Below are positions 1 through 64,000 of a stretch of 64,000 nucleotides of DNA, in pieces. Position 1 is the stretch's first letter; each line of letters opens with the position of its first letter. The notes below the pieces were generated by a model that saw nothing but the letters and a program-made list of their open reading frames with translations, ran no database searches and was not told the DNA's origin. The position numbers and the translations under genes were made by a program. The stretch is from Mycobacteriales bacterium. Its GTDB lineage: Bacteria > Actinomycetota > Actinomycetes > Mycobacteriales > Pseudonocardiaceae. The stretch covers positions 6,434 through 70,433 of the forward strand of contig JBBSGM010000001.1 of the NCBI GenBank assembly GCA_038254065.1, read 5' to 3'.

Positions 1-2283
1 TTCACCGAAGGCGTCGACCTGCACCAGGAGCCCTACGCGCCGACAGTCCAGATCGTGGGTCGGGTGCGGTCGCAGACTGTCACCAGGCACGTGGCGGTGC
101 TGTCCGTCGGGCTGATGGAGCCGCTGCGCATACCCGAGGTCGACGACCCCTGGATGCAGCACTCCGACCGGCTTCCGTTCCCGGTCGAATGGTCCGCGCG
201 GATCTACGTCCGGCGCCCCGAAGAAGTGACCGCGGAGCTCCAGCGGCAGATGGGCAAGGTGCGCAGCCAGATCCGGCACTACACCCACGACCACGACCTC
301 GACCCGCCCATGTCGTTGGCCCGCCACGCCGAGCGGGTACTCGAGATCGAGGACGAGGTCACCACCGGGCTGACCCAGCTCAACACCCGACTCTACGGCT
401 GGTGGCGGATCGCCGTCTCGGGCCGCGACGAGACGGAGGCGGTCACCAGGGCGCAACAGGTCCTCGACGTCTACCGGCCCAAGGTGCAGATCGAGCACCC
501 GGAGGCGCAGTACCGCTACGCCCGCGAGTTCATCCCCGGTGAGCCGCTGGCCTCCACGGCCTACCGCCGCCGGGGCTCGGTGACCTGGGCCGCGTCGGCG
601 GTGCCCGCGGCCACCGCGAGCGTCGGTGACCGGCGCGGCATCATGCTGGGCGAGACGTGCACCGCCACCCGACGCCCAGTGGCCTGGGACCCGTGGCTCG
701 CCCAGGAGGTGCGGCGGGCGTCCGGGCTCACCGCAGTAGTGGGCGGCTTGGGGTCAGGGAAGTCGTTCCTCACCGGGTTGATCGTCTACAAGACGCTGCG
801 CGCGGGTGCGCAGTGGACGGTGCTCGACCCGTCCGGCCCGCTCGCCGAGCTGACCCGGCTACCGGAACTGGCGCCGTTCTCCCGGCACATCAACCTGCTC
901 CGCGCCGATCCCGGCATCCTGAACCCCTACCGGGTGGTCGCCGAACCGCGCGCGGAGCACTTCGCCGACGACGAGGACCCGGAGCGGGCCTGGCGCCGGG
1001 AGCGCTCGCTGGCCGCGGCCACCCGTCGCCGGCTCGTGCTCGACGTGCTCACCGGCCTGCTTCCCTTTGACGTCTCCCGGCTGCCGCACACCCGGATCGT
1101 GTTGCTCCGGGCCGTTCGCGAGGTCGGCGGGGCCGCTGACCGGCACCCCGGTCAGGTCATCGACGTGTTGCGCCGGAACGCCCGTGACGGCGAGGAGCAC
1201 GCCGGCGTCGTCGCCGACTTCCTCGAGGAGCGCCGCGAGCTCCCACAGGCCGCGCTGCTGTTCCCGGACACCACCCGCGACGACCCGTGGCAGGCCGGCC
1301 GCGAGTACCGGTTGACCGTGCTCACGATGCAGGGCATGACGCTGCCCCGGCCCGGGAGCCCGCGCGAGGAGTGGACCGACGGGGAGTCGCTCGCGGTGGA
1401 GCTGCTCAACCTGGCGTCCTGGCTCACCCAGCGTACGATCTATGATGCGGACCGGAACCTGCGCAAGGGCGTCGCGCTCGACGAGACCCACTTCCTCTCC
1501 CAGGTGCCCACCGGCAAGGTGCTCATCGACCGGCTGGCCCGGGACTCCCGCAAGTTCAACGTGCGAGCCCTGTTCGCGTCCCAGCTGGCCGGTGACCTGC
1601 TACGGGTCTCGGGCTTCGCGTCGCTGGTCAACGCGGTGTTCGTGGGCCGCACGGACGACGAGGAAGCGCAGGCGGAGGCGCTCCGGTTGCTGCGGGTGCC
1701 CACCGGGGTGGGCTACGAGCAGATGCTCGGCACCCTGTCGCCGCGACCGCGGCACGACGACCGGCCCGACGACACCCCGCGCCAGTTCGTCTTCGCCGAC
1801 GGTCACGGCGGCGTCGAGAAGATCCGCATCGACCTGGAGGCCCCACACCTCGAGCACGTCCGCGACGCGCTGGACACCAACCCCGATGCCAGCCGGGTGT
1901 CGGTGCGTGGGGTGCCACCCGCGGCCGCCGAGGTACGGGCCCCGGACGAGCCCGCCGCGGTCGGCCGTGTCGATCTCGACGGTGCGATCCGGGCCGGTGG
2001 CCCGGTGTCGAACGGGTACCACAGCGGGCCCGGTGGTGGTCCCGGCCTCGGGCCGCGGGGTCGTGACGACGTGATCACCGGTCGGGACGGGGTGCGCGCG
2101 GGACCGGTGCCGGTCGTCCCGATGGACGGCGAGCTGCTCGACGACGAGGAGCTCGACCTGCTGGGTGACCTCGACCAGGACGTCGAGGAGAAGCCCGACG
2201 AGGCGTGGGACGTGCGCGCCAGACCCGGGCCCGGCCGGCCGGTGGGCTCCGAGGTGGGCGCGGCCGGCGAGGCCCGGCGGTGA
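1..2283 (+). CDS. Conjugative T4SS-type ATPase (VirB4/TraE-like candidate); 5' end lies outside the window
   Basis: The frame is open from nt 1, with no stop before the listed start at 55. Walker A GGLGSGKSF and Walker B-like GVALDETHF are present, with an acidic low-complexity C-tail. It is followed by a polytopic membrane protein and an NlpC/P60 hydrolase. Confidence 0.6.
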   Translation, partial: FTEGVDLHQEPYAPTVQIVGRVRSQTVTRHVAVLSVGLMEPLRIPEVDDPWMQHSDRLPFPVEWSARIYVRRPEEVTAELQRQMGKVRSQIRHYTHDHDLDPPMSLARHAERVLEIEDEVTTGLTQLNTRLYGWWRIAVSGRDETEAVTRAQQVLDVYRPKVQIEHPEAQYRYAREFIPGEPLASTAYRRRGSVTWAASAVPAATASVGDRRGIMLGETCTATRRPVAWDPWLAQEVRRASGLTAVVGGLGSGKSFLTGLIVYKTLRAGAQWTVLDPSGPLAELTRLPELAPFSRHINLLRADPGILNPYRVVAEPRAEHFADDEDPERAWRRERSLAAATRRRLVLDVLTGLLPFDVSRLPHTRIVLLRAVREVGGAADRHPGQVIDVLRRNARDGEEHAGVVADFLEERRELPQAALLFPDTTRDDPWQAGREYRLTVLTMQGMTLPRPGSPREEWTDGESLAVELLNLASWLTQRTIYDADRNLRKGVALDETHFLSQVPTGKVLIDRLARDSRKFNVRALFASQLAGDLLRVSGFASLVNAVFVGRTDDEEAQAEALRLLRVPTGVGYEQMLGTLSPRPRHDDRPDDTPRQFVFADGHGGVEKIRIDLEAPHLEHVRDALDTNPDASRVSVRGVPPAAAEVRAPDEPAAVGRVDLDGAIRAGGPVSNGYHSGPGGGPGLGPRGRDDVITGRDGVRAGPVPVVPMDGELLDDEELDLLGDLDQDVEEKPDEAWDVRARPGPGRPVGSEVGAAGEARR

Positions 2284-4211
2284 TCGCGGGAGACCTGCAG
2301 ACCGTTCCGGTCCTCCTCGTGACCGCGGTCGTCCTGCTGGTGCTGCATCGCCGTCGACGCTCGGGTAGCGCGAGGTCCCCGGCCGAGCCACGGAGGCGCG
2401 ACGCGACCGTGTCGGTGTCGCGCCGCCGGATGGCGCTCGTCGTCGTCGTCGTACTGGTCGGCGGCTCGGTGCTGCTGGGTCAGCCCGCGTTCGCGCAGGT
2501 GCTGAACTGCAAGGAGCCGCCCGAGCCGGACCGGCCCGGGACCGGGCTCGTCGGCTCGCTCGACCCCCCGACCTACGGCGTGGGCGAGCCCGGCAGCGCG
2601 TACCACGAGGTCGGTTACGCGGGCCTGGTCTGGCACAACTACGACCTCGGCTGCGCCGGCAGCGCCGTGCTCGACCCCGCGACGACCACCGATACCTGGC
2701 TGGGCAACCAGGCGTTCAACGTCGCGAAGTTCGCCGTCGCCGGGGTCAACTGGGCGCATTATCTCATCGCCGACGGCGGTGAGCTGCTGTCCCCGCTCGA
2801 CAACGTCGTCACCACCGCCACCCGCGCCATGTACGACACGGTGTTCACCACCTGGATCGGGCCGGCCCTGCTGGTGCTCGCGGTGATCCTGCTGGTGCTC
2901 GCGGTCCGCGGTGACCTCGCCCGGCAGGCGCAGCGCGGCACCTTCGCCGCGCTGGCGCTGCTGGTCGGTTCCGCGGTGTACCTCGCGCCCGTCGACTGGG
3001 CCAAGGCGGCGGACGGGCTGCTGCTCGACGGTATCACCCAGATGCAGGAGGGTTTCCTCAACCAGGTCGGCCTCGGCGACCGGGACACCCTGCCCACCGT
3101 GCTCGTCGACCAGGTGGTGTACGCGAACTGGCTGCGCGGGGAGTTCGGCTCCCCTGACGTGCCACAGGCCCAGGAGCTGGGCCGGAACCTGCTGCGGGCG
3201 CAGACCTTCACGAAACAGGAGGTCGCCGAGGACCGCGACACCCCGGAGCTGGCGAGTGCGAAGAAGTCCGACTTCACCGCGATCGCCGACCGGATGGGCG
3301 ACCGTTACACCTACTTCCAGGGCAAGTCCGGCAGCAGGATCGGGGCCGGGGTACTTGCCGTCGTCCAGGCGATCTGCATCGCGCTGTTCCAGCTGCTGTC
3401 CAAGGTGCTCGTGCTCGTGGCGATGCTGCTGCTACGACTGATGGTGATGACGGCCCCGGCGACCGCGGTGCTGGCGGTGCTCAAACCGGACGTGCTGCCC
3501 GCGCTGCTCCGCGTCGCCGGTGCGGCGATCGTGAACACGCTGGTCGTGGGGGCGCTGGCCGGGCTGCACGCGCTCCTGGTGGTGTCGCTGTTCCGACCGG
3601 GGGCGGGTGTCGACCTGTGGCTCGCGCTGCTCGTCACCGGCGTGGTGACGGTCGTGATGTGGGCCGTCGCGCGGCCGTTCCGCCGGCTGGCGTCAATGGT
3701 CTCGTTGACCCGCGAGCAGTTCGGTGCCGTCGTGCCCGGGGTCGGCGGTGGGCCGATGTCACGGGTGTGGCAACGGGTCCGCGGGGGCGAGCCCGAAGAC
3801 CGGCAAGCACGCTGGTGGGACGAGCGGCGCAGCTCGGGGGTCGGTCCCAGCCGTCACGACGCCGACCGCCCGGAGGCCGTCCCGGCGACGACGACCGTCG
3901 TCGGTGGCGGTTCCGGTGCCCGCGGGGCCCCGCGCCGCACCGAGGTCGAGTCACCGCCCACCGCCGCGGGGGTGCCCGCGCCGCGGCGCGCCGCGCTGCC
4001 CGCGAGCGGTGGTGGCATCGGCGTCGGGTACGGCACGCCGGGCCGGGCGGATCCCGGCCAGGTCGACGAGCGGGTGATCTACCGGCGGTCGGCGGCGGCA
4101 CCGCTGCGGCCGGGCGGAGTGCGTCCGGTGCAGCCCGAGCTCGTCGACGGCGCGCCCGTCTATCGCATCTACCGGCCGCGGCCGGCGCAGCCCGTCTACG
4201 GGGACCGGTGA
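2280..4211 (+). CDS. Polytopic integral membrane protein (VirB6/TrbL-like candidate)
   Basis: GTG 2280 overlaps the upstream TGA (GTGA); ATG 2430 is an alternative start. It has many hydrophobic helices and a Pro/Gly/Arg-rich C-tail. The listed start at 2205 overlaps the upstream gene and is unlikely. Confidence 0.5.
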   Translation: MIAGDLQTVPVLLVTAVVLLVLHRRRRSGSARSPAEPRRRDATVSVSRRRMALVVVVVLVGGSVLLGQPAFAQVLNCKEPPEPDRPGTGLVGSLDPPTYGVGEPGSAYHEVGYAGLVWHNYDLGCAGSAVLDPATTTDTWLGNQAFNVAKFAVAGVNWAHYLIADGGELLSPLDNVVTTATRAMYDTVFTTWIGPALLVLAVILLVLAVRGDLARQAQRGTFAALALLVGSAVYLAPVDWAKAADGLLLDGITQMQEGFLNQVGLGDRDTLPTVLVDQVVYANWLRGEFGSPDVPQAQELGRNLLRAQTFTKQEVAEDRDTPELASAKKSDFTAIADRMGDRYTYFQGKSGSRIGAGVLAVVQAICIALFQLLSKVLVLVAMLLLRLMVMTAPATAVLAVLKPDVLPALLRVAGAAIVNTLVVGALAGLHALLVVSLFRPGAGVDLWLALLVTGVVTVVMWAVARPFRRLASMVSLTREQFGAVVPGVGGGPMSRVWQRVRGGEPEDRQARWWDERRSSGVGPSRHDADRPEAVPATTTVVGGGSGARGAPRRTEVESPPTAAGVPAPRRAALPASGGGIGVGYGTPGRADPGQVDERVIYRRSAAAPLRPGGVRPVQPELVDGAPVYRIYRPRPAQPVYGDR

Positions 4212-4214
4212 CCC

Positions 4215-4817
4215 ATGCCCATCCGCACCCCACGCGGCCGCGCCGCGGCCTATCGTCCGGTGTGGCAGTGGCCGCTGCGCTCACCGGCCCGGCTCGGGGC
4301 CACCGCGGCGGTGGTGGTCGCCCTCGCCGTCGGGACCAGCGTCACCGTGACGTCCCTGCGCGGCCCGACCGGGCCGCGTGAACCCGGTCGTACCGACTCC
4401 GCCGCGGCGACGGCCGGGGAGTATCCCCCGGCGCCGTCCCCGCCGTCGGTGGCCCCGAGCGTGTTGCCGCCGGTGGCCGCCCTGGTACCTCCCACGCTGT
4501 CCCCTGGTCAGGCACCTGTGGCCGCGGTGCAGGTGGCCGCCGGCTGGTCGGCGGCCTGGGTGAGACACCCCGCGGGTATCACGTCCGCGCAGTGGCTGGC
4601 CGGGCTGCGCCCGCTCACCACACCGGAGTACCTGGGTGTGCTGTCCGGGGTCGACCCGGCGAACGTGCCCGCGGTCCGGGTCACCGGGGCGCCGCGTCCG
4701 GTGCGGGTCTCGCCGCATTCGCTCCAGGTGGAGGTGCCCACCGACACCCTCACCTTGCTCGTGCTCGTCGTCGACACGGACAGCGGCTGGCGGGTCGCCG
4801 GCTACGACCGGGTCTGA
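4215..4817 (+). CDS. Hypothetical membrane-anchored or secreted protein
   Basis: 200-aa ORF starting 4 nt after the upstream stop. It has an N-terminal Arg-rich segment plus one hydrophobic helix (LGATAAVVVALAVGTSV), and its stop overlaps the next start. Confidence 0.45.
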   Translation: MPIRTPRGRAAAYRPVWQWPLRSPARLGATAAVVVALAVGTSVTVTSLRGPTGPREPGRTDSAAATAGEYPPAPSPPSVAPSVLPPVAALVPPTLSPGQAPVAAVQVAAGWSAAWVRHPAGITSAQWLAGLRPLTTPEYLGVLSGVDPANVPAVRVTGAPRPVRVSPHSLQVEVPTDTLTLLVLVVDTDSGWRVAGYDRV

Positions 4818-5803
4818 TGCGTGTGCTGCGGGCCTTCCGGTTGTTGGTGCCGGTCGTGGCGCTGCTGGGAGCGCTGGGGCTGCTCCTCGGCGTCGGGCTC
4901 ATCGCGTTCAACGTCAGCGGGGGTGGCCGGTCCGGTGCCTGCGACACGGCGTCGAGCCGTGGCCCGGCCGGCACCACGCTCGGGGACCTCAGCGACGAGC
5001 AGCGCAACAATGCCTCGACGATCATCGGGGTGGGCCGTGACATGGGTGTACCACCTCGGGCCTGGCTGGTCGCACTGGCCACTGCCATGCAGGAGTCGAC
5101 CCTGCGCAACCTCGACTACGGTGACCGCGACTCACTGGGACTGTTCCAGCAACGGCCGTCGCAGGGCTGGGGAAGCCCGCAGCAGGTCACCGACCCGGTC
5201 CACAGCACTCGGACCTTCATCGACCGGTTGCTGCAGGTCCCCGGTTGGGACACGTTACCGGTGACCGTCGCCGCGCAGACGGTGCAGCGCTCGGCCTTCC
5301 CCGACGCCTACGCCAAGTGGGAGAGCCTGGCCGGCGCGTTGGTGACCCAGCTCGCCGGCGTCGCCGCGGTCCCGGTGCGCTGCGCAGGGGCGAGCGCCAC
5401 GCTACCCGCGGGCGCGGCCCGCACGGCCATCTCGTTCGCGCTCGGCGAGGTGGGCAAACCCTACGTCTGGGGTACGGCCGGACCGAACACCTACGACTGC
5501 TCCGGACTGATGCTGCGCGCGTTCCAGGTCGCCGGCATCGAGCTGCCCCGAGTCTCGCGGGACCAGTACAACGCAGGCGGGCACGTACCCGTCGCCCAGG
5601 CCCAGCCCGGTGACTTGCTGTTCTACGCCACCGACCGCTCCGACCCCGCGACCATCCACCACGTGATGCTCTACCTGGGTGACGGCCGGCTGGTTGAAGC
5701 ACCCTTCACCGGGGAGGACGTCCGGGTGCGGCCGGTGCCCTGGAACTACGGTGAGCTCGTGCCGCTGGCCACTCGGCCGGGGACGACCCCGAACCCGGCG
5801 TGA
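4817..5803 (+). CDS. Secreted peptidoglycan hydrolase with C-terminal NlpC/P60 domain
   Basis: ATG 4817 overlaps the upstream TGA (TGATG). A signal/TM segment (LLVPVVALLGALGLLLGVGLIAF) is present. The NlpC/P60 core reads YVWGTAGPNTYDCSGLMLRAF...PGDLLFY...HHVMLYLG. An N-terminal muramidase-like region (MQESTLRNLDYGDRDSLGLFQQRP) is typical of conjugative elements. Confidence 0.8.
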   Translation: MRVLRAFRLLVPVVALLGALGLLLGVGLIAFNVSGGGRSGACDTASSRGPAGTTLGDLSDEQRNNASTIIGVGRDMGVPPRAWLVALATAMQESTLRNLDYGDRDSLGLFQQRPSQGWGSPQQVTDPVHSTRTFIDRLLQVPGWDTLPVTVAAQTVQRSAFPDAYAKWESLAGALVTQLAGVAAVPVRCAGASATLPAGAARTAISFALGEVGKPYVWGTAGPNTYDCSGLMLRAFQVAGIELPRVSRDQYNAGGHVPVAQAQPGDLLFYATDRSDPATIHHVMLYLGDGRLVEAPFTGEDVRVRPVPWNYGELVPLATRPGTTPNPA

Positions 5804-5825
5804 GCGTCATGCAACGGTGGGAACC

Positions 5826-6254
5826 ATGAACCCGGATCCACGCACCCCGGCCTCCGCCACCCCGCTGCGCGACTACCTCGACCACTCCGCACCCGGCGCG
5901 ACCGAGGACTACCTCGTGGTCCCGCGCTCGCTTGCGCAGTCGATGCCGTTGCGCTGGCAGCAGGTTCTCACCGGGCTCCTCGCCGACCTGCACGACGCCT
6001 ATGTCCACCTGGCATGGCCCGAGTACACGGTCGCGGCCCGCCGCTGGGAGGCGTTGATCGACCTCGACGAGGAGCAGTTGCGGGCCGCGGGCTACGGCGC
6101 CGACCTCGGCCCGGACGGCGAGCTGGTCTACCGCGACGTCGCCGACAACCCCATCGACGATCCGGAGGGACAACGCGTGCCCGTCCTGGTCGCCGACCCG
6201 CTGCCACCGGCGTCCGCGGGCCGGGTGGAGCCCCGCGCCGCGAGCCCCCTCTAA
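5826..6254 (+). CDS. Hypothetical protein
   Basis: 142-aa ORF from ATG 5826; the listed start at 5679 overlaps the hydrolase gene. No motif recognised. It ends in the TAA that opens repeat copy A. Confidence 0.4.
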   Translation: MNPDPRTPASATPLRDYLDHSAPGATEDYLVVPRSLAQSMPLRWQQVLTGLLADLHDAYVHLAWPEYTVAARRWEALIDLDEEQLRAAGYGADLGPDGELVYRDVADNPIDDPEGQRVPVLVADPLPPASAGRVEPRAASPL

Positions 6255-6257
6255 CTT

Positions 6258-6539
6258 CCGCGAGGCGGGGTATTTGTGCGGCTGTGTCGCGCTATTCGTG
6301 CGGCCAGGCCGACACCGACTGTACCGTCGCCGAAGCCGTGGGGGGCCTGCCCGAGCTCCGACAGGACCTCGGGCCGAGCGACCTGCCGTCGCAACCGCCA
6401 GCGCGGCGCCCCACCAGCCCGGCTGACATCAGCGCCGGAGCACCTCGAACGGGGATCGGACCGCTGTCAGTGGGGTACGAGCGGCGCGGCTGATCGCACG
6501 GATCGCCCGACACGGTCGCACGGATACCGCGACTCGCGG
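6258..6539. repeat. MITE/REP-like element, copy A (282 bp) with imperfect terminal inverted repeats
   Basis: The left end is CCGCGAGGCGGGGTATTTGTGCGG... and the right end is ...CGCACGGATACCGCGACTCGCGG. The ends are homologous to copy B at 15988-16139. Each arm carries two copies of a GGTATCYGTGCGA-like motif. Confidence 0.6.
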
Positions 6540-6601
6540 GGGGGAGTTGAGCGGGGTGGGAACAAGGTGGATGGGGCGCGCGTTGGCGGTACGTGCAGCA
6601 A

Positions 6602-6622
6602 GTTGAGCGGGACGGACTCAAG
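6602..6622 (+). promoter_or_regulatory. HAIR-like HspR operator (distal) upstream of dnaK
   Basis: GTTGAGC-GGGACGG-ACTCAAG compared with the HAIR consensus CTTGAGT-N7-ACTCAAG. Confidence 0.6.
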
Positions 6623-6656
6623 ACCGGTTTGACGGTGCGGGTAGGTCTCGTGGAGA

Positions 6657-6677
6657 CTTGAGCCAAGGCAACTCAAG
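6657..6677 (+). promoter_or_regulatory. HAIR HspR operator (proximal) upstream of dnaK
   Basis: CTTGAGC-CAAGGCA-ACTCAAG lies 50 nt upstream of the dnaK ATG. A further half-site, CAAGGCAACTCGAG, follows. Confidence 0.75.
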
Positions 6678-6727
6678 AACAAGCAAGGCAACTCGAGAAC
6701 ATCAGCATCATCACGGAGGCAACCACC

Positions 6728-8596
6728 ATGGCTCGTGCGGTCGGTATCGACCTCGGGACCACCAACTCCGTCGTCGCCGTCCTAGAGGGTGGCGAACCGA
6801 CGGTCATCGCGAACTCCGAGGGTTCGCGCACCACCCCCTCGGTCGTGGCGTTCGCCCGCAACGGCGAGGTGCTCGTCGGCCAGTCGGCGAAGAACCAGGC
6901 CGTCACCAACGTCGACCGGACCATCCGCTCGGTCAAGCGTCACATCGGCACCGGCTGGTCGACCGGCGACATCGACGGCAAGAAGTACTCCGCACAGGAG
7001 ATCAGCGCGCGCGTGCTGCAGAAGCTCAAGCGCGACGCCGAGTCCTATCTGGGCGAGGAGATCAATGACGCAGTGATCACCGTCCCCGCCTACTTCGAGG
7101 ACGCACAGCGCCAGGCCACCAAGGAGGCCGGCCAGATCGCCGGCCTCAACGTCCTGCGGATCGTCAACGAGCCCACCGCCGCCGCGCTAGCCTACGGGCT
7201 GGACAAGGGCGAGAAGGATCAGACCATCCTGGTCTTCGACCTCGGTGGTGGCACCTTCGACGTCTCGCTGCTGGAGATCGGCGAGGGTGTCGTCGAGGTC
7301 AAGGCGACCAACGGCGACAACCACCTCGGTGGCGACGACTGGGACGAGCGGATCATCGGCTGGCTCGTCGACAAGTTCAAGTCCGCGCAGGGCATCGACC
7401 TGACCAGGGACAAGATGGCGATGCAGCGGCTGCGCGAGGCCGCGGAGAAGGCGAAGATCGAGCTCTCCAGCCAGTCCACGGCGACGATCAACCTGCCCTA
7501 CATCACTGTCGACGCGGACAAGAACCCGCTGTTCCTCGACGAGACCCTGTCCCGCGCCGAGTTCCAGCGGATCACCTCCGACCTGCTCGACCGCACCCGC
7601 GCGCCGTTCAACCAGGTGGTCAAGGACGCCGGCATCTCGGTCGGCCAGATCGACCACGTGGTGCTCGTCGGCGGCTCCACCCGGATGCCCGCGGTCACCG
7701 AGCTGGTCAAGGAGCTGACCGGTGGCAAGGAGCCCAACAAGGGCGTCAACCCGGACGAGGTCGTTGCCGTCGGTGCCGCCCTGCAGGCCGGTGTGCTGCG
7801 CGGCGAGGTCAAGGACGTCCTGTTGCTCGACGTCACCCCGCTGTCCCTGGGCATCGAGACCAAGGGTGGGGTGATGACCAAGCTCATCGAGCGCAACACC
7901 ACGATCCCCACCAAGCGTTCGGAGATCTTCACGACGGCCGACGACAACCAGCCGTCCGTGCAGATCCAGGTCTTCCAGGGCGAGCGCGAGATCGCGGCGT
8001 ACAACAAGAAGCTCGGCATGTTCGAGCTGACCGGGCTGCCCCCCGCCCCGCGTGGTGTGCCGCAGATCGAGGTCTCCTTCGACATCGACGCCAACGGCAT
8101 CGTGAACGTGTCGGCGAAGGACATGGGCACCGGCAAGAGCCAGGCCATGACGATCACCGGTGGGTCCGCCCTCGGCAAGGACGAGATCGACCGGATGATG
8201 CGTGAGGCCGAGCAGCACGCCGAGGAGGACCGCAAGCGTCGTGAGGACGCCGAGGTCCGCAACCAGGCCGAGTCGCTCGTCTACCAGACGGAGAAGTTCG
8301 TCAAGGAGAACGACGAGAAGCTCCCGGCCGAGGTCAAGGACGGCGTGAACGGCGCGCTCGGCAAGGCCCAGGAGGCCCTGAAGGGCACTGACACCGACGC
8401 CATCAAGGCCGCGATGGAGTCACTCGCCACCGAGTCGCAGAAGCTCGGCGCCGCGCTCTACCAGCAGCCGGGTACCGAGGGTGCGGCCGCCGGTGCCGAG
8501 GGTTCTCCCGGCGCAGGTGGTCAGCACGCCGAGGCCGACGACGTGGTCGACGCCGAGATCGTGGACGACGACAAGAGCGACGGAGACAAGAAGTGA
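6728..8596 (+). CDS. dnaK: Molecular chaperone DnaK (Hsp70)
   Basis: Hsp70 signatures [17 protein letters not shown] and [10 protein letters not shown] are present, with a GGAGG RBS. It is the first gene of the dnaK-grpE-dnaJ-hspR operon. Confidence 0.98.
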
Positions 8597-9282
8597 CGAA
8601 CCCGCACGACGGTCCCAACGGAAAGGCGGGCGTCGACGGCGAGCACGAGGGCGAGCGGGTCGTGGTGCGCGACCGGCGCCGAATAGACCCGGTGACCGGC
8701 GAGGTCCGGGTCCCGGCCGGCGAGCAGCTGGCCGGGACTCCCGGTCCGGCCCCCGAGGCCGGCACCGACGTGGGGGAGAGCCCGAAGCTGGCCGAGCTCG
8801 AGGCCCGGGTCGCGGAGCGCACGGACGACCTGCAGCGCATCACCGCCGAGTACGCCAACTACCGGCGGCGGGTCGACCGCGACCGGGAGGTGGTGCTGGC
8901 CGTGGCCCGCGCCCAGTTCGTGTCCGAGCTGCTCACCGTGCTCGACGACATCGAGCGGGCCCAGGTGCACGGCGACCTCAACGGTCCGTTCAAGTCGGTG
9001 GCCGACAAGCTGGTGGGCGTCGTGGCCAAGCTGGGCCTCGAGTCCTTCGGCGCGATAGGCGAGTTGTTCGACCCGGCGCAGCACGAGGCGGTCCAGCACG
9101 ACATGGCGGATGCCGCCGAGCGCACCGTCACGGTGATTTCTGCGGTGTTGCGGCCCGGGTACCGGCTGGCCGACCGGGTGCTGCGCCCCGCGATGGTCAC
9201 CGTCGTCGACCGGGTGGCCGACGACGCGGCAGCTCCGGACTCGGCACCCGCCGGCTCGCCGGCCGAGCCCGGCGTCCACTGA
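8593..9282 (+). CDS. grpE: Nucleotide exchange factor GrpE
   Basis: GTG overlaps the dnaK stop (GTGA). A coiled-coil N-half and a GrpE C-core (FDPAQHEAV) are present. It sits between dnaK and dnaJ. Confidence 0.95.
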
Positions 9283-9306
9283 TCCGATCCGGGGAGAGGA
9301 GGCGGA

Positions 9307-10512
9307 GTGACCCAACGCGACTGGATCGAGAAGGACTTCTACCGTGAGCTGGGCGTCGCCTCCGGCGCGTCCGCGGACGACATCAAGAAGGCCTACCGGA
9401 AGCTCGCCCGCACGCTGCACCCGGACGCCAACCCGGGTGACGCCGGGGCCGAGGCACGGTTCAAGTCCGTGTCCGAGGCCTACGGTGTGCTGTCGGACGA
9501 GAAGAAGCGCCGCGAGTACGACGAGACCCGCGCGCTGTTCGCCGGCGGGTTCCCCGGTGGTTACGGTGCGGGTGGGGCATACCCCGGTGGTTTCGGCACC
9601 GGGGCGGGCGGGCCGAACGTCGACCTCGGAGATCTGTTCACCAGGTCCGGTGCCGGGGGACCCGGTGCCCCCGGCGCCGGTGGACTGGGTGATCTGTTCG
9701 GCGGGCTGTTCGGCAACCGGGCCGGCGGGCGCGCCGGTGCGGGCAACCGCCCGCAGCGCGGCGCCGACGTGGAGAGCGAGCTGCGCATCTCCTTCGACGA
9801 CGCGGTCCGCGGCGCCGAGGTGGCAATCCGGCTGACCTCGCCGGGCCGCTGCGAACGCTGCGGCGGCACCGGGGCTCGGCCGGGCAGTACCCCGCGCACG
9901 TGCCCGACCTGCAACGGGGTCGGGCTGGTCACCCGGAACCAGGGTGCGTTCGCGTTCTCCGAACCGTGCCAGGACTGCCGCGGCACCGGGCGCATCATCG
10001 ACGACCCGTGCCCGGAGTGCGGCGGCAACGGTGTCGCGTCCCGGACCCGGACGCTCACCGTCCGGGTGCCCGCAGGGGTCGACGACGGGCAGCGGATCCG
10101 GCTGGCCGGCCAGGGCGAGCCCGGACGCGGCGGGGCACCCGCGGGTGACCTGTACGTGAAGGTGCACGTCACCACCGACCGGGTCTTCGGCCGGTCGGCG
10201 CGCAACCCCGACGACCTCACACTGAAAGTCCCGGTGACGTTCGCCGAGCTCGCCCTCGGTGCCACCTTGACGGTACCGACGCTGGACGGGACGGTGTCGT
10301 TGAAGGTGCCTGCGGGCACGGGGAGCGGTCGCACGCTGCGGGTCAAAGGCCGCGGGGTGCAGCGCAGGAACGGCAAGACGGGAGACCTGCTCGTCACCGT
10401 CGAGGTCACGGTGCCGAAGAAGCTCGACGACGCGGCGACCGAGGCGTTGGCGGCCTATGTGGAGGCGACGAAGTCCTTCGACCCCCGAGCTGACCTGTTC
10501 GGCGGGAGGTGA
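9307..10512 (+). CDS. dnaJ: Co-chaperone DnaJ
   Basis: J domain with HPD (LHPDANPGD), a Gly-rich linker, and four CxxCxGxG motifs ([32 protein letters not shown]). Confidence 0.97.
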
Positions 10513-11000
10513 CCGGTGCGATGACCACGCGACCGTCCGAGGGCGGTGCCGGCGGGGCAGCCGGGGTGACCGATACCGCCGGGCCGCCAGGGGCCAACCC
10601 GGACAGCCCGGTGTTCGTGATCTCGGTGGCCGCCGCGCTGGCCGGGCTGCACGCCCAGACGCTGCGCAGCTACGACCGGCTCGGACTGGTCAGCCCCGGT
10701 CGGTCCGCCGGTGGGGGGCGTCGCTACTCGGCCAGGGACATCGGCCTGCTCCGGGAGGTACAGCGGCTGTCCCAGGTCGACGGCGTGAACCTGGCCGGGA
10801 TCAAGCGGATCATCGACCTCGAGCAGTTGGTCGACGAGCTCCGCGGGCGCCTCGACGAGCTGGTCGAGGAGCTGGCAGCGGCGCGGGCCGCTGCCGAACA
10901 GGCTGCGGCGGCGGTGCACCAGTCCTACCGACGTGACCTGGTCCCGGTCGACCGCCGCCAGGCCCTGGTGGTGTGGCGGCCGAGGCCGCGCCCCGAGTAG
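10509..11000 (+). CDS. hspR: Heat-shock repressor HspR (MerR family)
   Basis: MerR-type HTH ([27 protein letters not shown]...[16 protein letters not shown]). It is the last gene of the dnaK operon. GTG 10509 overlaps the dnaJ stop; ATG 10521 is an alternative start. Confidence 0.9.
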
Positions 11001-11008
11001 TGCCGCCG

Positions 11009-12181
11009 CTAGTCCATCGTGAACGGGTCGTACTTGATCCGGTCGAGCGGCGTGCCGGCAACGAGCATCCGCGACACCGTGGAGCGGATCATCGCCGGCG
11101 AACCGCATACGACGACATCGTGGTCGGTCCAGGCCCCGTAGCGGGTGACGACGTCGCCGAGGGTGCCGCGTTCGGCCCCGGACGTATCGTCGTCGGACTC
11201 GACCACCGGGATCACGTCGAGCCAGGGATTGCTGTAGGACAGCTTGCGCAGCGAGTCGAAATCGTAGAGGTCCGCCCAGCTGCGCCCCCCCACGAAGACC
11301 TGGGTGCGGGGCTGCTTCCGCTGCGTACTCAGGTCGATGAGCAGCGCCTTGATCGGGGCCATCCCGGTGCCGCCCGCGACCATGAGCAGGTCACGCCCGC
11401 TGTCCGCGTCGACGCTCATGCGGCCCAGCGGGGGACCGATCCGCCAGGTCTCGCCGACCTGGGTGTGCGCCACGATGGCCCGGCTCACCCAGCCACCCGG
11501 CACCGCACGGACCTGGAACTCGAGGATGCCGTCCGGCCGCGGGGGGTTGGCGGGCGACAGGTAGCGCCACAGCCGCGCCCGCTGCGGCGTCTCGACACTG
11601 AGGTACTGCCCGGCCCGGTAGGGGATGGGCTCGCTGGTCTGGACGGTGATCGTCGCCAGGTCCCAGCCGATCCGGTTGTGCTCGAGCACCCGACCCGGCC
11701 AGCAGGCCGGGCCCCGCTCGGCCTCGGCGGCGGTACTCATGGCCGCGGCGGCGATGCTGAATGCCTCGGTCCACGCCGACGCCATCTCGGACGTCCAGGC
11801 GTCGCCCGCGAAACTCTCGATGGCGGTGAGCAGCGCCCCACCGACGGCGTCGTAGTGTCGGGTGAGCACGCCGAACTTGCGGTGGTCGCGCCCGAGCTGG
11901 TGCAGGAAAGGCACGAGCTCCTCGGGCTGGTCGACCATCTGCACCACGTGCACGAGGGCCCGCAACAACCGGCTGCGCTGCACCTCCATGTTGACCGGGA
12001 ACAGGTCGCGGGTGTCGGGCGCGTAGTGGAACAGCATCGAGTAGAAGTGCTTGCCCAGCTCTTCGGCCTGCGGCTCGACCAGGGCCCAGCTCCGGCGAAT
12101 CGTCTCGACCATGCCGGACACCTGGCCCGAGGACGCGTCGGTGTCGGAGACATCGGCGGTGAGCAGCTGTTCGACGGTCAT
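11009..12181 (-). CDS. Globin-domain / FAD-NAD(P)-binding oxidoreductase fusion (flavohemoprotein-like)
   Basis: N-terminal globin-like region (ELGKHFYSMLFHYAPDTRDLFP...HQLGRDHRKFGV). C-terminal ferredoxin-reductase fold (LLMVAGGTGMAPIKAL). The start was moved to ATG 12181, which has a GAGGAGAG RBS; the listed start is 12313. Confidence 0.75.
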   Translation of the reverse strand: MTVEQLLTADVSDTDASSGQVSGMVETIRRSWALVEPQAEELGKHFYSMLFHYAPDTRDLFPVNMEVQRSRLLRALVHVVQMVDQPEELVPFLHQLGRDHRKFGVLTRHYDAVGGALLTAIESFAGDAWTSEMASAWTEAFSIAAAAMSTAAEAERGPACWPGRVLEHNRIGWDLATITVQTSEPIPYRAGQYLSVETPQRARLWRYLSPANPPRPDGILEFQVRAVPGGWVSRAIVAHTQVGETWRIGPPLGRMSVDADSGRDLLMVAGGTGMAPIKALLIDLSTQRKQPRTQVFVGGRSWADLYDFDSLRKLSYSNPWLDVIPVVESDDDTSGAERGTLGDVVTRYGAWTDHDVVVCGSPAMIRSTVSRMLVAGTPLDRIKYDPFTMD

Positions 12182-12405
12182 CGGTGGCCGACACTCTCCT
12201 CGGTAGCGCTCCGACGGTACGACGCAGGGGTGCGCAGGCCGCCCGGGTCCACGACCCGAGGCGCGCGCAGCGGTCGACCAGGCATCGCTCATCCGTTCGG
12301 GGACGGTGGTCACATGAGTGGTACCAGGGGGGGCACCGGTTCGTCAGCGTAGCGCTAGGCCCCCTCGGGTGTGACCCCACGGGTGGGTGATGGCACGGTG
12401 GGGCG

Positions 12406-13254
12406 GTGCTGCTTTCCGCCTCTGCCCGCACCCGGCCCGCGCCCGCCCGCCGACGCGGCATCTCGGTCCCCGCTCCCGGTGCCGGCTCGGCCCTGGCCGC
12501 GCCCGTCGAGCCTCCCGGACAGCTGGGTCCCGGCTCCGCCGGCGAGCGTCTCCTGCAGTGCGACTACGGCAGTCGGGACCGGGCCGACCGGTTCTACACC
12601 GAGCAGGTCCGCGACCTGCTGTTGCCGCGGATGGTGGACTTCGTCGGCCGGATGGACATGCTGTTCATCGCCACCTGCGACGCCCACGGCGAATGCGACT
12701 CGTCGCTGCGCGCCGGGCCGGGCGGCTTCATTCGCGTGCTGGACGACCGCACGCTGGCCTATCCGGAGTACCGCGGCAACGGGGTGCACGCGAGCCTGGG
12801 CAACATCAGCGAGAACGGCCACGTCGGCCTGCTGATGGTCGACTTCGTGGAGGATCTGATCGGCCTGCACGTCAACGGAACGGCCCGGATCGTGGACGAC
12901 GCGGCGTTCCGTGCGGCGTATCCGGGCGTGTGCGACGACCAGGTCAGGGGGCGGCGCGCCGAGCGCTGGGTCGTGGTCGGGGTGCAGGAGGCCTACATCC
13001 ACTGCCGCAAGCACATCCCGCGGATGCAGCGGGTGACCCAGCGCCGGGAGTGGGGGACCGACGACCCGGCCCGCAAGGGCGGCGACTACTTCCACGCGAA
13101 GGACATCCCCGTAGGGTCACCGGCCCTGGAGCGGCCGACCGGCGGGCGGCGCGGCGGATCGTTCCCGAGTACCACGCATCTGAGCGCCGGGGCCGCCCGG
13201 ACGCTGCGGCCGCGGTTGACGCCCGCGGGCCGGCCCCGGATCACCTTGCCTTGA
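12406..13254 (+). CDS. Pyridoxamine 5'-phosphate oxidase-like FMN-binding split-barrel protein
   Basis: Core region LFIATCDAHGECDSSLRAGPGGFIRVLDDRTLAYPEYRGNG...GLLMVDF. GTG 12406 is the only in-frame start near the domain, so the N-terminal boundary is uncertain. Confidence 0.65.
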   Translation: MLLSASARTRPAPARRRGISVPAPGAGSALAAPVEPPGQLGPGSAGERLLQCDYGSRDRADRFYTEQVRDLLLPRMVDFVGRMDMLFIATCDAHGECDSSLRAGPGGFIRVLDDRTLAYPEYRGNGVHASLGNISENGHVGLLMVDFVEDLIGLHVNGTARIVDDAAFRAAYPGVCDDQVRGRRAERWVVVGVQEAYIHCRKHIPRMQRVTQRREWGTDDPARKGGDYFHAKDIPVGSPALERPTGGRRGGSFPSTTHLSAGAARTLRPRLTPAGRPRITLP

Positions 13255-13270
13255 GCGGAACAGGCTCAAC
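13250..13270 (+). promoter_or_regulatory. HAIR-like HspR operator upstream of clpB
   Basis: CTTGAGC-GGAACAG-GCTCAAC lies 78 nt upstream of the clpB ATG. clpB belongs to the HspR regulon in Streptomyces and Mycobacterium. Confidence 0.65.
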
Positions 13271-13347
13271 TTTGCTGACGTTGAGTGGGGTGACGGGCAC
13301 CCGATCTGGTGGCCGGCGACGTTCAATGACTCAGGAGGAACGCGGGG

Positions 13348-15984
13348 ATGGACTCCTTCAACCCCACCACGAAGACCCAGCAGGCCCTCTCGGCTGCCGC
13401 GCAGGCCGCCACCCTGGCCGGCAACCCTGACATCGGGCCGACGCACCTGCTGGGCGCGTTGCTCGCCCAGGGTGACGGCATCGCCGCACCGCTGTTGGGC
13501 GCCGTGGGAGCCGACGCCGCGGCTGTCCGCGCCGAGCTGTCCCAGCTCGGTCACCGGCTGCCCTCGGCCGCCGGCTCCACGGTGAGCGCCCCGCAGCTGT
13601 CGAGGGACGCGCTGGCCGCCGTCACCGCCGCCCAGCAGCTCGCCACCGAGATGGGCGACGAGTACGTCTCCACCGAGCACCTGCTGGTGGGGCTGGCCAC
13701 GAAGGGCGGCCCGGTGGCCGGGCTGCTGCGCCGCCACGGTGCCACCCCCGACGCACTGCGCGAGGCGTTCGCGAAGGTTCGCGGCTCGGCCCGGGTGTCG
13801 AGCCCGGATCCGGAGGGCAGCTACCAGGCGCTGGAGAAGTACGGCGTCGATCTCACCGCACGAGCCCGAGCGGGCGAACTGGATCCGGTGATCGGGCGCG
13901 ACGCCGAGATCCGCCGGGTCGTGCAGGTGCTGTCCCGGCGTACCAAGAACAACCCGGTGCTGATCGGCGAGCCCGGTGTCGGCAAGACGGCGATCGTCGA
14001 GGGCCTGGCCCAGCGGGTGATCGCAGGCGACGTCCCGGAGTCGCTGCGCGGCAAGCGGGTGATCGCGCTCGACCTCGGGTCGATGGTTGCGGGCGCGAAG
14101 TACCGTGGTGAGTTCGAGGAGCGGCTCAAGGCCGTCCTCAAGGAGATCACCGACTCGGCCGGCGAGGTCATCACCTTCATCGACGAGTTGCACACGATCG
14201 TCGGCGCGGGCAACGCAGAGGGCGCGATGGACGCCGGTAACATGATCAAGCCGATGCTCGCCCGCGGCGAGCTGCGCCTCGTCGGTGCCACGACGCTCGA
14301 CGAGTACCGCCAGCGCATCGAGCGCGACGCCGCCCTGGAGCGCCGGTTCCAGCAGGTCTTCGTCGGTGAGCCGTCGGTGGAGGACACCGTGGGCATCCTG
14401 CGTGGGCTCAAGGAGCGTTACGAGGTGCACCACGGCGTCCGGATCACCGACGCCGCACTGGTCGCCGCCGCCGCGCTGTCCGACCGCTACATCACGGCCC
14501 GGTTCCTGCCGGACAAGGCCATCGACCTCGTCGACGAGGCGGCCTCCCGGCTCCGGATGGAGATCGACTCCCGGCCGGTCGAGATCGACACCGTCGAGCG
14601 CGCCGTACGGCGCCTCGAGATCGAGGAGATGGCGCTCGCGAAGGAGTCCGACGCTGCGTCGCTCGAGCGGCTGGCCGCGCTGCGCGCCGAGCTGGCCGAG
14701 CAGCGCGAGGCGTTGTCCGCGTTGACGGTCCGGTGGCAGAACGAGAAGGGCGCCATCGAGTCGGTGCGCGAGCTCAAGGAGCAGCTGGAGGCGTTGCGCG
14801 GGGAGTCGGAGCGCGCCGAGCGGGACGGCGACCTCGGGAGGGCCGCCGAGCTGCGCTACGGGAAGATCCCCGGGCTGGAGAAGCAGCTCGCCGAGGTCAT
14901 CGCGGTCACGGCGGCACCGGACGCCGACGTGATGCTCAAGGAGGAGGTCGGTCCCGACGACGTCGCCGACGTCGTGTCCGCCTGGACCGGCATCCCGGCC
15001 GGACGGCTGCTCGAGGGCGAGACCGCCAAGCTGCTGCGGATGGAGGGCGAGCTGGGTCGCCGGGTGGTCGGGCAGGACGAGGCCGTCCGTGCGGTCTCGG
15101 ATGCCGTCCGCCGGGCTCGGGCCGGCATCGCCGACGAGAACCGGCCCACCGGCTCCTTCCTGTTCCTCGGCCCCACCGGCGTCGGCAAGACCGAACTGGC
15201 CAAGGCGCTCGCCGAGTTTCTGTTCGACGACGAGCGGGCGATGGTCCGCATCGACATGAGCGAGTACTCCGAGAAGCACAGCGTGGCCCGGCTCGTCGGC
15301 GCGCCGCCCGGCTACGTCGGCTACGACCAGGGCGGCCAGCTCACCGAGGCCGTGCGGCGCCGCCCGTACACGGTGGTGCTGTTCGACGAGGTCGAGAAGG
15401 CCCACCCGGACGTGTTCGACACGCTGTTGCAGGTGCTCGACGACGGGCGGCTGACCGACGGGCAGGGCCGCACGGTCGACTTCCGCAACACGATCCTGGT
15501 GTTGACGTCGAACCTGGGGACCCAGGCCAGCGCCGATCCGTTGTTGGACGACGCCGGCCGCCGGGACGCGGTGATGTCCGTGGTGGTGCGGCACTTCAAG
15601 CCGGAGTTCCTCAACCGGCTCGACGACGTCGTGGTGTTCCACGCGCTGTCGACCGAGGAGCTCACGCACATCGTCGAGATCCAGCTGGGGGTGCTGGGGC
15701 GGCGGCTGGCGCGCCGGCGGCTCATCCTGGATGTGTCCGGCGCGGCACGGGAGTGGCTGGCGATGAACGGGTTCGACCCGGTGTACGGGGCGCGTCCGCT
15801 GCGCCGGCTCGTGCAGTCCTCGATCGGCGACCCGCTGGCCAAGGAGCTGCTGGCAGGCGCCGTTCGGGAGGGTGACACCGTGCGCGTCGACCTGGACCCG
15901 GTGGCGGGCGGCGGTACCGGCGGCCTGATCATCGGCAAGGCCCTTCCCGCCACCGCCGCCCCGCCCTCGACCCGCCTGTCCTAA
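13348..15984 (+). CDS. clpB: ATP-dependent disaggregase ClpB
   Basis: 878 aa with a Clp_N domain, two AAA+ modules ([16 protein letters not shown]) and a long coiled-coil middle domain. Confidence 0.98.
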
Positions 15985-15987
15985 CCT

Positions 15988-16139
15988 CCGCGAGTCGCGG
16001 TATCTGTGCGACCGAGTTGCGGTATCCGTGCGAACGAGGTGCCGCGGCTCGGTTGGCGACTCAAGCCCGGTCGTCGTTCGAGGCCGCACCGTATCGCACG
16101 GATTGCCCGACTCGTTCGCACGAAAAGCGCGACTCGCGG
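15988..16139. repeat. MITE/REP-like element, copy B (152 bp)
   Basis: The left arm CCGCGAGTCGCGGTATCTGTGCGACCGAGTTGCGGTATCCGTGCGA matches the reverse complement of the right arm (...ATCGCACGGATTGCCCGACTCGTTCGCACGAAAAGCGCGACTCGCGG). The first 12 nt are perfect and about 36 of 46 nt match overall. Confidence 0.65.
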
Positions 16140-16172
16140 GGTGGTGAGGGTGGTCGGGGCTAGGCTCCGCGC

Positions 16173-16832
16173 GTGGGTATCCCGTCGCTGGTATGGTTCG
16201 TCATCGCCGCGGTCGCGCTGTTGCTCGCCGCCGTCCTGCTGTGGGTGGACCGGGTGCGCGGAACCGGGGGTGGGCAGGACCGCAAGCGATGGGCCGCGCT
16301 GCGTGAATGGGAGTACGTGGACTGCGATCCGGTCCTGCCTGGCAGATGGGGCTACGGTGCCATCCTCCAGGAGGGGCCCGGTGTCGCCCGGCACCTGGCC
16401 AGCGGTCCGGTCCCCACGCCTGAGGGTCCGCGTCGCGCCTATGTGTTCGACCACGAGCAGGCCGGGCGGATCGACGCCGTGCTGGCCGCGGTCCAGGCGC
16501 AGGCTCCGCTGTATGCTGCGCTCGAGCTGCGGCTGCCGTCGGCTCCGTTGCCCGCGGCCTCTGGTCTCGACCTGCTCGAACCTCTTGGCAGCCGCTATGC
16601 GTTCGCCGCCGACGCCGAGGCCGTCAAGCCGTTGCTCACCGAGCGGCTGGCCGCCGCCAGTGATGCGATCGGCAACGACATCGAACTGCTCTGGGCCGAA
16701 GGCGACTGGGTGCTCGCCGCCGCCCCGGCCGACGCCACTCCCCAGCGGATGCAGGATCTGCTCGCCGACCTTGCCGAGGTCGCCACCGCCCTGGAGCAGG
16801 CCCAGGGCGCTCGGGACCCCCTGGGTGGCTGA
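16173..16832 (+). CDS. Hypothetical membrane-anchored protein
   Basis: GTG start and an N-terminal TM helix (LVWFVIAAVALLLAAVLLWV). No recognised catalytic motif. Confidence 0.5.
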   Translation: MGIPSLVWFVIAAVALLLAAVLLWVDRVRGTGGGQDRKRWAALREWEYVDCDPVLPGRWGYGAILQEGPGVARHLASGPVPTPEGPRRAYVFDHEQAGRIDAVLAAVQAQAPLYAALELRLPSAPLPAASGLDLLEPLGSRYAFAADAEAVKPLLTERLAAASDAIGNDIELLWAEGDWVLAAAPADATPQRMQDLLADLAEVATALEQAQGARDPLGG

Positions 16833-16951
16833 TGCCCTTCCCCGCCATAGGTGCGGGAGAGGACCGGTCGACGTGTTGCCCCGGGCGCTGCTGCGCCGGC
16901 CCGTCACCCGCTTCGACCGGGACGGGTATGGGGGGAGAACGGGAGGTGGGG

Positions 16952-17521
16952 ATGGGTTCACCGAATGGCGAGCGGGACCGGCTCGCCGTGCTGGTCCGCG
17001 AGCTGGGCGTGGTCCATGGGCGAGTCACGCTGTCATCGGGTGCACCGGCCGACTACTACGTCGACCTGCGTCGGATCACCTTGCAGCACGAGGCCGCACC
17101 CCTGATCGGGCGGCTGCTGCGGGTGCTCACGGCCGACTGGGTCTACGCCGCGGTCGGCGGGCTCACCCTCGGCGCGGACCCGGTGGCCGCCGCCGTGCTG
17201 CACGCCGCCGCCGCGGAGCACGCAGCAGACCCGGGCGTCGCGCCCGTCGACGCATTCGTCGTGCGCAAGTCCATCAAGCAGCATGGGATGCAGCGGTTGG
17301 TCGAGGGCCCGGACGTCGCCGGCCGACGGGTGCTCGTCGTGGATGACACCTCGACCACCGGCGGTTCGGTGCTCACCGCGGTACGCGCGGTCCGGGCTGC
17401 CGGGGCCGAAGTGGCGGGCGTCGCCACCGTCGTCGACCGCGACACCGGTGCCCGGGAGGCCGTCGAGGCCGAGGGCGCCGCCTACCGCGCACTGCTGGGC
17501 CTCCCCGACCTGGGCCGGTAG
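16952..17521 (+). CDS. pyrE: Orotate phosphoribosyltransferase
   Basis: PRPP-binding loop VLVVDDTSTTGGS. The start was moved to ATG 16952, preceded by GGGAGGTGGGG. Confidence 0.9.
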   Translation: MGSPNGERDRLAVLVRELGVVHGRVTLSSGAPADYYVDLRRITLQHEAAPLIGRLLRVLTADWVYAAVGGLTLGADPVAAAVLHAAAAEHAADPGVAPVDAFVVRKSIKQHGMQRLVEGPDVAGRRVLVVDDTSTTGGSVLTAVRAVRAAGAEVAGVATVVDRDTGAREAVEAEGAAYRALLGLPDLGR

Positions 17522-17578
17522 CGGCGCGCGCCGGACCCTTCCGACCCGGAGTCGCCTCGTGGACGGGATGATCGCGGC

Positions 17579-18259
17579 ATGGACGACGAGTGCCCCGGCT
17601 CCGGGATGGCGGGCCCCACCGAATGGCTGGTCCCGGGGCAGGTCGGGGTGGGCCCGTGGCCGGGTGGTCGGCCGGCGTGGCCGGTCGACCCGCGCTACGA
17701 CCCCGAGCTGCTCGAGCACGGTGACCGGCGCAACGTCGTCGACACCTACCGTTACTGGCGCCGCGACGCCGTGGCCGCCGACCTCGTCGCCCGTGCGCAT
17801 CCCTTCCACGTGGCGATCGAGAACTTCGGGCACGACCACAACATCGGCACCGTCGTCCGCACCGCCAACGCGTTCGCGGCGGCCGGCGTGCACATCGTCG
17901 GGCGGCGCCGCTGGAACCGGCGCGGCGCGATGGTCACCGACCGTTACCAGCAGCTGCACCATCACGCCGCAGCCGCGGAGCTGGCCGGGTACGCAGGGGC
18001 GCACGGGCTGACCCTGGTCGCCGTGGACAACACGCCGGGCGCCGTCCCGCTGGAGACCGCCGCGCTGCCCCGGGAGTGCATGCTCCTGTTCGGCCAGGAG
18101 GGCCCCGGACTGACCGACGAGGCCCGGACGACAGCGGATCTCATCGTGTCGATCGCCCAGTTCGGCTCCACCCGCTCGATCAACGCCGGGGTCGCCGCCG
18201 GGATCGCGATGCACGCGTGGATCCGCGCACATGCCGACCTGACGAGGGCCTGGACCTGA
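17579..18259 (+). CDS. TrmH/SpoU-family RNA 2'-O-methyltransferase
   Basis: SpoU motifs NIGTVVRTANAF, LLFGQEGPGL and STRSINAGVAAGIAM. Confidence 0.8.
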   Translation: MDDECPGSGMAGPTEWLVPGQVGVGPWPGGRPAWPVDPRYDPELLEHGDRRNVVDTYRYWRRDAVAADLVARAHPFHVAIENFGHDHNIGTVVRTANAFAAAGVHIVGRRRWNRRGAMVTDRYQQLHHHAAAAELAGYAGAHGLTLVAVDNTPGAVPLETAALPRECMLLFGQEGPGLTDEARTTADLIVSIAQFGSTRSINAGVAAGIAMHAWIRAHADLTRAWT

Positions 18260-18583
18260 TCTGCAAGCTGGTCATGTTCGGGCGCCCCCGGTACGCCGGC
18301 AACCGAGCCAGCACCGCGGACCGGCGCGAATCAGCCCGTCATCCGGTGCAGAACCAGCACGGCCTGTCCTCCCCCGGGACCTCGACCAGCCCGTCGTCGG
18401 GTACCACGAGCAACGCGGGGACCGGCGGTGCACCGGCCGGCGGTACAGCGCCTCGGCGCCGAGCGGATGGTGTCGCGCTGCCAGGCATCGTACTGGTCCA
18501 TCTGATGAGTGAACCGCTCCGGTGTTTCATGGGAGCGCACGCTAGAGCCTTGCCCCGACAGAACCGGCTGCGATGATCGTGCC

Positions 18584-19645
18584 ATGACACGCTGCTGGGC
18601 GGAGCGGGCGGCGAGCGCGGAGCGGGCCGTCACCGCACGGCACCTGCGCCGGCTCGCCGGCGTGCTGCCGGGTACCCGGATCGGCCGGATCCGCTGGCCC
18701 CGGCCGACCCCGGTGCGGCCCTGGCCCTGGCACTACTGGTGGCAGGCGCACCTGCTCGACTGCCTCGTCGACGCCCAGCTGCGCGATCCCGCGCGACACC
18801 GAGCGGCCGACATCGCCGCAGTGGTCCGAACCGTCTGGTTGCGCAACCTCGGGCGCTGGACCAACGACTACTACGACGACATCGCCTGGTTCGGCCTCGC
18901 CGTGCAGCGGGCCGCGGAGCTCGCGGATCGGCCCGGACCGCGAGCGCTGGCCGCGGTCGTCGAGCAGCTTCGGGCCGGAGTCACCCCCGACGGCGGCGGT
19001 GGGATCTGGTGGCGCCGCGGCGACGCGTTCAAGAACGCTCCGACCAACGGCCCGGCCGCGATCCTGCTGGCCCGAGACGGCAGGCTCGCGCCGGCCGGGT
19101 CGCTCACCGACTGGCTGGCCGACACCCTGCTGGATCCCGGCACCGGCCTGGTCCGGGACGGGGTGCGGCTTGCTCCGGACGGGTCGGTGCGCGACGTCGA
19201 GGCCACCGTCTACACCTACTGCCAGGGCGTCTACCTGGGGGCCTGCGTCGAGTTGGCCGAGCGCGACGGTGACCCGCGCTGGGCCGCGCGGGCCGCCGCG
19301 GTGCTCGACGCGGTGGCGACCCGGATGGCCGAGCCGGACGGTGTCATCCCGGGTGACGACGACGGCGGGGACGGCGGCCTGTTCAACGGGATACTGGCCC
19401 GCTACCTGGCCGACGCGGCACGGCGGCGTCCCGAGCTGGCGTTCACCGCGCGACGCCTGGTGCTGGCCAGCGCGGAAGCGGCGTGGGCAGGCCGGGCGGA
19501 GATCGACGGCGGCCCGGCCTTCGCGCAGGATTGGCGGCGGTCGGCCCGGCGGTCGGCGCCGGGAACCCCGGAGGCGGACCTGTCGGTGCAGCTGTCGGGA
19601 TGGATGCTGCTCGAGGCTGCCGCGGATCTGGAGCGCGCCGGATAA
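18584..19645 (+). CDS. Glycoside hydrolase family 76-like protein
   Basis: WWQAHLLD, NDYYDDIAWFGLA, NAPTNGPAAILLA and YCQGVYLGA resemble GH76 alpha-1,6-mannanases; this is a by-eye assignment. The start was set to ATG 18584. Confidence 0.55.
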   Translation: MTRCWAERAASAERAVTARHLRRLAGVLPGTRIGRIRWPRPTPVRPWPWHYWWQAHLLDCLVDAQLRDPARHRAADIAAVVRTVWLRNLGRWTNDYYDDIAWFGLAVQRAAELADRPGPRALAAVVEQLRAGVTPDGGGGIWWRRGDAFKNAPTNGPAAILLARDGRLAPAGSLTDWLADTLLDPGTGLVRDGVRLAPDGSVRDVEATVYTYCQGVYLGACVELAERDGDPRWAARAAAVLDAVATRMAEPDGVIPGDDDGGDGGLFNGILARYLADAARRRPELAFTARRLVLASAEAAWAGRAEIDGGPAFAQDWRRSARRSAPGTPEADLSVQLSGWMLLEAAADLERAG

Positions 19646-19656
19646 CGCCGACCTGC

Positions 19657-20322
19657 TCACCCGGTGGACGCGGGACGGCTCCGGGACCGGCGGGCCCGAA
19701 CCAGCTCGACGGCGATGGGCAGCACCGAGACGAGCACGATGAGAACCAGCATCAGCTCGATATGGTCCCGGACGAACGCGAACCGGCCCAGGAAGTAGCC
19801 GAGCACGGTCACCCCGACGGCCCAGACGACGCCGCCGACCAGCGAGTAGCTCAGGTAGCGGCGCGGCGGCATCCGTCCGACCCCCGCCAGCACGGTGATG
19901 AACGTACGGACGATCGGGACGAACCGGCCCAGCACGATGGCCCGGTTGCCGTACTTGTCGAAGAACTCCTGCGTCCGGGTCACGTGCGCAGGGGTGAACA
20001 GCCTCGAGCGCGGCTTGTCGAAGATCGCCGGCCCGGCCCGGCGGCCGATCAGGTAGCCCACCACGTTCCCGGCGAACGCCGCGGCCACCAGGATCAGGCA
20101 GGTCAGCCACAGCGGGGTACGGATGGCGCCCTGGGCGACGAACAGGCCCGCGGTGAACAGCAACGAGTCCCCGGGCATGAAGAAGCCGACCAGCAGCCCG
20201 CATTCGGCGAACACGATCGCCGCGAGACCGAGCAGCGCCCACGGGCCCAGCCAGCTGATGATGGTGCCCGGCTGGAGCCACTCCGGGCCGAGCGCGAGCG
20301 CCGTCGCGGCGAGGTGCGTCAC
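19657..20322 (-). CDS. DedA-family membrane protein
   Basis: DedA/SNARE-associated motifs (FAECGLLVGFFMPGDSLLF, GRFVPIVRTF) and multiple TM helices. Confidence 0.85.
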   Translation of the reverse strand: MTHLAATALALGPEWLQPGTIISWLGPWALLGLAAIVFAECGLLVGFFMPGDSLLFTAGLFVAQGAIRTPLWLTCLILVAAAFAGNVVGYLIGRRAGPAIFDKPRSRLFTPAHVTRTQEFFDKYGNRAIVLGRFVPIVRTFITVLAGVGRMPPRRYLSYSLVGGVVWAVGVTVLGYFLGRFAFVRDHIELMLVLIVLVSVLPIAVELVRARRSRSRPASTG

Positions 20323-20349
20323 GAGAACGACGGTACCGGGTCAGCGGGC

Positions 20350-20652
20350 TCATCCGAGCGGGGGCAGCAGTCCCGGCACGAGGACTGACAGCAGCGCGAG
20401 GACGGCGCCGAGCACGGCCCCCGCCAGCAGGGCGACGGCCAGCGCCCAGCCCGCCTGGGTCAGCGGCGACAGCGCCGGGCGGCCCGGCGGGTCGGTGCTG
20501 CCGGCCGTTGCCGGATCACGCTGAGGCGCCGTCCGGTCGCCGCCGACCTGCTGTGATCGCACGGGTGACGCAGGCGTGCCCCGCCCGGCCTGGGCCGACT
20601 GCGCGCGCAGCGCCTCGGCCAGGCGTTGCTCGGAAAGGTCCATCTCCCTCAC
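20350..20652 (-). CDS. Small C-terminally membrane-anchored protein, possible anti-sigma partner
   Basis: 100 aa. Its GTG start overlaps the stop of the upstream ECF sigma gene (GTGA). It has a C-terminal TM helix (WALAVALLAGAVLGAVLALLSVLV). No ZAS motif was seen. Confidence 0.4.
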   Translation of the reverse strand: MREMDLSEQRLAEALRAQSAQAGRGTPASPVRSQQVGGDRTAPQRDPATAGSTDPPGRPALSPLTQAGWALAVALLAGAVLGAVLALLSVLVPGLLPPLG

Positions 20653-21251
20653 GGCGCTGCGGGCCGCCCGGCCAGCACGCGGGCGACCGCGTCGAGCGCC
20701 CGGCTGGCCGTGGACTTCACGGTGCCCCGGCTGATGCCCGTCGACTCGGCGATCTCTGCCTCGGACAGCCCGCCGTAGTAGCGCAGCACGAGCACCTCGC
20801 GTTGCCGCGGGGGCAGCGTGCCCAGCGCGTCGACCACTGCCTGGTGCTCGGCGGAGAGCATGGCCAGTGACTCCGCGGAGCGGGCGGTGGCCTGGTGCGG
20901 AGGTACGTACTCCCGTGCGGTACGGCGTCTGCGCAGTACCGAACGCGCCCCGTTGACCACCGCGGTGCGCAGGTAGCCGAGCGCGGCGGCCTCGTCGCGC
21001 AGCCCCGACCAGTGCCGGTGCAGCCCGGCGAACGCCTCCTGAACGACGTCCTCAGCCGTCGCAGGCTCGTCGACGAGCAGGATCGCGAGGCGGACCAGCC
21101 GCATCCGATGGTCGCGGTACAGGTCGGCGAGGGTGCGCGGGGCCTGCTCGGGCCCGGCGTTGACCGGGTCCGGGCGGCTGTCGATCCGGCGCAACCGGCT
21201 CAGCGTCTGCTCGACGGCGCTCTCGATCCCGTCCGTGCCCACGGGGTTCAT
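20649..21251 (-). CDS. ECF-type sigma-70 family RNA polymerase sigma factor
   Basis: Region 2 (DVVQEAFAGLHRHW) and region 4 HTH (LSEAEIAESTGISRGTVKSTASRAL) are present. The start was set to ATG 21251. Confidence 0.85.
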   Translation of the reverse strand: MNPVGTDGIESAVEQTLSRLRRIDSRPDPVNAGPEQAPRTLADLYRDHRMRLVRLAILLVDEPATAEDVVQEAFAGLHRHWSGLRDEAAALGYLRTAVVNGARSVLRRRRTAREYVPPHQATARSAESLAMLSAEHQAVVDALGTLPPRQREVLVLRYYGGLSEAEIAESTGISRGTVKSTASRALDAVARVLAGRPAAP

Positions 21252-21354
21252 CCTATCGGCGTCGCAGGTTCGCAGGCCGGGTACTCGGCAACCGGTGCAC
21301 AACCGGTGCGGGATAATGCCCGTCGGGAACCGCGGACGTCGAGGAGGCCGACAC

Positions 21355-22386
21355 ATGCCCATCGCTACCCCCGAGATCTACAACCAGATGCTGGACAACG
21401 CCAAGACCGGCGGTTTCGCCTATCCGGCGATCAACGTGACGAGCAGTGAGACGCTCAACGCCGCGCTGCGCGGGTTCGCCGAGGCACAGAGCGACGGGAT
21501 CGTCCAGGTGTCCACCGGCGGGGCGGAGTTCCTGTCCGGGACGAAGGTCAAGGACATGGTCGTCGGCTCGAGCGCGTTCGCCGAGTTCGCCCGCGTCGTC
21601 GCCGCGAAGTACCCGGTCCACGTCGCGCTGCACACCGACCACTGCCCGAAGGACAAGCTCGCCGGTTTCGTCCGGCCGCTGCTCGCGATCAGCCAGGAGC
21701 GGGTGGCGCGTGGGCAGCCCCCGCTGTTCCAGTCGCACATGTGGGACGGCTCGGCGGTGGAGCTGCACGAGAACCTGTCCATCGCCGCCGAACTGCTCGA
21801 GCTGGCCGGCGCGGCCCGGGTCATCCTCGAGGTCGAGATCGGGGTGGTCGGCGGCGAGGAGGATGGCATCAGCAACGACGTCGACGAGAAGCTCTACACC
21901 GCCCCGGGCGACTACGAGCACACCGTCGACGCGCTGGGCGCCGGCGAGAAGGGCCGGTACCTGCTCGCCGCGACCTTCGGCAACGTGCACGGCGTCTACA
22001 AGCCGGGCAACGTGAAGCTGCGCCCGGAGATCCTCAAGGAAGGTCAGGAGGTGGCGAGCCGCACGCTCGGGCTGCCCGCCGGCTCGAAGCCGTTCGACCT
22101 GGTGTTCCACGGCGGTTCCGGCTCACGGCTGGAGGAGATCCACGAGGCGCTGTCCTACGGCGTGGTGAAGATGAACGTCGACACCGACACCCAGTACGCT
22201 TTCACCCGACCGGTCGCCGCGCACCTGTTCACCCACTACGACGGCGTGCTGAAGGTCGACGGCGAGGTCGGCGACAAGAAGCTCTACGACCCGCGGTCCT
22301 ACCTCAAGGCGGCCGAGGTCGGGATGGCCGACCGGGTCGTGCAGGCCGCGGAGAACCTGCGCTCCGCCGGCCAGACCCTCCGCTGA
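21355..22386 (+). CDS. fbaA: Class II fructose-bisphosphate aldolase
   Basis: The N-terminus MPIATPEIYNQMLDNAKTGGFAYPAINV and the motifs HTDHCPK and FHGGSGS are present. A GAGGAGG RBS precedes ATG 21355. Confidence 0.95.
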   Translation: MPIATPEIYNQMLDNAKTGGFAYPAINVTSSETLNAALRGFAEAQSDGIVQVSTGGAEFLSGTKVKDMVVGSSAFAEFARVVAAKYPVHVALHTDHCPKDKLAGFVRPLLAISQERVARGQPPLFQSHMWDGSAVELHENLSIAAELLELAGAARVILEVEIGVVGGEEDGISNDVDEKLYTAPGDYEHTVDALGAGEKGRYLLAATFGNVHGVYKPGNVKLRPEILKEGQEVASRTLGLPAGSKPFDLVFHGGSGSRLEEIHEALSYGVVKMNVDTDTQYAFTRPVAAHLFTHYDGVLKVDGEVGDKKLYDPRSYLKAAEVGMADRVVQAAENLRSAGQTLR

Positions 22387-22480
22387 CCCTCCGCCACCGC
22401 TCTCCGGGAGCGCCGGGTGGCATTCGGTGTATCTGGCGCAGCGAGCGCCGCTGTCGCTCCACCGGGCGGGGGGCGGCAGG

Positions 22481-22903
22481 ATGGGCGCCATGAGTATCCA
22501 CCGCAACCTGCTCGGTCCTGAGCCCACGCTGCTGCCCGTCGACGCGGCCGCGGGCGAGCTCGACGGGGGCGCCGACCCGGCGGCGGTCGCGGCGGCGCAC
22601 CCGACGTCGAGCATCGCGTGGGCGGCGCTGGCCGAGGCGGCGCTCGCCGACGGCCGGACGGTCGCCGGGTATGCCTACGCCCGCACCGGCTATCACCGCG
22701 GCCTCGACCAGCTGCGGCGCAACGGGTGGAAGGGGTTCGGCCCGGTTCCCTGGGCGCACGAGCCCAACCGCGGTTTCCTGCGCGCGCTGGCCGCGCTGCT
22801 GCGCGCCGCCGAGGGCATCGGCGAGACCGACGAGGTGCAGCGCTGTCGGACGCTCCTGGAGGACTCCGACCCCCGAGCGGCCGCCGCGCTCGGCCTCACC
22901 TGA
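22481..22903 (+). CDS. DUF3151-like conserved actinobacterial protein
   Basis: The core GYAYARTGYHRGLDQLRRNGWKGFGPVPWAHEPNRGFLRAL and the position next to fba match my recollection of this family. Start is ATG 22481 or 22490. Confidence 0.55.
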   Translation: MGAMSIHRNLLGPEPTLLPVDAAAGELDGGADPAAVAAAHPTSSIAWAALAEAALADGRTVAGYAYARTGYHRGLDQLRRNGWKGFGPVPWAHEPNRGFLRALAALLRAAEGIGETDEVQRCRTLLEDSDPRAAAALGLT

Positions 22904-22977
22904 CAGCGATCGCCGCGAGTGCGCTCATGGTTGTGGAGACGACCATTTTCGGTGATCACTCCCGCCGCGGGGGGATG

Positions 22978-25059
<2,082 letters not shown>

Positions 25060-25090
25060 GCGCGCCGCCGTCCCTCGTCGGCAGGGTGGG

Positions 25091-26287
25091 TCAGGCCGCG
25101 CAGGATCCCGTGTCGACCGTCCGGCTCAGCGTGGACCCACCGGCGAGCGCGGACTCGACCTGCTGCGCGGTGAGCACGAACCCGGTCTCCGAGTCGTCCA
25201 CCGCGGCGCCGAACACCACGCCGAGCACCTGGCCGGCCGGTGAGATCATCGGGCCGCCGGAGTTCCCGGAGCGGACCACCGCCCGGACGGTGTAGATGTC
25301 GCGGGTCACGGTGCCGGTCTCGTAGATGTCGGGACCGACGAGCTTGATGCGGTCGCGCACCTTGGCTGTGGTGGCCCTGAAGGGCCCGTCGAGCGGGTAA
25401 CCCAGGATGATCGAGTCGTCTCCGACCGACGCCGGGGTTGACGCGAACTGCAGCACCGGAACCTGCAGGTCGGGCACCGCGAGCAACGCGATGTCGACCT
25501 TCGGGTCGTAGAACACCACGGTGGCACCGAGCTGACGGGTGCGTCCACCGCGAGACGTCACCTCGACGCTGGTCTGCGAGGTGCCCGCAACGACGTGCGC
25601 GTTGGTCAGCACCGCCTCCGGGCCGACCACGAACCCGGTGCCCTCGAGCAGCCGGGAGCACGACGGTGCGCGACCGCGGACCTTGACCACGCTCAGTCGC
25701 GCGTCCTGCACGGTCTGGCTGCTCGCCAACCTGCCGTTCGGCGGCCCGACCGGGGTGATCGGGGTCTTCGCGAACGGGCTGAGCACGTCGGGGAAGCCGG
25801 AGTTGTTGAGCAGCTGGCGCAGCTCCGTCGGCAGTTGTCTGGCGCCCGCCGGCATCACCGAGTCGACGGCCTTCAGGACCTCCGAGCCGCGCACCCCCGC
25901 GGCGATCCCCGGGAAGCTCGCCGAGACCAGCGGCAGCGCCACCAGCCACGCCGCGATCACGACGGTGACAGCCTGCAGCAGCGAGCCGAGTGCGGAGTCC
26001 ACGGCGAGGATGCGTTCCCCGGTGATGCGGTCGCGGATGCGGCGGCCGAAGAACACACCGGTAGTTTCGCCGAGCGCCACCAGCGCCACGACGACCGCGA
26101 TGCTGGCGATGACCCGGGTGCTCGGCGTCTGGATCCCGGCGACGAGCAGCGGCGCCAGCCGCACCCCGAGCACGGCCCCGCCGAGCACGCCGACGAAGGA
26201 CAGCAGCGCGACGGCCATCCCGTGCCGCCAGCCCGACACACCCGCGAACACGGCCAGCAGCAGGACGACCACGTCGACCCAGCTCAT
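25091..26287 (-). CDS. MarP-like membrane-anchored serine protease (CvpA-like TM domain + trypsin fold)
   Basis: N-terminal TM helices plus an H/D/S triad context (TNAHVVAG, DIALLAV, GNSGGPMI). It opens a block collinear with M. tuberculosis Rv3671c-Rv3676. Confidence 0.75.
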   Translation of the reverse strand: MSWVDVVVLLLAVFAGVSGWRHGMAVALLSFVGVLGGAVLGVRLAPLLVAGIQTPSTRVIASIAVVVALVALGETTGVFFGRRIRDRITGERILAVDSALGSLLQAVTVVIAAWLVALPLVSASFPGIAAGVRGSEVLKAVDSVMPAGARQLPTELRQLLNNSGFPDVLSPFAKTPITPVGPPNGRLASSQTVQDARLSVVKVRGRAPSCSRLLEGTGFVVGPEAVLTNAHVVAGTSQTSVEVTSRGGRTRQLGATVVFYDPKVDIALLAVPDLQVPVLQFASTPASVGDDSIILGYPLDGPFRATTAKVRDRIKLVGPDIYETGTVTRDIYTVRAVVRSGNSGGPMISPAGQVLGVVFGAAVDDSETGFVLTAQQVESALAGGSTLSRTVDTGSCAA

Positions 26288-26405
26288 CGCCGTGACTCGG
26301 CGCACTCGGGAGGCCGCCTCGCGCGGGCACACCGCGGCATCGTGCACGCACTCACCGCACCCCCTCGACGGACGGACCGGCGTCGCCGGCGCGGCCGGGG
26401 CACGT

Positions 26406-27128
26406 TCATGAACCCGCGACCCCCCGCCACTGTGCCTGCGCTGCGGACCACGCCTCGGCCAGGTCGTGGACCTGGGAGGAGTCCCAGGGCCGTTCCCATC
26501 CCCCCAGATACAACAGCGCGGACAATATGCCCCCCGTGAAGCCCCACACGAGCAGGCCCGCCACGCTGAACGCCGGTCCGACGAACCCGGAGGGATGGCT
26601 CACCCGTAGCCGGTTGAGCGGGTCGGCCAGCGCGGCGAGCGGCACCCGCGCAACGCGTGCGGTCTCCCCGGGGTCGACCGCCCGGATGGCCACCGGGCAG
26701 CGCCAGTGCGCGAGCACGGGCGTGACCACGAAACCCGACGGGGCGATGAACAGGTTCGGCAACTGGGCCAGCGGGACCACGCCGGACGGGTCGAGCCCGG
26801 TCTCCTCCTCGGCCTCGCGCAGCGCCGCGGTGACCGGACCCGAGTCGGTGACGTCAATGCTGCCGCCGGGGAAGGACACCTGCCCGGCATGATCGCGCAG
26901 GGCGGTGGCGCGCTCGATGAGCAGCACGTCGGGACCGTCCGAGCCGTTGCCGAAGAGGATCAGCACGGCTGCCGGGCGGCCGCCTCGGGTTGGCGGGACG
27001 GGGTGGCAGGTCAGGATGGTCGCGTCGACACCCGAGAGGCGCTCGAGCAACGGTTCGAGGTAGGCCGGTGCGCGGTCGGGCCGCAGTTCGATGGTACCCG
27101 TCGAGCTGCCGCCGGCCCCTCCGGTCAT
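26406..27128 (-). CDS. Nudix hydrolase (CoA pyrophosphatase-like)
   Basis: Nudix box GGSIDVTDSGPVTAALREAEEETGL. ATG 27128 overlaps the upstream stop. Confidence 0.8.
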   Translation of the reverse strand: MTGGAGGSSTGTIELRPDRAPAYLEPLLERLSGVDATILTCHPVPPTRGGRPAAVLILFGNGSDGPDVLLIERATALRDHAGQVSFPGGSIDVTDSGPVTAALREAEEETGLDPSGVVPLAQLPNLFIAPSGFVVTPVLAHWRCPVAIRAVDPGETARVARVPLAALADPLNRLRVSHPSGFVGPAFSVAGLLVWGFTGGILSALLYLGGWERPWDSSQVHDLAEAWSAAQAQWRGVAGS

Positions 27129-27808
27129 GGCGGACCGCCGAGCCGGGCGACGGCCGCGGCCACGTCGTCGGCGGAGTGGAAGGGGACCGGCGGGTCGACG
27201 GGAACGATGCTGCCGTCGACCCGGACGACGTAGCTGACCGGCACCGCGGGCGGCGGATCGAGCGCGGCCTGCAGCGCGCGGTCGGGGTCGGTGACCGAGG
27301 GCAGCGTGACCCCGAGGTCGGCGAGCAACCCCAGCGCGGACCTCGGGTCGTCGCGGACGTCCACCCCGAGCACCACAACAGCGCCAGGTCGGACGGCGTA
27401 CTCGGCCAGCACCGGCAGCTCGGCGCGACACGGCCCGCACCACGAGGCCCAGAGGTTGACCAAGGCGGGGCGCCCGGCGAGCGCGGCGCCGAGGTCGACC
27501 CGGCCGGGTGCGCCGAGGCACGGCACGAGGATCCCGCTCAGTGGGCCGGCCGCTATGCCGTGACCGGCGGTGGGACAGGGTGCCAGCGCCGCGGCGGCGC
27601 GCAGCGGGGCGAGCGCGACATCGTCGGTGGTGGCTGTGGCGGCGGTGGCTGCGGTAGCGGCCGGCGCGGAACCGGAACGGGACGCCGCGTCCGATCTGTC
27701 GCGTGGCCACAGTGCGAACACACCGACCACGACGAGCAGTACCACCAGTGCGGTGGTGACGACCTCCGAGCGACGGGGCCGGGCGCGCTCGACGCTCACC
27801 GCGAGCAC
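27125..27808 (-). CDS. TlpA/ResA-like thiol:disulfide oxidoreductase
   Basis: WASWCGPC active site and an N-terminal TM helix (VVTTALVVLLVVVGVFAL). Start is GTG 27808 or 27799; the listed 28045 overlaps nth. Confidence 0.75.
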   Translation of the reverse strand: MLAVSVERARPRRSEVVTTALVVLLVVVGVFALWPRDRSDAASRSGSAPAATAATAATATTDDVALAPLRAAAALAPCPTAGHGIAAGPLSGILVPCLGAPGRVDLGAALAGRPALVNLWASWCGPCRAELPVLAEYAVRPGAVVVLGVDVRDDPRSALGLLADLGVTLPSVTDPDRALQAALDPPPAVPVSYVVRVDGSIVPVDPPVPFHSADDVAAAVARLGGPP

Positions 27809-27839
27809 CAGAACATCGGCGGCTGCCTGGACCGCTGCC

Positions 27840-28658
27840 TCACGCCGCGCCGTCCGCCCCTCCGGCGCCCGCCCCACCGGTCGGGTCGAAGCCGGCCAAG
27901 GCGAGCAGGTGCGCGGTTTCCGGACCCTTGACCAGCGGCGCGGCCCGCTCGGGGTCGACCGGCCCTGTACCGAACGCGGGGCAGTCGGCAGCCAGCAGGC
28001 ACACCCCACAGGCCGGCCTGCGAGCGTGGCAGACCCGGCGTCCATGGAAGATCACGTGGTGCGACACCATTGTCGCGTCGCGCGTGGGCACCAGCTCGCC
28101 GACGGCATGCTCGACCGTGACCGGGTCCTCCTCGGTGGTCCACCCCCAGCGCCGGACCAGCCGACCGAAGTGGGTGTCGACCGTGATCCCGGGGATGCCG
28201 AACGCGTTGCCGAGGATCACGTTGGCCGTCTTGCGGCCGATCCCGGGGAGCGTCACCAGCTCGCCGAGGGTAGCCGGCAACACCCCGTCGTACCGTTCGA
28301 CGACCGCGGCGCCCAGCCCGATCAGCGAGGTGGTCTTGTTCCGGAAGAAGCCGGTGGGCCGGATGAGCTCCTCGAGCTCGGACCGGTCGGCGCCGGCGTA
28401 GTCACGCGCCGTGGGGTAGCGGGCGAACACCGCGGGGGTGACCTCGTTGACCCGCATGTCGGTGCATTGCGCGGACAGCATGGTGGCGACGGCGAGCTCC
28501 AGCGGGGTCGTGAAGTCGAGTTCGCAGTGCGCGTCGGGGTAGGCGACCGCGAGCGCGCGGAGCATCCGGGCGACCCGGCGGGCGCGCCCGAGGCTGCTCT
28601 CCCCGGCCGCTATGCGCGCAGCGAGTGCGGACGCCCTGCGTCGATCAGGGATGGTCAC
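27840..28658 (-). CDS. nth: Endonuclease III
   Basis: HhH-GPD motif ([18 protein letters not shown]) and a 4Fe-4S cluster loop ([17 protein letters not shown]), with a Gly/Ala-rich C-terminal extension. Confidence 0.93.
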
Positions 28659-28867
28659 GCGTCGAGCCTACGACCGCTCACCGACAGTTGGCCACGCACC
28701 CGCCCGCCGTGCGGGATGCCATCTCGCGCCCCTCCGCGAGACCAGTGCGCCTGCACAGACGAGTGCGCCTGCACACACGCTTGCAGGTCACGAACCGGTC
28801 TCGACGCGGCGAGTCGGAGACCCCGATGCCGCATGTCCGGAGGGAATGCGGGAGCATCGACGTCAAT

Positions 28868-29125
28868 ATGACTGCCTGGCTGTCCGTCCTCGTGCCGCTG
28901 CTGGTGATGTTCTTCGCGCTCGGAATGGAGCGGGTCGAGTCCAGGCTGCGGGCGTCCACCGTCCGCCAGGAGGACCTCGACGAGATGCTGGAACAGCCGC
29001 GGCCCGACGAGATCCGCGCCCTGTTCCGGCAGGGCACGGCGCGCGCCCTCGAGCTGTTCCGGTTGCGGCACCGCGACGGGCCCGCCACCAGGCGCACGGC
29101 GCGGCGGGCCAAGGTCTCCTCCTAG
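28868..29125 (+). CDS. Small membrane protein upstream of crp
   Basis: 85 aa from ATG 28868, with one TM helix (WLSVLVPLLVMFFALG). The position corresponds to Rv3675. Confidence 0.4.
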   Translation: MTAWLSVLVPLLVMFFALGMERVESRLRASTVRQEDLDEMLEQPRPDEIRALFRQGTARALELFRLRHRDGPATRRTARRAKVSS

Positions 29126-29186
29126 CCCTTAGACTGCCCGCCGACAATCCACCGCGTGCGCGGCCGGGTGGGGTGAGGAGCGGACT

Positions 29187-29861
29187 GTGGACGAGGTTCT
29201 GATCCGCGCCGGGATCTTCCAGGGCGTGGAGCCGAATGCGGCGGAAGCGCTGGCGCAGGCGTTGGAGCAGGCCGAGTACCCGCGCGGCCACGTGATCTTC
29301 GCTGAAGGTGAGCCGGGGGATCGGCTCTACATCATCGGAAGTGGCAAGGTGAAGATCGGCCGCAAGTCACCGGACGGCCGGGAGAACCTGCTCATGGTGG
29401 CCGGTCCGTCGGACATGTTCGGCGAGCTGTCGATCTTCGATCCAGGTCCCCGGACGTCCTCGGCAACTGCGGTCACCGAGCTGCGCGCATACACCATGGA
29501 TCGCCCCGCCCTGCGCGAGTGGATCGGCAAGCGTCCCGAGATCGCCGAGCAGCTGCTGCGGGTGCTCGCGCGGCGGCTGCGCCGGACGAACAACATGCTG
29601 GCCGACCTGATCTTCACCGACGTCCCGGGCCGGGTGGCGAAGTCGCTGCTGCAGCTCGCGCGCCAGTTCGGGTCGCAGGAGTCGGGCCTGCTGCGGGTCA
29701 CCCACGACCTGACCCAGGAAGAGATCGCGCAGTTGGTCGGGGCGTCCCGGGAGACCGTGAACAAGGCGCTGGCCGACTTCGCGCACCGTGGCTGGCTGCG
29801 GCTGGAGGGGAAGAGTGTGCTGATCCTGGATCCGGAGCGGCTGGCCCGCCGGGCCCGCTGA
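29187..29861 (+). CDS. crp: cAMP receptor protein (Crp/Fnr family)
   Basis: cNMP-binding domain ([30 protein letters not shown]) and a C-terminal HTH ([20 protein letters not shown]). GTG start. Confidence 0.93.
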
Positions 29862-29876
29862 GCCCCGGGTGGCCGG

Positions 29877-30683
29877 TCAGGAGCGCAGGAAGCGCAGCTG
29901 GGCGCGCACCGACCACTCCGCGGCCGGCCGCAGCGCCGGGTCCACGTCGGCGTAGACCACCTCGACGATGTGGCGGGCGGTGGCAGCCGGACCGAGCTCG
30001 CGCAGCGCGGCGCGCACCTGGCTGAGCCGCTCCGCGCGGTGCGCCAGATAGGTCACGGCGACGCGCGGCGCATCGGCCAGCTCGGGACCGTGGCCCGGCA
30101 GGACCGCGGTGGCTGCCGCCAGCTCGGTGAGGCGCCGCAGCGAGTCCAGGTACGGGCCCAGTGCCCCGTCCGGGTACGCGATCACCGTGGTGCCGCGACC
30201 GAGGATGGTGTCGCCGGTGAGCACCGCGGGCCCGGTTGCGCCCGGTCCGTCCAGTACGAAGCACAGCGAGTCGGTGGTATGTCCCGGCGTCGCGAGTACC
30301 CGCAGCTCCACCCCGGCGGCAGCGACGACGTCGCCGTGCCCCAGCGCCTCGGCGCCCAGGGTCAGTGCCGGGTCCAGCGCCCGAACCGGGGCACCGACCA
30401 GCTCGGCGAAGCGGCGTGCTCCGCCCGCGTGGTCGTGGTGGTGGTGGGTGAGCAGCACCTGCGCCACAGGGCCGTGCGCGGCGACCCGGCGCAGGTGCTC
30501 CTCGTCCCTGTCGCCCGGGTCGATCACCACGCACTCCTCGACACCGGGCGCGCGCAACAGCCAGGTGTTGGTGCCCTCCAGCGTCATCGGCGACGGGTTG
30601 TCGGCCAGCAGCACCGATGCCAGCGGCGTGACCGGGCGCAGCACCCCGTACGCCGGATGGTCGGGGGCGGCAGGCGACGTCAC
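29877..30683 (-). CDS. MBL-fold metallo-hydrolase
   Basis: THHHHDHAGG metal-binding motif. The position is equivalent to Rv3677c. Confidence 0.85.
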   Translation of the reverse strand: MTSPAAPDHPAYGVLRPVTPLASVLLADNPSPMTLEGTNTWLLRAPGVEECVVIDPGDRDEEHLRRVAAHGPVAQVLLTHHHHDHAGGARRFAELVGAPVRALDPALTLGAEALGHGDVVAAAGVELRVLATPGHTTDSLCFVLDGPGATGPAVLTGDTILGRGTTVIAYPDGALGPYLDSLRRLTELAAATAVLPGHGPELADAPRVAVTYLAHRAERLSQVRAALRELGPAATARHIVEVVYADVDPALRPAAEWSVRAQLRFLRS

Positions 30684-30958
30684 GGTCCCACCCCGGCGTC
30701 AGGTGGCTCACGGCCCGCTCGTGATCCGCCTTGCGGGACAGCGCAGCGTAGTTCGACGGGATCCACCGGGTTCACCCGACAGAAGCTAGTCCGTCGTGAC
30801 GCGGCCGGTGTCTGCGCGCTGTCGGCCGGCGCACGACGCAGAGGCGGTCGCGCGGTCACCGATCCGCGCTCTTCATGGTTCTGATCATGGCGGTGCCGTG
30901 GCCGGTCGCGAGTAGATCCTTCACCGGACGGAGCACACCAGTGCGTTCCGAGCAGCGG

Positions 30959-32719
30959 TCAGCTCGCCTGGTCCGGCCGGTCGAGGCGTGGTGGCCAGGC
31001 GGACCCGTTCGGGCCGGCGTTCGTCGCGGCGGTGGGGCGCACCGTGGGCGGCTTCCGCTCGCGGGCGATCAGTTCGGCATGCAGCAGGCGGAGCAGCTCA
31101 CGTTCGGTGCCCGTGAGCGAGGCCATCGGGTCGCTGTCGTCGGCCTGCGTGCCCGCGGGCTGCTGCGCAGCGGGTTGGGTCTGCGGAGCCTCTGTGCGCG
31201 GAGTCTCTGCCGGCGGGAACCCTGCTTGTCGTGGTCCGGCAGCCGGGTCGATCGGATCGACGTCCGCTCCGGCGTCCGGATCCGAGCGGTGCCGGGCGCG
31301 ACGCTGTCCGACTCCCGAACTCGAGGAGGGGTGGACCGCAGGCTCGTCGTTGGTCGCGGTGGGTGACGGAACTGACGAGGAGACCGCTGCGCGGGACGGC
31401 ATCGCCCATGCCCCGGATACCCAGTCGTGCGCCCAGGACTGTCGTGGCTTGTCCGCGGCGCGTTCGGCACCGGGTCCCTCCGGCGGGACCTGCGGCACGG
31501 CGTGCGCGCTCCCGACAGTCGGGTCGAGCAGCGGATCGAGCAGTGGTTGCTGCAGCGGGCCGCTGAACGGGTCGTTCATCTCGACAAACGGTGCCAGGTA
31601 CGCGTCGTCCTCGTCCGCAGGGGCAATGGTGCACCCAGGCTCGTCGGCGTTGAGCTCCTGCTCTGGGTCCCCGCCCGGCTGCGGTTCAGAGACCGACCGC
31701 AGCGCGGTGGCGGGCGGGGCCGGCGTTCTGTCGAGCCTCGGGGCCGAGCTCAGCGTAGGTACGGCAGCGGGTGGGATGCTCTTGCACTCACCCGCAGAAG
31801 CCGGACCGGTCGGGATGCCGACGGTCGGGAACGCCCCCACCGGACCACGTCGGACGGCCCGACCGGCATCGACGGCAGGTGCGGCCGGTTCGGCACTGCG
31901 GGGCCCGGGCGACCCGTTGAGGGCCGGGTTGCACAGCACCGGACCAGCGGCGCCAGGCTCGCACTGCGGATCTGGGCCGCCAGCGGATCTCAGCTTGCCG
32001 GGCGGTACGTCCGGTCCGCGGACACCGCGACGCGCACTGCCGACAGATCCGTGCTCGGCACCGCCCACCGCCGGCTGCCGCCGGCCCGTCTCTGCCGGTA
32101 CCGGACGCGCCGAGCTGAGTGCCTCGGCGTGATAACCGGGCAGCGCCGAGCCGGCCACGAAGGCCTCGACCGACGCCGGCGCACCCGCCCGGTGCAGGAT
32201 GGTGGCAAGCTGGTAGGCGAGCACGTCGGCGGCGGTGTGCGCGTCCGGTCCGGCCTCCTCGTCGACCTCGACGAGGAGCACCGGATGCGGTAGCGGCCCC
32301 GGCGCGGCTCCGGCCGGTGTGCGCCGCCAGGTCAGCCAGCTGCGGCGCCCGGCGAGCTGGTGGGCGGCAGGTCCGGCGAGCACGTCCCCGACCCACGCCA
32401 CCGCGGCCGGTGGCGCGGCGTCAGCGTGGAACCGGTGCGGGGTGCCGTCCTCGCGCACGGCAGCTGGCAGCTCCTGCTCGGCGTCCAACCCGATCCGCAG
32501 TGCCCGCCCGATGGCGACGACGGCGGCGCGGACCGGTGGTGGCAGCGCCGCCCGGTCGGCAACCAGAGTGGCGGTGAGGAGCTCGAGCGCCTGGCCGTCC
32601 GCACCACTCGCGACGAGCTCCCGGCTCGACGCGAGCAGGTCGTCGTCGACCCTGCCGGCCAGCGCGAGCAGCAGCTCGTGCGTGGTCAGGACCGGCGAGG
32701 CGGACTCCGTCATGATCAC
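30959..32719 (-). CDS. Hypothetical protein: structured N-domain plus long Pro/Ala-rich disordered region
   Basis: 586-aa ORF. The N-terminal ~190 aa are paralogous to the upstream 214-aa protein (HELLLALAGRVDDDLL versus HELLLRLAGRLPDDQL). The rest is low complexity. Confidence 0.45.
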   Translation of the reverse strand: MIMTESASPVLTTHELLLALAGRVDDDLLASSRELVASGADGQALELLTATLVADRAALPPPVRAAVVAIGRALRIGLDAEQELPAAVREDGTPHRFHADAAPPAAVAWVGDVLAGPAAHQLAGRRSWLTWRRTPAGAAPGPLPHPVLLVEVDEEAGPDAHTAADVLAYQLATILHRAGAPASVEAFVAGSALPGYHAEALSSARPVPAETGRRQPAVGGAEHGSVGSARRGVRGPDVPPGKLRSAGGPDPQCEPGAAGPVLCNPALNGSPGPRSAEPAAPAVDAGRAVRRGPVGAFPTVGIPTGPASAGECKSIPPAAVPTLSSAPRLDRTPAPPATALRSVSEPQPGGDPEQELNADEPGCTIAPADEDDAYLAPFVEMNDPFSGPLQQPLLDPLLDPTVGSAHAVPQVPPEGPGAERAADKPRQSWAHDWVSGAWAMPSRAAVSSSVPSPTATNDEPAVHPSSSSGVGQRRARHRSDPDAGADVDPIDPAAGPRQAGFPPAETPRTEAPQTQPAAQQPAGTQADDSDPMASLTGTERELLRLLHAELIARERKPPTVRPTAATNAGPNGSAWPPRLDRPDQAS

Positions 32720-32785
32720 GTGGTCTCCTTCGCTCGGCTGGCTTCAGGTCCCGCTGGCTCAGGTCCCGCTGGCTTCAGATCACAG

Positions 32786-33430
32786 TCAGGTCAACGCGCC
32801 GACCGGGCCCGTGGTGACGGTCGACTCGGCGGACGCCACCCACAACACGGCGGCTCCGACCGTCGCGGCCTGGTGGTAAAGGGGTGGTTCGAGTCCCGCC
32901 GGCAGCACCTCGACACAGGGTGTGCGCTCACCGTGCGCGCGCAGCAGCCGTTGCAGGATGCCGGTGAGCACCCACGGACGTTCGCCGCCTGCGACGAGGA
33001 CGACGCGTTGCTCGCCGCGGCCGCGCCGCCAGCTCTGCCGAAGCTCGGTGACTCCGACGTGCCCACGGACGACCGCGACGACGCTGAGCGCGGCGAGGTC
33101 GGGCAACCCGGAACCGGCGCGGAACTCGACCGCCGACACGTCGGGCGCGCGCGCGGGCAGCACCGCGTCGAGCAGCCGGCGCGGTGCGCCCCACCCGCCG
33201 ACGGCGTCGATGAGCAGGTCGCATTCGGCGTCGCTGAGCCCGATCCGGTTGCGCAGCAGGGCTCGCGGCAGGGTCGCGCTGACCGCGGCCCTGCCCCCGA
33301 CGGCCAGCCAGTCGCGCAGCCGCCACAGCTGGTCGTCGGGCAACCGGCCGGCCAGCCGCAACAGCAGCTCGTGGCAGGCGCGGTCGGCGTCGTCCGGGCC
33401 GCTCCCAGCGCTCAGCACGACATCCCTCAT
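32786..33430 (-). CDS. Hypothetical protein, paralogue of the N-domain of 30959-32719
   Basis: 214-aa ORF with a shared N-terminal motif block. No known motif recognised. Confidence 0.45.
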   Translation of the reverse strand: MRDVVLSAGSGPDDADRACHELLLRLAGRLPDDQLWRLRDWLAVGGRAAVSATLPRALLRNRIGLSDAECDLLIDAVGGWGAPRRLLDAVLPARAPDVSAVEFRAGSGLPDLAALSVVAVVRGHVGVTELRQSWRRGRGEQRVVLVAGGERPWVLTGILQRLLRAHGERTPCVEVLPAGLEPPLYHQAATVGAAVLWVASAESTVTTGPVGALT

Positions 33431-33443
33431 CGCGCCACCTCCG

Positions 33444-33902
33444 TCACGCCACCTCGACGGTCAGCTCGACCTCGACCGGCGCGTCCAGCGGCAGCTCCGC
33501 CACCCCGACCGCCGACCTGGCATGCTGCCCGGCCTCGCCGAACACGTCGCCCAGCAGCTCCGAAGCCCCGTTGACGACGCCGGGCTGGCCGCCGAAACCC
33601 GGCGCGGACGCGACGAAGCCGACGACCTTCACCACCCCGGTGACGGCGTCGAGCCCGACCAGCGCGTCGATCGCGGCGAGAGCGTTCAACCCGCAGAGCC
33701 GGGCGTAGCCGTAGGCGGCCTCGGCGCTGACCGTGGCCCCGACCTTGCCCGTGCCCGCCAGCTCGCCGTCCACGAACGGGAGTTGACCGGCGGTGAAGAC
33801 CAGCGAGCCGGCGCGCCGGGCCGGGACGTAGGCGCCCGCCGGAGCCGCCACCGCCGGCAGCGTGATGCCGAGCTCGCGCAGCCGCACGCTGGGCGCCGGC
33901 AC
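33444..33902 (-). CDS. RidA/YjgF-family protein
   Basis: GTG 33902. The YjgF-like sequence reads ...AGSLVFTAGQLPFVDGEL...GFVASAPGF...ARSAVGVAELPLDAPVEVE. Confidence 0.85.
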   Translation of the reverse strand: MPAPSVRLRELGITLPAVAAPAGAYVPARRAGSLVFTAGQLPFVDGELAGTGKVGATVSAEAAYGYARLCGLNALAAIDALVGLDAVTGVVKVVGFVASAPGFGGQPGVVNGASELLGDVFGEAGQHARSAVGVAELPLDAPVEVELTVEVA

Positions 33903-33907
33903 GTCGC

Positions 33908-34087
33908 TCAGCCGCCCTTGGCCGGGCGCTTGAAGAACGCCACCAGCTGCTCGGGGTTCGCCCCGGACGTGACAGTGACCAGTTCCCAGCCGTCCCGACC
34001 GAAGTTGTCCAGGATCGCCTTGGTGTTGTGGATCAACAGCGGCGCGGTGAGGTATTCCCACTTCGTGCCTGTGCCCGGGGAGCTCAT
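33908..34087 (-). CDS. DUF4177-like small protein
   Basis: 59 aa from ATG 34087 (KWEYLTAPLLIHNTKAILDNFGRDGWELVTV). Family assignment is by recollection. Confidence 0.5.
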   Translation of the reverse strand: MSSPGTGTKWEYLTAPLLIHNTKAILDNFGRDGWELVTVTSGANPEQLVAFFKRPAKGG

Positions 34088-34160
34088 GGCGGACAACTGT
34101 AGTGCGAGCCTGATCGCGCTCGGGCGGCCGGTCGGCGGCGGCATACGTAGGCTGGGCACC

Positions 34161-35201
34161 GTGACGTCGCCCGGCTGGCCCACAGCGTTGTCCGGCGTCC
34201 GTCTGCATGTGGTGTCCGGAAAGGGCGGAACGGGCAAGACGACGGTCGCGGCCGCGCTCGCACTGGCGTTGGCCAGCGGTGGCAGGCGCACCCTGCTGGT
34301 GGAGGTGGAAGGGCGCCAGGGCATCGCGCAGGTGTTCGACACCGCACCGCTCCCCTACGCAGAGCGCCGGATCGCGGTGGCGCCCGGCGGGGGCGAGGTA
34401 CGGGCACTCGCCGTCGACGCCGAGGCCGCCCTGCTGGAGTACTTCGAGATGTTCTACCGGTTCGGCATGGCGGGCCGGACGCTGCGCCGGATGGGCGCCA
34501 TCGAGTTTGCCACGACGTTGGCTCCGGGCCTGCGTGACGTGCTGCTCACCGGCAAGGTCAAGGAGTGTGTGACGCGCACGGGCAAGGACGGCCGCCCCGT
34601 CTACGACGCCGTGGTCCTCGACGCCCCGCCGACCGGCCGGGTGGTGAGCTTCCTCGACGTCACGAAGGCGATGGCCGACCTCGCGAGGACCGGGCCGATC
34701 CACGGCCAGGCCGCAGGCGTCGTCGCGCTGCTGCATTCGGGCCGGACCACGGTGCACCTGGTCACGTTGCTCGAGGACCTGCCGGTCACCGAGACCCTGG
34801 AGACCGCGCAGCAGCTGGGCGCTGCCGACCTGCCGCCCGGGGTGGTGATCGTCAACAAGGTGCGGGAGCAGTGGCTTCCCGATCGGTCGGTGGTGCCGGC
34901 GGCCGGCGGCCGGATCGACACCGTCCGGGTGCGCACCGGGCTGTCCGCCGCCGGGCTGGACCTACCGCCGGACGTCGTCGACGGGCTGGTCGCCGAGACC
35001 GTGGAGCACGCCGTCCGGGTGGCCGTGGAGGCCGCCGCCCTGGCCCGGCTGGACGACGAGCCCGCCGGCGCGGCACCGCTGCCGCGGGTGCAGCTGCCGA
35101 AGCTGCTGGACGGGGTCGACCTCGGATCGTTGTACGAGCTGGCGGAGGCGTTGGTGGAGCAGGGTGTCCAGGTGCGTCGGACGAGTGGGGTGCTGTCGTG
35201 A
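34161..35201 (+). CDS. ArsA-family ATPase (Rv3679-like)
   Basis: Deviant Walker [17 protein letters not shown]. Start is GTG 34161 or ATG 34086. The listed ORF from 32922 is an upstream read-through artefact. Confidence 0.8.
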
Positions 35202-36376
35202 GCCCGGTGAAGGCGTCCCGGCCGCTGGACGTCGACGCGGTCCTCGACGACCCCGCGACCCGGGTCGTGGTGTGCTGCGGTTCCGGCGGCGTCGGCAAGA
35301 CGACGACCTCGGCCGCGCTGGCGCTGCGCGCCGCCGAGCGCGGCCGCAAGGCCGTCGTGCTGACGATCGACCCGGCCAGACGGCTGGCCCAGGCGCTCGG
35401 CCTGACCCGGCTGGGTAACGAGCCGCGCCGGGTCGACGGCGTGCCGGGCGCGGGCGAGCTGCACGCGATGATGCTGGACATGCGCCGGACCTTCGACGAG
35501 ATGGTCTACGCGCACGCGGCGCCCGGTCGGGCTGAGAAGATCATCGCCAACCCCTTCTACCAGACCATCTCCACCTCGTTCTCCGGGACGCAGGAGTACA
35601 TGGCGATGGAGAAGCTGAGCCAGCTCACCGCCACCGGCGACTGGGACCTCGTCGTCGTCGACACCCCGCCGTCGCGCTCGGCGCTGGACTTCCTCGACGC
35701 CCCGCAGCGGATGTCGAACTTCCTGGACGGCCGAATGATCCGGTTGCTGTCCGCGCCGGCGCGCGCGGGCAGCCGGAGTCTTCGCAAGATCGTCGGCGCC
35801 GGGTTCGGATTGTTCGCCAAGGCCGTCTCGACGATCCTCGGTGGTGCGCTGCTCGCCGACGCATCGGCCTTCGTGCAGGCCTTCGACACGATGTTCGGGG
35901 GCTTCCGGGAGCGCGCCGACATGACCTACGCGTTGCTGCGTTCGCCCGGTACCGCGTTCCTCGTGATCGCCGCACCCGAGCCGGACGCGCTGCGTGAGGC
36001 CGCCTACTTCGTCGACCGACTCTCGGCCGAGAGGATGCCGCTGGCCGGACTGGTGCTCAACCGGACCCACCCGGTGCTGGCACCGCTGTCCGCGGCCCGC
36101 GCGCGCGCCGCGGCGGAGAACGCCGGGGGCAGCGGGTCGAAGCTGGTCGTGGCGGTGTTGCGGCTGCATGCCGACCGGGTGGACCTGGCCGAGCGCGAGG
36201 ACCGGTTGCTCGGCCGGTTCGCCGCTGCGCACCCGACGGTCCGGGTGGCCAGGGTGCCCGCGGTGGCCGGCGACATCACCGACCTGGACGGGCTCCGGGA
36301 GATCGGGGACCGGCTGGCGTCGGGCGGCGACACCGAGCCCGGCTCAGCCGTCGCGGAGTTTCGCGCGGCCCGCTGA
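35198..36376 (+). CDS. ArsA-family ATPase (Rv3680-like)
   Basis: GTG 35198 overlaps the upstream TGA. Walker [16 protein letters not shown] and the DTPP motif are present. Confidence 0.85.
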
Positions 36377-36383
36377 ACCACCC

Positions 36384-36770
36384 TCAGGCCGAGACCCGCA
36401 GCGCCGGTTCGGCCTCGGCCGCGGGTGCGCCGGCCGCCACCTGGTCCGCGCGCTGCCCGGCCGACGGTGCGTAATGCGCCGTCCGGGCGTCGGTGAGCAG
36501 CTGGGCCCAGGACCGCACCGTGGGCCTGCTGCGCAGCACGGCCCGGCGTTCCCGCTCGGTCATCCCGCCCCACACCCCGAACTCGATGCGCTCGTCGAGA
36601 GCGTGCGCGAGACATTCGGTGCGCACCGGGCAGGCGAGACAGAACTGCCGTACCTCGCGCTGCTGCGCGCCGGTGACGAAGAGCGTCTCGCCGTCCCGCG
36701 TCCGGCACCGTGCCGCCGCCCGCCAGTTCCACCTGGCCGCCGCCGTTGTAGTCATGATCCGTCCCGCCAT
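36384..36770 (-). CDS. WhiB-family redox-sensing regulator (whiB4 position by synteny)
   Basis: Four Cys residues (ARC...FCLACPVRTEC) and a GVWGG turn. ATG 36770 has a GGGAGGG RBS. It is divergent from the PBP gene, like Rv3681c/Rv3682. Confidence 0.85.
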   Translation of the reverse strand: MAGRIMTTTAAARWNWRAAARCRTRDGETLFVTGAQQREVRQFCLACPVRTECLAHALDERIEFGVWGGMTERERRAVLRSRPTVRSWAQLLTDARTAHYAPSAGQRADQVAAGAPAAEAEPALRVSA

Positions 36771-36890
36771 GATGTCCCTCCCGAGGTCGTTGAATGTGGC
36801 GACCCTGCTGAGACGGATTCTCGGAACGTCCGGTTCCGCCGGTAAGCGAGCAGAACTACTCAACTTCACCGAGCCGGTGACCTGAGGGAA

Positions 36891-39332
36891 GTGTCACGGT
36901 GCCCGCGTACGCTGCTCCCCGTGAAGATCCCGCCCCACGTCGTCCGACCGGTGGGCCTGCTGCTGGGGCTCTGCGTGCTCGCGGGTGTGCTCGGGGCCGG
37001 GATGGCCTTCCCGGTCGCAGCGGGTCTCGGGTTGATGTCCAGCCAGGCCGGAGACAGCGTCAACAGCACCACCACCGATCTCGTCGAGGGTGCGTTGCCG
37101 CTGCGCAGCACCATCACCGACGCGACCGGCCAGCCGGTGGCCTACGTGTTCGACCAGAACCGCGCCGCGGTCACCGCCGACCAGATCTCGCCCGCCATGA
37201 AGGCGGCGATCGTCGCGATCGAGGACCGGCGGTTCTACCAGCACAACGGTGTCGACTGGCAGGGCACCATCCGCGCGGTGATCGCGAACTCCGCATCGGG
37301 TGACGTGGTGCAGGGCGCGTCGACACTCACCCAGCAGTACGTCAAGAACTACCTGCTCTACGTCGCAGCGCAGACCCAGGCGGAACGGCTCAAGGCCACC
37401 GAGCAGACCCCGGCGCGCAAGCTCAAGGAAGCCCGCATCGCGCTGCAGATGGAGCGCTCGCTGAGCAAGGAGGAGATCCTCACCCGCTACTTGAACATCG
37501 TGTTCTGGGGCAACGGGGCGTACGGGATCGCCGCCGCGGCGCGGACCTACTTCGGCGTCACCGCCGACCGGCTCACCGTGCCGCAGGCCGCGCTGCTCGC
37601 CGGGATGGTCCGCAGCACCAGCGCGTTCGACCCGGTGGCGCACCCGCAGGCCGCACTCGACCGGCGCAACCTGGTGATCACCCAGATGAAGGACCAGGGC
37701 ATGATCGACGTGTCGCAGGCGCAGGCGGCGGTGAGCTCCCCGCTCGGCGTCTCGAGCCCGCTGAACACGCAGGCCAACGGCTGTATCGGCGCCGGCGACG
37801 CGGGCTTCTTCTGCAAGTACGTGATCGACTACCTCACCCAGGCCGGCTTCTCTCACGAGCAGCTCAACCGCGGTGGCTACACGATCAAGACCACGCTGGA
37901 CCGGGCCGCACTGGACAAGATGAAGGCCTCACTCGACGCCCAGGTGCCCCCCGGGCAGCCCGACGTCGCCAATGTGATGTCGCTGCTGGCGCCGGGCCAG
38001 GACAAGCACCGGGTGATCGCCATGGGGTCCAACCGCACCTTCGGGCTCGACGCCGAAGCGCTGCAGACCAGCTACGGCCTTCCCTACGAGCCGGTCAACC
38101 TCGGCGCCGGGTCCGTCTACAAGATCTTCACGGCGGCCACCGCGCTGGCGAAGGGGCTGGGGATCAACTACCAGATGGAGGTGCCGCCGAGCGGGTACAC
38201 CTCGCCGATCTACGTCGACATCGCCGGGCGGCCGATCCCGGTGCAGAACGCCGGCAGCTATCCCGACCGGCTGAGCCTCACCGACGCGTTGGCCACCTCA
38301 CCGAACACCGCGTTCGTCAAGCTCGAGGAGTTCACCGGGATTCCCGACGTCGTCGACATGGCGGTGCGGCTGGGGATGAAGTCACTGGCCACCACTCCGT
38401 TCGTCGACCCGATCACCGGGCGCCGGACCGATCGCTCGATCGCCGAGGTCACCAAGGCCCAGAAACAGGCGTCGTTCACCCTGGGCGTGAGCCCGACCAG
38501 CGTGCTGGAGCTGGCCAACGTCGGGGCGACCCTGGCCAGTGCGGGCAAGTGGTGCCCACCGAGCCCGATCGACACGGTCACCGACGCCGCGGGGAAGCCC
38601 GTCCCGGTCACCGAGGCGCCCTGCGAGCAGGCCGTCGAGCCCGGGTTGGCGAACACGATGATGACGGCGCTGAGCCGCGACGACCTGGCCGGCACCTCCG
38701 CCGCGGCCGCCCGCCAGTTCGGCTGGGACCGCCCGATGCTCGGCAAGACCGGGACCACCCAGCAGAACAAGTCGGCGGCATTCCTGGGCGCGGTGCCGCA
38801 GCTGGCCGGAGCGGTGATCACCTTCGACAACTCCAGCTCACCCAAGCCCCTCTGCGACGGCGCAGGTGCGCCGTTCGCCTGCCGCAGCGGCAACATCTTC
38901 GGTGGCAAGACCCCGGCCCAGACGTGGTTCGGGGCGGTCAAGCCGATCCTCGAGGGCCAGCCGGTACTGCCGTTGCCCCCACCGGAGGACCGTTACCTGC
39001 AGGGGGGTGCCGAGACGCAGGTGCCCGACGTCGTCGGCCGCGCGGAGGACGATGCGCGGGCGGAGCTGGCGGCGGCCGGCTGGCAGGCCTCCACCCGGAG
39101 CGTGGACAACCTGGCCAGCCGCGGCACGGTCCTCGGGCAGACCCCGCGCGGCACCGCACTGCCGGGTGAGACGATCGTGCTGCAGATCAGCAGTGGTTCG
39201 GTGCCCGCCCCGCCGCCCCCGCCGAGTGGGGCGCCTTTCTCGCCGGGCGGCCTGCCGCCGGGTGTGCCGGTGCCCGGTGATCAGCAGCCGGGGGGTCAGC
39301 TGCCGGGCGGCCAGGGCACGGGCCCGCCATGA
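36891..39332 (+). CDS. Class A penicillin-binding protein (transglycosylase/transpeptidase) with C-terminal PASTA domain
   Basis: GT51 motifs (EDRRFYQHNGVD, GASTLTQQ) and transpeptidase motifs SVYK, SPN and KTGT. A PASTA-like segment (VPDVVGRAEDDARAELAAAGW) is present. GTG 36921 is an alternative start. Confidence 0.93.
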   Translation: MSRCPRTLLPVKIPPHVVRPVGLLLGLCVLAGVLGAGMAFPVAAGLGLMSSQAGDSVNSTTTDLVEGALPLRSTITDATGQPVAYVFDQNRAAVTADQISPAMKAAIVAIEDRRFYQHNGVDWQGTIRAVIANSASGDVVQGASTLTQQYVKNYLLYVAAQTQAERLKATEQTPARKLKEARIALQMERSLSKEEILTRYLNIVFWGNGAYGIAAAARTYFGVTADRLTVPQAALLAGMVRSTSAFDPVAHPQAALDRRNLVITQMKDQGMIDVSQAQAAVSSPLGVSSPLNTQANGCIGAGDAGFFCKYVIDYLTQAGFSHEQLNRGGYTIKTTLDRAALDKMKASLDAQVPPGQPDVANVMSLLAPGQDKHRVIAMGSNRTFGLDAEALQTSYGLPYEPVNLGAGSVYKIFTAATALAKGLGINYQMEVPPSGYTSPIYVDIAGRPIPVQNAGSYPDRLSLTDALATSPNTAFVKLEEFTGIPDVVDMAVRLGMKSLATTPFVDPITGRRTDRSIAEVTKAQKQASFTLGVSPTSVLELANVGATLASAGKWCPPSPIDTVTDAAGKPVPVTEAPCEQAVEPGLANTMMTALSRDDLAGTSAAAARQFGWDRPMLGKTGTTQQNKSAAFLGAVPQLAGAVITFDNSSSPKPLCDGAGAPFACRSGNIFGGKTPAQTWFGAVKPILEGQPVLPLPPPEDRYLQGGAETQVPDVVGRAEDDARAELAAAGWQASTRSVDNLASRGTVLGQTPRGTALPGETIVLQISSGSVPAPPPPPSGAPFSPGGLPPGVPVPGDQQPGGQLPGGQGTGPP

Positions 39333-39610
39333 TCCGGCCGGCCACACCGCGCCGCCCCTCGGTCGACCCGCGCCACCAGCCGGTCCCCGCCGTCCCCGGC
39401 GACCGGCCCCGGGTCGTGAGCGAGCTGACCGCAGCACCGGCAGGGCCGTGCCGAGAAGCCGCTGAGCCCTGTCGCCTGCCCCTCGCGTCGGTCCCGGGCG
39501 ATCGCGTCTACCCTCACGCGAAAGGGGCGACGTCCGGCACCGCGCACCGCCGGACCCCGACGAGGAGGTGAGGAGCGATCAGCTCCGAGACCGCTCCGCG
39601 CGGCATCCCC

Positions 39611-41647
39611 GTGCTCTCGGCGCCGACGTCGCACCGCGTCCGCAGTGTGCTGGCGATCCCGGCGTTCCGCAGGCTGTGGCTGGTCACTGCCGTCTCCTCG
39701 ACGGGTGACTGGTTGTCCCTGCTCGCGCTGACCTCGCTGGCCACCCAGCTCACCAGCGGTTACCAGGCGCAGAGCTTCGCGCTCGGCGGCGTCGTCGCGA
39801 CCAAGCTGGCGCCCGCGCTCGTGTTCGGCCCGCTGGCCGGTGCGCTGGCCGACCGCTTCGACCGCCGTCGCGTCATGGTGGTGTGTGACCTGTGCAGGTT
39901 CGGCCTGTTCATCTCGATCCCGCTGGTCGGGTCGCTGGTGTGGCTGTTCGCGGCAACGTTCCTCATCGAGATCTGCTCGCTGTTCTGGATCCCGGCCAAG
40001 GACGCGTCGGTCCCGAACCTGCTGCGCCGGCCCGACCAGGTGGAGACGGCCAACCAGCTCGCGTTGGTGATGACCTACGGCGTCGCCGTGATCACCGCGT
40101 CCGGGTTGTTCACCCTGGTGGCCGGCGCCGGCTCGCTGCTGGGCAGCACCGAGCCGCTGGTCACGGTCTACGTCGCGCTGGTGATCAACGGGTCGGCCTA
40201 CCTGCTCACCGCGGCGACGGTCTGGTTCCGGATCAAGGAGATCTCCGGCCGCTCGGAAGTTCGTCGGGAGGCCACTGCGGGGCTGCTCGCACTGCTCCGT
40301 GACGGGTTCACGTTCGTGGGCAGTACGCCGCTGGTCCGCGGGCTGGTCATCGGGATCATCGGCGCGTTCGCCGCGGGTGGCACCGTCATCGCGTCGGCCA
40401 AGCTGTACTCGGCCAGCCTCGGCGGCGGCGACGCCGCCTACAGCATGCTGTTCGCGGCGATGTTCATCGGGCTGGCGGCCGGCATGGGGTCCTCACCGCG
40501 GCTGGCACGGCGGCTGCCGCACAACCGGCTGTTCGGTGCGGCGATCGTGGCCGCCGGGCTGTCGCTCGCGCTGGTCGCGCTGGCGCCGCACCTGTTCGTG
40601 GCGCTGGCCGCGGTCGCGCTGGTCGGTGCGTTCGCCGGAATCGCCTTCCTCACCGGCCTGACGATCATCGGGGCGCAGGTGGCCGACGCGGTGCGCGGCC
40701 GGGTGGTGGCGTTCGTGCAGTCGCTGGTCCGGGTGGTGCTGCTCGGCTCGATGTCGCTGGTCCCGCTGGTCGTCGGCGTGGTCAAGGCGCGCACGGTGGA
40801 GATGTTCGGCTCCGTATTCCTTGTCGACGGAACCCGCACCGTGATGTTCGTGGGTGGCCTGGTCGCCGCGGCGGTCGGGACGCTCGCCTACCGGCAGATG
40901 GACGACCGGCGCACCGAGCCACTGCTGCCCGACCTGCTCGCCGCGCTGCGCCGGGGTGACCGCAGGTCCGGCGCCGGAGTGCTGATCGCCGTCGAGGGCG
41001 CGACCGCCGAGGAGACCGCCGAGCAGGCCGGGCGGCTGTGCGCCGCGCTGCGCGAGCAGGGCCATGTCGTCATCGAGCCCGGTGACGGCGAGCGCGACCA
41101 GGCCCGCTGGGCCGCCGCGACCCGCGAGGCGAACCTGTCGGGTGCGCGGGCCAAGGCGCTGGCCGTCGCCGCGGTGCGCGCGGATCTCGTCGAGCGCGTC
41201 ATCCGGCCTGCACTCGCCGAGGGCTTCGTCGTGGTCGTCGACCGGTTCCTGGCCAGCCCACTCGCCCAGTTCGGGGTGGCCGCGGGCACCGTACTCGATC
41301 CCGGTGAGCTCGAGAGCCTCGCCGCCTGGGCGACCGGGCGGCTGCGCCCCGACATCACCGTGCTGCTCGACCGCGCTCCCGCCGCCGTTGATCCTGCTGA
41401 ACCCGTCGAGCGGCGCGGGCTGGCCGGCGAGGAGCACATTCGAGTACAGCGGCTGCTCACCCGGATGGCGGCCGCGGAGCCGCACCGCTACGTCGTCGTC
41501 GACGCCGAGGGGTCGCCCGAGGTGGTTGCCGCGCGAGTACTCACCGGGCTGGCCCCGGTGTGTCCCCCGCCCACCGTCCGCGCCCCGGACGCCACGTTCC
41601 GGGAGCAGGCGACCGTCGTCGACCCGGACGCGAGGGCGCCGCGGTGA
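39611..41647 (+). CDS. MFS-type transporter fused to a thymidylate-kinase-like domain with degenerate P-loop
   Basis: About 12 TM helices in the N-terminal 430 aa. The C-terminal Tmk-like fold (VVDRFLASPLAQFG, lid and C-terminal regions) has LIAVEGATAEET where EGxDGxGK(S/T)T is expected. Confidence 0.7.
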   Translation: MLSAPTSHRVRSVLAIPAFRRLWLVTAVSSTGDWLSLLALTSLATQLTSGYQAQSFALGGVVATKLAPALVFGPLAGALADRFDRRRVMVVCDLCRFGLFISIPLVGSLVWLFAATFLIEICSLFWIPAKDASVPNLLRRPDQVETANQLALVMTYGVAVITASGLFTLVAGAGSLLGSTEPLVTVYVALVINGSAYLLTAATVWFRIKEISGRSEVRREATAGLLALLRDGFTFVGSTPLVRGLVIGIIGAFAAGGTVIASAKLYSASLGGGDAAYSMLFAAMFIGLAAGMGSSPRLARRLPHNRLFGAAIVAAGLSLALVALAPHLFVALAAVALVGAFAGIAFLTGLTIIGAQVADAVRGRVVAFVQSLVRVVLLGSMSLVPLVVGVVKARTVEMFGSVFLVDGTRTVMFVGGLVAAAVGTLAYRQMDDRRTEPLLPDLLAALRRGDRRSGAGVLIAVEGATAEETAEQAGRLCAALREQGHVVIEPGDGERDQARWAAATREANLSGARAKALAVAAVRADLVERVIRPALAEGFVVVVDRFLASPLAQFGVAAGTVLDPGELESLAAWATGRLRPDITVLLDRAPAAVDPAEPVERRGLAGEEHIRVQRLLTRMAAAEPHRYVVVDAEGSPEVVAARVLTGLAPVCPPPTVRAPDATFREQATVVDPDARAPR

Positions 41648-42825
41648 GCCGAACCACCTCACACTGCGCCGAACGCGGCGTCTGGCGCGACGTCGTCGGG
41701 CAGCCGGCCGCGGTCGCGGAGCTGAGCGCCGCGGCGGTGGACCCCTCGGCGATGACGCATGCCTGGCTGTTCACCGGCCCACCCGGATCGGGCCGCTCGG
41801 TGGCGGCCCGGGCGTTCGCGGCAGCGTTGCAGTGTCCCGAGCACGGTTGTGGTGAGTGCAATGCCTGCCGCACCGTGCTGGCCGGCACGCACGCCGACGT
41901 CCGCGAGATCGTGCCCGAGGGACTGTCGATCTCGGTCGCCGAGATGCGGGCGCTGGTCCAGCTCGCGGCGCGCCGGCCGGCCACCGGCCACTGGCATGTC
42001 CTGGTCATCACCGACGCCGACCGGCTCACCGAGGGCGCGGCGAACGCGCTGCTCAAGGCGGTGGAGGAGCCCCCGGAGCGGACCGTGTTCCTGCTGTGCG
42101 CGCCGTCCGACCATCCCGACGACGTGCCGGTCACCATCCGTTCCCGCTGCCGGATCGTGCCGCTGCGAGTGCCGTCGCCCAGCGCGGTGGCGGCAGTACT
42201 CATGGAGCGCGACGGCGTCGACGCCGACACCGCGCAGTGGGCCGCCTCGGTGTCCGGCGGCCATGTCGGGCGGGCCCGCCGGCTGGCTCGCGACCCCGAG
42301 GCCCGCGACCGCCGGGAGCGCATCCTGTCCGTGCCGCTACGCCTGCGCGGTCTGGGTGACGCGTTCGCCCACGCCGACGAGCTGGTCCGTTCCGCCGAGG
42401 CCGAGGCCGCCGAGGTCAGTCGCAGCCGGGACACCGCCGAGCGCGAGGAGCTCGCCGTCGCGATGGGAGCGGGCGGGACGGGCAAGGGGGTCGCTGCCGC
42501 GGCCCGCGGGGCGAAGGCGGCGGAGCGGGAGCTGGAGCGCAGGCAGAAGTCACGTTCCACCCGCACCCAGCGCGACGCGCTCGACCGCGCGCTCGTCGAC
42601 CTCGCCGGGTTCTTCCGCGACGCGCTGGTGGCAGGGAGCGGGGCCCGGGTGGCGCTGGGCAATCCCGACCGCGAGCCCGACGTCCGGCGGGCGGCGACCG
42701 CCTGGCCCGCAGAGTCATTGCTCCGCCGGTTGGAGGCGGTGCTGGCCTGCCGGGAGGCGGTGGACCTGAACGTGAAGCCGCGGATCGCGGTCGAGGCGAT
42801 GATGGTGGCGTTGCAGCGCGGCTGA
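41644..42825 (+). CDS. holB: DNA polymerase III subunit delta-prime
   Basis: GTG 41644 overlaps the upstream TGA. AAA+ P-loop GPPGSGRS, zinc module CGECNACRTV and TIRSRC sensor motif are present. Confidence 0.9.
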   Translation: MSRTTSHCAERGVWRDVVGQPAAVAELSAAAVDPSAMTHAWLFTGPPGSGRSVAARAFAAALQCPEHGCGECNACRTVLAGTHADVREIVPEGLSISVAEMRALVQLAARRPATGHWHVLVITDADRLTEGAANALLKAVEEPPERTVFLLCAPSDHPDDVPVTIRSRCRIVPLRVPSPSAVAAVLMERDGVDADTAQWAASVSGGHVGRARRLARDPEARDRRERILSVPLRLRGLGDAFAHADELVRSAEAEAAEVSRSRDTAEREELAVAMGAGGTGKGVAAAARGAKAAERELERRQKSRSTRTQRDALDRALVDLAGFFRDALVAGSGARVALGNPDREPDVRRAATAWPAESLLRRLEAVLACREAVDLNVKPRIAVEAMMVALQRG

Positions 42826-42914
42826 CCGGGGTGGCGGTAGGCCTGCGCCCCGGCACGCCGAGCCCGCTCACCGGTGGTCGTCGGATCGATCGCTACACTT
42901 GCGCAGCACGACCA

Positions 42915-42988
42915 GCCGCCTTAGCTCAGTCGGTTAGAGCGACGCACTCGTAATGCGTAGGTCTGGGGTTCGACTCCCCAAGGCGGCT
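42915..42988 (+). tRNA. tRNA-Thr (anticodon CGT); CCA encoded at 42989-42991
   Basis: Hand-folded cloverleaf: acceptor GCCGCCT/AGGCGGC, D stem GCTC/GAGC, anticodon stem ACGCA/TGCGT with loop CTCGTAA, T stem TGGGG/CCCCA with loop TTCGACT. Confidence 0.95.
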
Positions 42989-43098
42989 CCATTCTTTTCC
43001 CAGGTCAGCGGCTCGTAGCGGCTTTCTACGTCGCATGAGTTCCCGGCGGCTGGCATGAGTTGTGGCATGTCGTCGGTCCATCGGCCTACTGTCGCGGC

Positions 43099-44637
43099 AT
43101 GTCGAGGGGTTCGATCGAGACGCTGCGTACGGGTTTCCGTGCGCGCGTCTACGCCGGCAAGGACCCGATCACCGGCAAGCAGACCTACCTGCGGGGCGAG
43201 ACCCGCCGTCACCGGCGCGACGCCGAGACTGATGCTGAGCGCCTGGTCGCGAACGTCGAGGCCGAGCGCCGGCCCGACCAGCACGCCACCGTGGCCCACC
43301 TTCTCGACCGCTGGACCGAGGTCGTCGACCACGAGCTCAGCACCGCCGAGACGACGGCCGGCTACGTTCGACGGACCCTGAAGCCGGCCCTCGGCGACCT
43401 GACGGTGCGCAAGCTCCAGCACCGCGTCGACATCCTCGACCGGCTCTACACCCACCTGCGCCGGTGCAACCAGCTCTGCGACGGGCAGGGCCGGACTCGA
43501 CAGCCTGCCGGGGTCGCCGATGCAGCCGCGCATGTCTGCCGCCCGATGTCCCCTAGTTCGGTCCGCCGCGTGCACGCGATCCTCTCCGCGGCGCTCAACT
43601 ACGCCGTCTCGTGGGGATGGATCGAACGCAATCCGGCCGACTACGCCCACCCGCCGAAGATCGCTCGCCGCCGCGCCGAACCGCCGACGCCCGAGCAGGT
43701 CGCGCTCCTGCTGAACGCCGCCGCTGCCACCGACGACGAGGTGGCGGTGTTCCTCTGGCTCGCGGTCACCACCGGCGCGCGGCGCGGAGAGCTGGTCGCC
43801 CTGCGCTGGTCGGCTGTTGACCTCGACCGTGGCGTGCTGCGCCTCGCCGCCAACTACGTCGTCCGCAGCGGCCAGCGCCGGCTGAAGGGCACGAAGACCG
43901 GCGAGGAGAGGCTGCTCTCGCTCGATGTGGCGACCGTCGGTGCCCTGGCAGATCTCCGTGCCGTCCGCGCCGACGCCCTCGCGCCGGCCGGCCTCCCCCT
44001 GCCGGCCGACGCGTTCGTGTTCACCCCCGACCCGCTGGGCGCTCGACCCTGGAACCCTGACCACTTCACTCACCGCTACCGCGCCCTGGCCGACGAACTG
44101 GGGATCGTCGAACCGCTCAAGAACCTCCGGCATTTCAACGCCACCCAGCTGCTCGCGGCCGGGGTGGACCTGCGCACGACCGCCGGACGGTTGGGCCACA
44201 GTGACGGCGGTGCCACAACCCTGCGCGTATATGCCAGCTGGACGCGGCCAGCGGATCAACGTGCCGCCGAGCTTCTCGCCGGCGACCTCGCGGCTCTGCG
44301 CGCCCGATCCGCCGCCACGTCCCCACAGCCAACTCTGCCGGGGCGACGTCGTACGGCCCGAGTCCGACCGGAGCTGGACGACGTCCTGCCCCTCGCCGAA
44401 GAGCTGCGCGACTACCGGCAGCTCGCCGCCGCACTCCGTGACGCGATCCGACTCGACAAGCTCAGACCCGGTGACCCATGCCCGTCCGCGGCAGCGCTAG
44501 CGGCGCACGCCGGACTCGCGCGCTCGACCGCGCATCGTGCCATCACCGCGCTCGGGGACGAGGGCGCGATCGTGCGTGTGCGCGGCCGTTGGGAAGTCGT
44601 GGGTTTCCCGGAGCTGCGTCGGAAGGCTGGGGTCTGA
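43099..44637 (+). CDS. int: Tyrosine recombinase/integrase with C-terminal GntR-like winged-HTH extension
   Basis: Catalytic region TGARRGELVAL ... LRHFNATQLLAAG ... LGHSDGGATTLRVYAS. After about 45 linker residues comes YRQLAAALRDAIRLDKLRPGDPCPSAAALAAHAGLARSTAHRAITALGDEGAIVRVRGRWEV, with no in-frame stop between them. Confidence 0.85.
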   Translation: MSRGSIETLRTGFRARVYAGKDPITGKQTYLRGETRRHRRDAETDAERLVANVEAERRPDQHATVAHLLDRWTEVVDHELSTAETTAGYVRRTLKPALGDLTVRKLQHRVDILDRLYTHLRRCNQLCDGQGRTRQPAGVADAAAHVCRPMSPSSVRRVHAILSAALNYAVSWGWIERNPADYAHPPKIARRRAEPPTPEQVALLLNAAAATDDEVAVFLWLAVTTGARRGELVALRWSAVDLDRGVLRLAANYVVRSGQRRLKGTKTGEERLLSLDVATVGALADLRAVRADALAPAGLPLPADAFVFTPDPLGARPWNPDHFTHRYRALADELGIVEPLKNLRHFNATQLLAAGVDLRTTAGRLGHSDGGATTLRVYASWTRPADQRAAELLAGDLAALRARSAATSPQPTLPGRRRTARVRPELDDVLPLAEELRDYRQLAAALRDAIRLDKLRPGDPCPSAAALAAHAGLARSTAHRAITALGDEGAIVRVRGRWEVVGFPELRRKAGV

Positions 44638-45536
44638 TGGCGCGCGACATCTCCCCGTCAGCCCTTCAGCTCCGACTGCCGTCGCCGCTCGAAACTCTCG
44701 ACGATGACCGCCTCAGCCGGCACGGGGTCCGGGTCATGCTCAAGCGGGACGACCTCATTCACCCGGGCATCCCCGGCAACAAGTGGCGGAAGCTAAAGTA
44801 CAACCTCTTCGACGCAGCAGCGTCCGGTGAGCAGACACTCCTGACTTTCGGCGGCGCCTACTCGAACCACATTCGTGCAGTCGCGGCCGCCGGATACCAC
44901 TTCGGGTTCACGACCATCGGCATCATCCGCGGTGAGGAGCACTTGCCCCTGAACCCGACGCTCGGCTTCGCCGTCCGCCACGGGATGACGATCGACTACC
45001 TCGACCGAGCGACCTATCGCGACAAGACCGACCCGACTGTCGTCGAAGGACTGCACCGCCGCTTCGGCGACTTCTTCCTGCTCCCCGAGGGCGGGAGCAA
45101 CGCAGCCGCGGTGCGCGGCGCGGCGGAGATCTCGGCCGAGCTGCCACCTGACTATGACGTCGTCTGCTGCCCGTGCGGGACGGGCGGGACGCTAGCCGGG
45201 CTCGCGGCCGGCCTTCCTGCGGGCAAGCTCGCGCTCGGTTTCGCGGCACTCAAGGGGGCCGGCTTCCTCGTCGACGACGTGACGCGCCTTCAGCGGGAGT
45301 ATGGAACGGTGACTGAAAATTGGAACATCGAGCTGGACTACCACTTCGGTGGCTTTGCCCGCCGTAAACCCGCCCTGGACGCGTTTATGGCCGACTTCCG
45401 ACTCCGACACTCAATTGACCTAGAGTGGGTGTACGTTGCGAAGATGCTCTACGGCGTATTCGACTTGGTCGAGCGCGGCTGGTTCGCCGCCGGTACAACG
45501 GTCGTCTCGGTCGTCACGGGCCCGGCTTTACCTTAG
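44637..45536 (+). CDS. PLP-dependent enzyme of the ACC deaminase / D-cysteine desulfhydrase family
   Basis: ATG 44637 overlaps the int stop (TGATG). PLP-lysine motif PGNKWRKLKY, plus GGAYSNH and CPCGTGGTLAGL. Confidence 0.75.
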   Translation: MARDISPSALQLRLPSPLETLDDDRLSRHGVRVMLKRDDLIHPGIPGNKWRKLKYNLFDAAASGEQTLLTFGGAYSNHIRAVAAAGYHFGFTTIGIIRGEEHLPLNPTLGFAVRHGMTIDYLDRATYRDKTDPTVVEGLHRRFGDFFLLPEGGSNAAAVRGAAEISAELPPDYDVVCCPCGTGGTLAGLAAGLPAGKLALGFAALKGAGFLVDDVTRLQREYGTVTENWNIELDYHFGGFARRKPALDAFMADFRLRHSIDLEWVYVAKMLYGVFDLVERGWFAAGTTVVSVVTGPALP

Positions 45537-45744
45537 CCCGGGCTTCACCGGATTGATCATGTAGCGACACGGTGGTCCTGGATGCGTAAAGGTGCCTGCT
45601 CAGCTGCGTCCCCAAAGCTCAGCGTATGTCCAGCGCGACTTTGATGACCCACCTGAGATTGATCTGCATCTCTCCGATTGGCATTTCGACATGGTCACGG
45701 CGGTTGAATTGAGTCCAGCGAGGACACGTATCCGAGAATCGCCA

Positions 45745-46272
45745 TCATTCTCCCGTAAGCCTCACCGTGTAGTCAGTTAGGCGCTTGCCTAGGGTCGGTA
45801 GGTCAAGCTCGACTCGCACTGCTTCAAGGTACAGATCTATTAGTTCTTGGGAAGGCTCCCGGATGCTATACCACTCTTCGATCGTGAATTGCCCTGTCCG
45901 TGCTGACTTAAATAATTCGTTCACTTGGTGGTCAACGTCGCGGGCTAATGCTGCGGTAGCAGGCGCTCCGTGCATCCATACGGCAATTACCGCTCGGTTC
46001 CACATGATGCCTGCCTGCCGGGCGTCCTCAATCCGATCGGCGGTTTCATCGGAGTCGAGACTCGTCAGCGCCACGCGTCGCATCGCCTCTCGCAGTACGA
46101 AGTACTCGGATGCTAGGTCTTGGTAGCTCCGAACTCGTCGTTCGCGGAGGTCCTTCTCTCGTTCCTGTCTTGTGTCGAGTCGCCGGCTAACAACGATTCC
46201 CGCAATGGTGGCCGCTGCAGAGGTGACTGCTGCTGTGACTCCGAATAGGGCAAGGAGGAGTTGCTGATTCAT
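45745..46272 (-). CDS. Hypothetical N-terminally membrane-anchored protein (175 aa), low-G+C cargo
   Basis: TM helix LLLALFGVTAAVTSAAATIAGIVV followed by a helical, charged domain. Its codon usage differs from the host genes. Confidence 0.5.
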   Translation of the reverse strand: MNQQLLLALFGVTAAVTSAAATIAGIVVSRRLDTRQEREKDLRERRVRSYQDLASEYFVLREAMRRVALTSLDSDETADRIEDARQAGIMWNRAVIAVWMHGAPATAALARDVDHQVNELFKSARTGQFTIEEWYSIREPSQELIDLYLEAVRVELDLPTLGKRLTDYTVRLTGE

Positions 46273-46299
46273 TGGGAATCCGATCGAATCTGGTCGGTG

Positions 46300-46884
46300 C
46301 TAGCGTGTACTTGTAGAGAACGATTGAATGCGGGGGTGCAGAATCCGATGCGCTTGGGCCTCACCTTGGCTACTGCCGAATGAGGACAGGCTTCCAGTCT
46401 GCGCCTTGAGTCTCTTCCAAGCGCGACTTGTGCCAAGTGTCGGATTCCGTCGCTTCAGATGAATGGCAGCTTTTCGGGCGAGCCACTCCGCATGTAGCCA
46501 CTGCTCGGGCTTACTCCAAGCGTTTCGCCTATCCTCAACGAACGGTTGCAGGACCACGTATATGTGAACGAGCTGAGGAGCCCAGAATCTAAACAATGCT
46601 CGTTGAGCGATATGTCCGTTAAGAGTAAGAAATCCAATGTGACTGAACTGCCGAAGAACTGCCGTAGCAGTTTCGATCTCGTCCGGGGTCAAACTGGCGA
46701 CAGGCTTGCCTTCAAGCTCAAACGCGGCTGCGCGGAAATGGACACTGTCAGGTGACCACAAGGTTGCCAAGGTCTGACTTGAAACGTTTCCATGAATACC
46801 TCGACGAGCTACCATCGTCTGTGCGCTTGATATTGTGACGGCCAATACAGCGACGATGAGTGTCGAGAAATTTTCGACTGCCAT
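46300..46884 (-). CDS. Hypothetical N-terminally membrane-anchored protein (194 aa), DUF4760-like by recollection
   Basis: TM helix FSTLIVAVLAVTISSAQTMV. The core AVLRQFSHIGFLTLNGHIAQRALFRFWAPQLVHIYVVLQPFVEDRRN resembles DUF4760. It lies 27 nt upstream of the 175-aa gene on the same strand. Confidence 0.5.
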   Translation of the reverse strand: MAVENFSTLIVAVLAVTISSAQTMVARRGIHGNVSSQTLATLWSPDSVHFRAAAFELEGKPVASLTPDEIETATAVLRQFSHIGFLTLNGHIAQRALFRFWAPQLVHIYVVLQPFVEDRRNAWSKPEQWLHAEWLARKAAIHLKRRNPTLGTSRAWKRLKAQTGSLSSFGSSQGEAQAHRILHPRIQSFSTSTR

Positions 46885-47455
46885 GTCTGGCTCCTAACGT
46901 CAATTCGTCGACTTGAGACCTTGGCATCGGAGTATGCGCCCTAGTCTCCGGCAGGTGCATCAGCCTTGATGTAGGTTTGAGGTTTGAGGTACTTGCAGGG
47001 CGGGCGGGGGTTCATCCAGCCGACTGGGCGGGACTAGGCAGGCGTTCGCGACGGTTCTGTCGGTTACCAGCCCGAGCGGGTCAACTTCGCCGTACGCCTG
47101 GCACCACTTGAGTTGGCTCGTAGAGGTCGCCAAATCGGCATGCATACCTAGGTGAGCAGGAGGCGCTCATGAACGCTGACCTAGGAGACTGCCGCGACGG
47201 CATTGTACGTGCGCACCGATGATCTACCGAAAGCCGCGCTGCGAAGCATATTTAAGCTGGCCAGGAAGCGGGAGTTCAAGGATTGAAACCCGGGCTCGGG
47301 TTCCTGCTTCAAGATGTAGCGAGTTGTGTCGCGTCTGGCTGGGCGGCCGCTCAAGAGTTACTTAATGAGCGTTTGGGTTGGGGGTGTACCATTGGTACAA
47401 CGGCAATTGGGCTTCGTTACATAGCGGTTGCTTGCGCTGCGTTCTGTCGCTAAGA

Positions 47456-48505
47456 CTACTTGGACTCAAACTTCTTGAGCGTACGGCGATCGAGGGAACG
47501 GGATTCGAGTTTCAGATCCCAGTCGCCATTGTTGATCTGAAACCGTTTGCCGAATCCGAGCCAGCGCCCCGTCAGCTGGCCGCCCGACGGCGCGACGAGG
47601 AACTGGAGGGCACCTCGATACACCGCACCCTTGTAGTAGCCGTTCGGCGAGGTCCGCTCCTCCCATGATCCCGTCGCTGTCATGCCGTCAACCATCAGGC
47701 TCATGCCCAGCTCGGACCCCGACGATTGCGGGAGGCTCTCGACAGTGACCGATGCTCCCTGCTGCCGCAGCACGACGTAGTGGATATCCGAGAAATCCTT
47801 GCCGCGCCCGTTGCTGTAGTACGAATACTCGCTGCGCCAAACCCCGGACAGGTCCACGACGCCGCTATGGATCGGAGGCTGCGCTGCGGCCCCGGCGATG
47901 CCGTCAGGATCGGCTGGCTGCGCTGCGGCGAGCGTGAGGGCGAATCCGAGCTTCAAGAGCAATGAGCGTCGATCGAGCGCCGAGTCGAGCTGAGCTGCCC
48001 ATGTTGCCGTTTCGCGGGCCAGTTCTTGAACGTCTGTCAGTTCGAGTCGCGTAACAAGTGCGCTTAGTGCTCCACGCCTGTCGCTTGAATCGCCGGTCGT
48101 TGTCACCATCGCGGGCAAGTGTGCCATGTCCGATCGGGCGCGGAAAACCACGTCCTCCGGGCGGTGATCGGCCGCGTCCGACAACAAGTCCACTACGTGG
48201 CAACTGTAGATGTCGGCGAGCTTGGTCAGGACTTCCAGCGACGGCGTATATCCGGTCGACGCCGGCCATTTCTCCCAATACGAAATGTTCTTGAATGTCT
48301 TGATGTCGTCCGGCCAGCGCTCGTTCCATCGGTCGGCGACGTCGCCCTGGCTCCAGCCGTGCGCGAGCCGAAGGGCGACGCGTGCGTTCACGCTGTACTC
48401 CCGTCGGAAGGCCGCTGCGACCTCACCCCACGTCATGCCGTCCGCCCGCAGCATCTCGGCGTGCTGCGCCTGCGCCTGCTTCTGGCTCCGGACTCGGACA
48501 GGCAT
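47456..48505 (-). CDS. XRE-type HTH regulator with uncharacterised C-terminal beta-rich domain
   Basis: N-terminal HTH region (VALRLAHGWSQGDVADRW...SLEVLTKLADIYSCHVVDLL). The C-terminal ~130 aa (SGVWRSEYSYYSNGRGKDFSDIHYVVLRQQG...) show no motif I recognise. It is divergent from the xis operon. Confidence 0.7.
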   Translation of the reverse strand: MPVRVRSQKQAQAQHAEMLRADGMTWGEVAAAFRREYSVNARVALRLAHGWSQGDVADRWNERWPDDIKTFKNISYWEKWPASTGYTPSLEVLTKLADIYSCHVVDLLSDAADHRPEDVVFRARSDMAHLPAMVTTTGDSSDRRGALSALVTRLELTDVQELARETATWAAQLDSALDRRSLLLKLGFALTLAAAQPADPDGIAGAAAQPPIHSGVVDLSGVWRSEYSYYSNGRGKDFSDIHYVVLRQQGASVTVESLPQSSGSELGMSLMVDGMTATGSWEERTSPNGYYKGAVYRGALQFLVAPSGGQLTGRWLGFGKRFQINNGDWDLKLESRSLDRRTLKKFESK

Positions 48506-48722
48506 CGACGTCTCCTCGGGGCCCTCTGGGACAGCAACTCACCAGCAATGATAGCAGTTTGTCCCCGTCGAACGGGGAGCTTCTGTCAGAGATGATCGCC
48601 GCCGCGCTGGGTGTTTTGCCCGCTCCGCACGCCGTTCCCTGATGTCTCGACGGGAGCTGACGACGCGGACCGCACCGGCCGTCCGCACAGCGCCCCTCAA
48701 TCCGGGAGAGGAGCGACAACTC

Positions 48723-49019
48723 ATGAATCAGAACCCAGCTGTGCGCATCCCGCGCACTCGGGCACCGGACGACGAGCACCCGCTGATGACCATCACCGCG
48801 GCGGCGCGGGCGCTCGGCTGTTCCGCAATGACCATCCGGCGACGGGTCGATGCCCGCCAATTCCCCGCCGTCAAGATCGGCTCGAAGGCGCAGGTCCCAC
48901 GGGCGTTCGTCGCCCGCGTGCTCGCCGATGCGCTGGGCGGCCGGACAGTCGTCGTCGAGGAGTACGCGGCGGCCTGGATGAACGCGCTCGACGCGGACGA
49001 GCAGGTGGCCCGTGCCTAG
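48723..49019 (+). CDS. xis: Excisionase-type (MerR-like) HTH DNA-binding protein
   Basis: MTITAAARALGCSAMTIRRRVDARQFPAVKIG. ATG 48723 is preceded by GGGAGAGGAG. Confidence 0.7.
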   Translation: MNQNPAVRIPRTRAPDDEHPLMTITAAARALGCSAMTIRRRVDARQFPAVKIGSKAQVPRAFVARVLADALGGRTVVVEEYAAAWMNALDADEQVARA

Positions 49020-49233
49020 CCCTGGAGTTCTGATCTTCGTGGTGATCGTGGGTGCAGTCATCTGCGCCCGGGCCCGCGTGGCCGGCGGCGCTGTTCTGTT
49101 CGGGGTAGCCGCGGTAGTGCTGTTCGTGGCTACCCCGGCGGGTGCCGGTCTGCCGGGCGCGGTGTCGAGCTTCCTGTCGACGTTCGACCACGCAGCGACG
49201 CCGGTCCTGTCGGGAACGGGCGGTGCGGGATGA
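49012..49233 (+). CDS. Small two-TM membrane protein
   Basis: 73 aa with two hydrophobic helices. It overlaps the xis end and the next start (translational coupling). Confidence 0.4.
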   Translation: MPSPGVLIFVVIVGAVICARARVAGGAVLFGVAAVVLFVATPAGAGLPGAVSSFLSTFDHAATPVLSGTGGAG

Positions 49234-49751
49234 GCGCGCCGGCCCTGACCCAGGACCCGGAGCTGACCGTGGGCGAGATCGGTGGTCACGCGGTCGTGTT
49301 CCGCGGGGCGCACCGCGATGTCAACCCGACGCCGATCACGACGGGCGTGGTGTTGCGGGTGCCGATGTCACACGAGGACGTCGAGGCGATGTTCTGGCGG
49401 ATGTTGCGCGATCAGGGGGTGACGTTCGCCGACCTGGACGACGACACGACCGCGTGCTGGTTCTTGCTGGACGCGATCCTCGGCGCCGGCGTCTCTGGAC
49501 TCGACTGCTACCGCGACGCGTTGGCTGCGGTTACGCCGGCCGATCCGGACTATGCCGCCGTAGCGCGGCTGCGCCGCCGTGTCGTGGCGTTGATCGGCCC
49601 GCATCCGCGACGGCGCTGGCGCGGCCGGCCAGGGTGTGGGGAAGGGAGCCGCGGCGGCCACCGCGCTCCCCTCCTGATCTCCCAGACGACCAACCCGTTG
49701 GCAGGTACATCGGCGCCGGATGAAGGCCGAGTCTTTGGGGACGGGCCGTGA
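49230..49751 (+). CDS. Hypothetical ICE protein
   Basis: 173-aa ORF coupled to both neighbours. No motif recognised. Confidence 0.45.
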   Translation: MSAPALTQDPELTVGEIGGHAVVFRGAHRDVNPTPITTGVVLRVPMSHEDVEAMFWRMLRDQGVTFADLDDDTTACWFLLDAILGAGVSGLDCYRDALAAVTPADPDYAAVARLRRRVVALIGPHPRRRWRGRPGCGEGSRGGHRAPLLISQTTNPLAGTSAPDEGRVFGDGP

Positions 49752-50470
49752 TGGCCGGCCCGCGCGTGCTGCACGGCCTGCTCGCGATCGTGGCCGCCGC
49801 CGCCGCGGTGTTGTCGTTCGCCGCGCTTCGGGATCTCGCCCTGGTGTGCGGGTTCGCCCCACAGTTGGCGTGGCTGCTGCCGGTCGTGGTCGACGCAGGC
49901 GCCGCGGCCGGGTCGCTGGTCTGGCTCGGTGGCCGAGTCGCACGGCCGGCCCGGCGATTCGCCCGCACTCTCGCACTGGCCCTGCTGGGGTTGTCGGTCG
50001 GAGCGAACGCACTGGGGCACGGCCTCTCCGCGTTCGGGCTCGCGCCGGCGTGGTGGGTCGTCGTAATCGTCTCCGCGGTCGCCCCGGCGGTGCTCGGAGC
50101 GGTCGTGCACCTCGCCGTCCTGGTCGGTCGCCCCGCCTCCGACCCAGACCCGGGTGACCACGTCAGCGGCGACGAGGCGCACGTGTCGATCGGCTATGAG
50201 CTGACCGGCCAGGCCCTCGACGCAGGGCTGCTCGATGAGCAGGGCCTGTCCCGCCGCTGGAACGACGCACTACCCGCTGCTGGCGCCGACACGTCCGACG
50301 GACGGGCAGCCGAGCTGATCGCGGCCGGTGCCGGCCGGCGGCGACTCGCGCGCGAGCTGGACATCAGCGAGTACGAGGCCCGCCGGCTGCTCCGCCGGAC
50401 CCGCCCCTTCGCCGCCCCATCACCCGACGCGGCGCCCGCCGCGCCTTCGTTGAACGGAGTTCCGTCATGA
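49748..50470 (+). CDS. DUF2637-like membrane protein with C-terminal HTH-like tail
   Basis: Four TM helices (LLAIVAAAAAVLSFAAL, LAWLLPVVVDAGAAAG...). The tail reads GRRRLARELDISEYEARRLL. Family assignment is by recollection. Confidence 0.6.
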   Translation: MMAGPRVLHGLLAIVAAAAAVLSFAALRDLALVCGFAPQLAWLLPVVVDAGAAAGSLVWLGGRVARPARRFARTLALALLGLSVGANALGHGLSAFGLAPAWWVVVIVSAVAPAVLGAVVHLAVLVGRPASDPDPGDHVSGDEAHVSIGYELTGQALDAGLLDEQGLSRRWNDALPAAGADTSDGRAAELIAAGAGRRRLARELDISEYEARRLLRRTRPFAAPSPDAAPAAPSLNGVPS

Positions 50471-52614
50471 ATGTTCCGACCTTGTTGTTCTTCCTGGCCG
50501 CCGTAGTGACCGCACGGTGGGCGTGGCGCCGCGGCGCCCGCGTCCTCGCGATCGGCGCCGCTGCGACGGCCGGGTTGTTCGCCGTGTCGCTGTGGCAGTC
50601 CACCCACCCCGTCGTCCTCGCCCTCCTCGTCGCCGCCGCTGCGGCGGTGGGGTGGCGGCGCTATGGGTCGACGGTGGCGGTGGTGACCCGGTGGGGCTCG
50701 GCGATCCGCCGCAAGTCCGGGGTGGCGTCCTCCTGGGACATCGCCCGGTATGTCGGGCCGGTGGCGATGCGCCGCCGCGGCCCGATCATGCGCCCCTCCC
50801 TGCGCCAGGGCCGCCGGGTGGATCGGTGGCGGCAGCTGTTCACCCTGCCGGTGACGGAGGTCGCGGTCCGGTTGTGCCGGGTGGGTCGCCGGTGGGTGTG
50901 GTGCGCGGTGGAGGAGGTGGTGCTGATCATCGGCGGTCCGCGCAAGGGCAAGACCCAGCTGTTGGGCGGGGAGATCATCGATGCCCCGGGCGCGGTCATC
51001 GTCACCTCTACCCGTACCGACCTGCTCGATCAGACCGGGCCGCTGCGCGCGGCGAAGGGCCCGGTGTACGTGTTCAACCCGGTCGGGCTGGGGGAGCGCC
51101 CCTCGACGGTGACGTTCGACCCGCTCACGGGCTGCCAGAACCCGGTGACCGCGGCGGAGCGGGCGACGGACATGCTCGCCGCCGGCGACGGCTACGGCGG
51201 CCGGTCGGGTGACCGCGAGTTCTGGGACGACCAGGGCCGCCGCAACCTGGCCGCCCTGATGCACGCCGCTGCGCTGGCCGGGGACCTGACCATGCTCGAC
51301 GTCTCCCGGTGGCTGTCGGACCTGGACGGCAACGCCGCGCAAATCGTCGGGCTGCTGCGCAACCTGTCGCCGGAGCCGGCGTTCGAGGCCTCGGTCGCCC
51401 AGTTCATCAAGACGAACCCGAACACCCGCACCTCGATCACCTCGACGATCTCACCCGCCCTGGCGTGGCTGACCCACAAACCAGCCCAGGCCGCCGCGCT
51501 ACCGGCCCGCCACGGCGGGCACCCCCTCGACGTCGCGGCCCTGCTCGCCGAAAGCGGCAGCGTGTTCATGCTCGGTGGCGAGGAGGCGCAGGTCGCCCCG
51601 CTGGTGTGCGCGATGACCGGGTGGATCGCCCGCGAGGCCCGGCGCCTGGCGGCGTTCTGCCCCGACGGGCGGCTCGATCCGCCGCTGTCGTTGCGCCTGG
51701 ACGAGTGCGCACTGATCTGCAAGGTGCCGCTACACCAGTGGACCGCCGACATGGGCGGGCGCGGCGTGTCGATCGTGGCGTGCTTCCAGTCCCGCAGCCA
51801 GATCATCGACCACTACGGGCAGGCCAAGGCGGCCACGATCATCAACAACGCGGGCCCGAAGGTGCTGTTCGGCGGCACCGGTGACCGCGACGACCTCGAT
51901 TTCTGGTCCAAGCTGGCCGGGGACCGCGACGAGCGGATCACCACCACCGACATGCACGGCCGGGTCGCCTCCCACACGGTGCGCCGGGTTCCGGTGTTGG
52001 CGCCCTCGCAGCTGCACACCCTGCCACCCGGGCGGGTGGTGGTGTTCACCTCCGCGGTCGCGCCGATCGTCGGGCGCACGCAGCAGGTGAAGGACCGGTT
52101 CGACGTCCGCGCTCACCACACCCCGGACGTCGTCGCGGTCCGAGCCCGGGTCTGGGCCCGTGACACCGCCCGCCGGTCGGGCGCGTGGCTGGGGCAGCAG
52201 GCCAGCCCGGTCTCGGCTGCGCTGCTCGGGCTCATCGTCGGAGCGACGTACGGACAGCTGGGCGCGGTCGCGATCGGGCAGGTCCCCGGGTGGGTCGGTG
52301 GACTCGCCGGCGCGGCCGTCGGCGTCCTGGCCGGGCTCCTGGCGCAGCACCTCGCGGTCACCGCCTGGCGCCGGTGGCGGGCACCGCTCACGGCCTGGAT
52401 CGTCCGCCTGCTTCGCCCCGCGATCGCTTGGACGGTCGCCCGGGTCGTCTGGCTGCGGGCCCGGCTGTTCGGGCGCGGCGGAGCCACCCACTACCAGCCC
52501 TTCAACGGGCCCGACCCGGTCACCGAGCCCATCCCGGTCATCGCGGCCCTGCCCGCCGCGCCTGACCGGTCCCGCTGGGCGCCATCCCCGCCGGTCGTCG
52601 ACGACGCGCCCTGA
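50467..52614 (+). CDS. Type IV coupling protein (VirD4/TraG/TraD family)
   Basis: N-terminal TM helices, Walker A IIGGPRKGKTQ and Walker B LSLRLDECALI, followed by GRGVSIVACFQSRSQI. Extra hydrophobic helices occur near the C-terminus. Confidence 0.85.
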   Translation: MNVPTLLFFLAAVVTARWAWRRGARVLAIGAAATAGLFAVSLWQSTHPVVLALLVAAAAAVGWRRYGSTVAVVTRWGSAIRRKSGVASSWDIARYVGPVAMRRRGPIMRPSLRQGRRVDRWRQLFTLPVTEVAVRLCRVGRRWVWCAVEEVVLIIGGPRKGKTQLLGGEIIDAPGAVIVTSTRTDLLDQTGPLRAAKGPVYVFNPVGLGERPSTVTFDPLTGCQNPVTAAERATDMLAAGDGYGGRSGDREFWDDQGRRNLAALMHAAALAGDLTMLDVSRWLSDLDGNAAQIVGLLRNLSPEPAFEASVAQFIKTNPNTRTSITSTISPALAWLTHKPAQAAALPARHGGHPLDVAALLAESGSVFMLGGEEAQVAPLVCAMTGWIAREARRLAAFCPDGRLDPPLSLRLDECALICKVPLHQWTADMGGRGVSIVACFQSRSQIIDHYGQAKAATIINNAGPKVLFGGTGDRDDLDFWSKLAGDRDERITTTDMHGRVASHTVRRVPVLAPSQLHTLPPGRVVVFTSAVAPIVGRTQQVKDRFDVRAHHTPDVVAVRARVWARDTARRSGAWLGQQASPVSAALLGLIVGATYGQLGAVAIGQVPGWVGGLAGAAVGVLAGLLAQHLAVTAWRRWRAPLTAWIVRLLRPAIAWTVARVVWLRARLFGRGGATHYQPFNGPDPVTEPIPVIAALPAAPDRSRWAPSPPVVDDAP

Positions 52615-52712
52615 TCGGTGGGCGGGGTCGGGTGACCAGCCGCCTCGGCCCCGCCCACCCAGCCACACCTCAGCACGACCCGACTGTTCGTCCCTCGTCC
52701 TTGGAGACCCCG

Positions 52713-53675
52713 ATGCCCAACACGCCATCCGACCGCCCGTCCATCGCCGAGATCGCCGCCTTCACCCGACGGTTGCGCGACCTGTCCCAAGCTGGCCGTG
52801 ACGCCGACCCCGCTGATCGGGAACGGTTCCTCACCGACAAGCGCGCCCTGTTCGACCGCATCACCGCCGACCGACCTCCGGCACGAGGACGGGACGCAGC
52901 GTTCGCCGCGGCCGCCGCCGAGGACGCAGTGCGTGATGTCGCTCGGGCCCAGGCGGAGAACGGCGGCTATGTACTGGTCGGCCCGTCGGCCCGCACGTGG
53001 CGCGCCGACGACGGCGGGCGGGCGGTCGAACCCGCAACCGAGGCCGAGCACCGGGCCGTCCGCGAGCTGCTCGGCCGCGACCAGCTCGACACCACCGAAC
53101 CCGCGTGGACCACCACTGCGGACGGCCGCACCGACATCGTCAGCACCGTCATCCCGACGGCCGACACCTACGGCGCAGCCTGGTCAGACGACCCGTTCGC
53201 CGACGACGCGGCTCGCGACGGTGACCACGCCGGGGCTGCTCCGGACGCGTGGGACGACTACCGCACCCACACCCCCGACGAAGCGGCCGCGGCGCTGATC
53301 GCCCGGGGCGTCCCACCCGACCAGGCGCCCGGGGTGGTCGACCGCTACCTGGACAGCCTCACTTTCGAGCGTGGTTGGTCCCCTCAGGATCAGTGGCAGC
53401 TCGACGACGACGACCTCGTCCTCATGACCAGCCCACCCGAGGACGAGGTGCCCAGGACCGCCTCGGCGTGGGCCCCGCCTGCCGCGATCGCCGCTACCGC
53501 CGAGACCCGAGCGAGCGCCCGCGCCGCCGACGCCGAGCTGGAACGCCGCGCACAGCTCGCCGGCTGGGACCACGCCGACACCACCACCGCCACCGAGGTC
53601 GACGACGCCACCGCCGAGCCGGCGCGGGTGATCGAGCTCTGCAACCCCATCCCCGGAGAGGAGCCGACGTCATGA
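52713..53675 (+). CDS. Hypothetical acidic ICE protein
   Basis: 320-aa ORF from ATG 52713, Asp/Ala-rich. No motif recognised. Confidence 0.45.
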   Translation: MPNTPSDRPSIAEIAAFTRRLRDLSQAGRDADPADRERFLTDKRALFDRITADRPPARGRDAAFAAAAAEDAVRDVARAQAENGGYVLVGPSARTWRADDGGRAVEPATEAEHRAVRELLGRDQLDTTEPAWTTTADGRTDIVSTVIPTADTYGAAWSDDPFADDAARDGDHAGAAPDAWDDYRTHTPDEAAAALIARGVPPDQAPGVVDRYLDSLTFERGWSPQDQWQLDDDDLVLMTSPPEDEVPRTASAWAPPAAIAATAETRASARAADAELERRAQLAGWDHADTTTATEVDDATAEPARVIELCNPIPGEEPTS

Positions 53676-54397
53676 CCGAACCATCCACCATCCCGCCCGA
53701 GCCGGGCGACCAGGCCGAACCGTGGGAAGGCCCGGTGTTCTCCCTCGGGCGCTCCGTGGCCCGCGCGCTGCGACGGACCGAGCAGGTCGACGCCCGGATC
53801 AGCGAACTCACACAGGTCATCAGCGACCTGGCCGTCAAGCTCGCCGCCACCCCGGACGACAGTCCCGCCAGCGACAACAGCCCGGCCGGGTCGGAGGGGC
53901 CGGGGGTGCGGTCGTGGCTGCTGGCCGCCGACCCCGCCCAGGCCGAGACCGACCTTGCCGACCTCGCCGCGTGGCTGTGGCGGGTGTACCTGTGGTGGCC
54001 CGACGCGTTCGTGTCCTCCTGCTGGCTGTGGCATCCCGAGGTGATCGAGGAGCTGTGGTGGCTGCGCGTCGCGCACGCCGACGCCTACGACCCACAGGCC
54101 GGGTCCTCGCTGCGGGTCGCGGACTGGCACGAGCGCTACCGCCCCGGTGTCGCCCGCCGGGTCCGCGGCGTATTGGTCAAGTGCGAGCTGAACCGGCACA
54201 TCCCGTTCAACGGCCGCCCGGTCGAAGTCGTCCCGCCCGGGCCGCCCGCGCTCGCCCGCCACACCTCCGACGTCGCCGCCGTCTGGGCCGCGGGCGCCGC
54301 GCTCGCCGCCGTCCGCGCCACCGGCCCGCACCCCACACCCGAGGTGCTCGCCGAGGCCGACCAGTACCAGCAGTACCTCTACCGGACCCGGCGATGA
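53672..54397 (+). CDS. DUF4913-like protein
   Basis: ATGA overlap with the upstream stop. The Trp-rich core LAAWLWRVYLWWPDAFVSSCWLWHPEVIEELWWLRVAH matches my recollection of DUF4913, which is common next to coupling proteins in actinobacterial ICEs. Confidence 0.6.
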   Translation: MTEPSTIPPEPGDQAEPWEGPVFSLGRSVARALRRTEQVDARISELTQVISDLAVKLAATPDDSPASDNSPAGSEGPGVRSWLLAADPAQAETDLADLAAWLWRVYLWWPDAFVSSCWLWHPEVIEELWWLRVAHADAYDPQAGSSLRVADWHERYRPGVARRVRGVLVKCELNRHIPFNGRPVEVVPPGPPALARHTSDVAAVWAAGAALAAVRATGPHPTPEVLAEADQYQQYLYRTRR

Positions 54398-55413
54398 CCG
54401 CCCACAACCGGCGCCCGCCGAGGCTGTGTGAAGTGCCGGGGTGCGGGCGTCGGCACCGAGGGCGCGGGTACTGCGCCACTCACCTGGCCCGGCTACACAC
54501 CGACGGCGACGTCCGCGCCGACGAACCGATCCGCTCACCGGCCGAGCACGGCACCTCCTATTGGGGAGCCCGGCAGCGGCTGTACACAACGCGCGGCGCC
54601 GCCGACGCGCAGCAGTGCGCCGGCTGCGCGGCGCCGGCGCGCTGCTGGTCCTACGACGGCGGCGACCCCGACGAGCGGCGCGACCCCGGCAACGGGGTGC
54701 ACTACAGCCTGGACCTGGACCGCTACCGGCCCCGTTGCTGGTCGTGTCACCGCCGCGCCACCAGCGCTCGCTGGCGCAACCCCGAGATGCGCGCTGAGCG
54801 GCGCGCGCACCGGGCCGCGCGTCTGAGCACGGACGACCCGAGTTCGGACGGCCCGGGGTGCCTCGTCCCGGGATGCGAAGGAGAGCACTCCGGGCGCGGC
54901 TACTGCCACACCCACCTGTCGCGACTGCACCGCGTCGGGGACGTCCGCGCCGACGTGCCGATCCAGCACAAGCGCACCCACGGCAAGGTCTCCTACTGGT
55001 CGGTCCTCCAGCGGCTCGGCGGTGAACGCGGACCCGCCCGCGGCCAGACATGCACGGACTGCGGCGGGGCGGCCCTGTCGTGGTCCTACGACAGGGCCGA
55101 CCCCGACGAGCGCACCAGCCCCGAGGGCTACCGCTACAGCCTCAACCTGGACCACTACCGGCCCCGTTGCCGTCCCTGCCATCGCCGTGCCACGAACGCC
55201 GGCGCGGCACCGCGCGCGAAAGCGGCGGTGGAGGACGTTGAGCGGGCCGTGTGGCTCTACGAGCGGGGTGTCAGCGCCGCCGGTATCGGCGCCGTGTTCG
55301 GCGTGTCCCGCACCGCCGTTCTGAACGCGCTCCGCTCGCACGGGGTCATCATCCGCCGCCGCGGTAGCCGTGCCCCGCTCGGTCAACCCCTCGCCGAGAC
55401 CGCTCAGTCATGA
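54394..55413 (+). CDS. Protein with two tandem Cys-rich HNH-like zinc modules and a C-terminal HTH
   Basis: ATGA overlap with the upstream stop. Internal repeat aa 11-123 and 156-266 (C.VPGC......GRGYC.THL.RLH..GDVRAD ... C..C ... Y.L.LD.YRPRC..CHRRAT). The tail reads GVSAAGIGAVFGVSRTAVLNALRSHG. Confidence 0.55.
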   Translation: MTAHNRRPPRLCEVPGCGRRHRGRGYCATHLARLHTDGDVRADEPIRSPAEHGTSYWGARQRLYTTRGAADAQQCAGCAAPARCWSYDGGDPDERRDPGNGVHYSLDLDRYRPRCWSCHRRATSARWRNPEMRAERRAHRAARLSTDDPSSDGPGCLVPGCEGEHSGRGYCHTHLSRLHRVGDVRADVPIQHKRTHGKVSYWSVLQRLGGERGPARGQTCTDCGGAALSWSYDRADPDERTSPEGYRYSLNLDHYRPRCRPCHRRATNAGAAPRAKAAVEDVERAVWLYERGVSAAGIGAVFGVSRTAVLNALRSHGVIIRRRGSRAPLGQPLAETAQS

Positions 55414-55715
55414 GCACTCAACGCCGCAACGCGAGCACGCCAGCCATCCCGAACCGCAACCGACACCCGCTCTTCCCGACCCGCCAACTCAGATCATCAC
55501 CAGCACCCAGACGCAAGAACGACACCTCCGGACATCACCAAACAGCCTCAACGCCACAAGACACGCACCACAGCCCAGAAACGCAAACACACCCACGCAT
55601 CGTGATCAATTGGGGCGGGCCGCGGCCCTGTCGGGCCGCGTGCCACGCACTCGCCAAGATCCACTTCAAGATCGTTCCCGGCGCCGTGGCGCGCCCCGTC
55701 AAGGAGGACTGACCA
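55414..55715 (+). promoter_or_regulatory. Candidate oriT / leading region: C+A-skewed tract followed by a perfect 8-bp hairpin
   Basis: This 302-bp non-coding gap lies upstream of the relaxase operon. In 55441-55600 I hand-counted C 73, A 53, G 23 and T 11 of 160 nt. A hairpin CGCGGCCC-tgtc-GGGCCGCG sits at 55621-55640. Confidence 0.4.
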
Positions 55716-56219
55716 ATGCCCGCAGACGACACCGGCCGCACGGCCGGAACGAAGGCTACCGCCGCTGAGCTGATGGACGCGCGCCGTCCGAGTGAGCGCT
55801 TCGCCGCGTTGACGCTCGCCGCCGCGCAGCGTGACCTGCGGGTCGCGCTGGCGTCGAACCCGGAGGAGATGGCCGGATGGGCGCGGCACCCGGAGGAGCC
55901 GCCGTGGACCGACCCCGTCGCCGAGTACGTGGCGTGGGTGGTGCGGATGGTCGAGGCCGAGCGGCACGCCCGCGCCGGCGCGGTGTCGTCGGTACGGGCC
56001 TGCGAGGACTACGACCGGAGCCACGACCGGGCGGTCGGGCCGCTGGCTGCGGTGATCGCTGCGGCGATCCGCCGAGCGCGGGCCGCGATCTCGGCGATAC
56101 TCGGCTCGAACCCGGTCCTCGCGCAGAGGGCGCGCGACGACGTGCTGAACGGGTGGCCGGAGGACGACCGGCTCGCAGTGCTCGCGCTCGACGCCGGCCC
56201 GGCTGAAGAGGCGCGCTGA
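55716..56219 (+). CDS. Hypothetical protein preceding the relaxase (possible relaxosome accessory factor)
   Basis: 167-aa ORF with an AAGGAGG RBS. Its stop overlaps the relaxase ATG (TGATG). Confidence 0.45.
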   Translation: MPADDTGRTAGTKATAAELMDARRPSERFAALTLAAAQRDLRVALASNPEEMAGWARHPEEPPWTDPVAEYVAWVVRMVEAERHARAGAVSSVRACEDYDRSHDRAVGPLAAVIAAAIRRARAAISAILGSNPVLAQRARDDVLNGWPEDDRLAVLALDAGPAEEAR

Positions 56220-59200
56220 TGTTGTCCGTGCACCGGGGGCACTCAACCCGCTACCTCACCGACGAGGTCGCGAAGGCCCGGGAGGGCTACTACACCGGCG
56301 CGGTCGCCGCGGGCGAGCCGCCCGGGCTGTGGTGGGGCGCCGGGGCGGAGGCGCTTGGGCTGTCCGGTGAGGTGGACGCCGACCTGATGGAGGCCGTCTA
56401 CACACGCCTGCTCGACCCCCGCGACCCGGCCGCGCACGACCGTAAGACGTGGGACGAGGCCGCGATGCTGTCGCCCGGGCACCGCAAGTACAAGACCGCG
56501 GAGGAGATCTACGCCGGGCTGCTGGAACAGCACCCCGACGCAGGCCCGGCGCAGCGGGCGGAGCTACGGGCGCAGGCTGGGCGGTCGGCGCGGCAGCCAG
56601 TGGCGTTCATCGACGTGACTGTGTCCCCTCCGAAGAGCGTCACGGTGGCTGGGTTGGCGTTCGAGCGGGCCGCGACCGAGGCCCGCGAGCGTGGCGACAC
56701 CGACGCCGCGCAGGCGTGGGACGCGCATGCCCAGGCCGTGGAGGACGCGCTGATGGCGGGCGCCCGCGCGGCGCTGGAGTATTTGCAGGAGCACGCCGGC
56801 TACGCCCGGGAGGGCCATCACGGCGGCGGCGCGGGCCGCTGGATCGACGCCCCCGCCTTCGTGGTGGCCCAGTTTCTGCAGCACGATTCGCGGGAGCGGG
56901 ACCCGCAGTGGCACATCCACCAGGCGATCCTCAACCGTGTCCTCTGTGCCGATGGGGTCTGGCGGGCGCTGGACGGGAAGCTGATCGACCTGCATAAGCC
57001 GGCCGCGGCCGCGTTGTGCGAGCGGGTCATCGAGGCCCACCTGGCGCAGTCGGTGGGGTTGCGGAGTGAGACCCGCCCGGATGGGAAGGCGCGGGAGGTG
57101 ATCGGGGTCGACCAGGAGCTGATGGACCTGTTCTCCTCCCGCCGCGCGCAGATCACCCCTAAAGCCGCCGCGCTGATCCGGGAGTTCGAGGCCCACAACG
57201 GGCGCCCACCCTCCCCCTACGAGCGGGTTGTGATCCACGAGCAGGCCACGCTGGTGACTCGCCGCGCCAAGTCCCATGACGGGGAGACCCGCACCGAGCA
57301 GTTCGCCCGGTGGGAGGAGATGGCCCGCACCCGCGTCCAAACGGGTTTGGCCGAGGTCGCCGAGGCGATCCTGGCCCGCAACCGGGACGTCGGCCCGGTG
57401 GCGGAGTTCTCGCCGCTGGATGTGATCGAGCGGGCCGTGGAGTCCCTCGGTGCGGCCCGCGCGCACTACACGCGGGCGGACATGTTCAAGGCCGTCTCCG
57501 ACGCACTCCCCGGGCATCTCGGGCTCGCCCCCGATGAGGTGTTGCCGTTCCTGGACGGGATGACCGACGCCGCGATGGACCGCATCCAACGCCTCACCCC
57601 CGCCGAGGACACCCACGACCTCCCCGACGAGCTGCGCCTGGCCAACGGCGCTCCGGTGTATGCGCGGCCTGGGTCGGCCCGCTACGCCACCCCGGGCGGG
57701 CTGGCCGCGGAGAAGGCGGTCCGCGCCTCCCTGGTGGAGCGGGGTGCGCCCACTCTCACGAGAGGGCAGGTGGACGCCGCTATCGCCCGGTTCGCCGAGT
57801 CCGGGATCACTCTGGGCCCCGACCAGGAGGCCGCGCTGCGCGGGGTCCTGACGTCCGGGGCATGGGTCGAGACCATCGTCGCCGCGGCCGGCACTGGAAA
57901 GTCGTTCGTCGTCGGGGCGATCGCCGACGCCTGGGCCAACCCACCCACCACCACGGGCGGGACGAACGACCCGTCGGGCGGGCAGGAATCGCCCGGGGGC
58001 CGGGTGTTCGGCCTGGCGCCCTACCAGAACGCCGCCGAGGTCCTTGCCGGCGAAGGGCTGCGCACGAAGAACGTCGCCGCGTGGCTCGCCACCCAGGCCC
58101 GGCTCGACCGCACCCGGCCGGGCCAGACCGCCACCGGCCCGAACGGCGACGACGAGACGTGGCGGCTGCGGCCGGGGGATCTGGTCGTGCTCGACGAGGC
58201 CGGGACCGCCGAAACCCCGGCCATCCGCGAAGTCCAGCAGCGCTGCCGCGCCGCCGGCGTCAAGCTGGTGCCGGTCGGTGACCCGGGCCAGCTCTCCACG
58301 ATCGGGCCCGGCGGTGCGCTGGCCGACATGGCCGAGCACGGCATCTGCTACCAGCTCTGCGAGGTGCGCCGCTTCACCCACGCGTGGGAAGGCCCCGCGT
58401 CCCTACGGCTGCGCGATGGCGACACGTCGGTGCTCGCCGAGTACGCCAAGCGCGGCCGGATCATCGACGGCGGCACCGCCGAACAAGCCGAAACACTCGC
58501 GTCGCGTGCCTGGCTCGCCGACACCCTCAACGGGCGCGAGTCGCTGCTGATGGTCGCCACCAACGACGCCGCCGCCCGTGTCTCGAACCAGCTCCGCGCC
58601 GAGCTGATCCAGCTCGGCCGCGTCCAGGAGGACGGGGTGCCGCTGGGCGAAGGCCCGGAGTTGGCCGCCTGGCGCGGCACCGTCGCCGGGGTTGGTGACC
58701 TGATCCAGGCTCGCGCCCTGGCCTGGCACCTGCGCGGGTTCGAGGGCAACACGACCGCCCCGATCACCCGCAAGACCTACCGGGTGATCGCCACCCGCGC
58801 CGACGGCGGGCTGACCGTCGCCCCGATCCTCGACCGCGCCCAGCCCGGCGCCGAGGTCGACGCCGAGAACGGCGCGGTCGAACGCAACGAGTGGGGCGAG
58901 CAGCTCGGGCCGGTCATGGCGCTACCCGGCTCCTACGTGCGCAACCACGTCTCCCTGGGTTACGCCTCCACGAAGGACGCCGCGCAGGGCCGCAATGTTG
59001 ACACCGGGCACAACGTCGCCGGCGCCGGTGTCGACCGCGCCGGGCACTACGTCATGTCGACCCGGGGCCGCGACGCCAACACCACCTACGTCGTCACCCG
59101 CCACCTCGCACCCGATGCCGACACCGGCGAGACGTTCGACTCCGACGCCCGCACACCGGAGGCCGTCCTGGCCGACATCCTCACCGTCGACAACGACGGG

Positions 59201-60841
59201 GACCGCTCCGCGCTCGCCGAGCAGGAGGTTGCCGAGGAGCTGGCCGCGTCGACGATGACGCAGATCGACCGGATGGCTGATGTGATCCGCGAGGTCAACG
59301 CCGGCCGGCTCGCCGCCACGCTCGATCGGCTCGCCGCCGACGGGCACCTCAGCGGGCACGACCGGGCCCGGATCGCGGCCGACGACGCGTTCGGCACGGT
59401 GGAGCGGCTGCTGCGCACCGCCGAACTCGCCGGTCACGACCCGGCCAAGGTCCTGACCGCCGCCGTGACCATGCGCGGGCTCGACGACGCCACCTCACCT
59501 GCGCAGGTCCTGCACCACCGTATCGCCACCCGCCTGACCGGGCGGCTCACCCCACGTGTCCGCACCGGGGCGGCCGATCTCATCCCGCACCACCTCCGCA
59601 CCGACCCCGCCGACATCGACGCCGCTGGCGCCGGCCTCAGCCCGCGTGACGCACAGCGCGGCGCGCTGCTGCGCCGCTACGCCGAGGCCGCCGACGAGCG
59701 CCGCAACGAGCTCGGCGCCCGCACCGCCGCCCAGCCGCCCGCGTGGGCGATCGACGCTCTCGGCCCGGTTCCCGCCGGCGACGACGCCGCGTCGGTTGTG
59801 GCGCGGCAGGAGTGGGAACACCGCGCGGGCTGGGCCGCGGCCTACCGCGAACTCGTCGGCCACACCGACGACCACGACCCGCTCGGCACCATCCCGGGTG
59901 GTGCCCGGGTCGAGCATCGGATGATGTACCGCGCCGCGCACGACGCCCTCGCCCTGCCGGAGGCCGGCGACGAGGAAGCCGGCATGACCGACGGCCGGCT
60001 CCGCGCCCGCATCGCCGGTTACGAACGCGAACGCGCCTGGGCGCCGCGCTGGGTTGAGGACGACCTCGCCGCCGCCCACGAACGCCGCCAGCGGCTCGAC
60101 GCCGACGCCACCATGTGGGATGCCCGCGCCGCCGCACCCGACACCGCCCCCGACGATGCCGCGCAGCTGCGCGCCGACGCCGCTCGAGCCCGCGCCGACG
60201 CCGCGCAACTCGCCGAACAGATCGGCGACCTCGAGACCGCCGACGCTGCGTGGGCGCAGTGGTACGCCCACACCGCTGTCACCCGAGACCACGCCGAACG
60301 CTCCCGCCACGAACTCCGCGCCCGCGGCGTCGACATCGCCAACCCACCCGACCGCACCACCCCCGCCGAGTGGCTCGACGCCCACCGCGCCGCCCAAACC
60401 AACGACGAGCAGCACGCCGCCGTCACCGAGGACGACATCCGGGACGACCCCGACCAACGCCGCCAGGTCGACGAACTGCGCGAGGAGCAGGCGGACCATC
60501 TGGACGACGACCGGGCGGGGCCCGCCGTCGTCAACGAGGCCGCGGAGACCGGGGTGCCCGACATCCGTGAGACGGCGGAGCCGGACCCGACCGAACGCGC
60601 CGACCCCACCGTTCGGCGGCGAGTCCGGACGCTCGAAGAGACCACGCAATCGGTGGTGAGGGCACAGGAGGCCCTCACGGAGATTGCGGTCCGCCGCGCC
60701 GCCGAGGCCCGCGCGGCAGCCGAGGCCCACGCCACGGCAGAGGAGGAGGTCGGCCGCCGGGACGAGCTGAACCGCTGGGACGCCGACGGCGACGTCGTCG
60801 AGACCGCCGAGCAGCACGACGAGCCCGCGATGGAGCGCTGA
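56219..60841 (+). CDS. MobF-family relaxase/helicase (TrwC/TraA-like)
   Basis: The N-terminus ...AREGYYTG...WWGAGAEALGLSGEVD closely parallels TrwC. His triad HDSRERDPQWHIH, RecD-like helicase P-loop AAAGTGKSF and LVVLDEAG are present. The last ~580 aa form an Ala/Asp/Arg/Glu-rich tail. Confidence 0.92.
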   Translation: MLSVHRGHSTRYLTDEVAKAREGYYTGAVAAGEPPGLWWGAGAEALGLSGEVDADLMEAVYTRLLDPRDPAAHDRKTWDEAAMLSPGHRKYKTAEEIYAGLLEQHPDAGPAQRAELRAQAGRSARQPVAFIDVTVSPPKSVTVAGLAFERAATEARERGDTDAAQAWDAHAQAVEDALMAGARAALEYLQEHAGYAREGHHGGGAGRWIDAPAFVVAQFLQHDSRERDPQWHIHQAILNRVLCADGVWRALDGKLIDLHKPAAAALCERVIEAHLAQSVGLRSETRPDGKAREVIGVDQELMDLFSSRRAQITPKAAALIREFEAHNGRPPSPYERVVIHEQATLVTRRAKSHDGETRTEQFARWEEMARTRVQTGLAEVAEAILARNRDVGPVAEFSPLDVIERAVESLGAARAHYTRADMFKAVSDALPGHLGLAPDEVLPFLDGMTDAAMDRIQRLTPAEDTHDLPDELRLANGAPVYARPGSARYATPGGLAAEKAVRASLVERGAPTLTRGQVDAAIARFAESGITLGPDQEAALRGVLTSGAWVETIVAAAGTGKSFVVGAIADAWANPPTTTGGTNDPSGGQESPGGRVFGLAPYQNAAEVLAGEGLRTKNVAAWLATQARLDRTRPGQTATGPNGDDETWRLRPGDLVVLDEAGTAETPAIREVQQRCRAAGVKLVPVGDPGQLSTIGPGGALADMAEHGICYQLCEVRRFTHAWEGPASLRLRDGDTSVLAEYAKRGRIIDGGTAEQAETLASRAWLADTLNGRESLLMVATNDAAARVSNQLRAELIQLGRVQEDGVPLGEGPELAAWRGTVAGVGDLIQARALAWHLRGFEGNTTAPITRKTYRVIATRADGGLTVAPILDRAQPGAEVDAENGAVERNEWGEQLGPVMALPGSYVRNHVSLGYASTKDAAQGRNVDTGHNVAGAGVDRAGHYVMSTRGRDANTTYVVTRHLAPDADTGETFDSDARTPEAVLADILTVDNDGDRSALAEQEVAEELAASTMTQIDRMADVIREVNAGRLAATLDRLAADGHLSGHDRARIAADDAFGTVERLLRTAELAGHDPAKVLTAAVTMRGLDDATSPAQVLHHRIATRLTGRLTPRVRTGAADLIPHHLRTDPADIDAAGAGLSPRDAQRGALLRRYAEAADERRNELGARTAAQPPAWAIDALGPVPAGDDAASVVARQEWEHRAGWAAAYRELVGHTDDHDPLGTIPGGARVEHRMMYRAAHDALALPEAGDEEAGMTDGRLRARIAGYERERAWAPRWVEDDLAAAHERRQRLDADATMWDARAAAPDTAPDDAAQLRADAARARADAAQLAEQIGDLETADAAWAQWYAHTAVTRDHAERSRHELRARGVDIANPPDRTTPAEWLDAHRAAQTNDEQHAAVTEDDIRDDPDQRRQVDELREEQADHLDDDRAGPAVVNEAAETGVPDIRETAEPDPTERADPTVRRRVRTLEETTQSVVRAQEALTEIAVRRAAEARAAAEAHATAEEEVGRRDELNRWDADGDVVETAEQHDEPAMER

Positions 60842-60854
60842 ACGGCAGCGCCCA

Positions 60855-61463
60855 TCACAAGGCCACAGGTCGGGCCGGCGCCGGCGTGGCCTCGGCAAGC
60901 TGCCGTCGCACGTGGGCGCACCAGCGCTGCGCCTCGGCCTGGTTCCGCGCCCGCCACCGCTGGTCCACCCGCCGCCACAACGGAGACGACTCGTCCCGCC
61001 GCAGCCCGTACCGCGGACCCTGCGGCACGAGCTGCCCGTCCGCATCGCGTTCGGGCAGCTCCGTCGGAGGGTCGGGATGCACCCCGAGCAGCCACGCCAA
61101 CGTGCGCCACACCCCGTGCGCGAAGTCGTCATCGCTGGCGACGCATGGCCGAGGCGAGACACCCAGCTGCGCCCACTCGTCAGCGGCCGGCGGCTCCTGG
61201 TCGGCAGCGACACACAGCGCGACCCAGCTCTCGGCACGTGCCAGCACCCAGCTCGCTGGCTCAGCGTGCCCGGTCATCGGAGCCGGATGCCCAGCAACGA
61301 CCCACCCCAGCGCAGCGCACTGCCCTTGGGCGTGCCGCGAGTCCAACTGCGTAGCCAATCCGTAGGCCGTCCAGTCCAAGTCTGCGACCCGGCGATGGTC
61401 GACCATCACCCACTCCGGAATCACTGCCCGCTCGGCCACGTAACCGAGTATGCGACTGACCAC
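60855..61463 (-). CDS. Hypothetical protein
   Basis: 202-aa ORF convergent with the relaxase gene, with host-like G+C. No motif recognised. Confidence 0.45.
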   Translation of the reverse strand: MVSRILGYVAERAVIPEWVMVDHRRVADLDWTAYGLATQLDSRHAQGQCAALGWVVAGHPAPMTGHAEPASWVLARAESWVALCVAADQEPPAADEWAQLGVSPRPCVASDDDFAHGVWRTLAWLLGVHPDPPTELPERDADGQLVPQGPRYGLRRDESSPLWRRVDQRWRARNQAEAQRWCAHVRRQLAEATPAPARPVAL

Positions 61464-61980
61464 CGACAGAATTCCAGAGAAGATCTGCTCGGATCATCGT
61501 CCCGGCCAGCGGCAACAACAGGGAACAAGAACCCGGGCTCTGCCCGGACCCGGCACCGCTCAGAGATCCGGGGGGATGGTGCGGTAGGTGGTGATCTCCC
61601 CACGGCGCGCCGGAGGCGGCCAGACCGGCGGCCCGGGCCGCAAGCCGGGAAAGAGTGGCTTGCGCCCCGAACCACCGGCCCGGCAGGGGTGAACCCGCGC
61701 CGCGAGGAGATCACAAGCCTTCGGGATTGATCCGGACCTGGAGTCTCGCCAAGTATACATGAACCAGACAGATGGCAGGCATGGCCCGCCAAGGAACTCC
61801 GTAGCCGCGGTTCGAAACGAAATGTCCCGCGCCTAAGCAACTCCGATGGGAACACCCGCGTACAGGATTGCAAAGCACTAGATAGGCGGAGCGGAAAGCG
61901 ATACGACCCCTACACTGAGAACAACTCGCGGACACCGCTCCGCGCGGATCTTATCCGAGCAGACTGCACGCTTTGAGTCG

Positions 61981-63720
61981 CTAAAAGCAGCTAATAAGTG
62001 CGATAGAGGGCTGAAATCCTAGCGCCACGAGGCGCTTCGACTCGGAGACCAAGCTTATTCGCGAGAACAACGGCAAGCTCAAAATCGTACGATTGCGCCA
62101 GTTGCCGAGCAGTGCAAACACAACCTCGACCGCCCCTCGATGGGGCAGAAGCTCTCGATGCAGAGTGTTAATGGCTTCTGCAAGTGCGACGTCGGAACAG
62201 TTGGCGCGCACATAGGCTGCGAGTTGTTCTCTCGCAGGTGTCGACCGCCGCAGGATTTCGCCACTGTTCGAAGCCTGAAGAAACAGGTGACTGAGCGTTG
62301 AAGACTTCCCCTTCCTCTTAACGTGGATCATTGCACCACTCGGCGCCACAAGATCGCTTGCCTCGATACCAGCCTCTCCCTCGACCCGTATCAGCTGGCG
62401 ATCGAGAACTACGAAGTCATGCTGGGCATTTTGTCGGATGTTGTCTAGGTAGTTTGGCTCAGTACCACCACCGTATCGCGGAAACGAGATTTTAGTGTAG
62501 GGCAGGTCATTGATCTGCTGATCAATTGTCCGCACGAACGAGGGATCTACGCGGTAGAAATCGCCATCGTATGCCATGTAGAGGTGGTCATCAAGCTGGA
62601 GCTCCGCACAGAGGCACTCAAGAACTGTTGCTGTGCCGATCTGATTCTGTGATTCGTCAGCGAAGCGAATGATGCTGTCGAGACTCTTTGTGGGAGTATG
62701 GTCCTGTTCGTTCTTGCGAACGTGGAGGGCGATACGGTCAACAGACATATTCAGTGTCGCTGAATTCGAAAGACGTTCTTGCGGGAAGAGGATGTACTGG
62801 ATCGTCCGCGTCTCGTCGGCTTCGAGAAGATCGTCTGGAAGGATGGCATCAAGATTCTCGGGAACCGGTTCTCTTGACAAGAGCGTTGTCAGCTCAACCC
62901 GCAAACGCCGAATAAGCTCTCGATCCTCAACAAGGCGGATATTGTCGATCCAAGGCAATGTTCTGCGATAGTGTTCCAGCCGCGAAGCTTCGACAATCTT
63001 CTTCGAGAATGCATGAAGCGTGTCGATGTCATCTATGTCGGCTTGGAACCGTAAGGATCGACCGCCGAGAATACTTCGCGCAAGCGATGCGTCTTGTGCT
63101 TTCCCGCCAATCGCTGCGATAAGGTCTGCGGACTGATCAATTGGAAAGCCCTCCATCGGGATGTCGCGGGCTGCCCGATGACCGGTCCGCTTAAAGTACG
63201 GTCCGGTGGACTGGTACCTGAGATCTCGAAACTGAGAAGTCTTTCGCCGAGCCGCGCCAGGGGCCGCACCATCGTGTTCGTCATCGTGGATCGGTGGACC
63301 GACGAGCATGTTGAGTGCAACGAGAAGTCCGAACCTCGGATCACTCGCGGAACGTGCGATTACTCGTGAGCCTAGTCCAAATGACCATGCCGCCCACCGC
63401 AGATCTGATTGGCTTTCAAGCAGATTATCGACTGCGCAGAATACGATGCCGCCGTCCGAGCTTGCGATTGCTGGCAGGTCGGTGCCGAAGTTTTGGGCGA
63501 AGAAGACTTGCCATTGAGGCGGCGCTTTAGGGCGACGAAACAGCATGACTATCATATCTCCGCCTACGGAAGCCTCAAGCAACTCCGCAGGTTGTTCGAG
63601 CTCAATCAGCGTAGAGCCATCCCACTGGCAGACGCGCGGCGCGTACTTAGCCAGGTCCGTTATTGCAGCGAGGGGATTTATACCCACCTTCAGGAGAAAG
63701 GCATTGAGTGGCAGCCGCAT
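61981..63720 (-). CDS. Large uncharacterised protein, DUF6119/TIGR04141-like (by recollection), with PD-(D/E)xK-like motif
   Basis: 579-aa ORF in a visibly low-G+C patch. The N-terminus MRLPLNAFLLKVG and the size fit the sporadically distributed TIGR04141 family. The C-terminal region reads GIEASDLVAPSGAMIHVKRKGKSSTLSHLFLQ. The ORF call is strong; the family call is weak. Confidence 0.8.
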   Translation of the reverse strand: MRLPLNAFLLKVGINPLAAITDLAKYAPRVCQWDGSTLIELEQPAELLEASVGGDMIVMLFRRPKAPPQWQVFFAQNFGTDLPAIASSDGGIVFCAVDNLLESQSDLRWAAWSFGLGSRVIARSASDPRFGLLVALNMLVGPPIHDDEHDGAAPGAARRKTSQFRDLRYQSTGPYFKRTGHRAARDIPMEGFPIDQSADLIAAIGGKAQDASLARSILGGRSLRFQADIDDIDTLHAFSKKIVEASRLEHYRRTLPWIDNIRLVEDRELIRRLRVELTTLLSREPVPENLDAILPDDLLEADETRTIQYILFPQERLSNSATLNMSVDRIALHVRKNEQDHTPTKSLDSIIRFADESQNQIGTATVLECLCAELQLDDHLYMAYDGDFYRVDPSFVRTIDQQINDLPYTKISFPRYGGGTEPNYLDNIRQNAQHDFVVLDRQLIRVEGEAGIEASDLVAPSGAMIHVKRKGKSSTLSHLFLQASNSGEILRRSTPAREQLAAYVRANCSDVALAEAINTLHRELLPHRGAVEVVFALLGNWRNRTILSLPLFSRISLVSESKRLVALGFQPSIALISCF

Positions 63721-64000
63721 GTGACTGTTATCCTGCGCCCTCTCGCCGCCGGGGGTTCTCGTGACGGGTCACAGCATGCCGGAGGGCAGCTTCGAAGTGT
63801 TACTGATCAGTCCCACACGGTTGCGAAGTTACTCCATACGGAGTAATGAGGCGTGCTACCGTGCGGGTAGGGGCCTTGGACGGGCCACAGGCCGGCTTGC
63901 CCGCAGGGTGGCCGTGGCTTCCGCGCGGCCTGGTGTCGACGCGATGCCCAACGCACGCTGGCACATCCCGCCTGTTGTCAGCGAGAATCCGACGATGACC

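Follow-up and report, generated by a model that had tools for sequence, protein, structure and literature searches.

A DUF6119/TIGR04141 protein carried as low-G+C cargo of an actinomycete conjugative element: a candidate immunity gene with an enzyme-like C-terminal module

Introduction

The 64,000-nucleotide stretch of Pseudonocardiaceae DNA that is analysed here (referred to below as the window) holds, close to its right end, a gene for a 579-residue protein in DNA of visibly lower G+C content than its surroundings. The question that this locus raises is whether the gene is a defence determinant, a servant of the conjugative element that carries it, or a passenger. The original prediction, made from the DNA letters, took it for an orphan member of the DUF6119/TIGR04141 family with a nuclease-like C-terminus, and for a candidate single-gene defence or exclusion determinant. 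TIGR04141 is catalogued as a 'sporadically distributed protein' family. The family is large (at least 2,700 clusters at 50% identity) and spread over Actinomycetota, Pseudomonadota, plasmids and at least one prophage, and it has no assigned function, solved structure or PADLOC v2 entry. The literature searched for DUF6119 and TIGR04141 yields mentions of the family names and no functional study. Two public contigs (the Logan assemblies L001 and L002), identical to the right end of the window, provide the layout beyond it. Coordinates are collected in Table 1.

Table 1. Features of the locus and of the surrounding conjugative element (positions in the window)
Feature	Position	Strand	Basis or remark
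tRNA-Thr	42915-42991		
Integrase domain	43060-44637		
DUF2637 and T4CP (coupling protein)	49748-52614		
MobF/TrwC relaxase-helicase	56219-60841	+	Pfam TrwC E 6.7e-52, AAA_30; NCBIfam MobF E 5.5e-48
Spacer, 517 bp, without credible gene	61464-61980	.	Between the DUF6119 stop codon and a 202-aa ICE ORF
Terminator-like G+C-rich hairpin	61927-61944	-	37 nt past the DUF6119 stop codon; pattern scan, L001 4090-4107
DUF6119/TIGR04141 CDS, complete, 579 aa	61981-63720	-	Stop codon 61981-61983; ORF listing and HMM matches
'DUF6119C' module, ~195 aa, residues 385-579	61984-62568	-	Autonomous domain, also fused to RelA_SpoT
Conserved polar constellation, putative active site	62275-62460	-	E421...D440...E453-x-x-D456...H466-x-K468-R469...S473...S477-H478-L479-F480-x-Q482
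N-terminal region, residues 1-384, family-specific, beta-rich	62569-63720	-	Conservation; Pfam DUF6119 alone
Divergent intergenic region, window part of 319 bp	63721-64000	.	DUF6119 gene to RelA_SpoT-DUF6119C gene; L001 gene calls

The 579-residue protein and its family

Membership of the DUF6119/TIGR04141 family, proposed in the original prediction, proves correct, and is established because the HMM matches lie far above their cutoffs: 292.1 bits for PF19614 (DUF6119; E 1.1e-86, cutoff 27) and 271.5 bits for TIGR04141 (E 1.1e-80, cutoff 35). The translated open reading frame starts with MRLPLNAFLLKVG and also contains the internal stretch FVVLDRQLIRVEGEAGIEASDLVAPSGAMIHVKRKGKSSTLSHLFLQ. The protein has the full-length two-part architecture of ~520-600 residues that is common to the family, and no feature sets it apart from its relatives; it is an intact family member.

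Searches beyond the family return little. PDB sequences, queried by phmmer and by profile hmmsearch with the complete protein and with its N- and C-terminal parts separately, yield nothing meaningful; Pfam scans of each half of the protein at E <= 10 return DUF6119 as the sole family, and the single PHROGs match is to a family of unknown function (phrog_18579). The proposed PADLOC check does not assign the protein to a defence model, since it matches 0 families of PADLOC-DB v2.0.0 at E <= 1. The protein belongs, in short, to a large but unstudied family, and is a reasonable, unproven, candidate immunity gene.

The integrity of the gene bears on the proposal that it is a functionless passenger, the decaying remnant of horizontally transferred DNA. 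The foreign composition of the gene (see below), an IS630 transposase fragment near the patch, just off the window, and the existence of truncated family members such as a 282-aa copy on a Vibrio plasmid would fit with decay. On the other hand, the open reading frame is complete, spans the family profile (PF19614 positions 32-523 of 524), keeps every column that is invariant in the family, whether judged by an alignment of 41 sequences or by 240 canonical proteins, is found 100% identical in the two independent Logan assemblies, and gives a confident AF2 model (pLDDT 88.7, pTM 0.84). A mere remnant is, on this evidence, scarcely credible.

The N-terminal region differs in kind from the rest of the protein. 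Its conserved residues are mostly structural, with few polar ones among them (mainly Gly, Trp and Tyr: W70, G115, G131, G206, G219 and Y251). A profile of this region finds nothing among PDB sequences and, when used to look for other architectures, retrieves canonical DUF6119 proteins only; that is, the region occurs solely together with the C-terminal module. We infer that it is the sensor or regulatory part of the protein.

The low-G+C patch and the conjugative element

The contrast in G+C with the flanking DNA that had been noticed by inspection is real: 0.50-0.58 over the gene versus 0.72-0.80 in the relaxase region. Codon usage follows suit, with GC3 at 0.58 (compared with ~0.9 in neighbouring genes) and A/T-ending codons at 42% (compared with 6-9% in the relaxase and coupling-protein genes). 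Of three codons that had been singled out as frequent, ATT and TTT are so (19 per 1000 codons each, against 0.6 in the relaxase and coupling-protein genes), but AAA is not really frequent, because it accounts for just 5.2 per 1000 codons. The G+C content and codon usage of the gene are foreign to the host; it has been horizontally acquired.

The patch is larger than had been thought. Instead of ~2.1 kb with a single gene, the low-G+C stretch spans ~3.4 kb (L001 ~750-4200), runs beyond the window end at 64000 and, in L001 and L002, holds a second, divergent gene. Its left edge, located by G+C steps at ~61.7-61.8 kb, lies inside the 517-bp spacer, in which no gene is called in L001 or L002 and which contains a 28-nt imperfect hairpin at ~61619-61684. 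Evidence for the terminator-like hairpin next to the stop codon is weak because such sites do not exceed the shuffle expectation, and the same is true of the counts from promoter and terminator scans of the locus as a whole. Rfam has no match in the whole 6.6-kb locus, and a search around the patch for direct repeats, target-site duplications and terminal inverted repeats gives weak, chance-level matches alone.

The element that surrounds the patch has the components expected of an ICE with cargo: an integrase by a tRNA-Thr gene, a T4 coupling protein, a MobF relaxase and a G+C trough, the far boundary of the element being outside the window. These components bear out the proposal of horizontally acquired cargo on a conjugative element, and the placement of the gene beside the relaxase also stands, the TrwC/MobF gene being one open reading frame away. 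The gene for the 579-residue protein is accessory cargo of a conjugative element that is linked to tRNA-Thr, and its composition sets it apart from the core of that element.

The C-terminal module and the divergent neighbour

The C-terminal module is modelled by AF2 with high confidence when taken on its own (pLDDT 94.8, pTM 0.91). Its profile matches 3385 clusters (50% identity) at E<=1e-3 in a search of 1.84 billion proteins, in which most of the shorter matches are canonical proteins cut off at contig edges. In 240 canonical proteins, eleven polar positions show conservation of 98% or more. The acidic positions are E421 (kept in 239), D440 (237), E453 (238) and D456 (240); other polar positions include H466 (238), K468 (240), S473 (237), S477 (239), H478 (236) and Q482 (240). 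The predicted order of secondary structure elements is helix 421-431, short strands at ~436-458, strand 464-469, helix 473-492 and then strand 532-539. The pattern that had drawn attention to this part of the protein, an acidic residue followed after about 12 residues by hxK and a helix, can be identified as D456...H466-V-K468 with the predicted helix 473-492.

The module is shared with the second gene of the patch, so that the description of the 579-residue gene as an orphan, isolated gene fails. This neighbour, placed by L001 and L002, starts at ~64040 on the + strand (window numbering), ~40 bp past the window end, and encodes 383 residues: a RelA_SpoT small-alarmone-synthetase domain, its catalytic motifs intact, fused to a C-terminal ~190-aa DUF6119 module. 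The neighbour covers positions 352-523 only of the DUF6119 profile, and its module is 32% identical to residues 364-504 of the 579-residue protein. Fusions of this kind form at least 33 clusters and occupy islands similar to those of DUF6119 genes. The C-terminus of the wider ~360-aa RelA family is a variable, exchangeable position, and a metagenome scan with the fusion alignment retrieves mostly RelA/SpoT proteins with other C-termini.

Among known systems, the neighbour (not the 579-residue protein, which has no RelA/SpoT domain) resembles CapRel, a fused toxSAS defence protein with a C-terminal pseudo-zinc-finger antitoxin domain (PMC9712102), and the PADLOC candidate PDC-S33, in combining an N-terminal RelA/SpoT synthetase with an exchangeable C-terminal domain in one polypeptide that is found in defence islands. 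The match to PDC-S33 (E 8.6e-18) is confined to the RelA/SpoT domain at the N-terminus; no CapRel chain is found at E <= 0.01 when the neighbour is compared with PDB sequences, and it differs from CapRel in having a DUF6119 module in place of the pseudo-zinc-finger antitoxin domain. The neighbour may be a second, independent single-gene module, made of a toxSAS-like RelA/SpoT enzyme and a DUF6119 C-terminal module.

The fusions are informative about K468, which is present in all 240 canonical proteins versus just 12 of 34 RelA fusions. Since the fusions carry another enzyme, such a distribution would be expected if the residue were catalytic and not structural. Judged by its sequence conservation, the C-terminal third of the protein is an autonomous, near-invariant and enzyme-like module that toxSAS-like proteins have reused.

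What the module does could nevertheless be different in kind: because the C-terminus of the RelA family is a variable position, the module could be regulatory and not catalytic. One reading of this sort has the module handle nucleotides, binding or hydrolysing an alarmone-type or otherwise phosphorylated small molecule, or else a modified tRNA end; its acidic residues would hold a metal while the H/K/R/S residues hold phosphates. In the fusion it would then control the synthetase or reverse its reaction, and in DUF6119 proper it would connect the N-terminal region with a nucleotide signal. That the RelA/SpoT fusion is the sole alternative architecture found, with the module attached to a small-alarmone-synthetase domain of intact catalytic motifs at an exchangeable and presumably regulatory position, speaks for such a role, as do the suitability of the E/D/E/D plus H/K/R/S pattern for general phosphate and metal binding and the lack of a significant nuclease fold match (see below). 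Against it, the majority of DUF6119 genes lack an adjoining gene for RelA/SpoT or another nucleotide synthetase, every biologically coherent weak structural match is to a nuclease and not to a nucleotide-binding fold, and K468 is dispensable precisely in the fusions, where binding of the synthetase product should need it. Nucleotide handling is, on balance, an unlikely role for the module.

The divergent arrangement also suggests that the two genes might constitute an obligate two-gene system, in which the shared modules hetero-oligomerise and couple a nuclease arm to an arm acting by alarmone synthesis or tRNA pyrophosphorylation. The genes share a 319-bp control region, are both of low G+C content and encode homologous modules. 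However, full-length DUF6119 and fusion genes occur together at 0 of 19 other loci (10 with the full-length gene, 9 with the fusion), one of these being in Pseudonocardia aurantiaca, where a fusion 77% identical to the neighbour has no full-length DUF6119 partner. In addition, the composition profile of the intergenic region has a high-G+C island of ~115 bp (~63854-63968) between the two low-G+C genes, which fits with separate acquisitions. On account of the absent co-occurrence, an obligate pair is rejected as the main reading and retains a slim chance.

Comparison with nuclease folds

Is the module a nuclease? The PD-(D/E)xK core that was originally proposed is weakly supported, in that the conserved residues and the predicted order of structural elements would fit it. 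In the confident AF2 models, the predicted helix-strand-strand-strand-helix...strand order is compatible with that of PD-(D/E)xK nucleases (PfoI, OkrAI/BamHI-like enzymes, Mrr and phage T7 endonuclease I), and it would put the conserved residues at the usual positions, with acidic residues and the lysine predicted to lie on the second and third strands. D456 and K468, 12 residues apart, are both invariant, and E421, D440 and E453 provide additional invariant acidic residues. The resemblance does not extend to the (D/E) position of (D/E)xK, which is occupied by His466, to the two extra helices between the second core helix and the fourth strand, or to statistical significance. (Restriction-type nucleases also differ in that no methyltransferase partner is conserved beside DUF6119.)

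The suggested Foldseek search for a restriction-endonuclease-like core gives nothing significant: the C-terminal domain has no match in PDB or among the viral structures of BFVD at E <= 1e-3, the best PDB match is at E ~0.1, and all matches to PD-(D/E)xK nucleases are at E >= 0.05. Such nucleases nevertheless recur among the weak top matches in these two independent libraries (in PDB, HamA 8vxy/8vx9, PfoI, OkrAI, two CdiA-CT toxins and FAN1; in BFVD, entries named Endonuclease I, Endonuclease and Restriction endonuclease). With the full-length model there is likewise no PDB match at E <= 1e-3, and the weak ones are PAS/LOV-like and assorted others. No sequence or profile link leads from DUF6119 to any PDB chain or other Pfam family in searches against both. 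A phospholipase-D/HKD reading of H466-x-K468-x4-S473 was considered and rejected: Ser stands in place of Asp, the motif is present in a single copy and no PLD-fold protein is among the top 50 Foldseek matches.

Among the structural matches of the module, the best one that makes biological sense is HamA (DUF1837; PDB 8VXY/8VX9), which serves the Hachiman defence system as its D-E(X)K effector nuclease (PMC12278908), although this match is not significant (E 0.14, prob 0.66, TMq 0.41, rmsd 6.2 A over 169 aligned columns) and the two have no sequence similarity. Each is an alpha/beta module that occurs in defence islands and conserves an acidic-...-x-K motif. They differ in that DUF6119 has H-x-K where HamA has E-x-K, lacks a helicase partner (HamB) and has its own large N-terminal region. 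HamA-like domains also exist in a catalytically inactive form, in AbpA (PMC12278908), which parallels the loss of K468 in RelA fusions. On conservation and modelling together, the C-terminal module may be a metal-dependent effector, probably a nuclease.

Genomic context of relatives

Relatives of the gene sit in defence islands and mobile elements. The neighbourhood check that had been recommended supports this for 9 of 10 homologues, a figure that is guilt by association in a small, hand-picked sample (~10 loci, no background rate) and not a genome-wide statistic; the remaining context (P0027) is uninformative. One relative has a CBASS system on one side and a type III Wadjet system on the other, one adjoins a Lamassu-like LmuA/LmuC pair and integrases, one adjoins type I-C cas genes and a resolvase, one adjoins an integrase, an HNH gene and a ParB-methylase pair, and one is near Mrr_cat. 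Two plasmid relatives are found, respectively, beside a type I R-M system and beside a methylase with an LmuB-like ATPase, and another relative is at a prophage end, flanked by two integrases. (A scan of a genome collection with a narrower alignment retrieves 6 loci only.)

The same surroundings can be read as service to the conjugative element, with the gene specifying a toxin for addiction or post-segregational killing, a factor for entry or surface exclusion, or a nuclease directed against competing plasmids and ICEs. Proximity to the relaxase agrees with this, as do the 24 plasmid records with homologues (11 of them conjugative plasmids) and the several homologues and RelA fusions that lie beside integrases, FtsK/TraB-type or T4CP genes. 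Yet many chromosomal homologues are among CBASS, Wadjet, Lamassu-like and CRISPR-Cas genes, without transfer genes; no antitoxin-like small open reading frame is conserved beside the gene, either at the home locus or in the neighbourhoods of relatives; and its base composition is unlike that of the ICE core, which therefore places it outside the conserved transfer module. We consider a role in the service of the element quite unlikely.

A proposed function and its implications

The reading that we favour, tentatively and at somewhat less than an even chance, is that the protein acts on its own in biological conflict: a family-specific N-terminal part would be the sensor, and a conserved C-terminal part the effector, metal-dependent and probably a nuclease. 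The N-terminal ~385 residues would sense a signal or select a target. The C-terminal ~195 residues would be a phosphodiesterase that depends on a divalent metal, most probably a divergent nuclease of the PD-(D/E)xK type in which D456 serves as the 'PD' aspartate, H466-x-K468 replaces (D/E)xK, and E421, D440 and E453 may act as extra metal ligands. Acting alone as a defence or exclusion determinant, the protein would respond to an invading phage or plasmid by cleaving nucleic acid.

A more expansive version may be worth stating, although we hold it to be distinctly unlikely: DUF6119 would be a widespread family of single-protein immune effectors with an N-terminal sensor fold that is absent from the PDB, and its C-terminal module a portable cassette mounted on at least two front ends (the DUF6119 N-terminus and toxSAS). 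In this ICE the two neighbours could then hetero-oligomerise, and a single trigger would set off a nuclease together with a toxin directed at translation or alarmones.

If the favoured hypothesis is false, the gene is ordinary ICE cargo. Relatives in defence islands, an enzyme-like module and its reuse in toxSAS proteins in any case turn a DUF label into a testable hypothesis, with D456, K468, E453 and H466 as the residues of interest. If the hypothesis is true, DUF6119/TIGR04141 would be a new single-gene defence family, and its C-terminal module would be one that nuclease-type and RelA/SpoT-type immune effectors share.

The DUF6119 gene

The 579-residue protein belongs to the family that the original prediction had named for it: the PF19614 (DUF6119) profile matches with E 1.1e-86 over positions 32-523 of 524 and the TIGR04141 profile with E 1.1e-80, and the N-terminus and C-terminal stretch are those quoted in that prediction. 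The ORF has a G+C of 0.50-0.58, where the relaxase gene has 0.72-0.80; its third-position G+C is 0.58 as against ~0.9 in every adjoining gene, and A or T occupies the third position of 42% of its codons, compared with 6-9% in the genes for the relaxase and the coupling protein. (The claimed abundance of ATT and TTT is borne out, at 19 per 1000 codons each as against 0.6 each; that of AAA, at only 5.2 per 1000, is not.) Family matches over nearly the whole profile, together with this deviant composition, establish the gene as real, complete and compositionally foreign. Judged by its sequence, it adds a new member to a catalogued family without assigned function. A full-text literature search on the names DUF6119 and TIGR04141 returned nothing about function; in one paper the family is described as 'commonly associated to mobilomes'. 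The only PHROGs match is to a family of unassigned function, and the PADLOC check of the defence proposal found no model (v2.0.0) matching the 579-residue protein.

The neighbouring RelA/SpoT-DUF6119C gene

The window ends 280 bp upstream of the DUF6119 gene, and the sequence beyond was read from two public Logan contigs, L001 and L002, which are identical to the window's right end and run past it. In these contigs the low-G+C stretch extends to ~3.4 kb, not the ~2.1 kb first proposed, and contains a second, divergent gene, which starts ~40 bp beyond the window end and joins a RelA/SpoT domain to the C-terminal module of the DUF6119 protein (DUF6119C, residues 385-579). The DUF6119 gene is thus not the orphan that it had been taken for. 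The N-terminal RelA_SpoT domain of this 383-residue neighbour (E 2.7e-20) is closest by sequence to the small alarmone synthetases YjbM/RelQ, matches the PADLOC candidate PDC-S33, and retains intact synthetase motifs (RxKxxxS..K, DxxGxR, GYxSxH and ExQIR, invariant in our alignment A5). Its C-terminal 170 residues match DUF6119 profile positions 352-523 only (E 1e-34; NCBIfam agrees), with 32% identity to the 579-residue protein across the common C-terminal part.

Are the two genes one system? They occur together in none of 19 other loci, nine with the fusion and ten with full-length DUF6119; the nine include a 77%-identical fusion of Pseudonocardia aurantiaca, likewise without a full-length DUF6119 gene. 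The two low-G+C genes are, moreover, divided by a ~115-bp island of high G+C. On both grounds we conclude that they are independent single-gene modules lying side by side by chance; an obligate gene pair is unlikely.

The dividing island (~72% G+C), midway between the two divergent genes, carries short inverted repeats. It may be a remnant of native DNA that two separate insertions left between them; alternatively, it may be a regulatory element or a repeat. Beyond the neighbour, where the low-G+C patch ends, lies an N-terminal fragment of an IS630-family transposase: a 102-residue ORF whose sole match is to the N-terminal HTH of that family. It lies near the break of both short Logan contigs (~460 bp from their shared end).

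Protein anatomy and conserved residues

The C-terminal module is autonomous. An alignment-based AlphaFold2 model of the full protein is confident, with pLDDT 88.7 and pTM 0.84, and a model of only the C-terminal 195 residues reaches 94.8 and 0.91; the module recurs behind another N-terminus, in RelA/SpoT fusions, in at least 33 clusters. Searched against 1.84 billion representatives, a DUF6119C profile matches 3,385 clusters of 50% identity with E <= 1e-3, a number that drops to 2,760 with E <= 1e-10; nearly all of the best 150 matches have the canonical 525-600-residue architecture or are pieces of it. For the N-terminal 384 residues, whose invariant positions are chiefly Gly, Trp, Tyr and Leu, neither Pfam nor PDB sequences nor 5.8 billion proteins searched by profile yield a relative outside the family.

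Among 240 canonical proteins, D456, K468, L479 and Q482 are invariant, and E421 (239), S477 (239), E453 (238), H466 (238), D440 (237), S473 (237) and H478 (236) are nearly so. The 34 RelA/SpoT fusions compared retain the acidic residues, H466, R469, S473, H478 and Q482; S477 is usually Gly, K470 is lost, and K468 persists in only 12, its equivalent having gone in about two thirds. K468 is thus fixed wherever the module is the sole enzyme-like part, and free to vary once a second enzyme is joined to it; in this it behaves like a catalytic residue.

Relation to PD-(D/E)xK nucleases

In the predicted structure, a helix (421-431, with E421) is followed by short strands at D440 and E453/D456, a strand at 464-469 (H466 and K468), a helix at 473-492 (S473 to Q482), two inserted helices, a strand at 532-539, a helix and a last strand. 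In the model, this order of elements is that of the PD-(D/E)xK alpha-beta-beta-beta-alpha-beta core, and D456 and K468 lie 12 residues apart, in keeping with the original prediction. Significant structural or profile support for such a core did not follow. Foldseek comparison of DUF6119C with PDB and BFVD yields nothing at E <= 1e-3 (best E 0.05-0.14). PD-(D/E)xK proteins do recur among the weak top matches: in PDB, HamA of Hachiman (twice; best probability 0.66, TMq 0.41), PfoI, OkrAI, two CdiA-CT toxins and FAN1, and in BFVD, proteins named Endonuclease I, Endonuclease and Restriction endonuclease. HamA is an effector nuclease of D-E(X)K type, as shown experimentally, and AbpA has HamA-like domains with inactive sites (PMC12278908). 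The (D/E) position of (D/E)xK is His in DUF6119C, and profile searches give no link to any solved nuclease. For these reasons, and despite the fitting order, we do not file the protein as a superfamily member; it may nonetheless act like a PD-(D/E)xK nuclease. (We also rejected the idea that HxK(x)4S is a phospholipase-D motif.) The main rival, that DUF6119C handles nucleotides and does not cut nucleic acids, is kept alive by the fusion of the module to RelA/SpoT.

Genomic context of relatives

A full-length homologue of Actinoplanes sp. TBRC 11911 lies between CBASS (cyclase, E 2e-153; E2, E 7e-69) and a type III Wadjet that looks complete (JetC3, E 0; JetD3, E 7e-104). This locus is a compact defence island, with Peptidase_M78 next to the cyclase and E2 genes on the CBASS side. 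Other full-length homologues adjoin two integrase genes and a Lamassu-like LmuA/LmuC pair (Actinoplanes sp. NPDC051861); type I-C cas3/cas5d/csd1, an IS110 transposase and a serine recombinase (an Actinomycetota MAG); or an integrase, an HNH gene and a ParB-methylase pair; another is near Mrr_cat and HTH_17 genes, and one examined context is uninformative. Of 24 plasmids with homologues, 11 are conjugative; a Streptomyces copy adjoins a DNA methylase and an LmuB-like ATPase, and a truncated Vibrio copy a type I R-M system. A Pseudomonas prophage copy sits at the prophage end, flanked by two integrase genes. RelA/SpoT fusions adjoin OLD-type ATPase/TOPRIM, nSTAND-Trypco, HNH, Schlafen-AlbA and Shedu-like genes, as well as integrases, FtsK/TraB and T4CP genes, and elsewhere stand alone, without a full-length DUF6119 gene, in defence or mobile islands. 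The original prediction had named, among the findings that would refute it, homologues that are not enriched in mobile or defence islands; in this small sample they do, qualitatively, lie there.

The host element

The tRNA-Thr gene, integrase, coupling protein and relaxase together support a conjugative element integrated beside the tRNA gene, its far end lying off-window. Between relaxase and DUF6119 genes are a 202-residue ORF of host-like codon usage (GC3 0.82), matching nothing in Pfam, NCBIfam or PADLOC, and a 517-bp spacer.

Features of the window and of contig L001 (window positions except where L001 is named)
Feature	Position	Strand	Remarks
678-aa ORF	39611-41647	+	MFS transporter domains, then thymidylate kinase domain (residues 472-641)
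tRNA-Thr	42915-42991		
525-aa ORF	43060-44637	+	Phage_integrase (residues 210-392), then C-terminal GntR-type HTH (452-510)
Second low-G+C patch	45200-48500		G+C 0.53-0.62
ORF	45745-46272	-	no Pfam match
ORF	46300-46884	-	matches DUF4760
ORF	47456-48505	-	no Pfam match
DUF2637 and T4 coupling protein	49748-52614		
MobF/TrwC relaxase-helicase	56219-60841		
202-aa ORF	60855-61463	-	between relaxase and low-G+C patch
28-nt inverted repeat	~61619-61684		spacer downstream of DUF6119 gene
DUF6119/TIGR04141 gene	61981-63720	-	579 aa
G+C-rich island	~63854-63968		
RelA/SpoT-DUF6119C gene	from ~64040; L001:843-1994 (-)	+	383 aa
IS630 transposase fragment	L001:461-769 (-)		off-window

The inverted repeat in the spacer is imperfect and G+C-rich, with 79% complementarity and a loop of 10 nt, and falls within a local G+C peak of 0.80. 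The second low-G+C patch of the same element may be another cargo island. The mechanically listed 525-residue ORF must be an unusual fusion, unless it merges two genes into one reading frame; the 678-residue ORF, which immediately precedes the gene for DNA polymerase III delta', is likewise a fusion or else an artefact of ORF calling.

A candidate conflict protein

What was originally observed is right save for the word 'orphan', and its interpretation is partly supported. Tentatively, and with confidence that falls somewhat short of even, we regard the protein as a standalone conflict protein, in which the N-terminal region would sense or target and the conserved C-terminal module would be a metal-dependent effector, probably a nuclease. 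The DUF6119 protein is a candidate defence factor.
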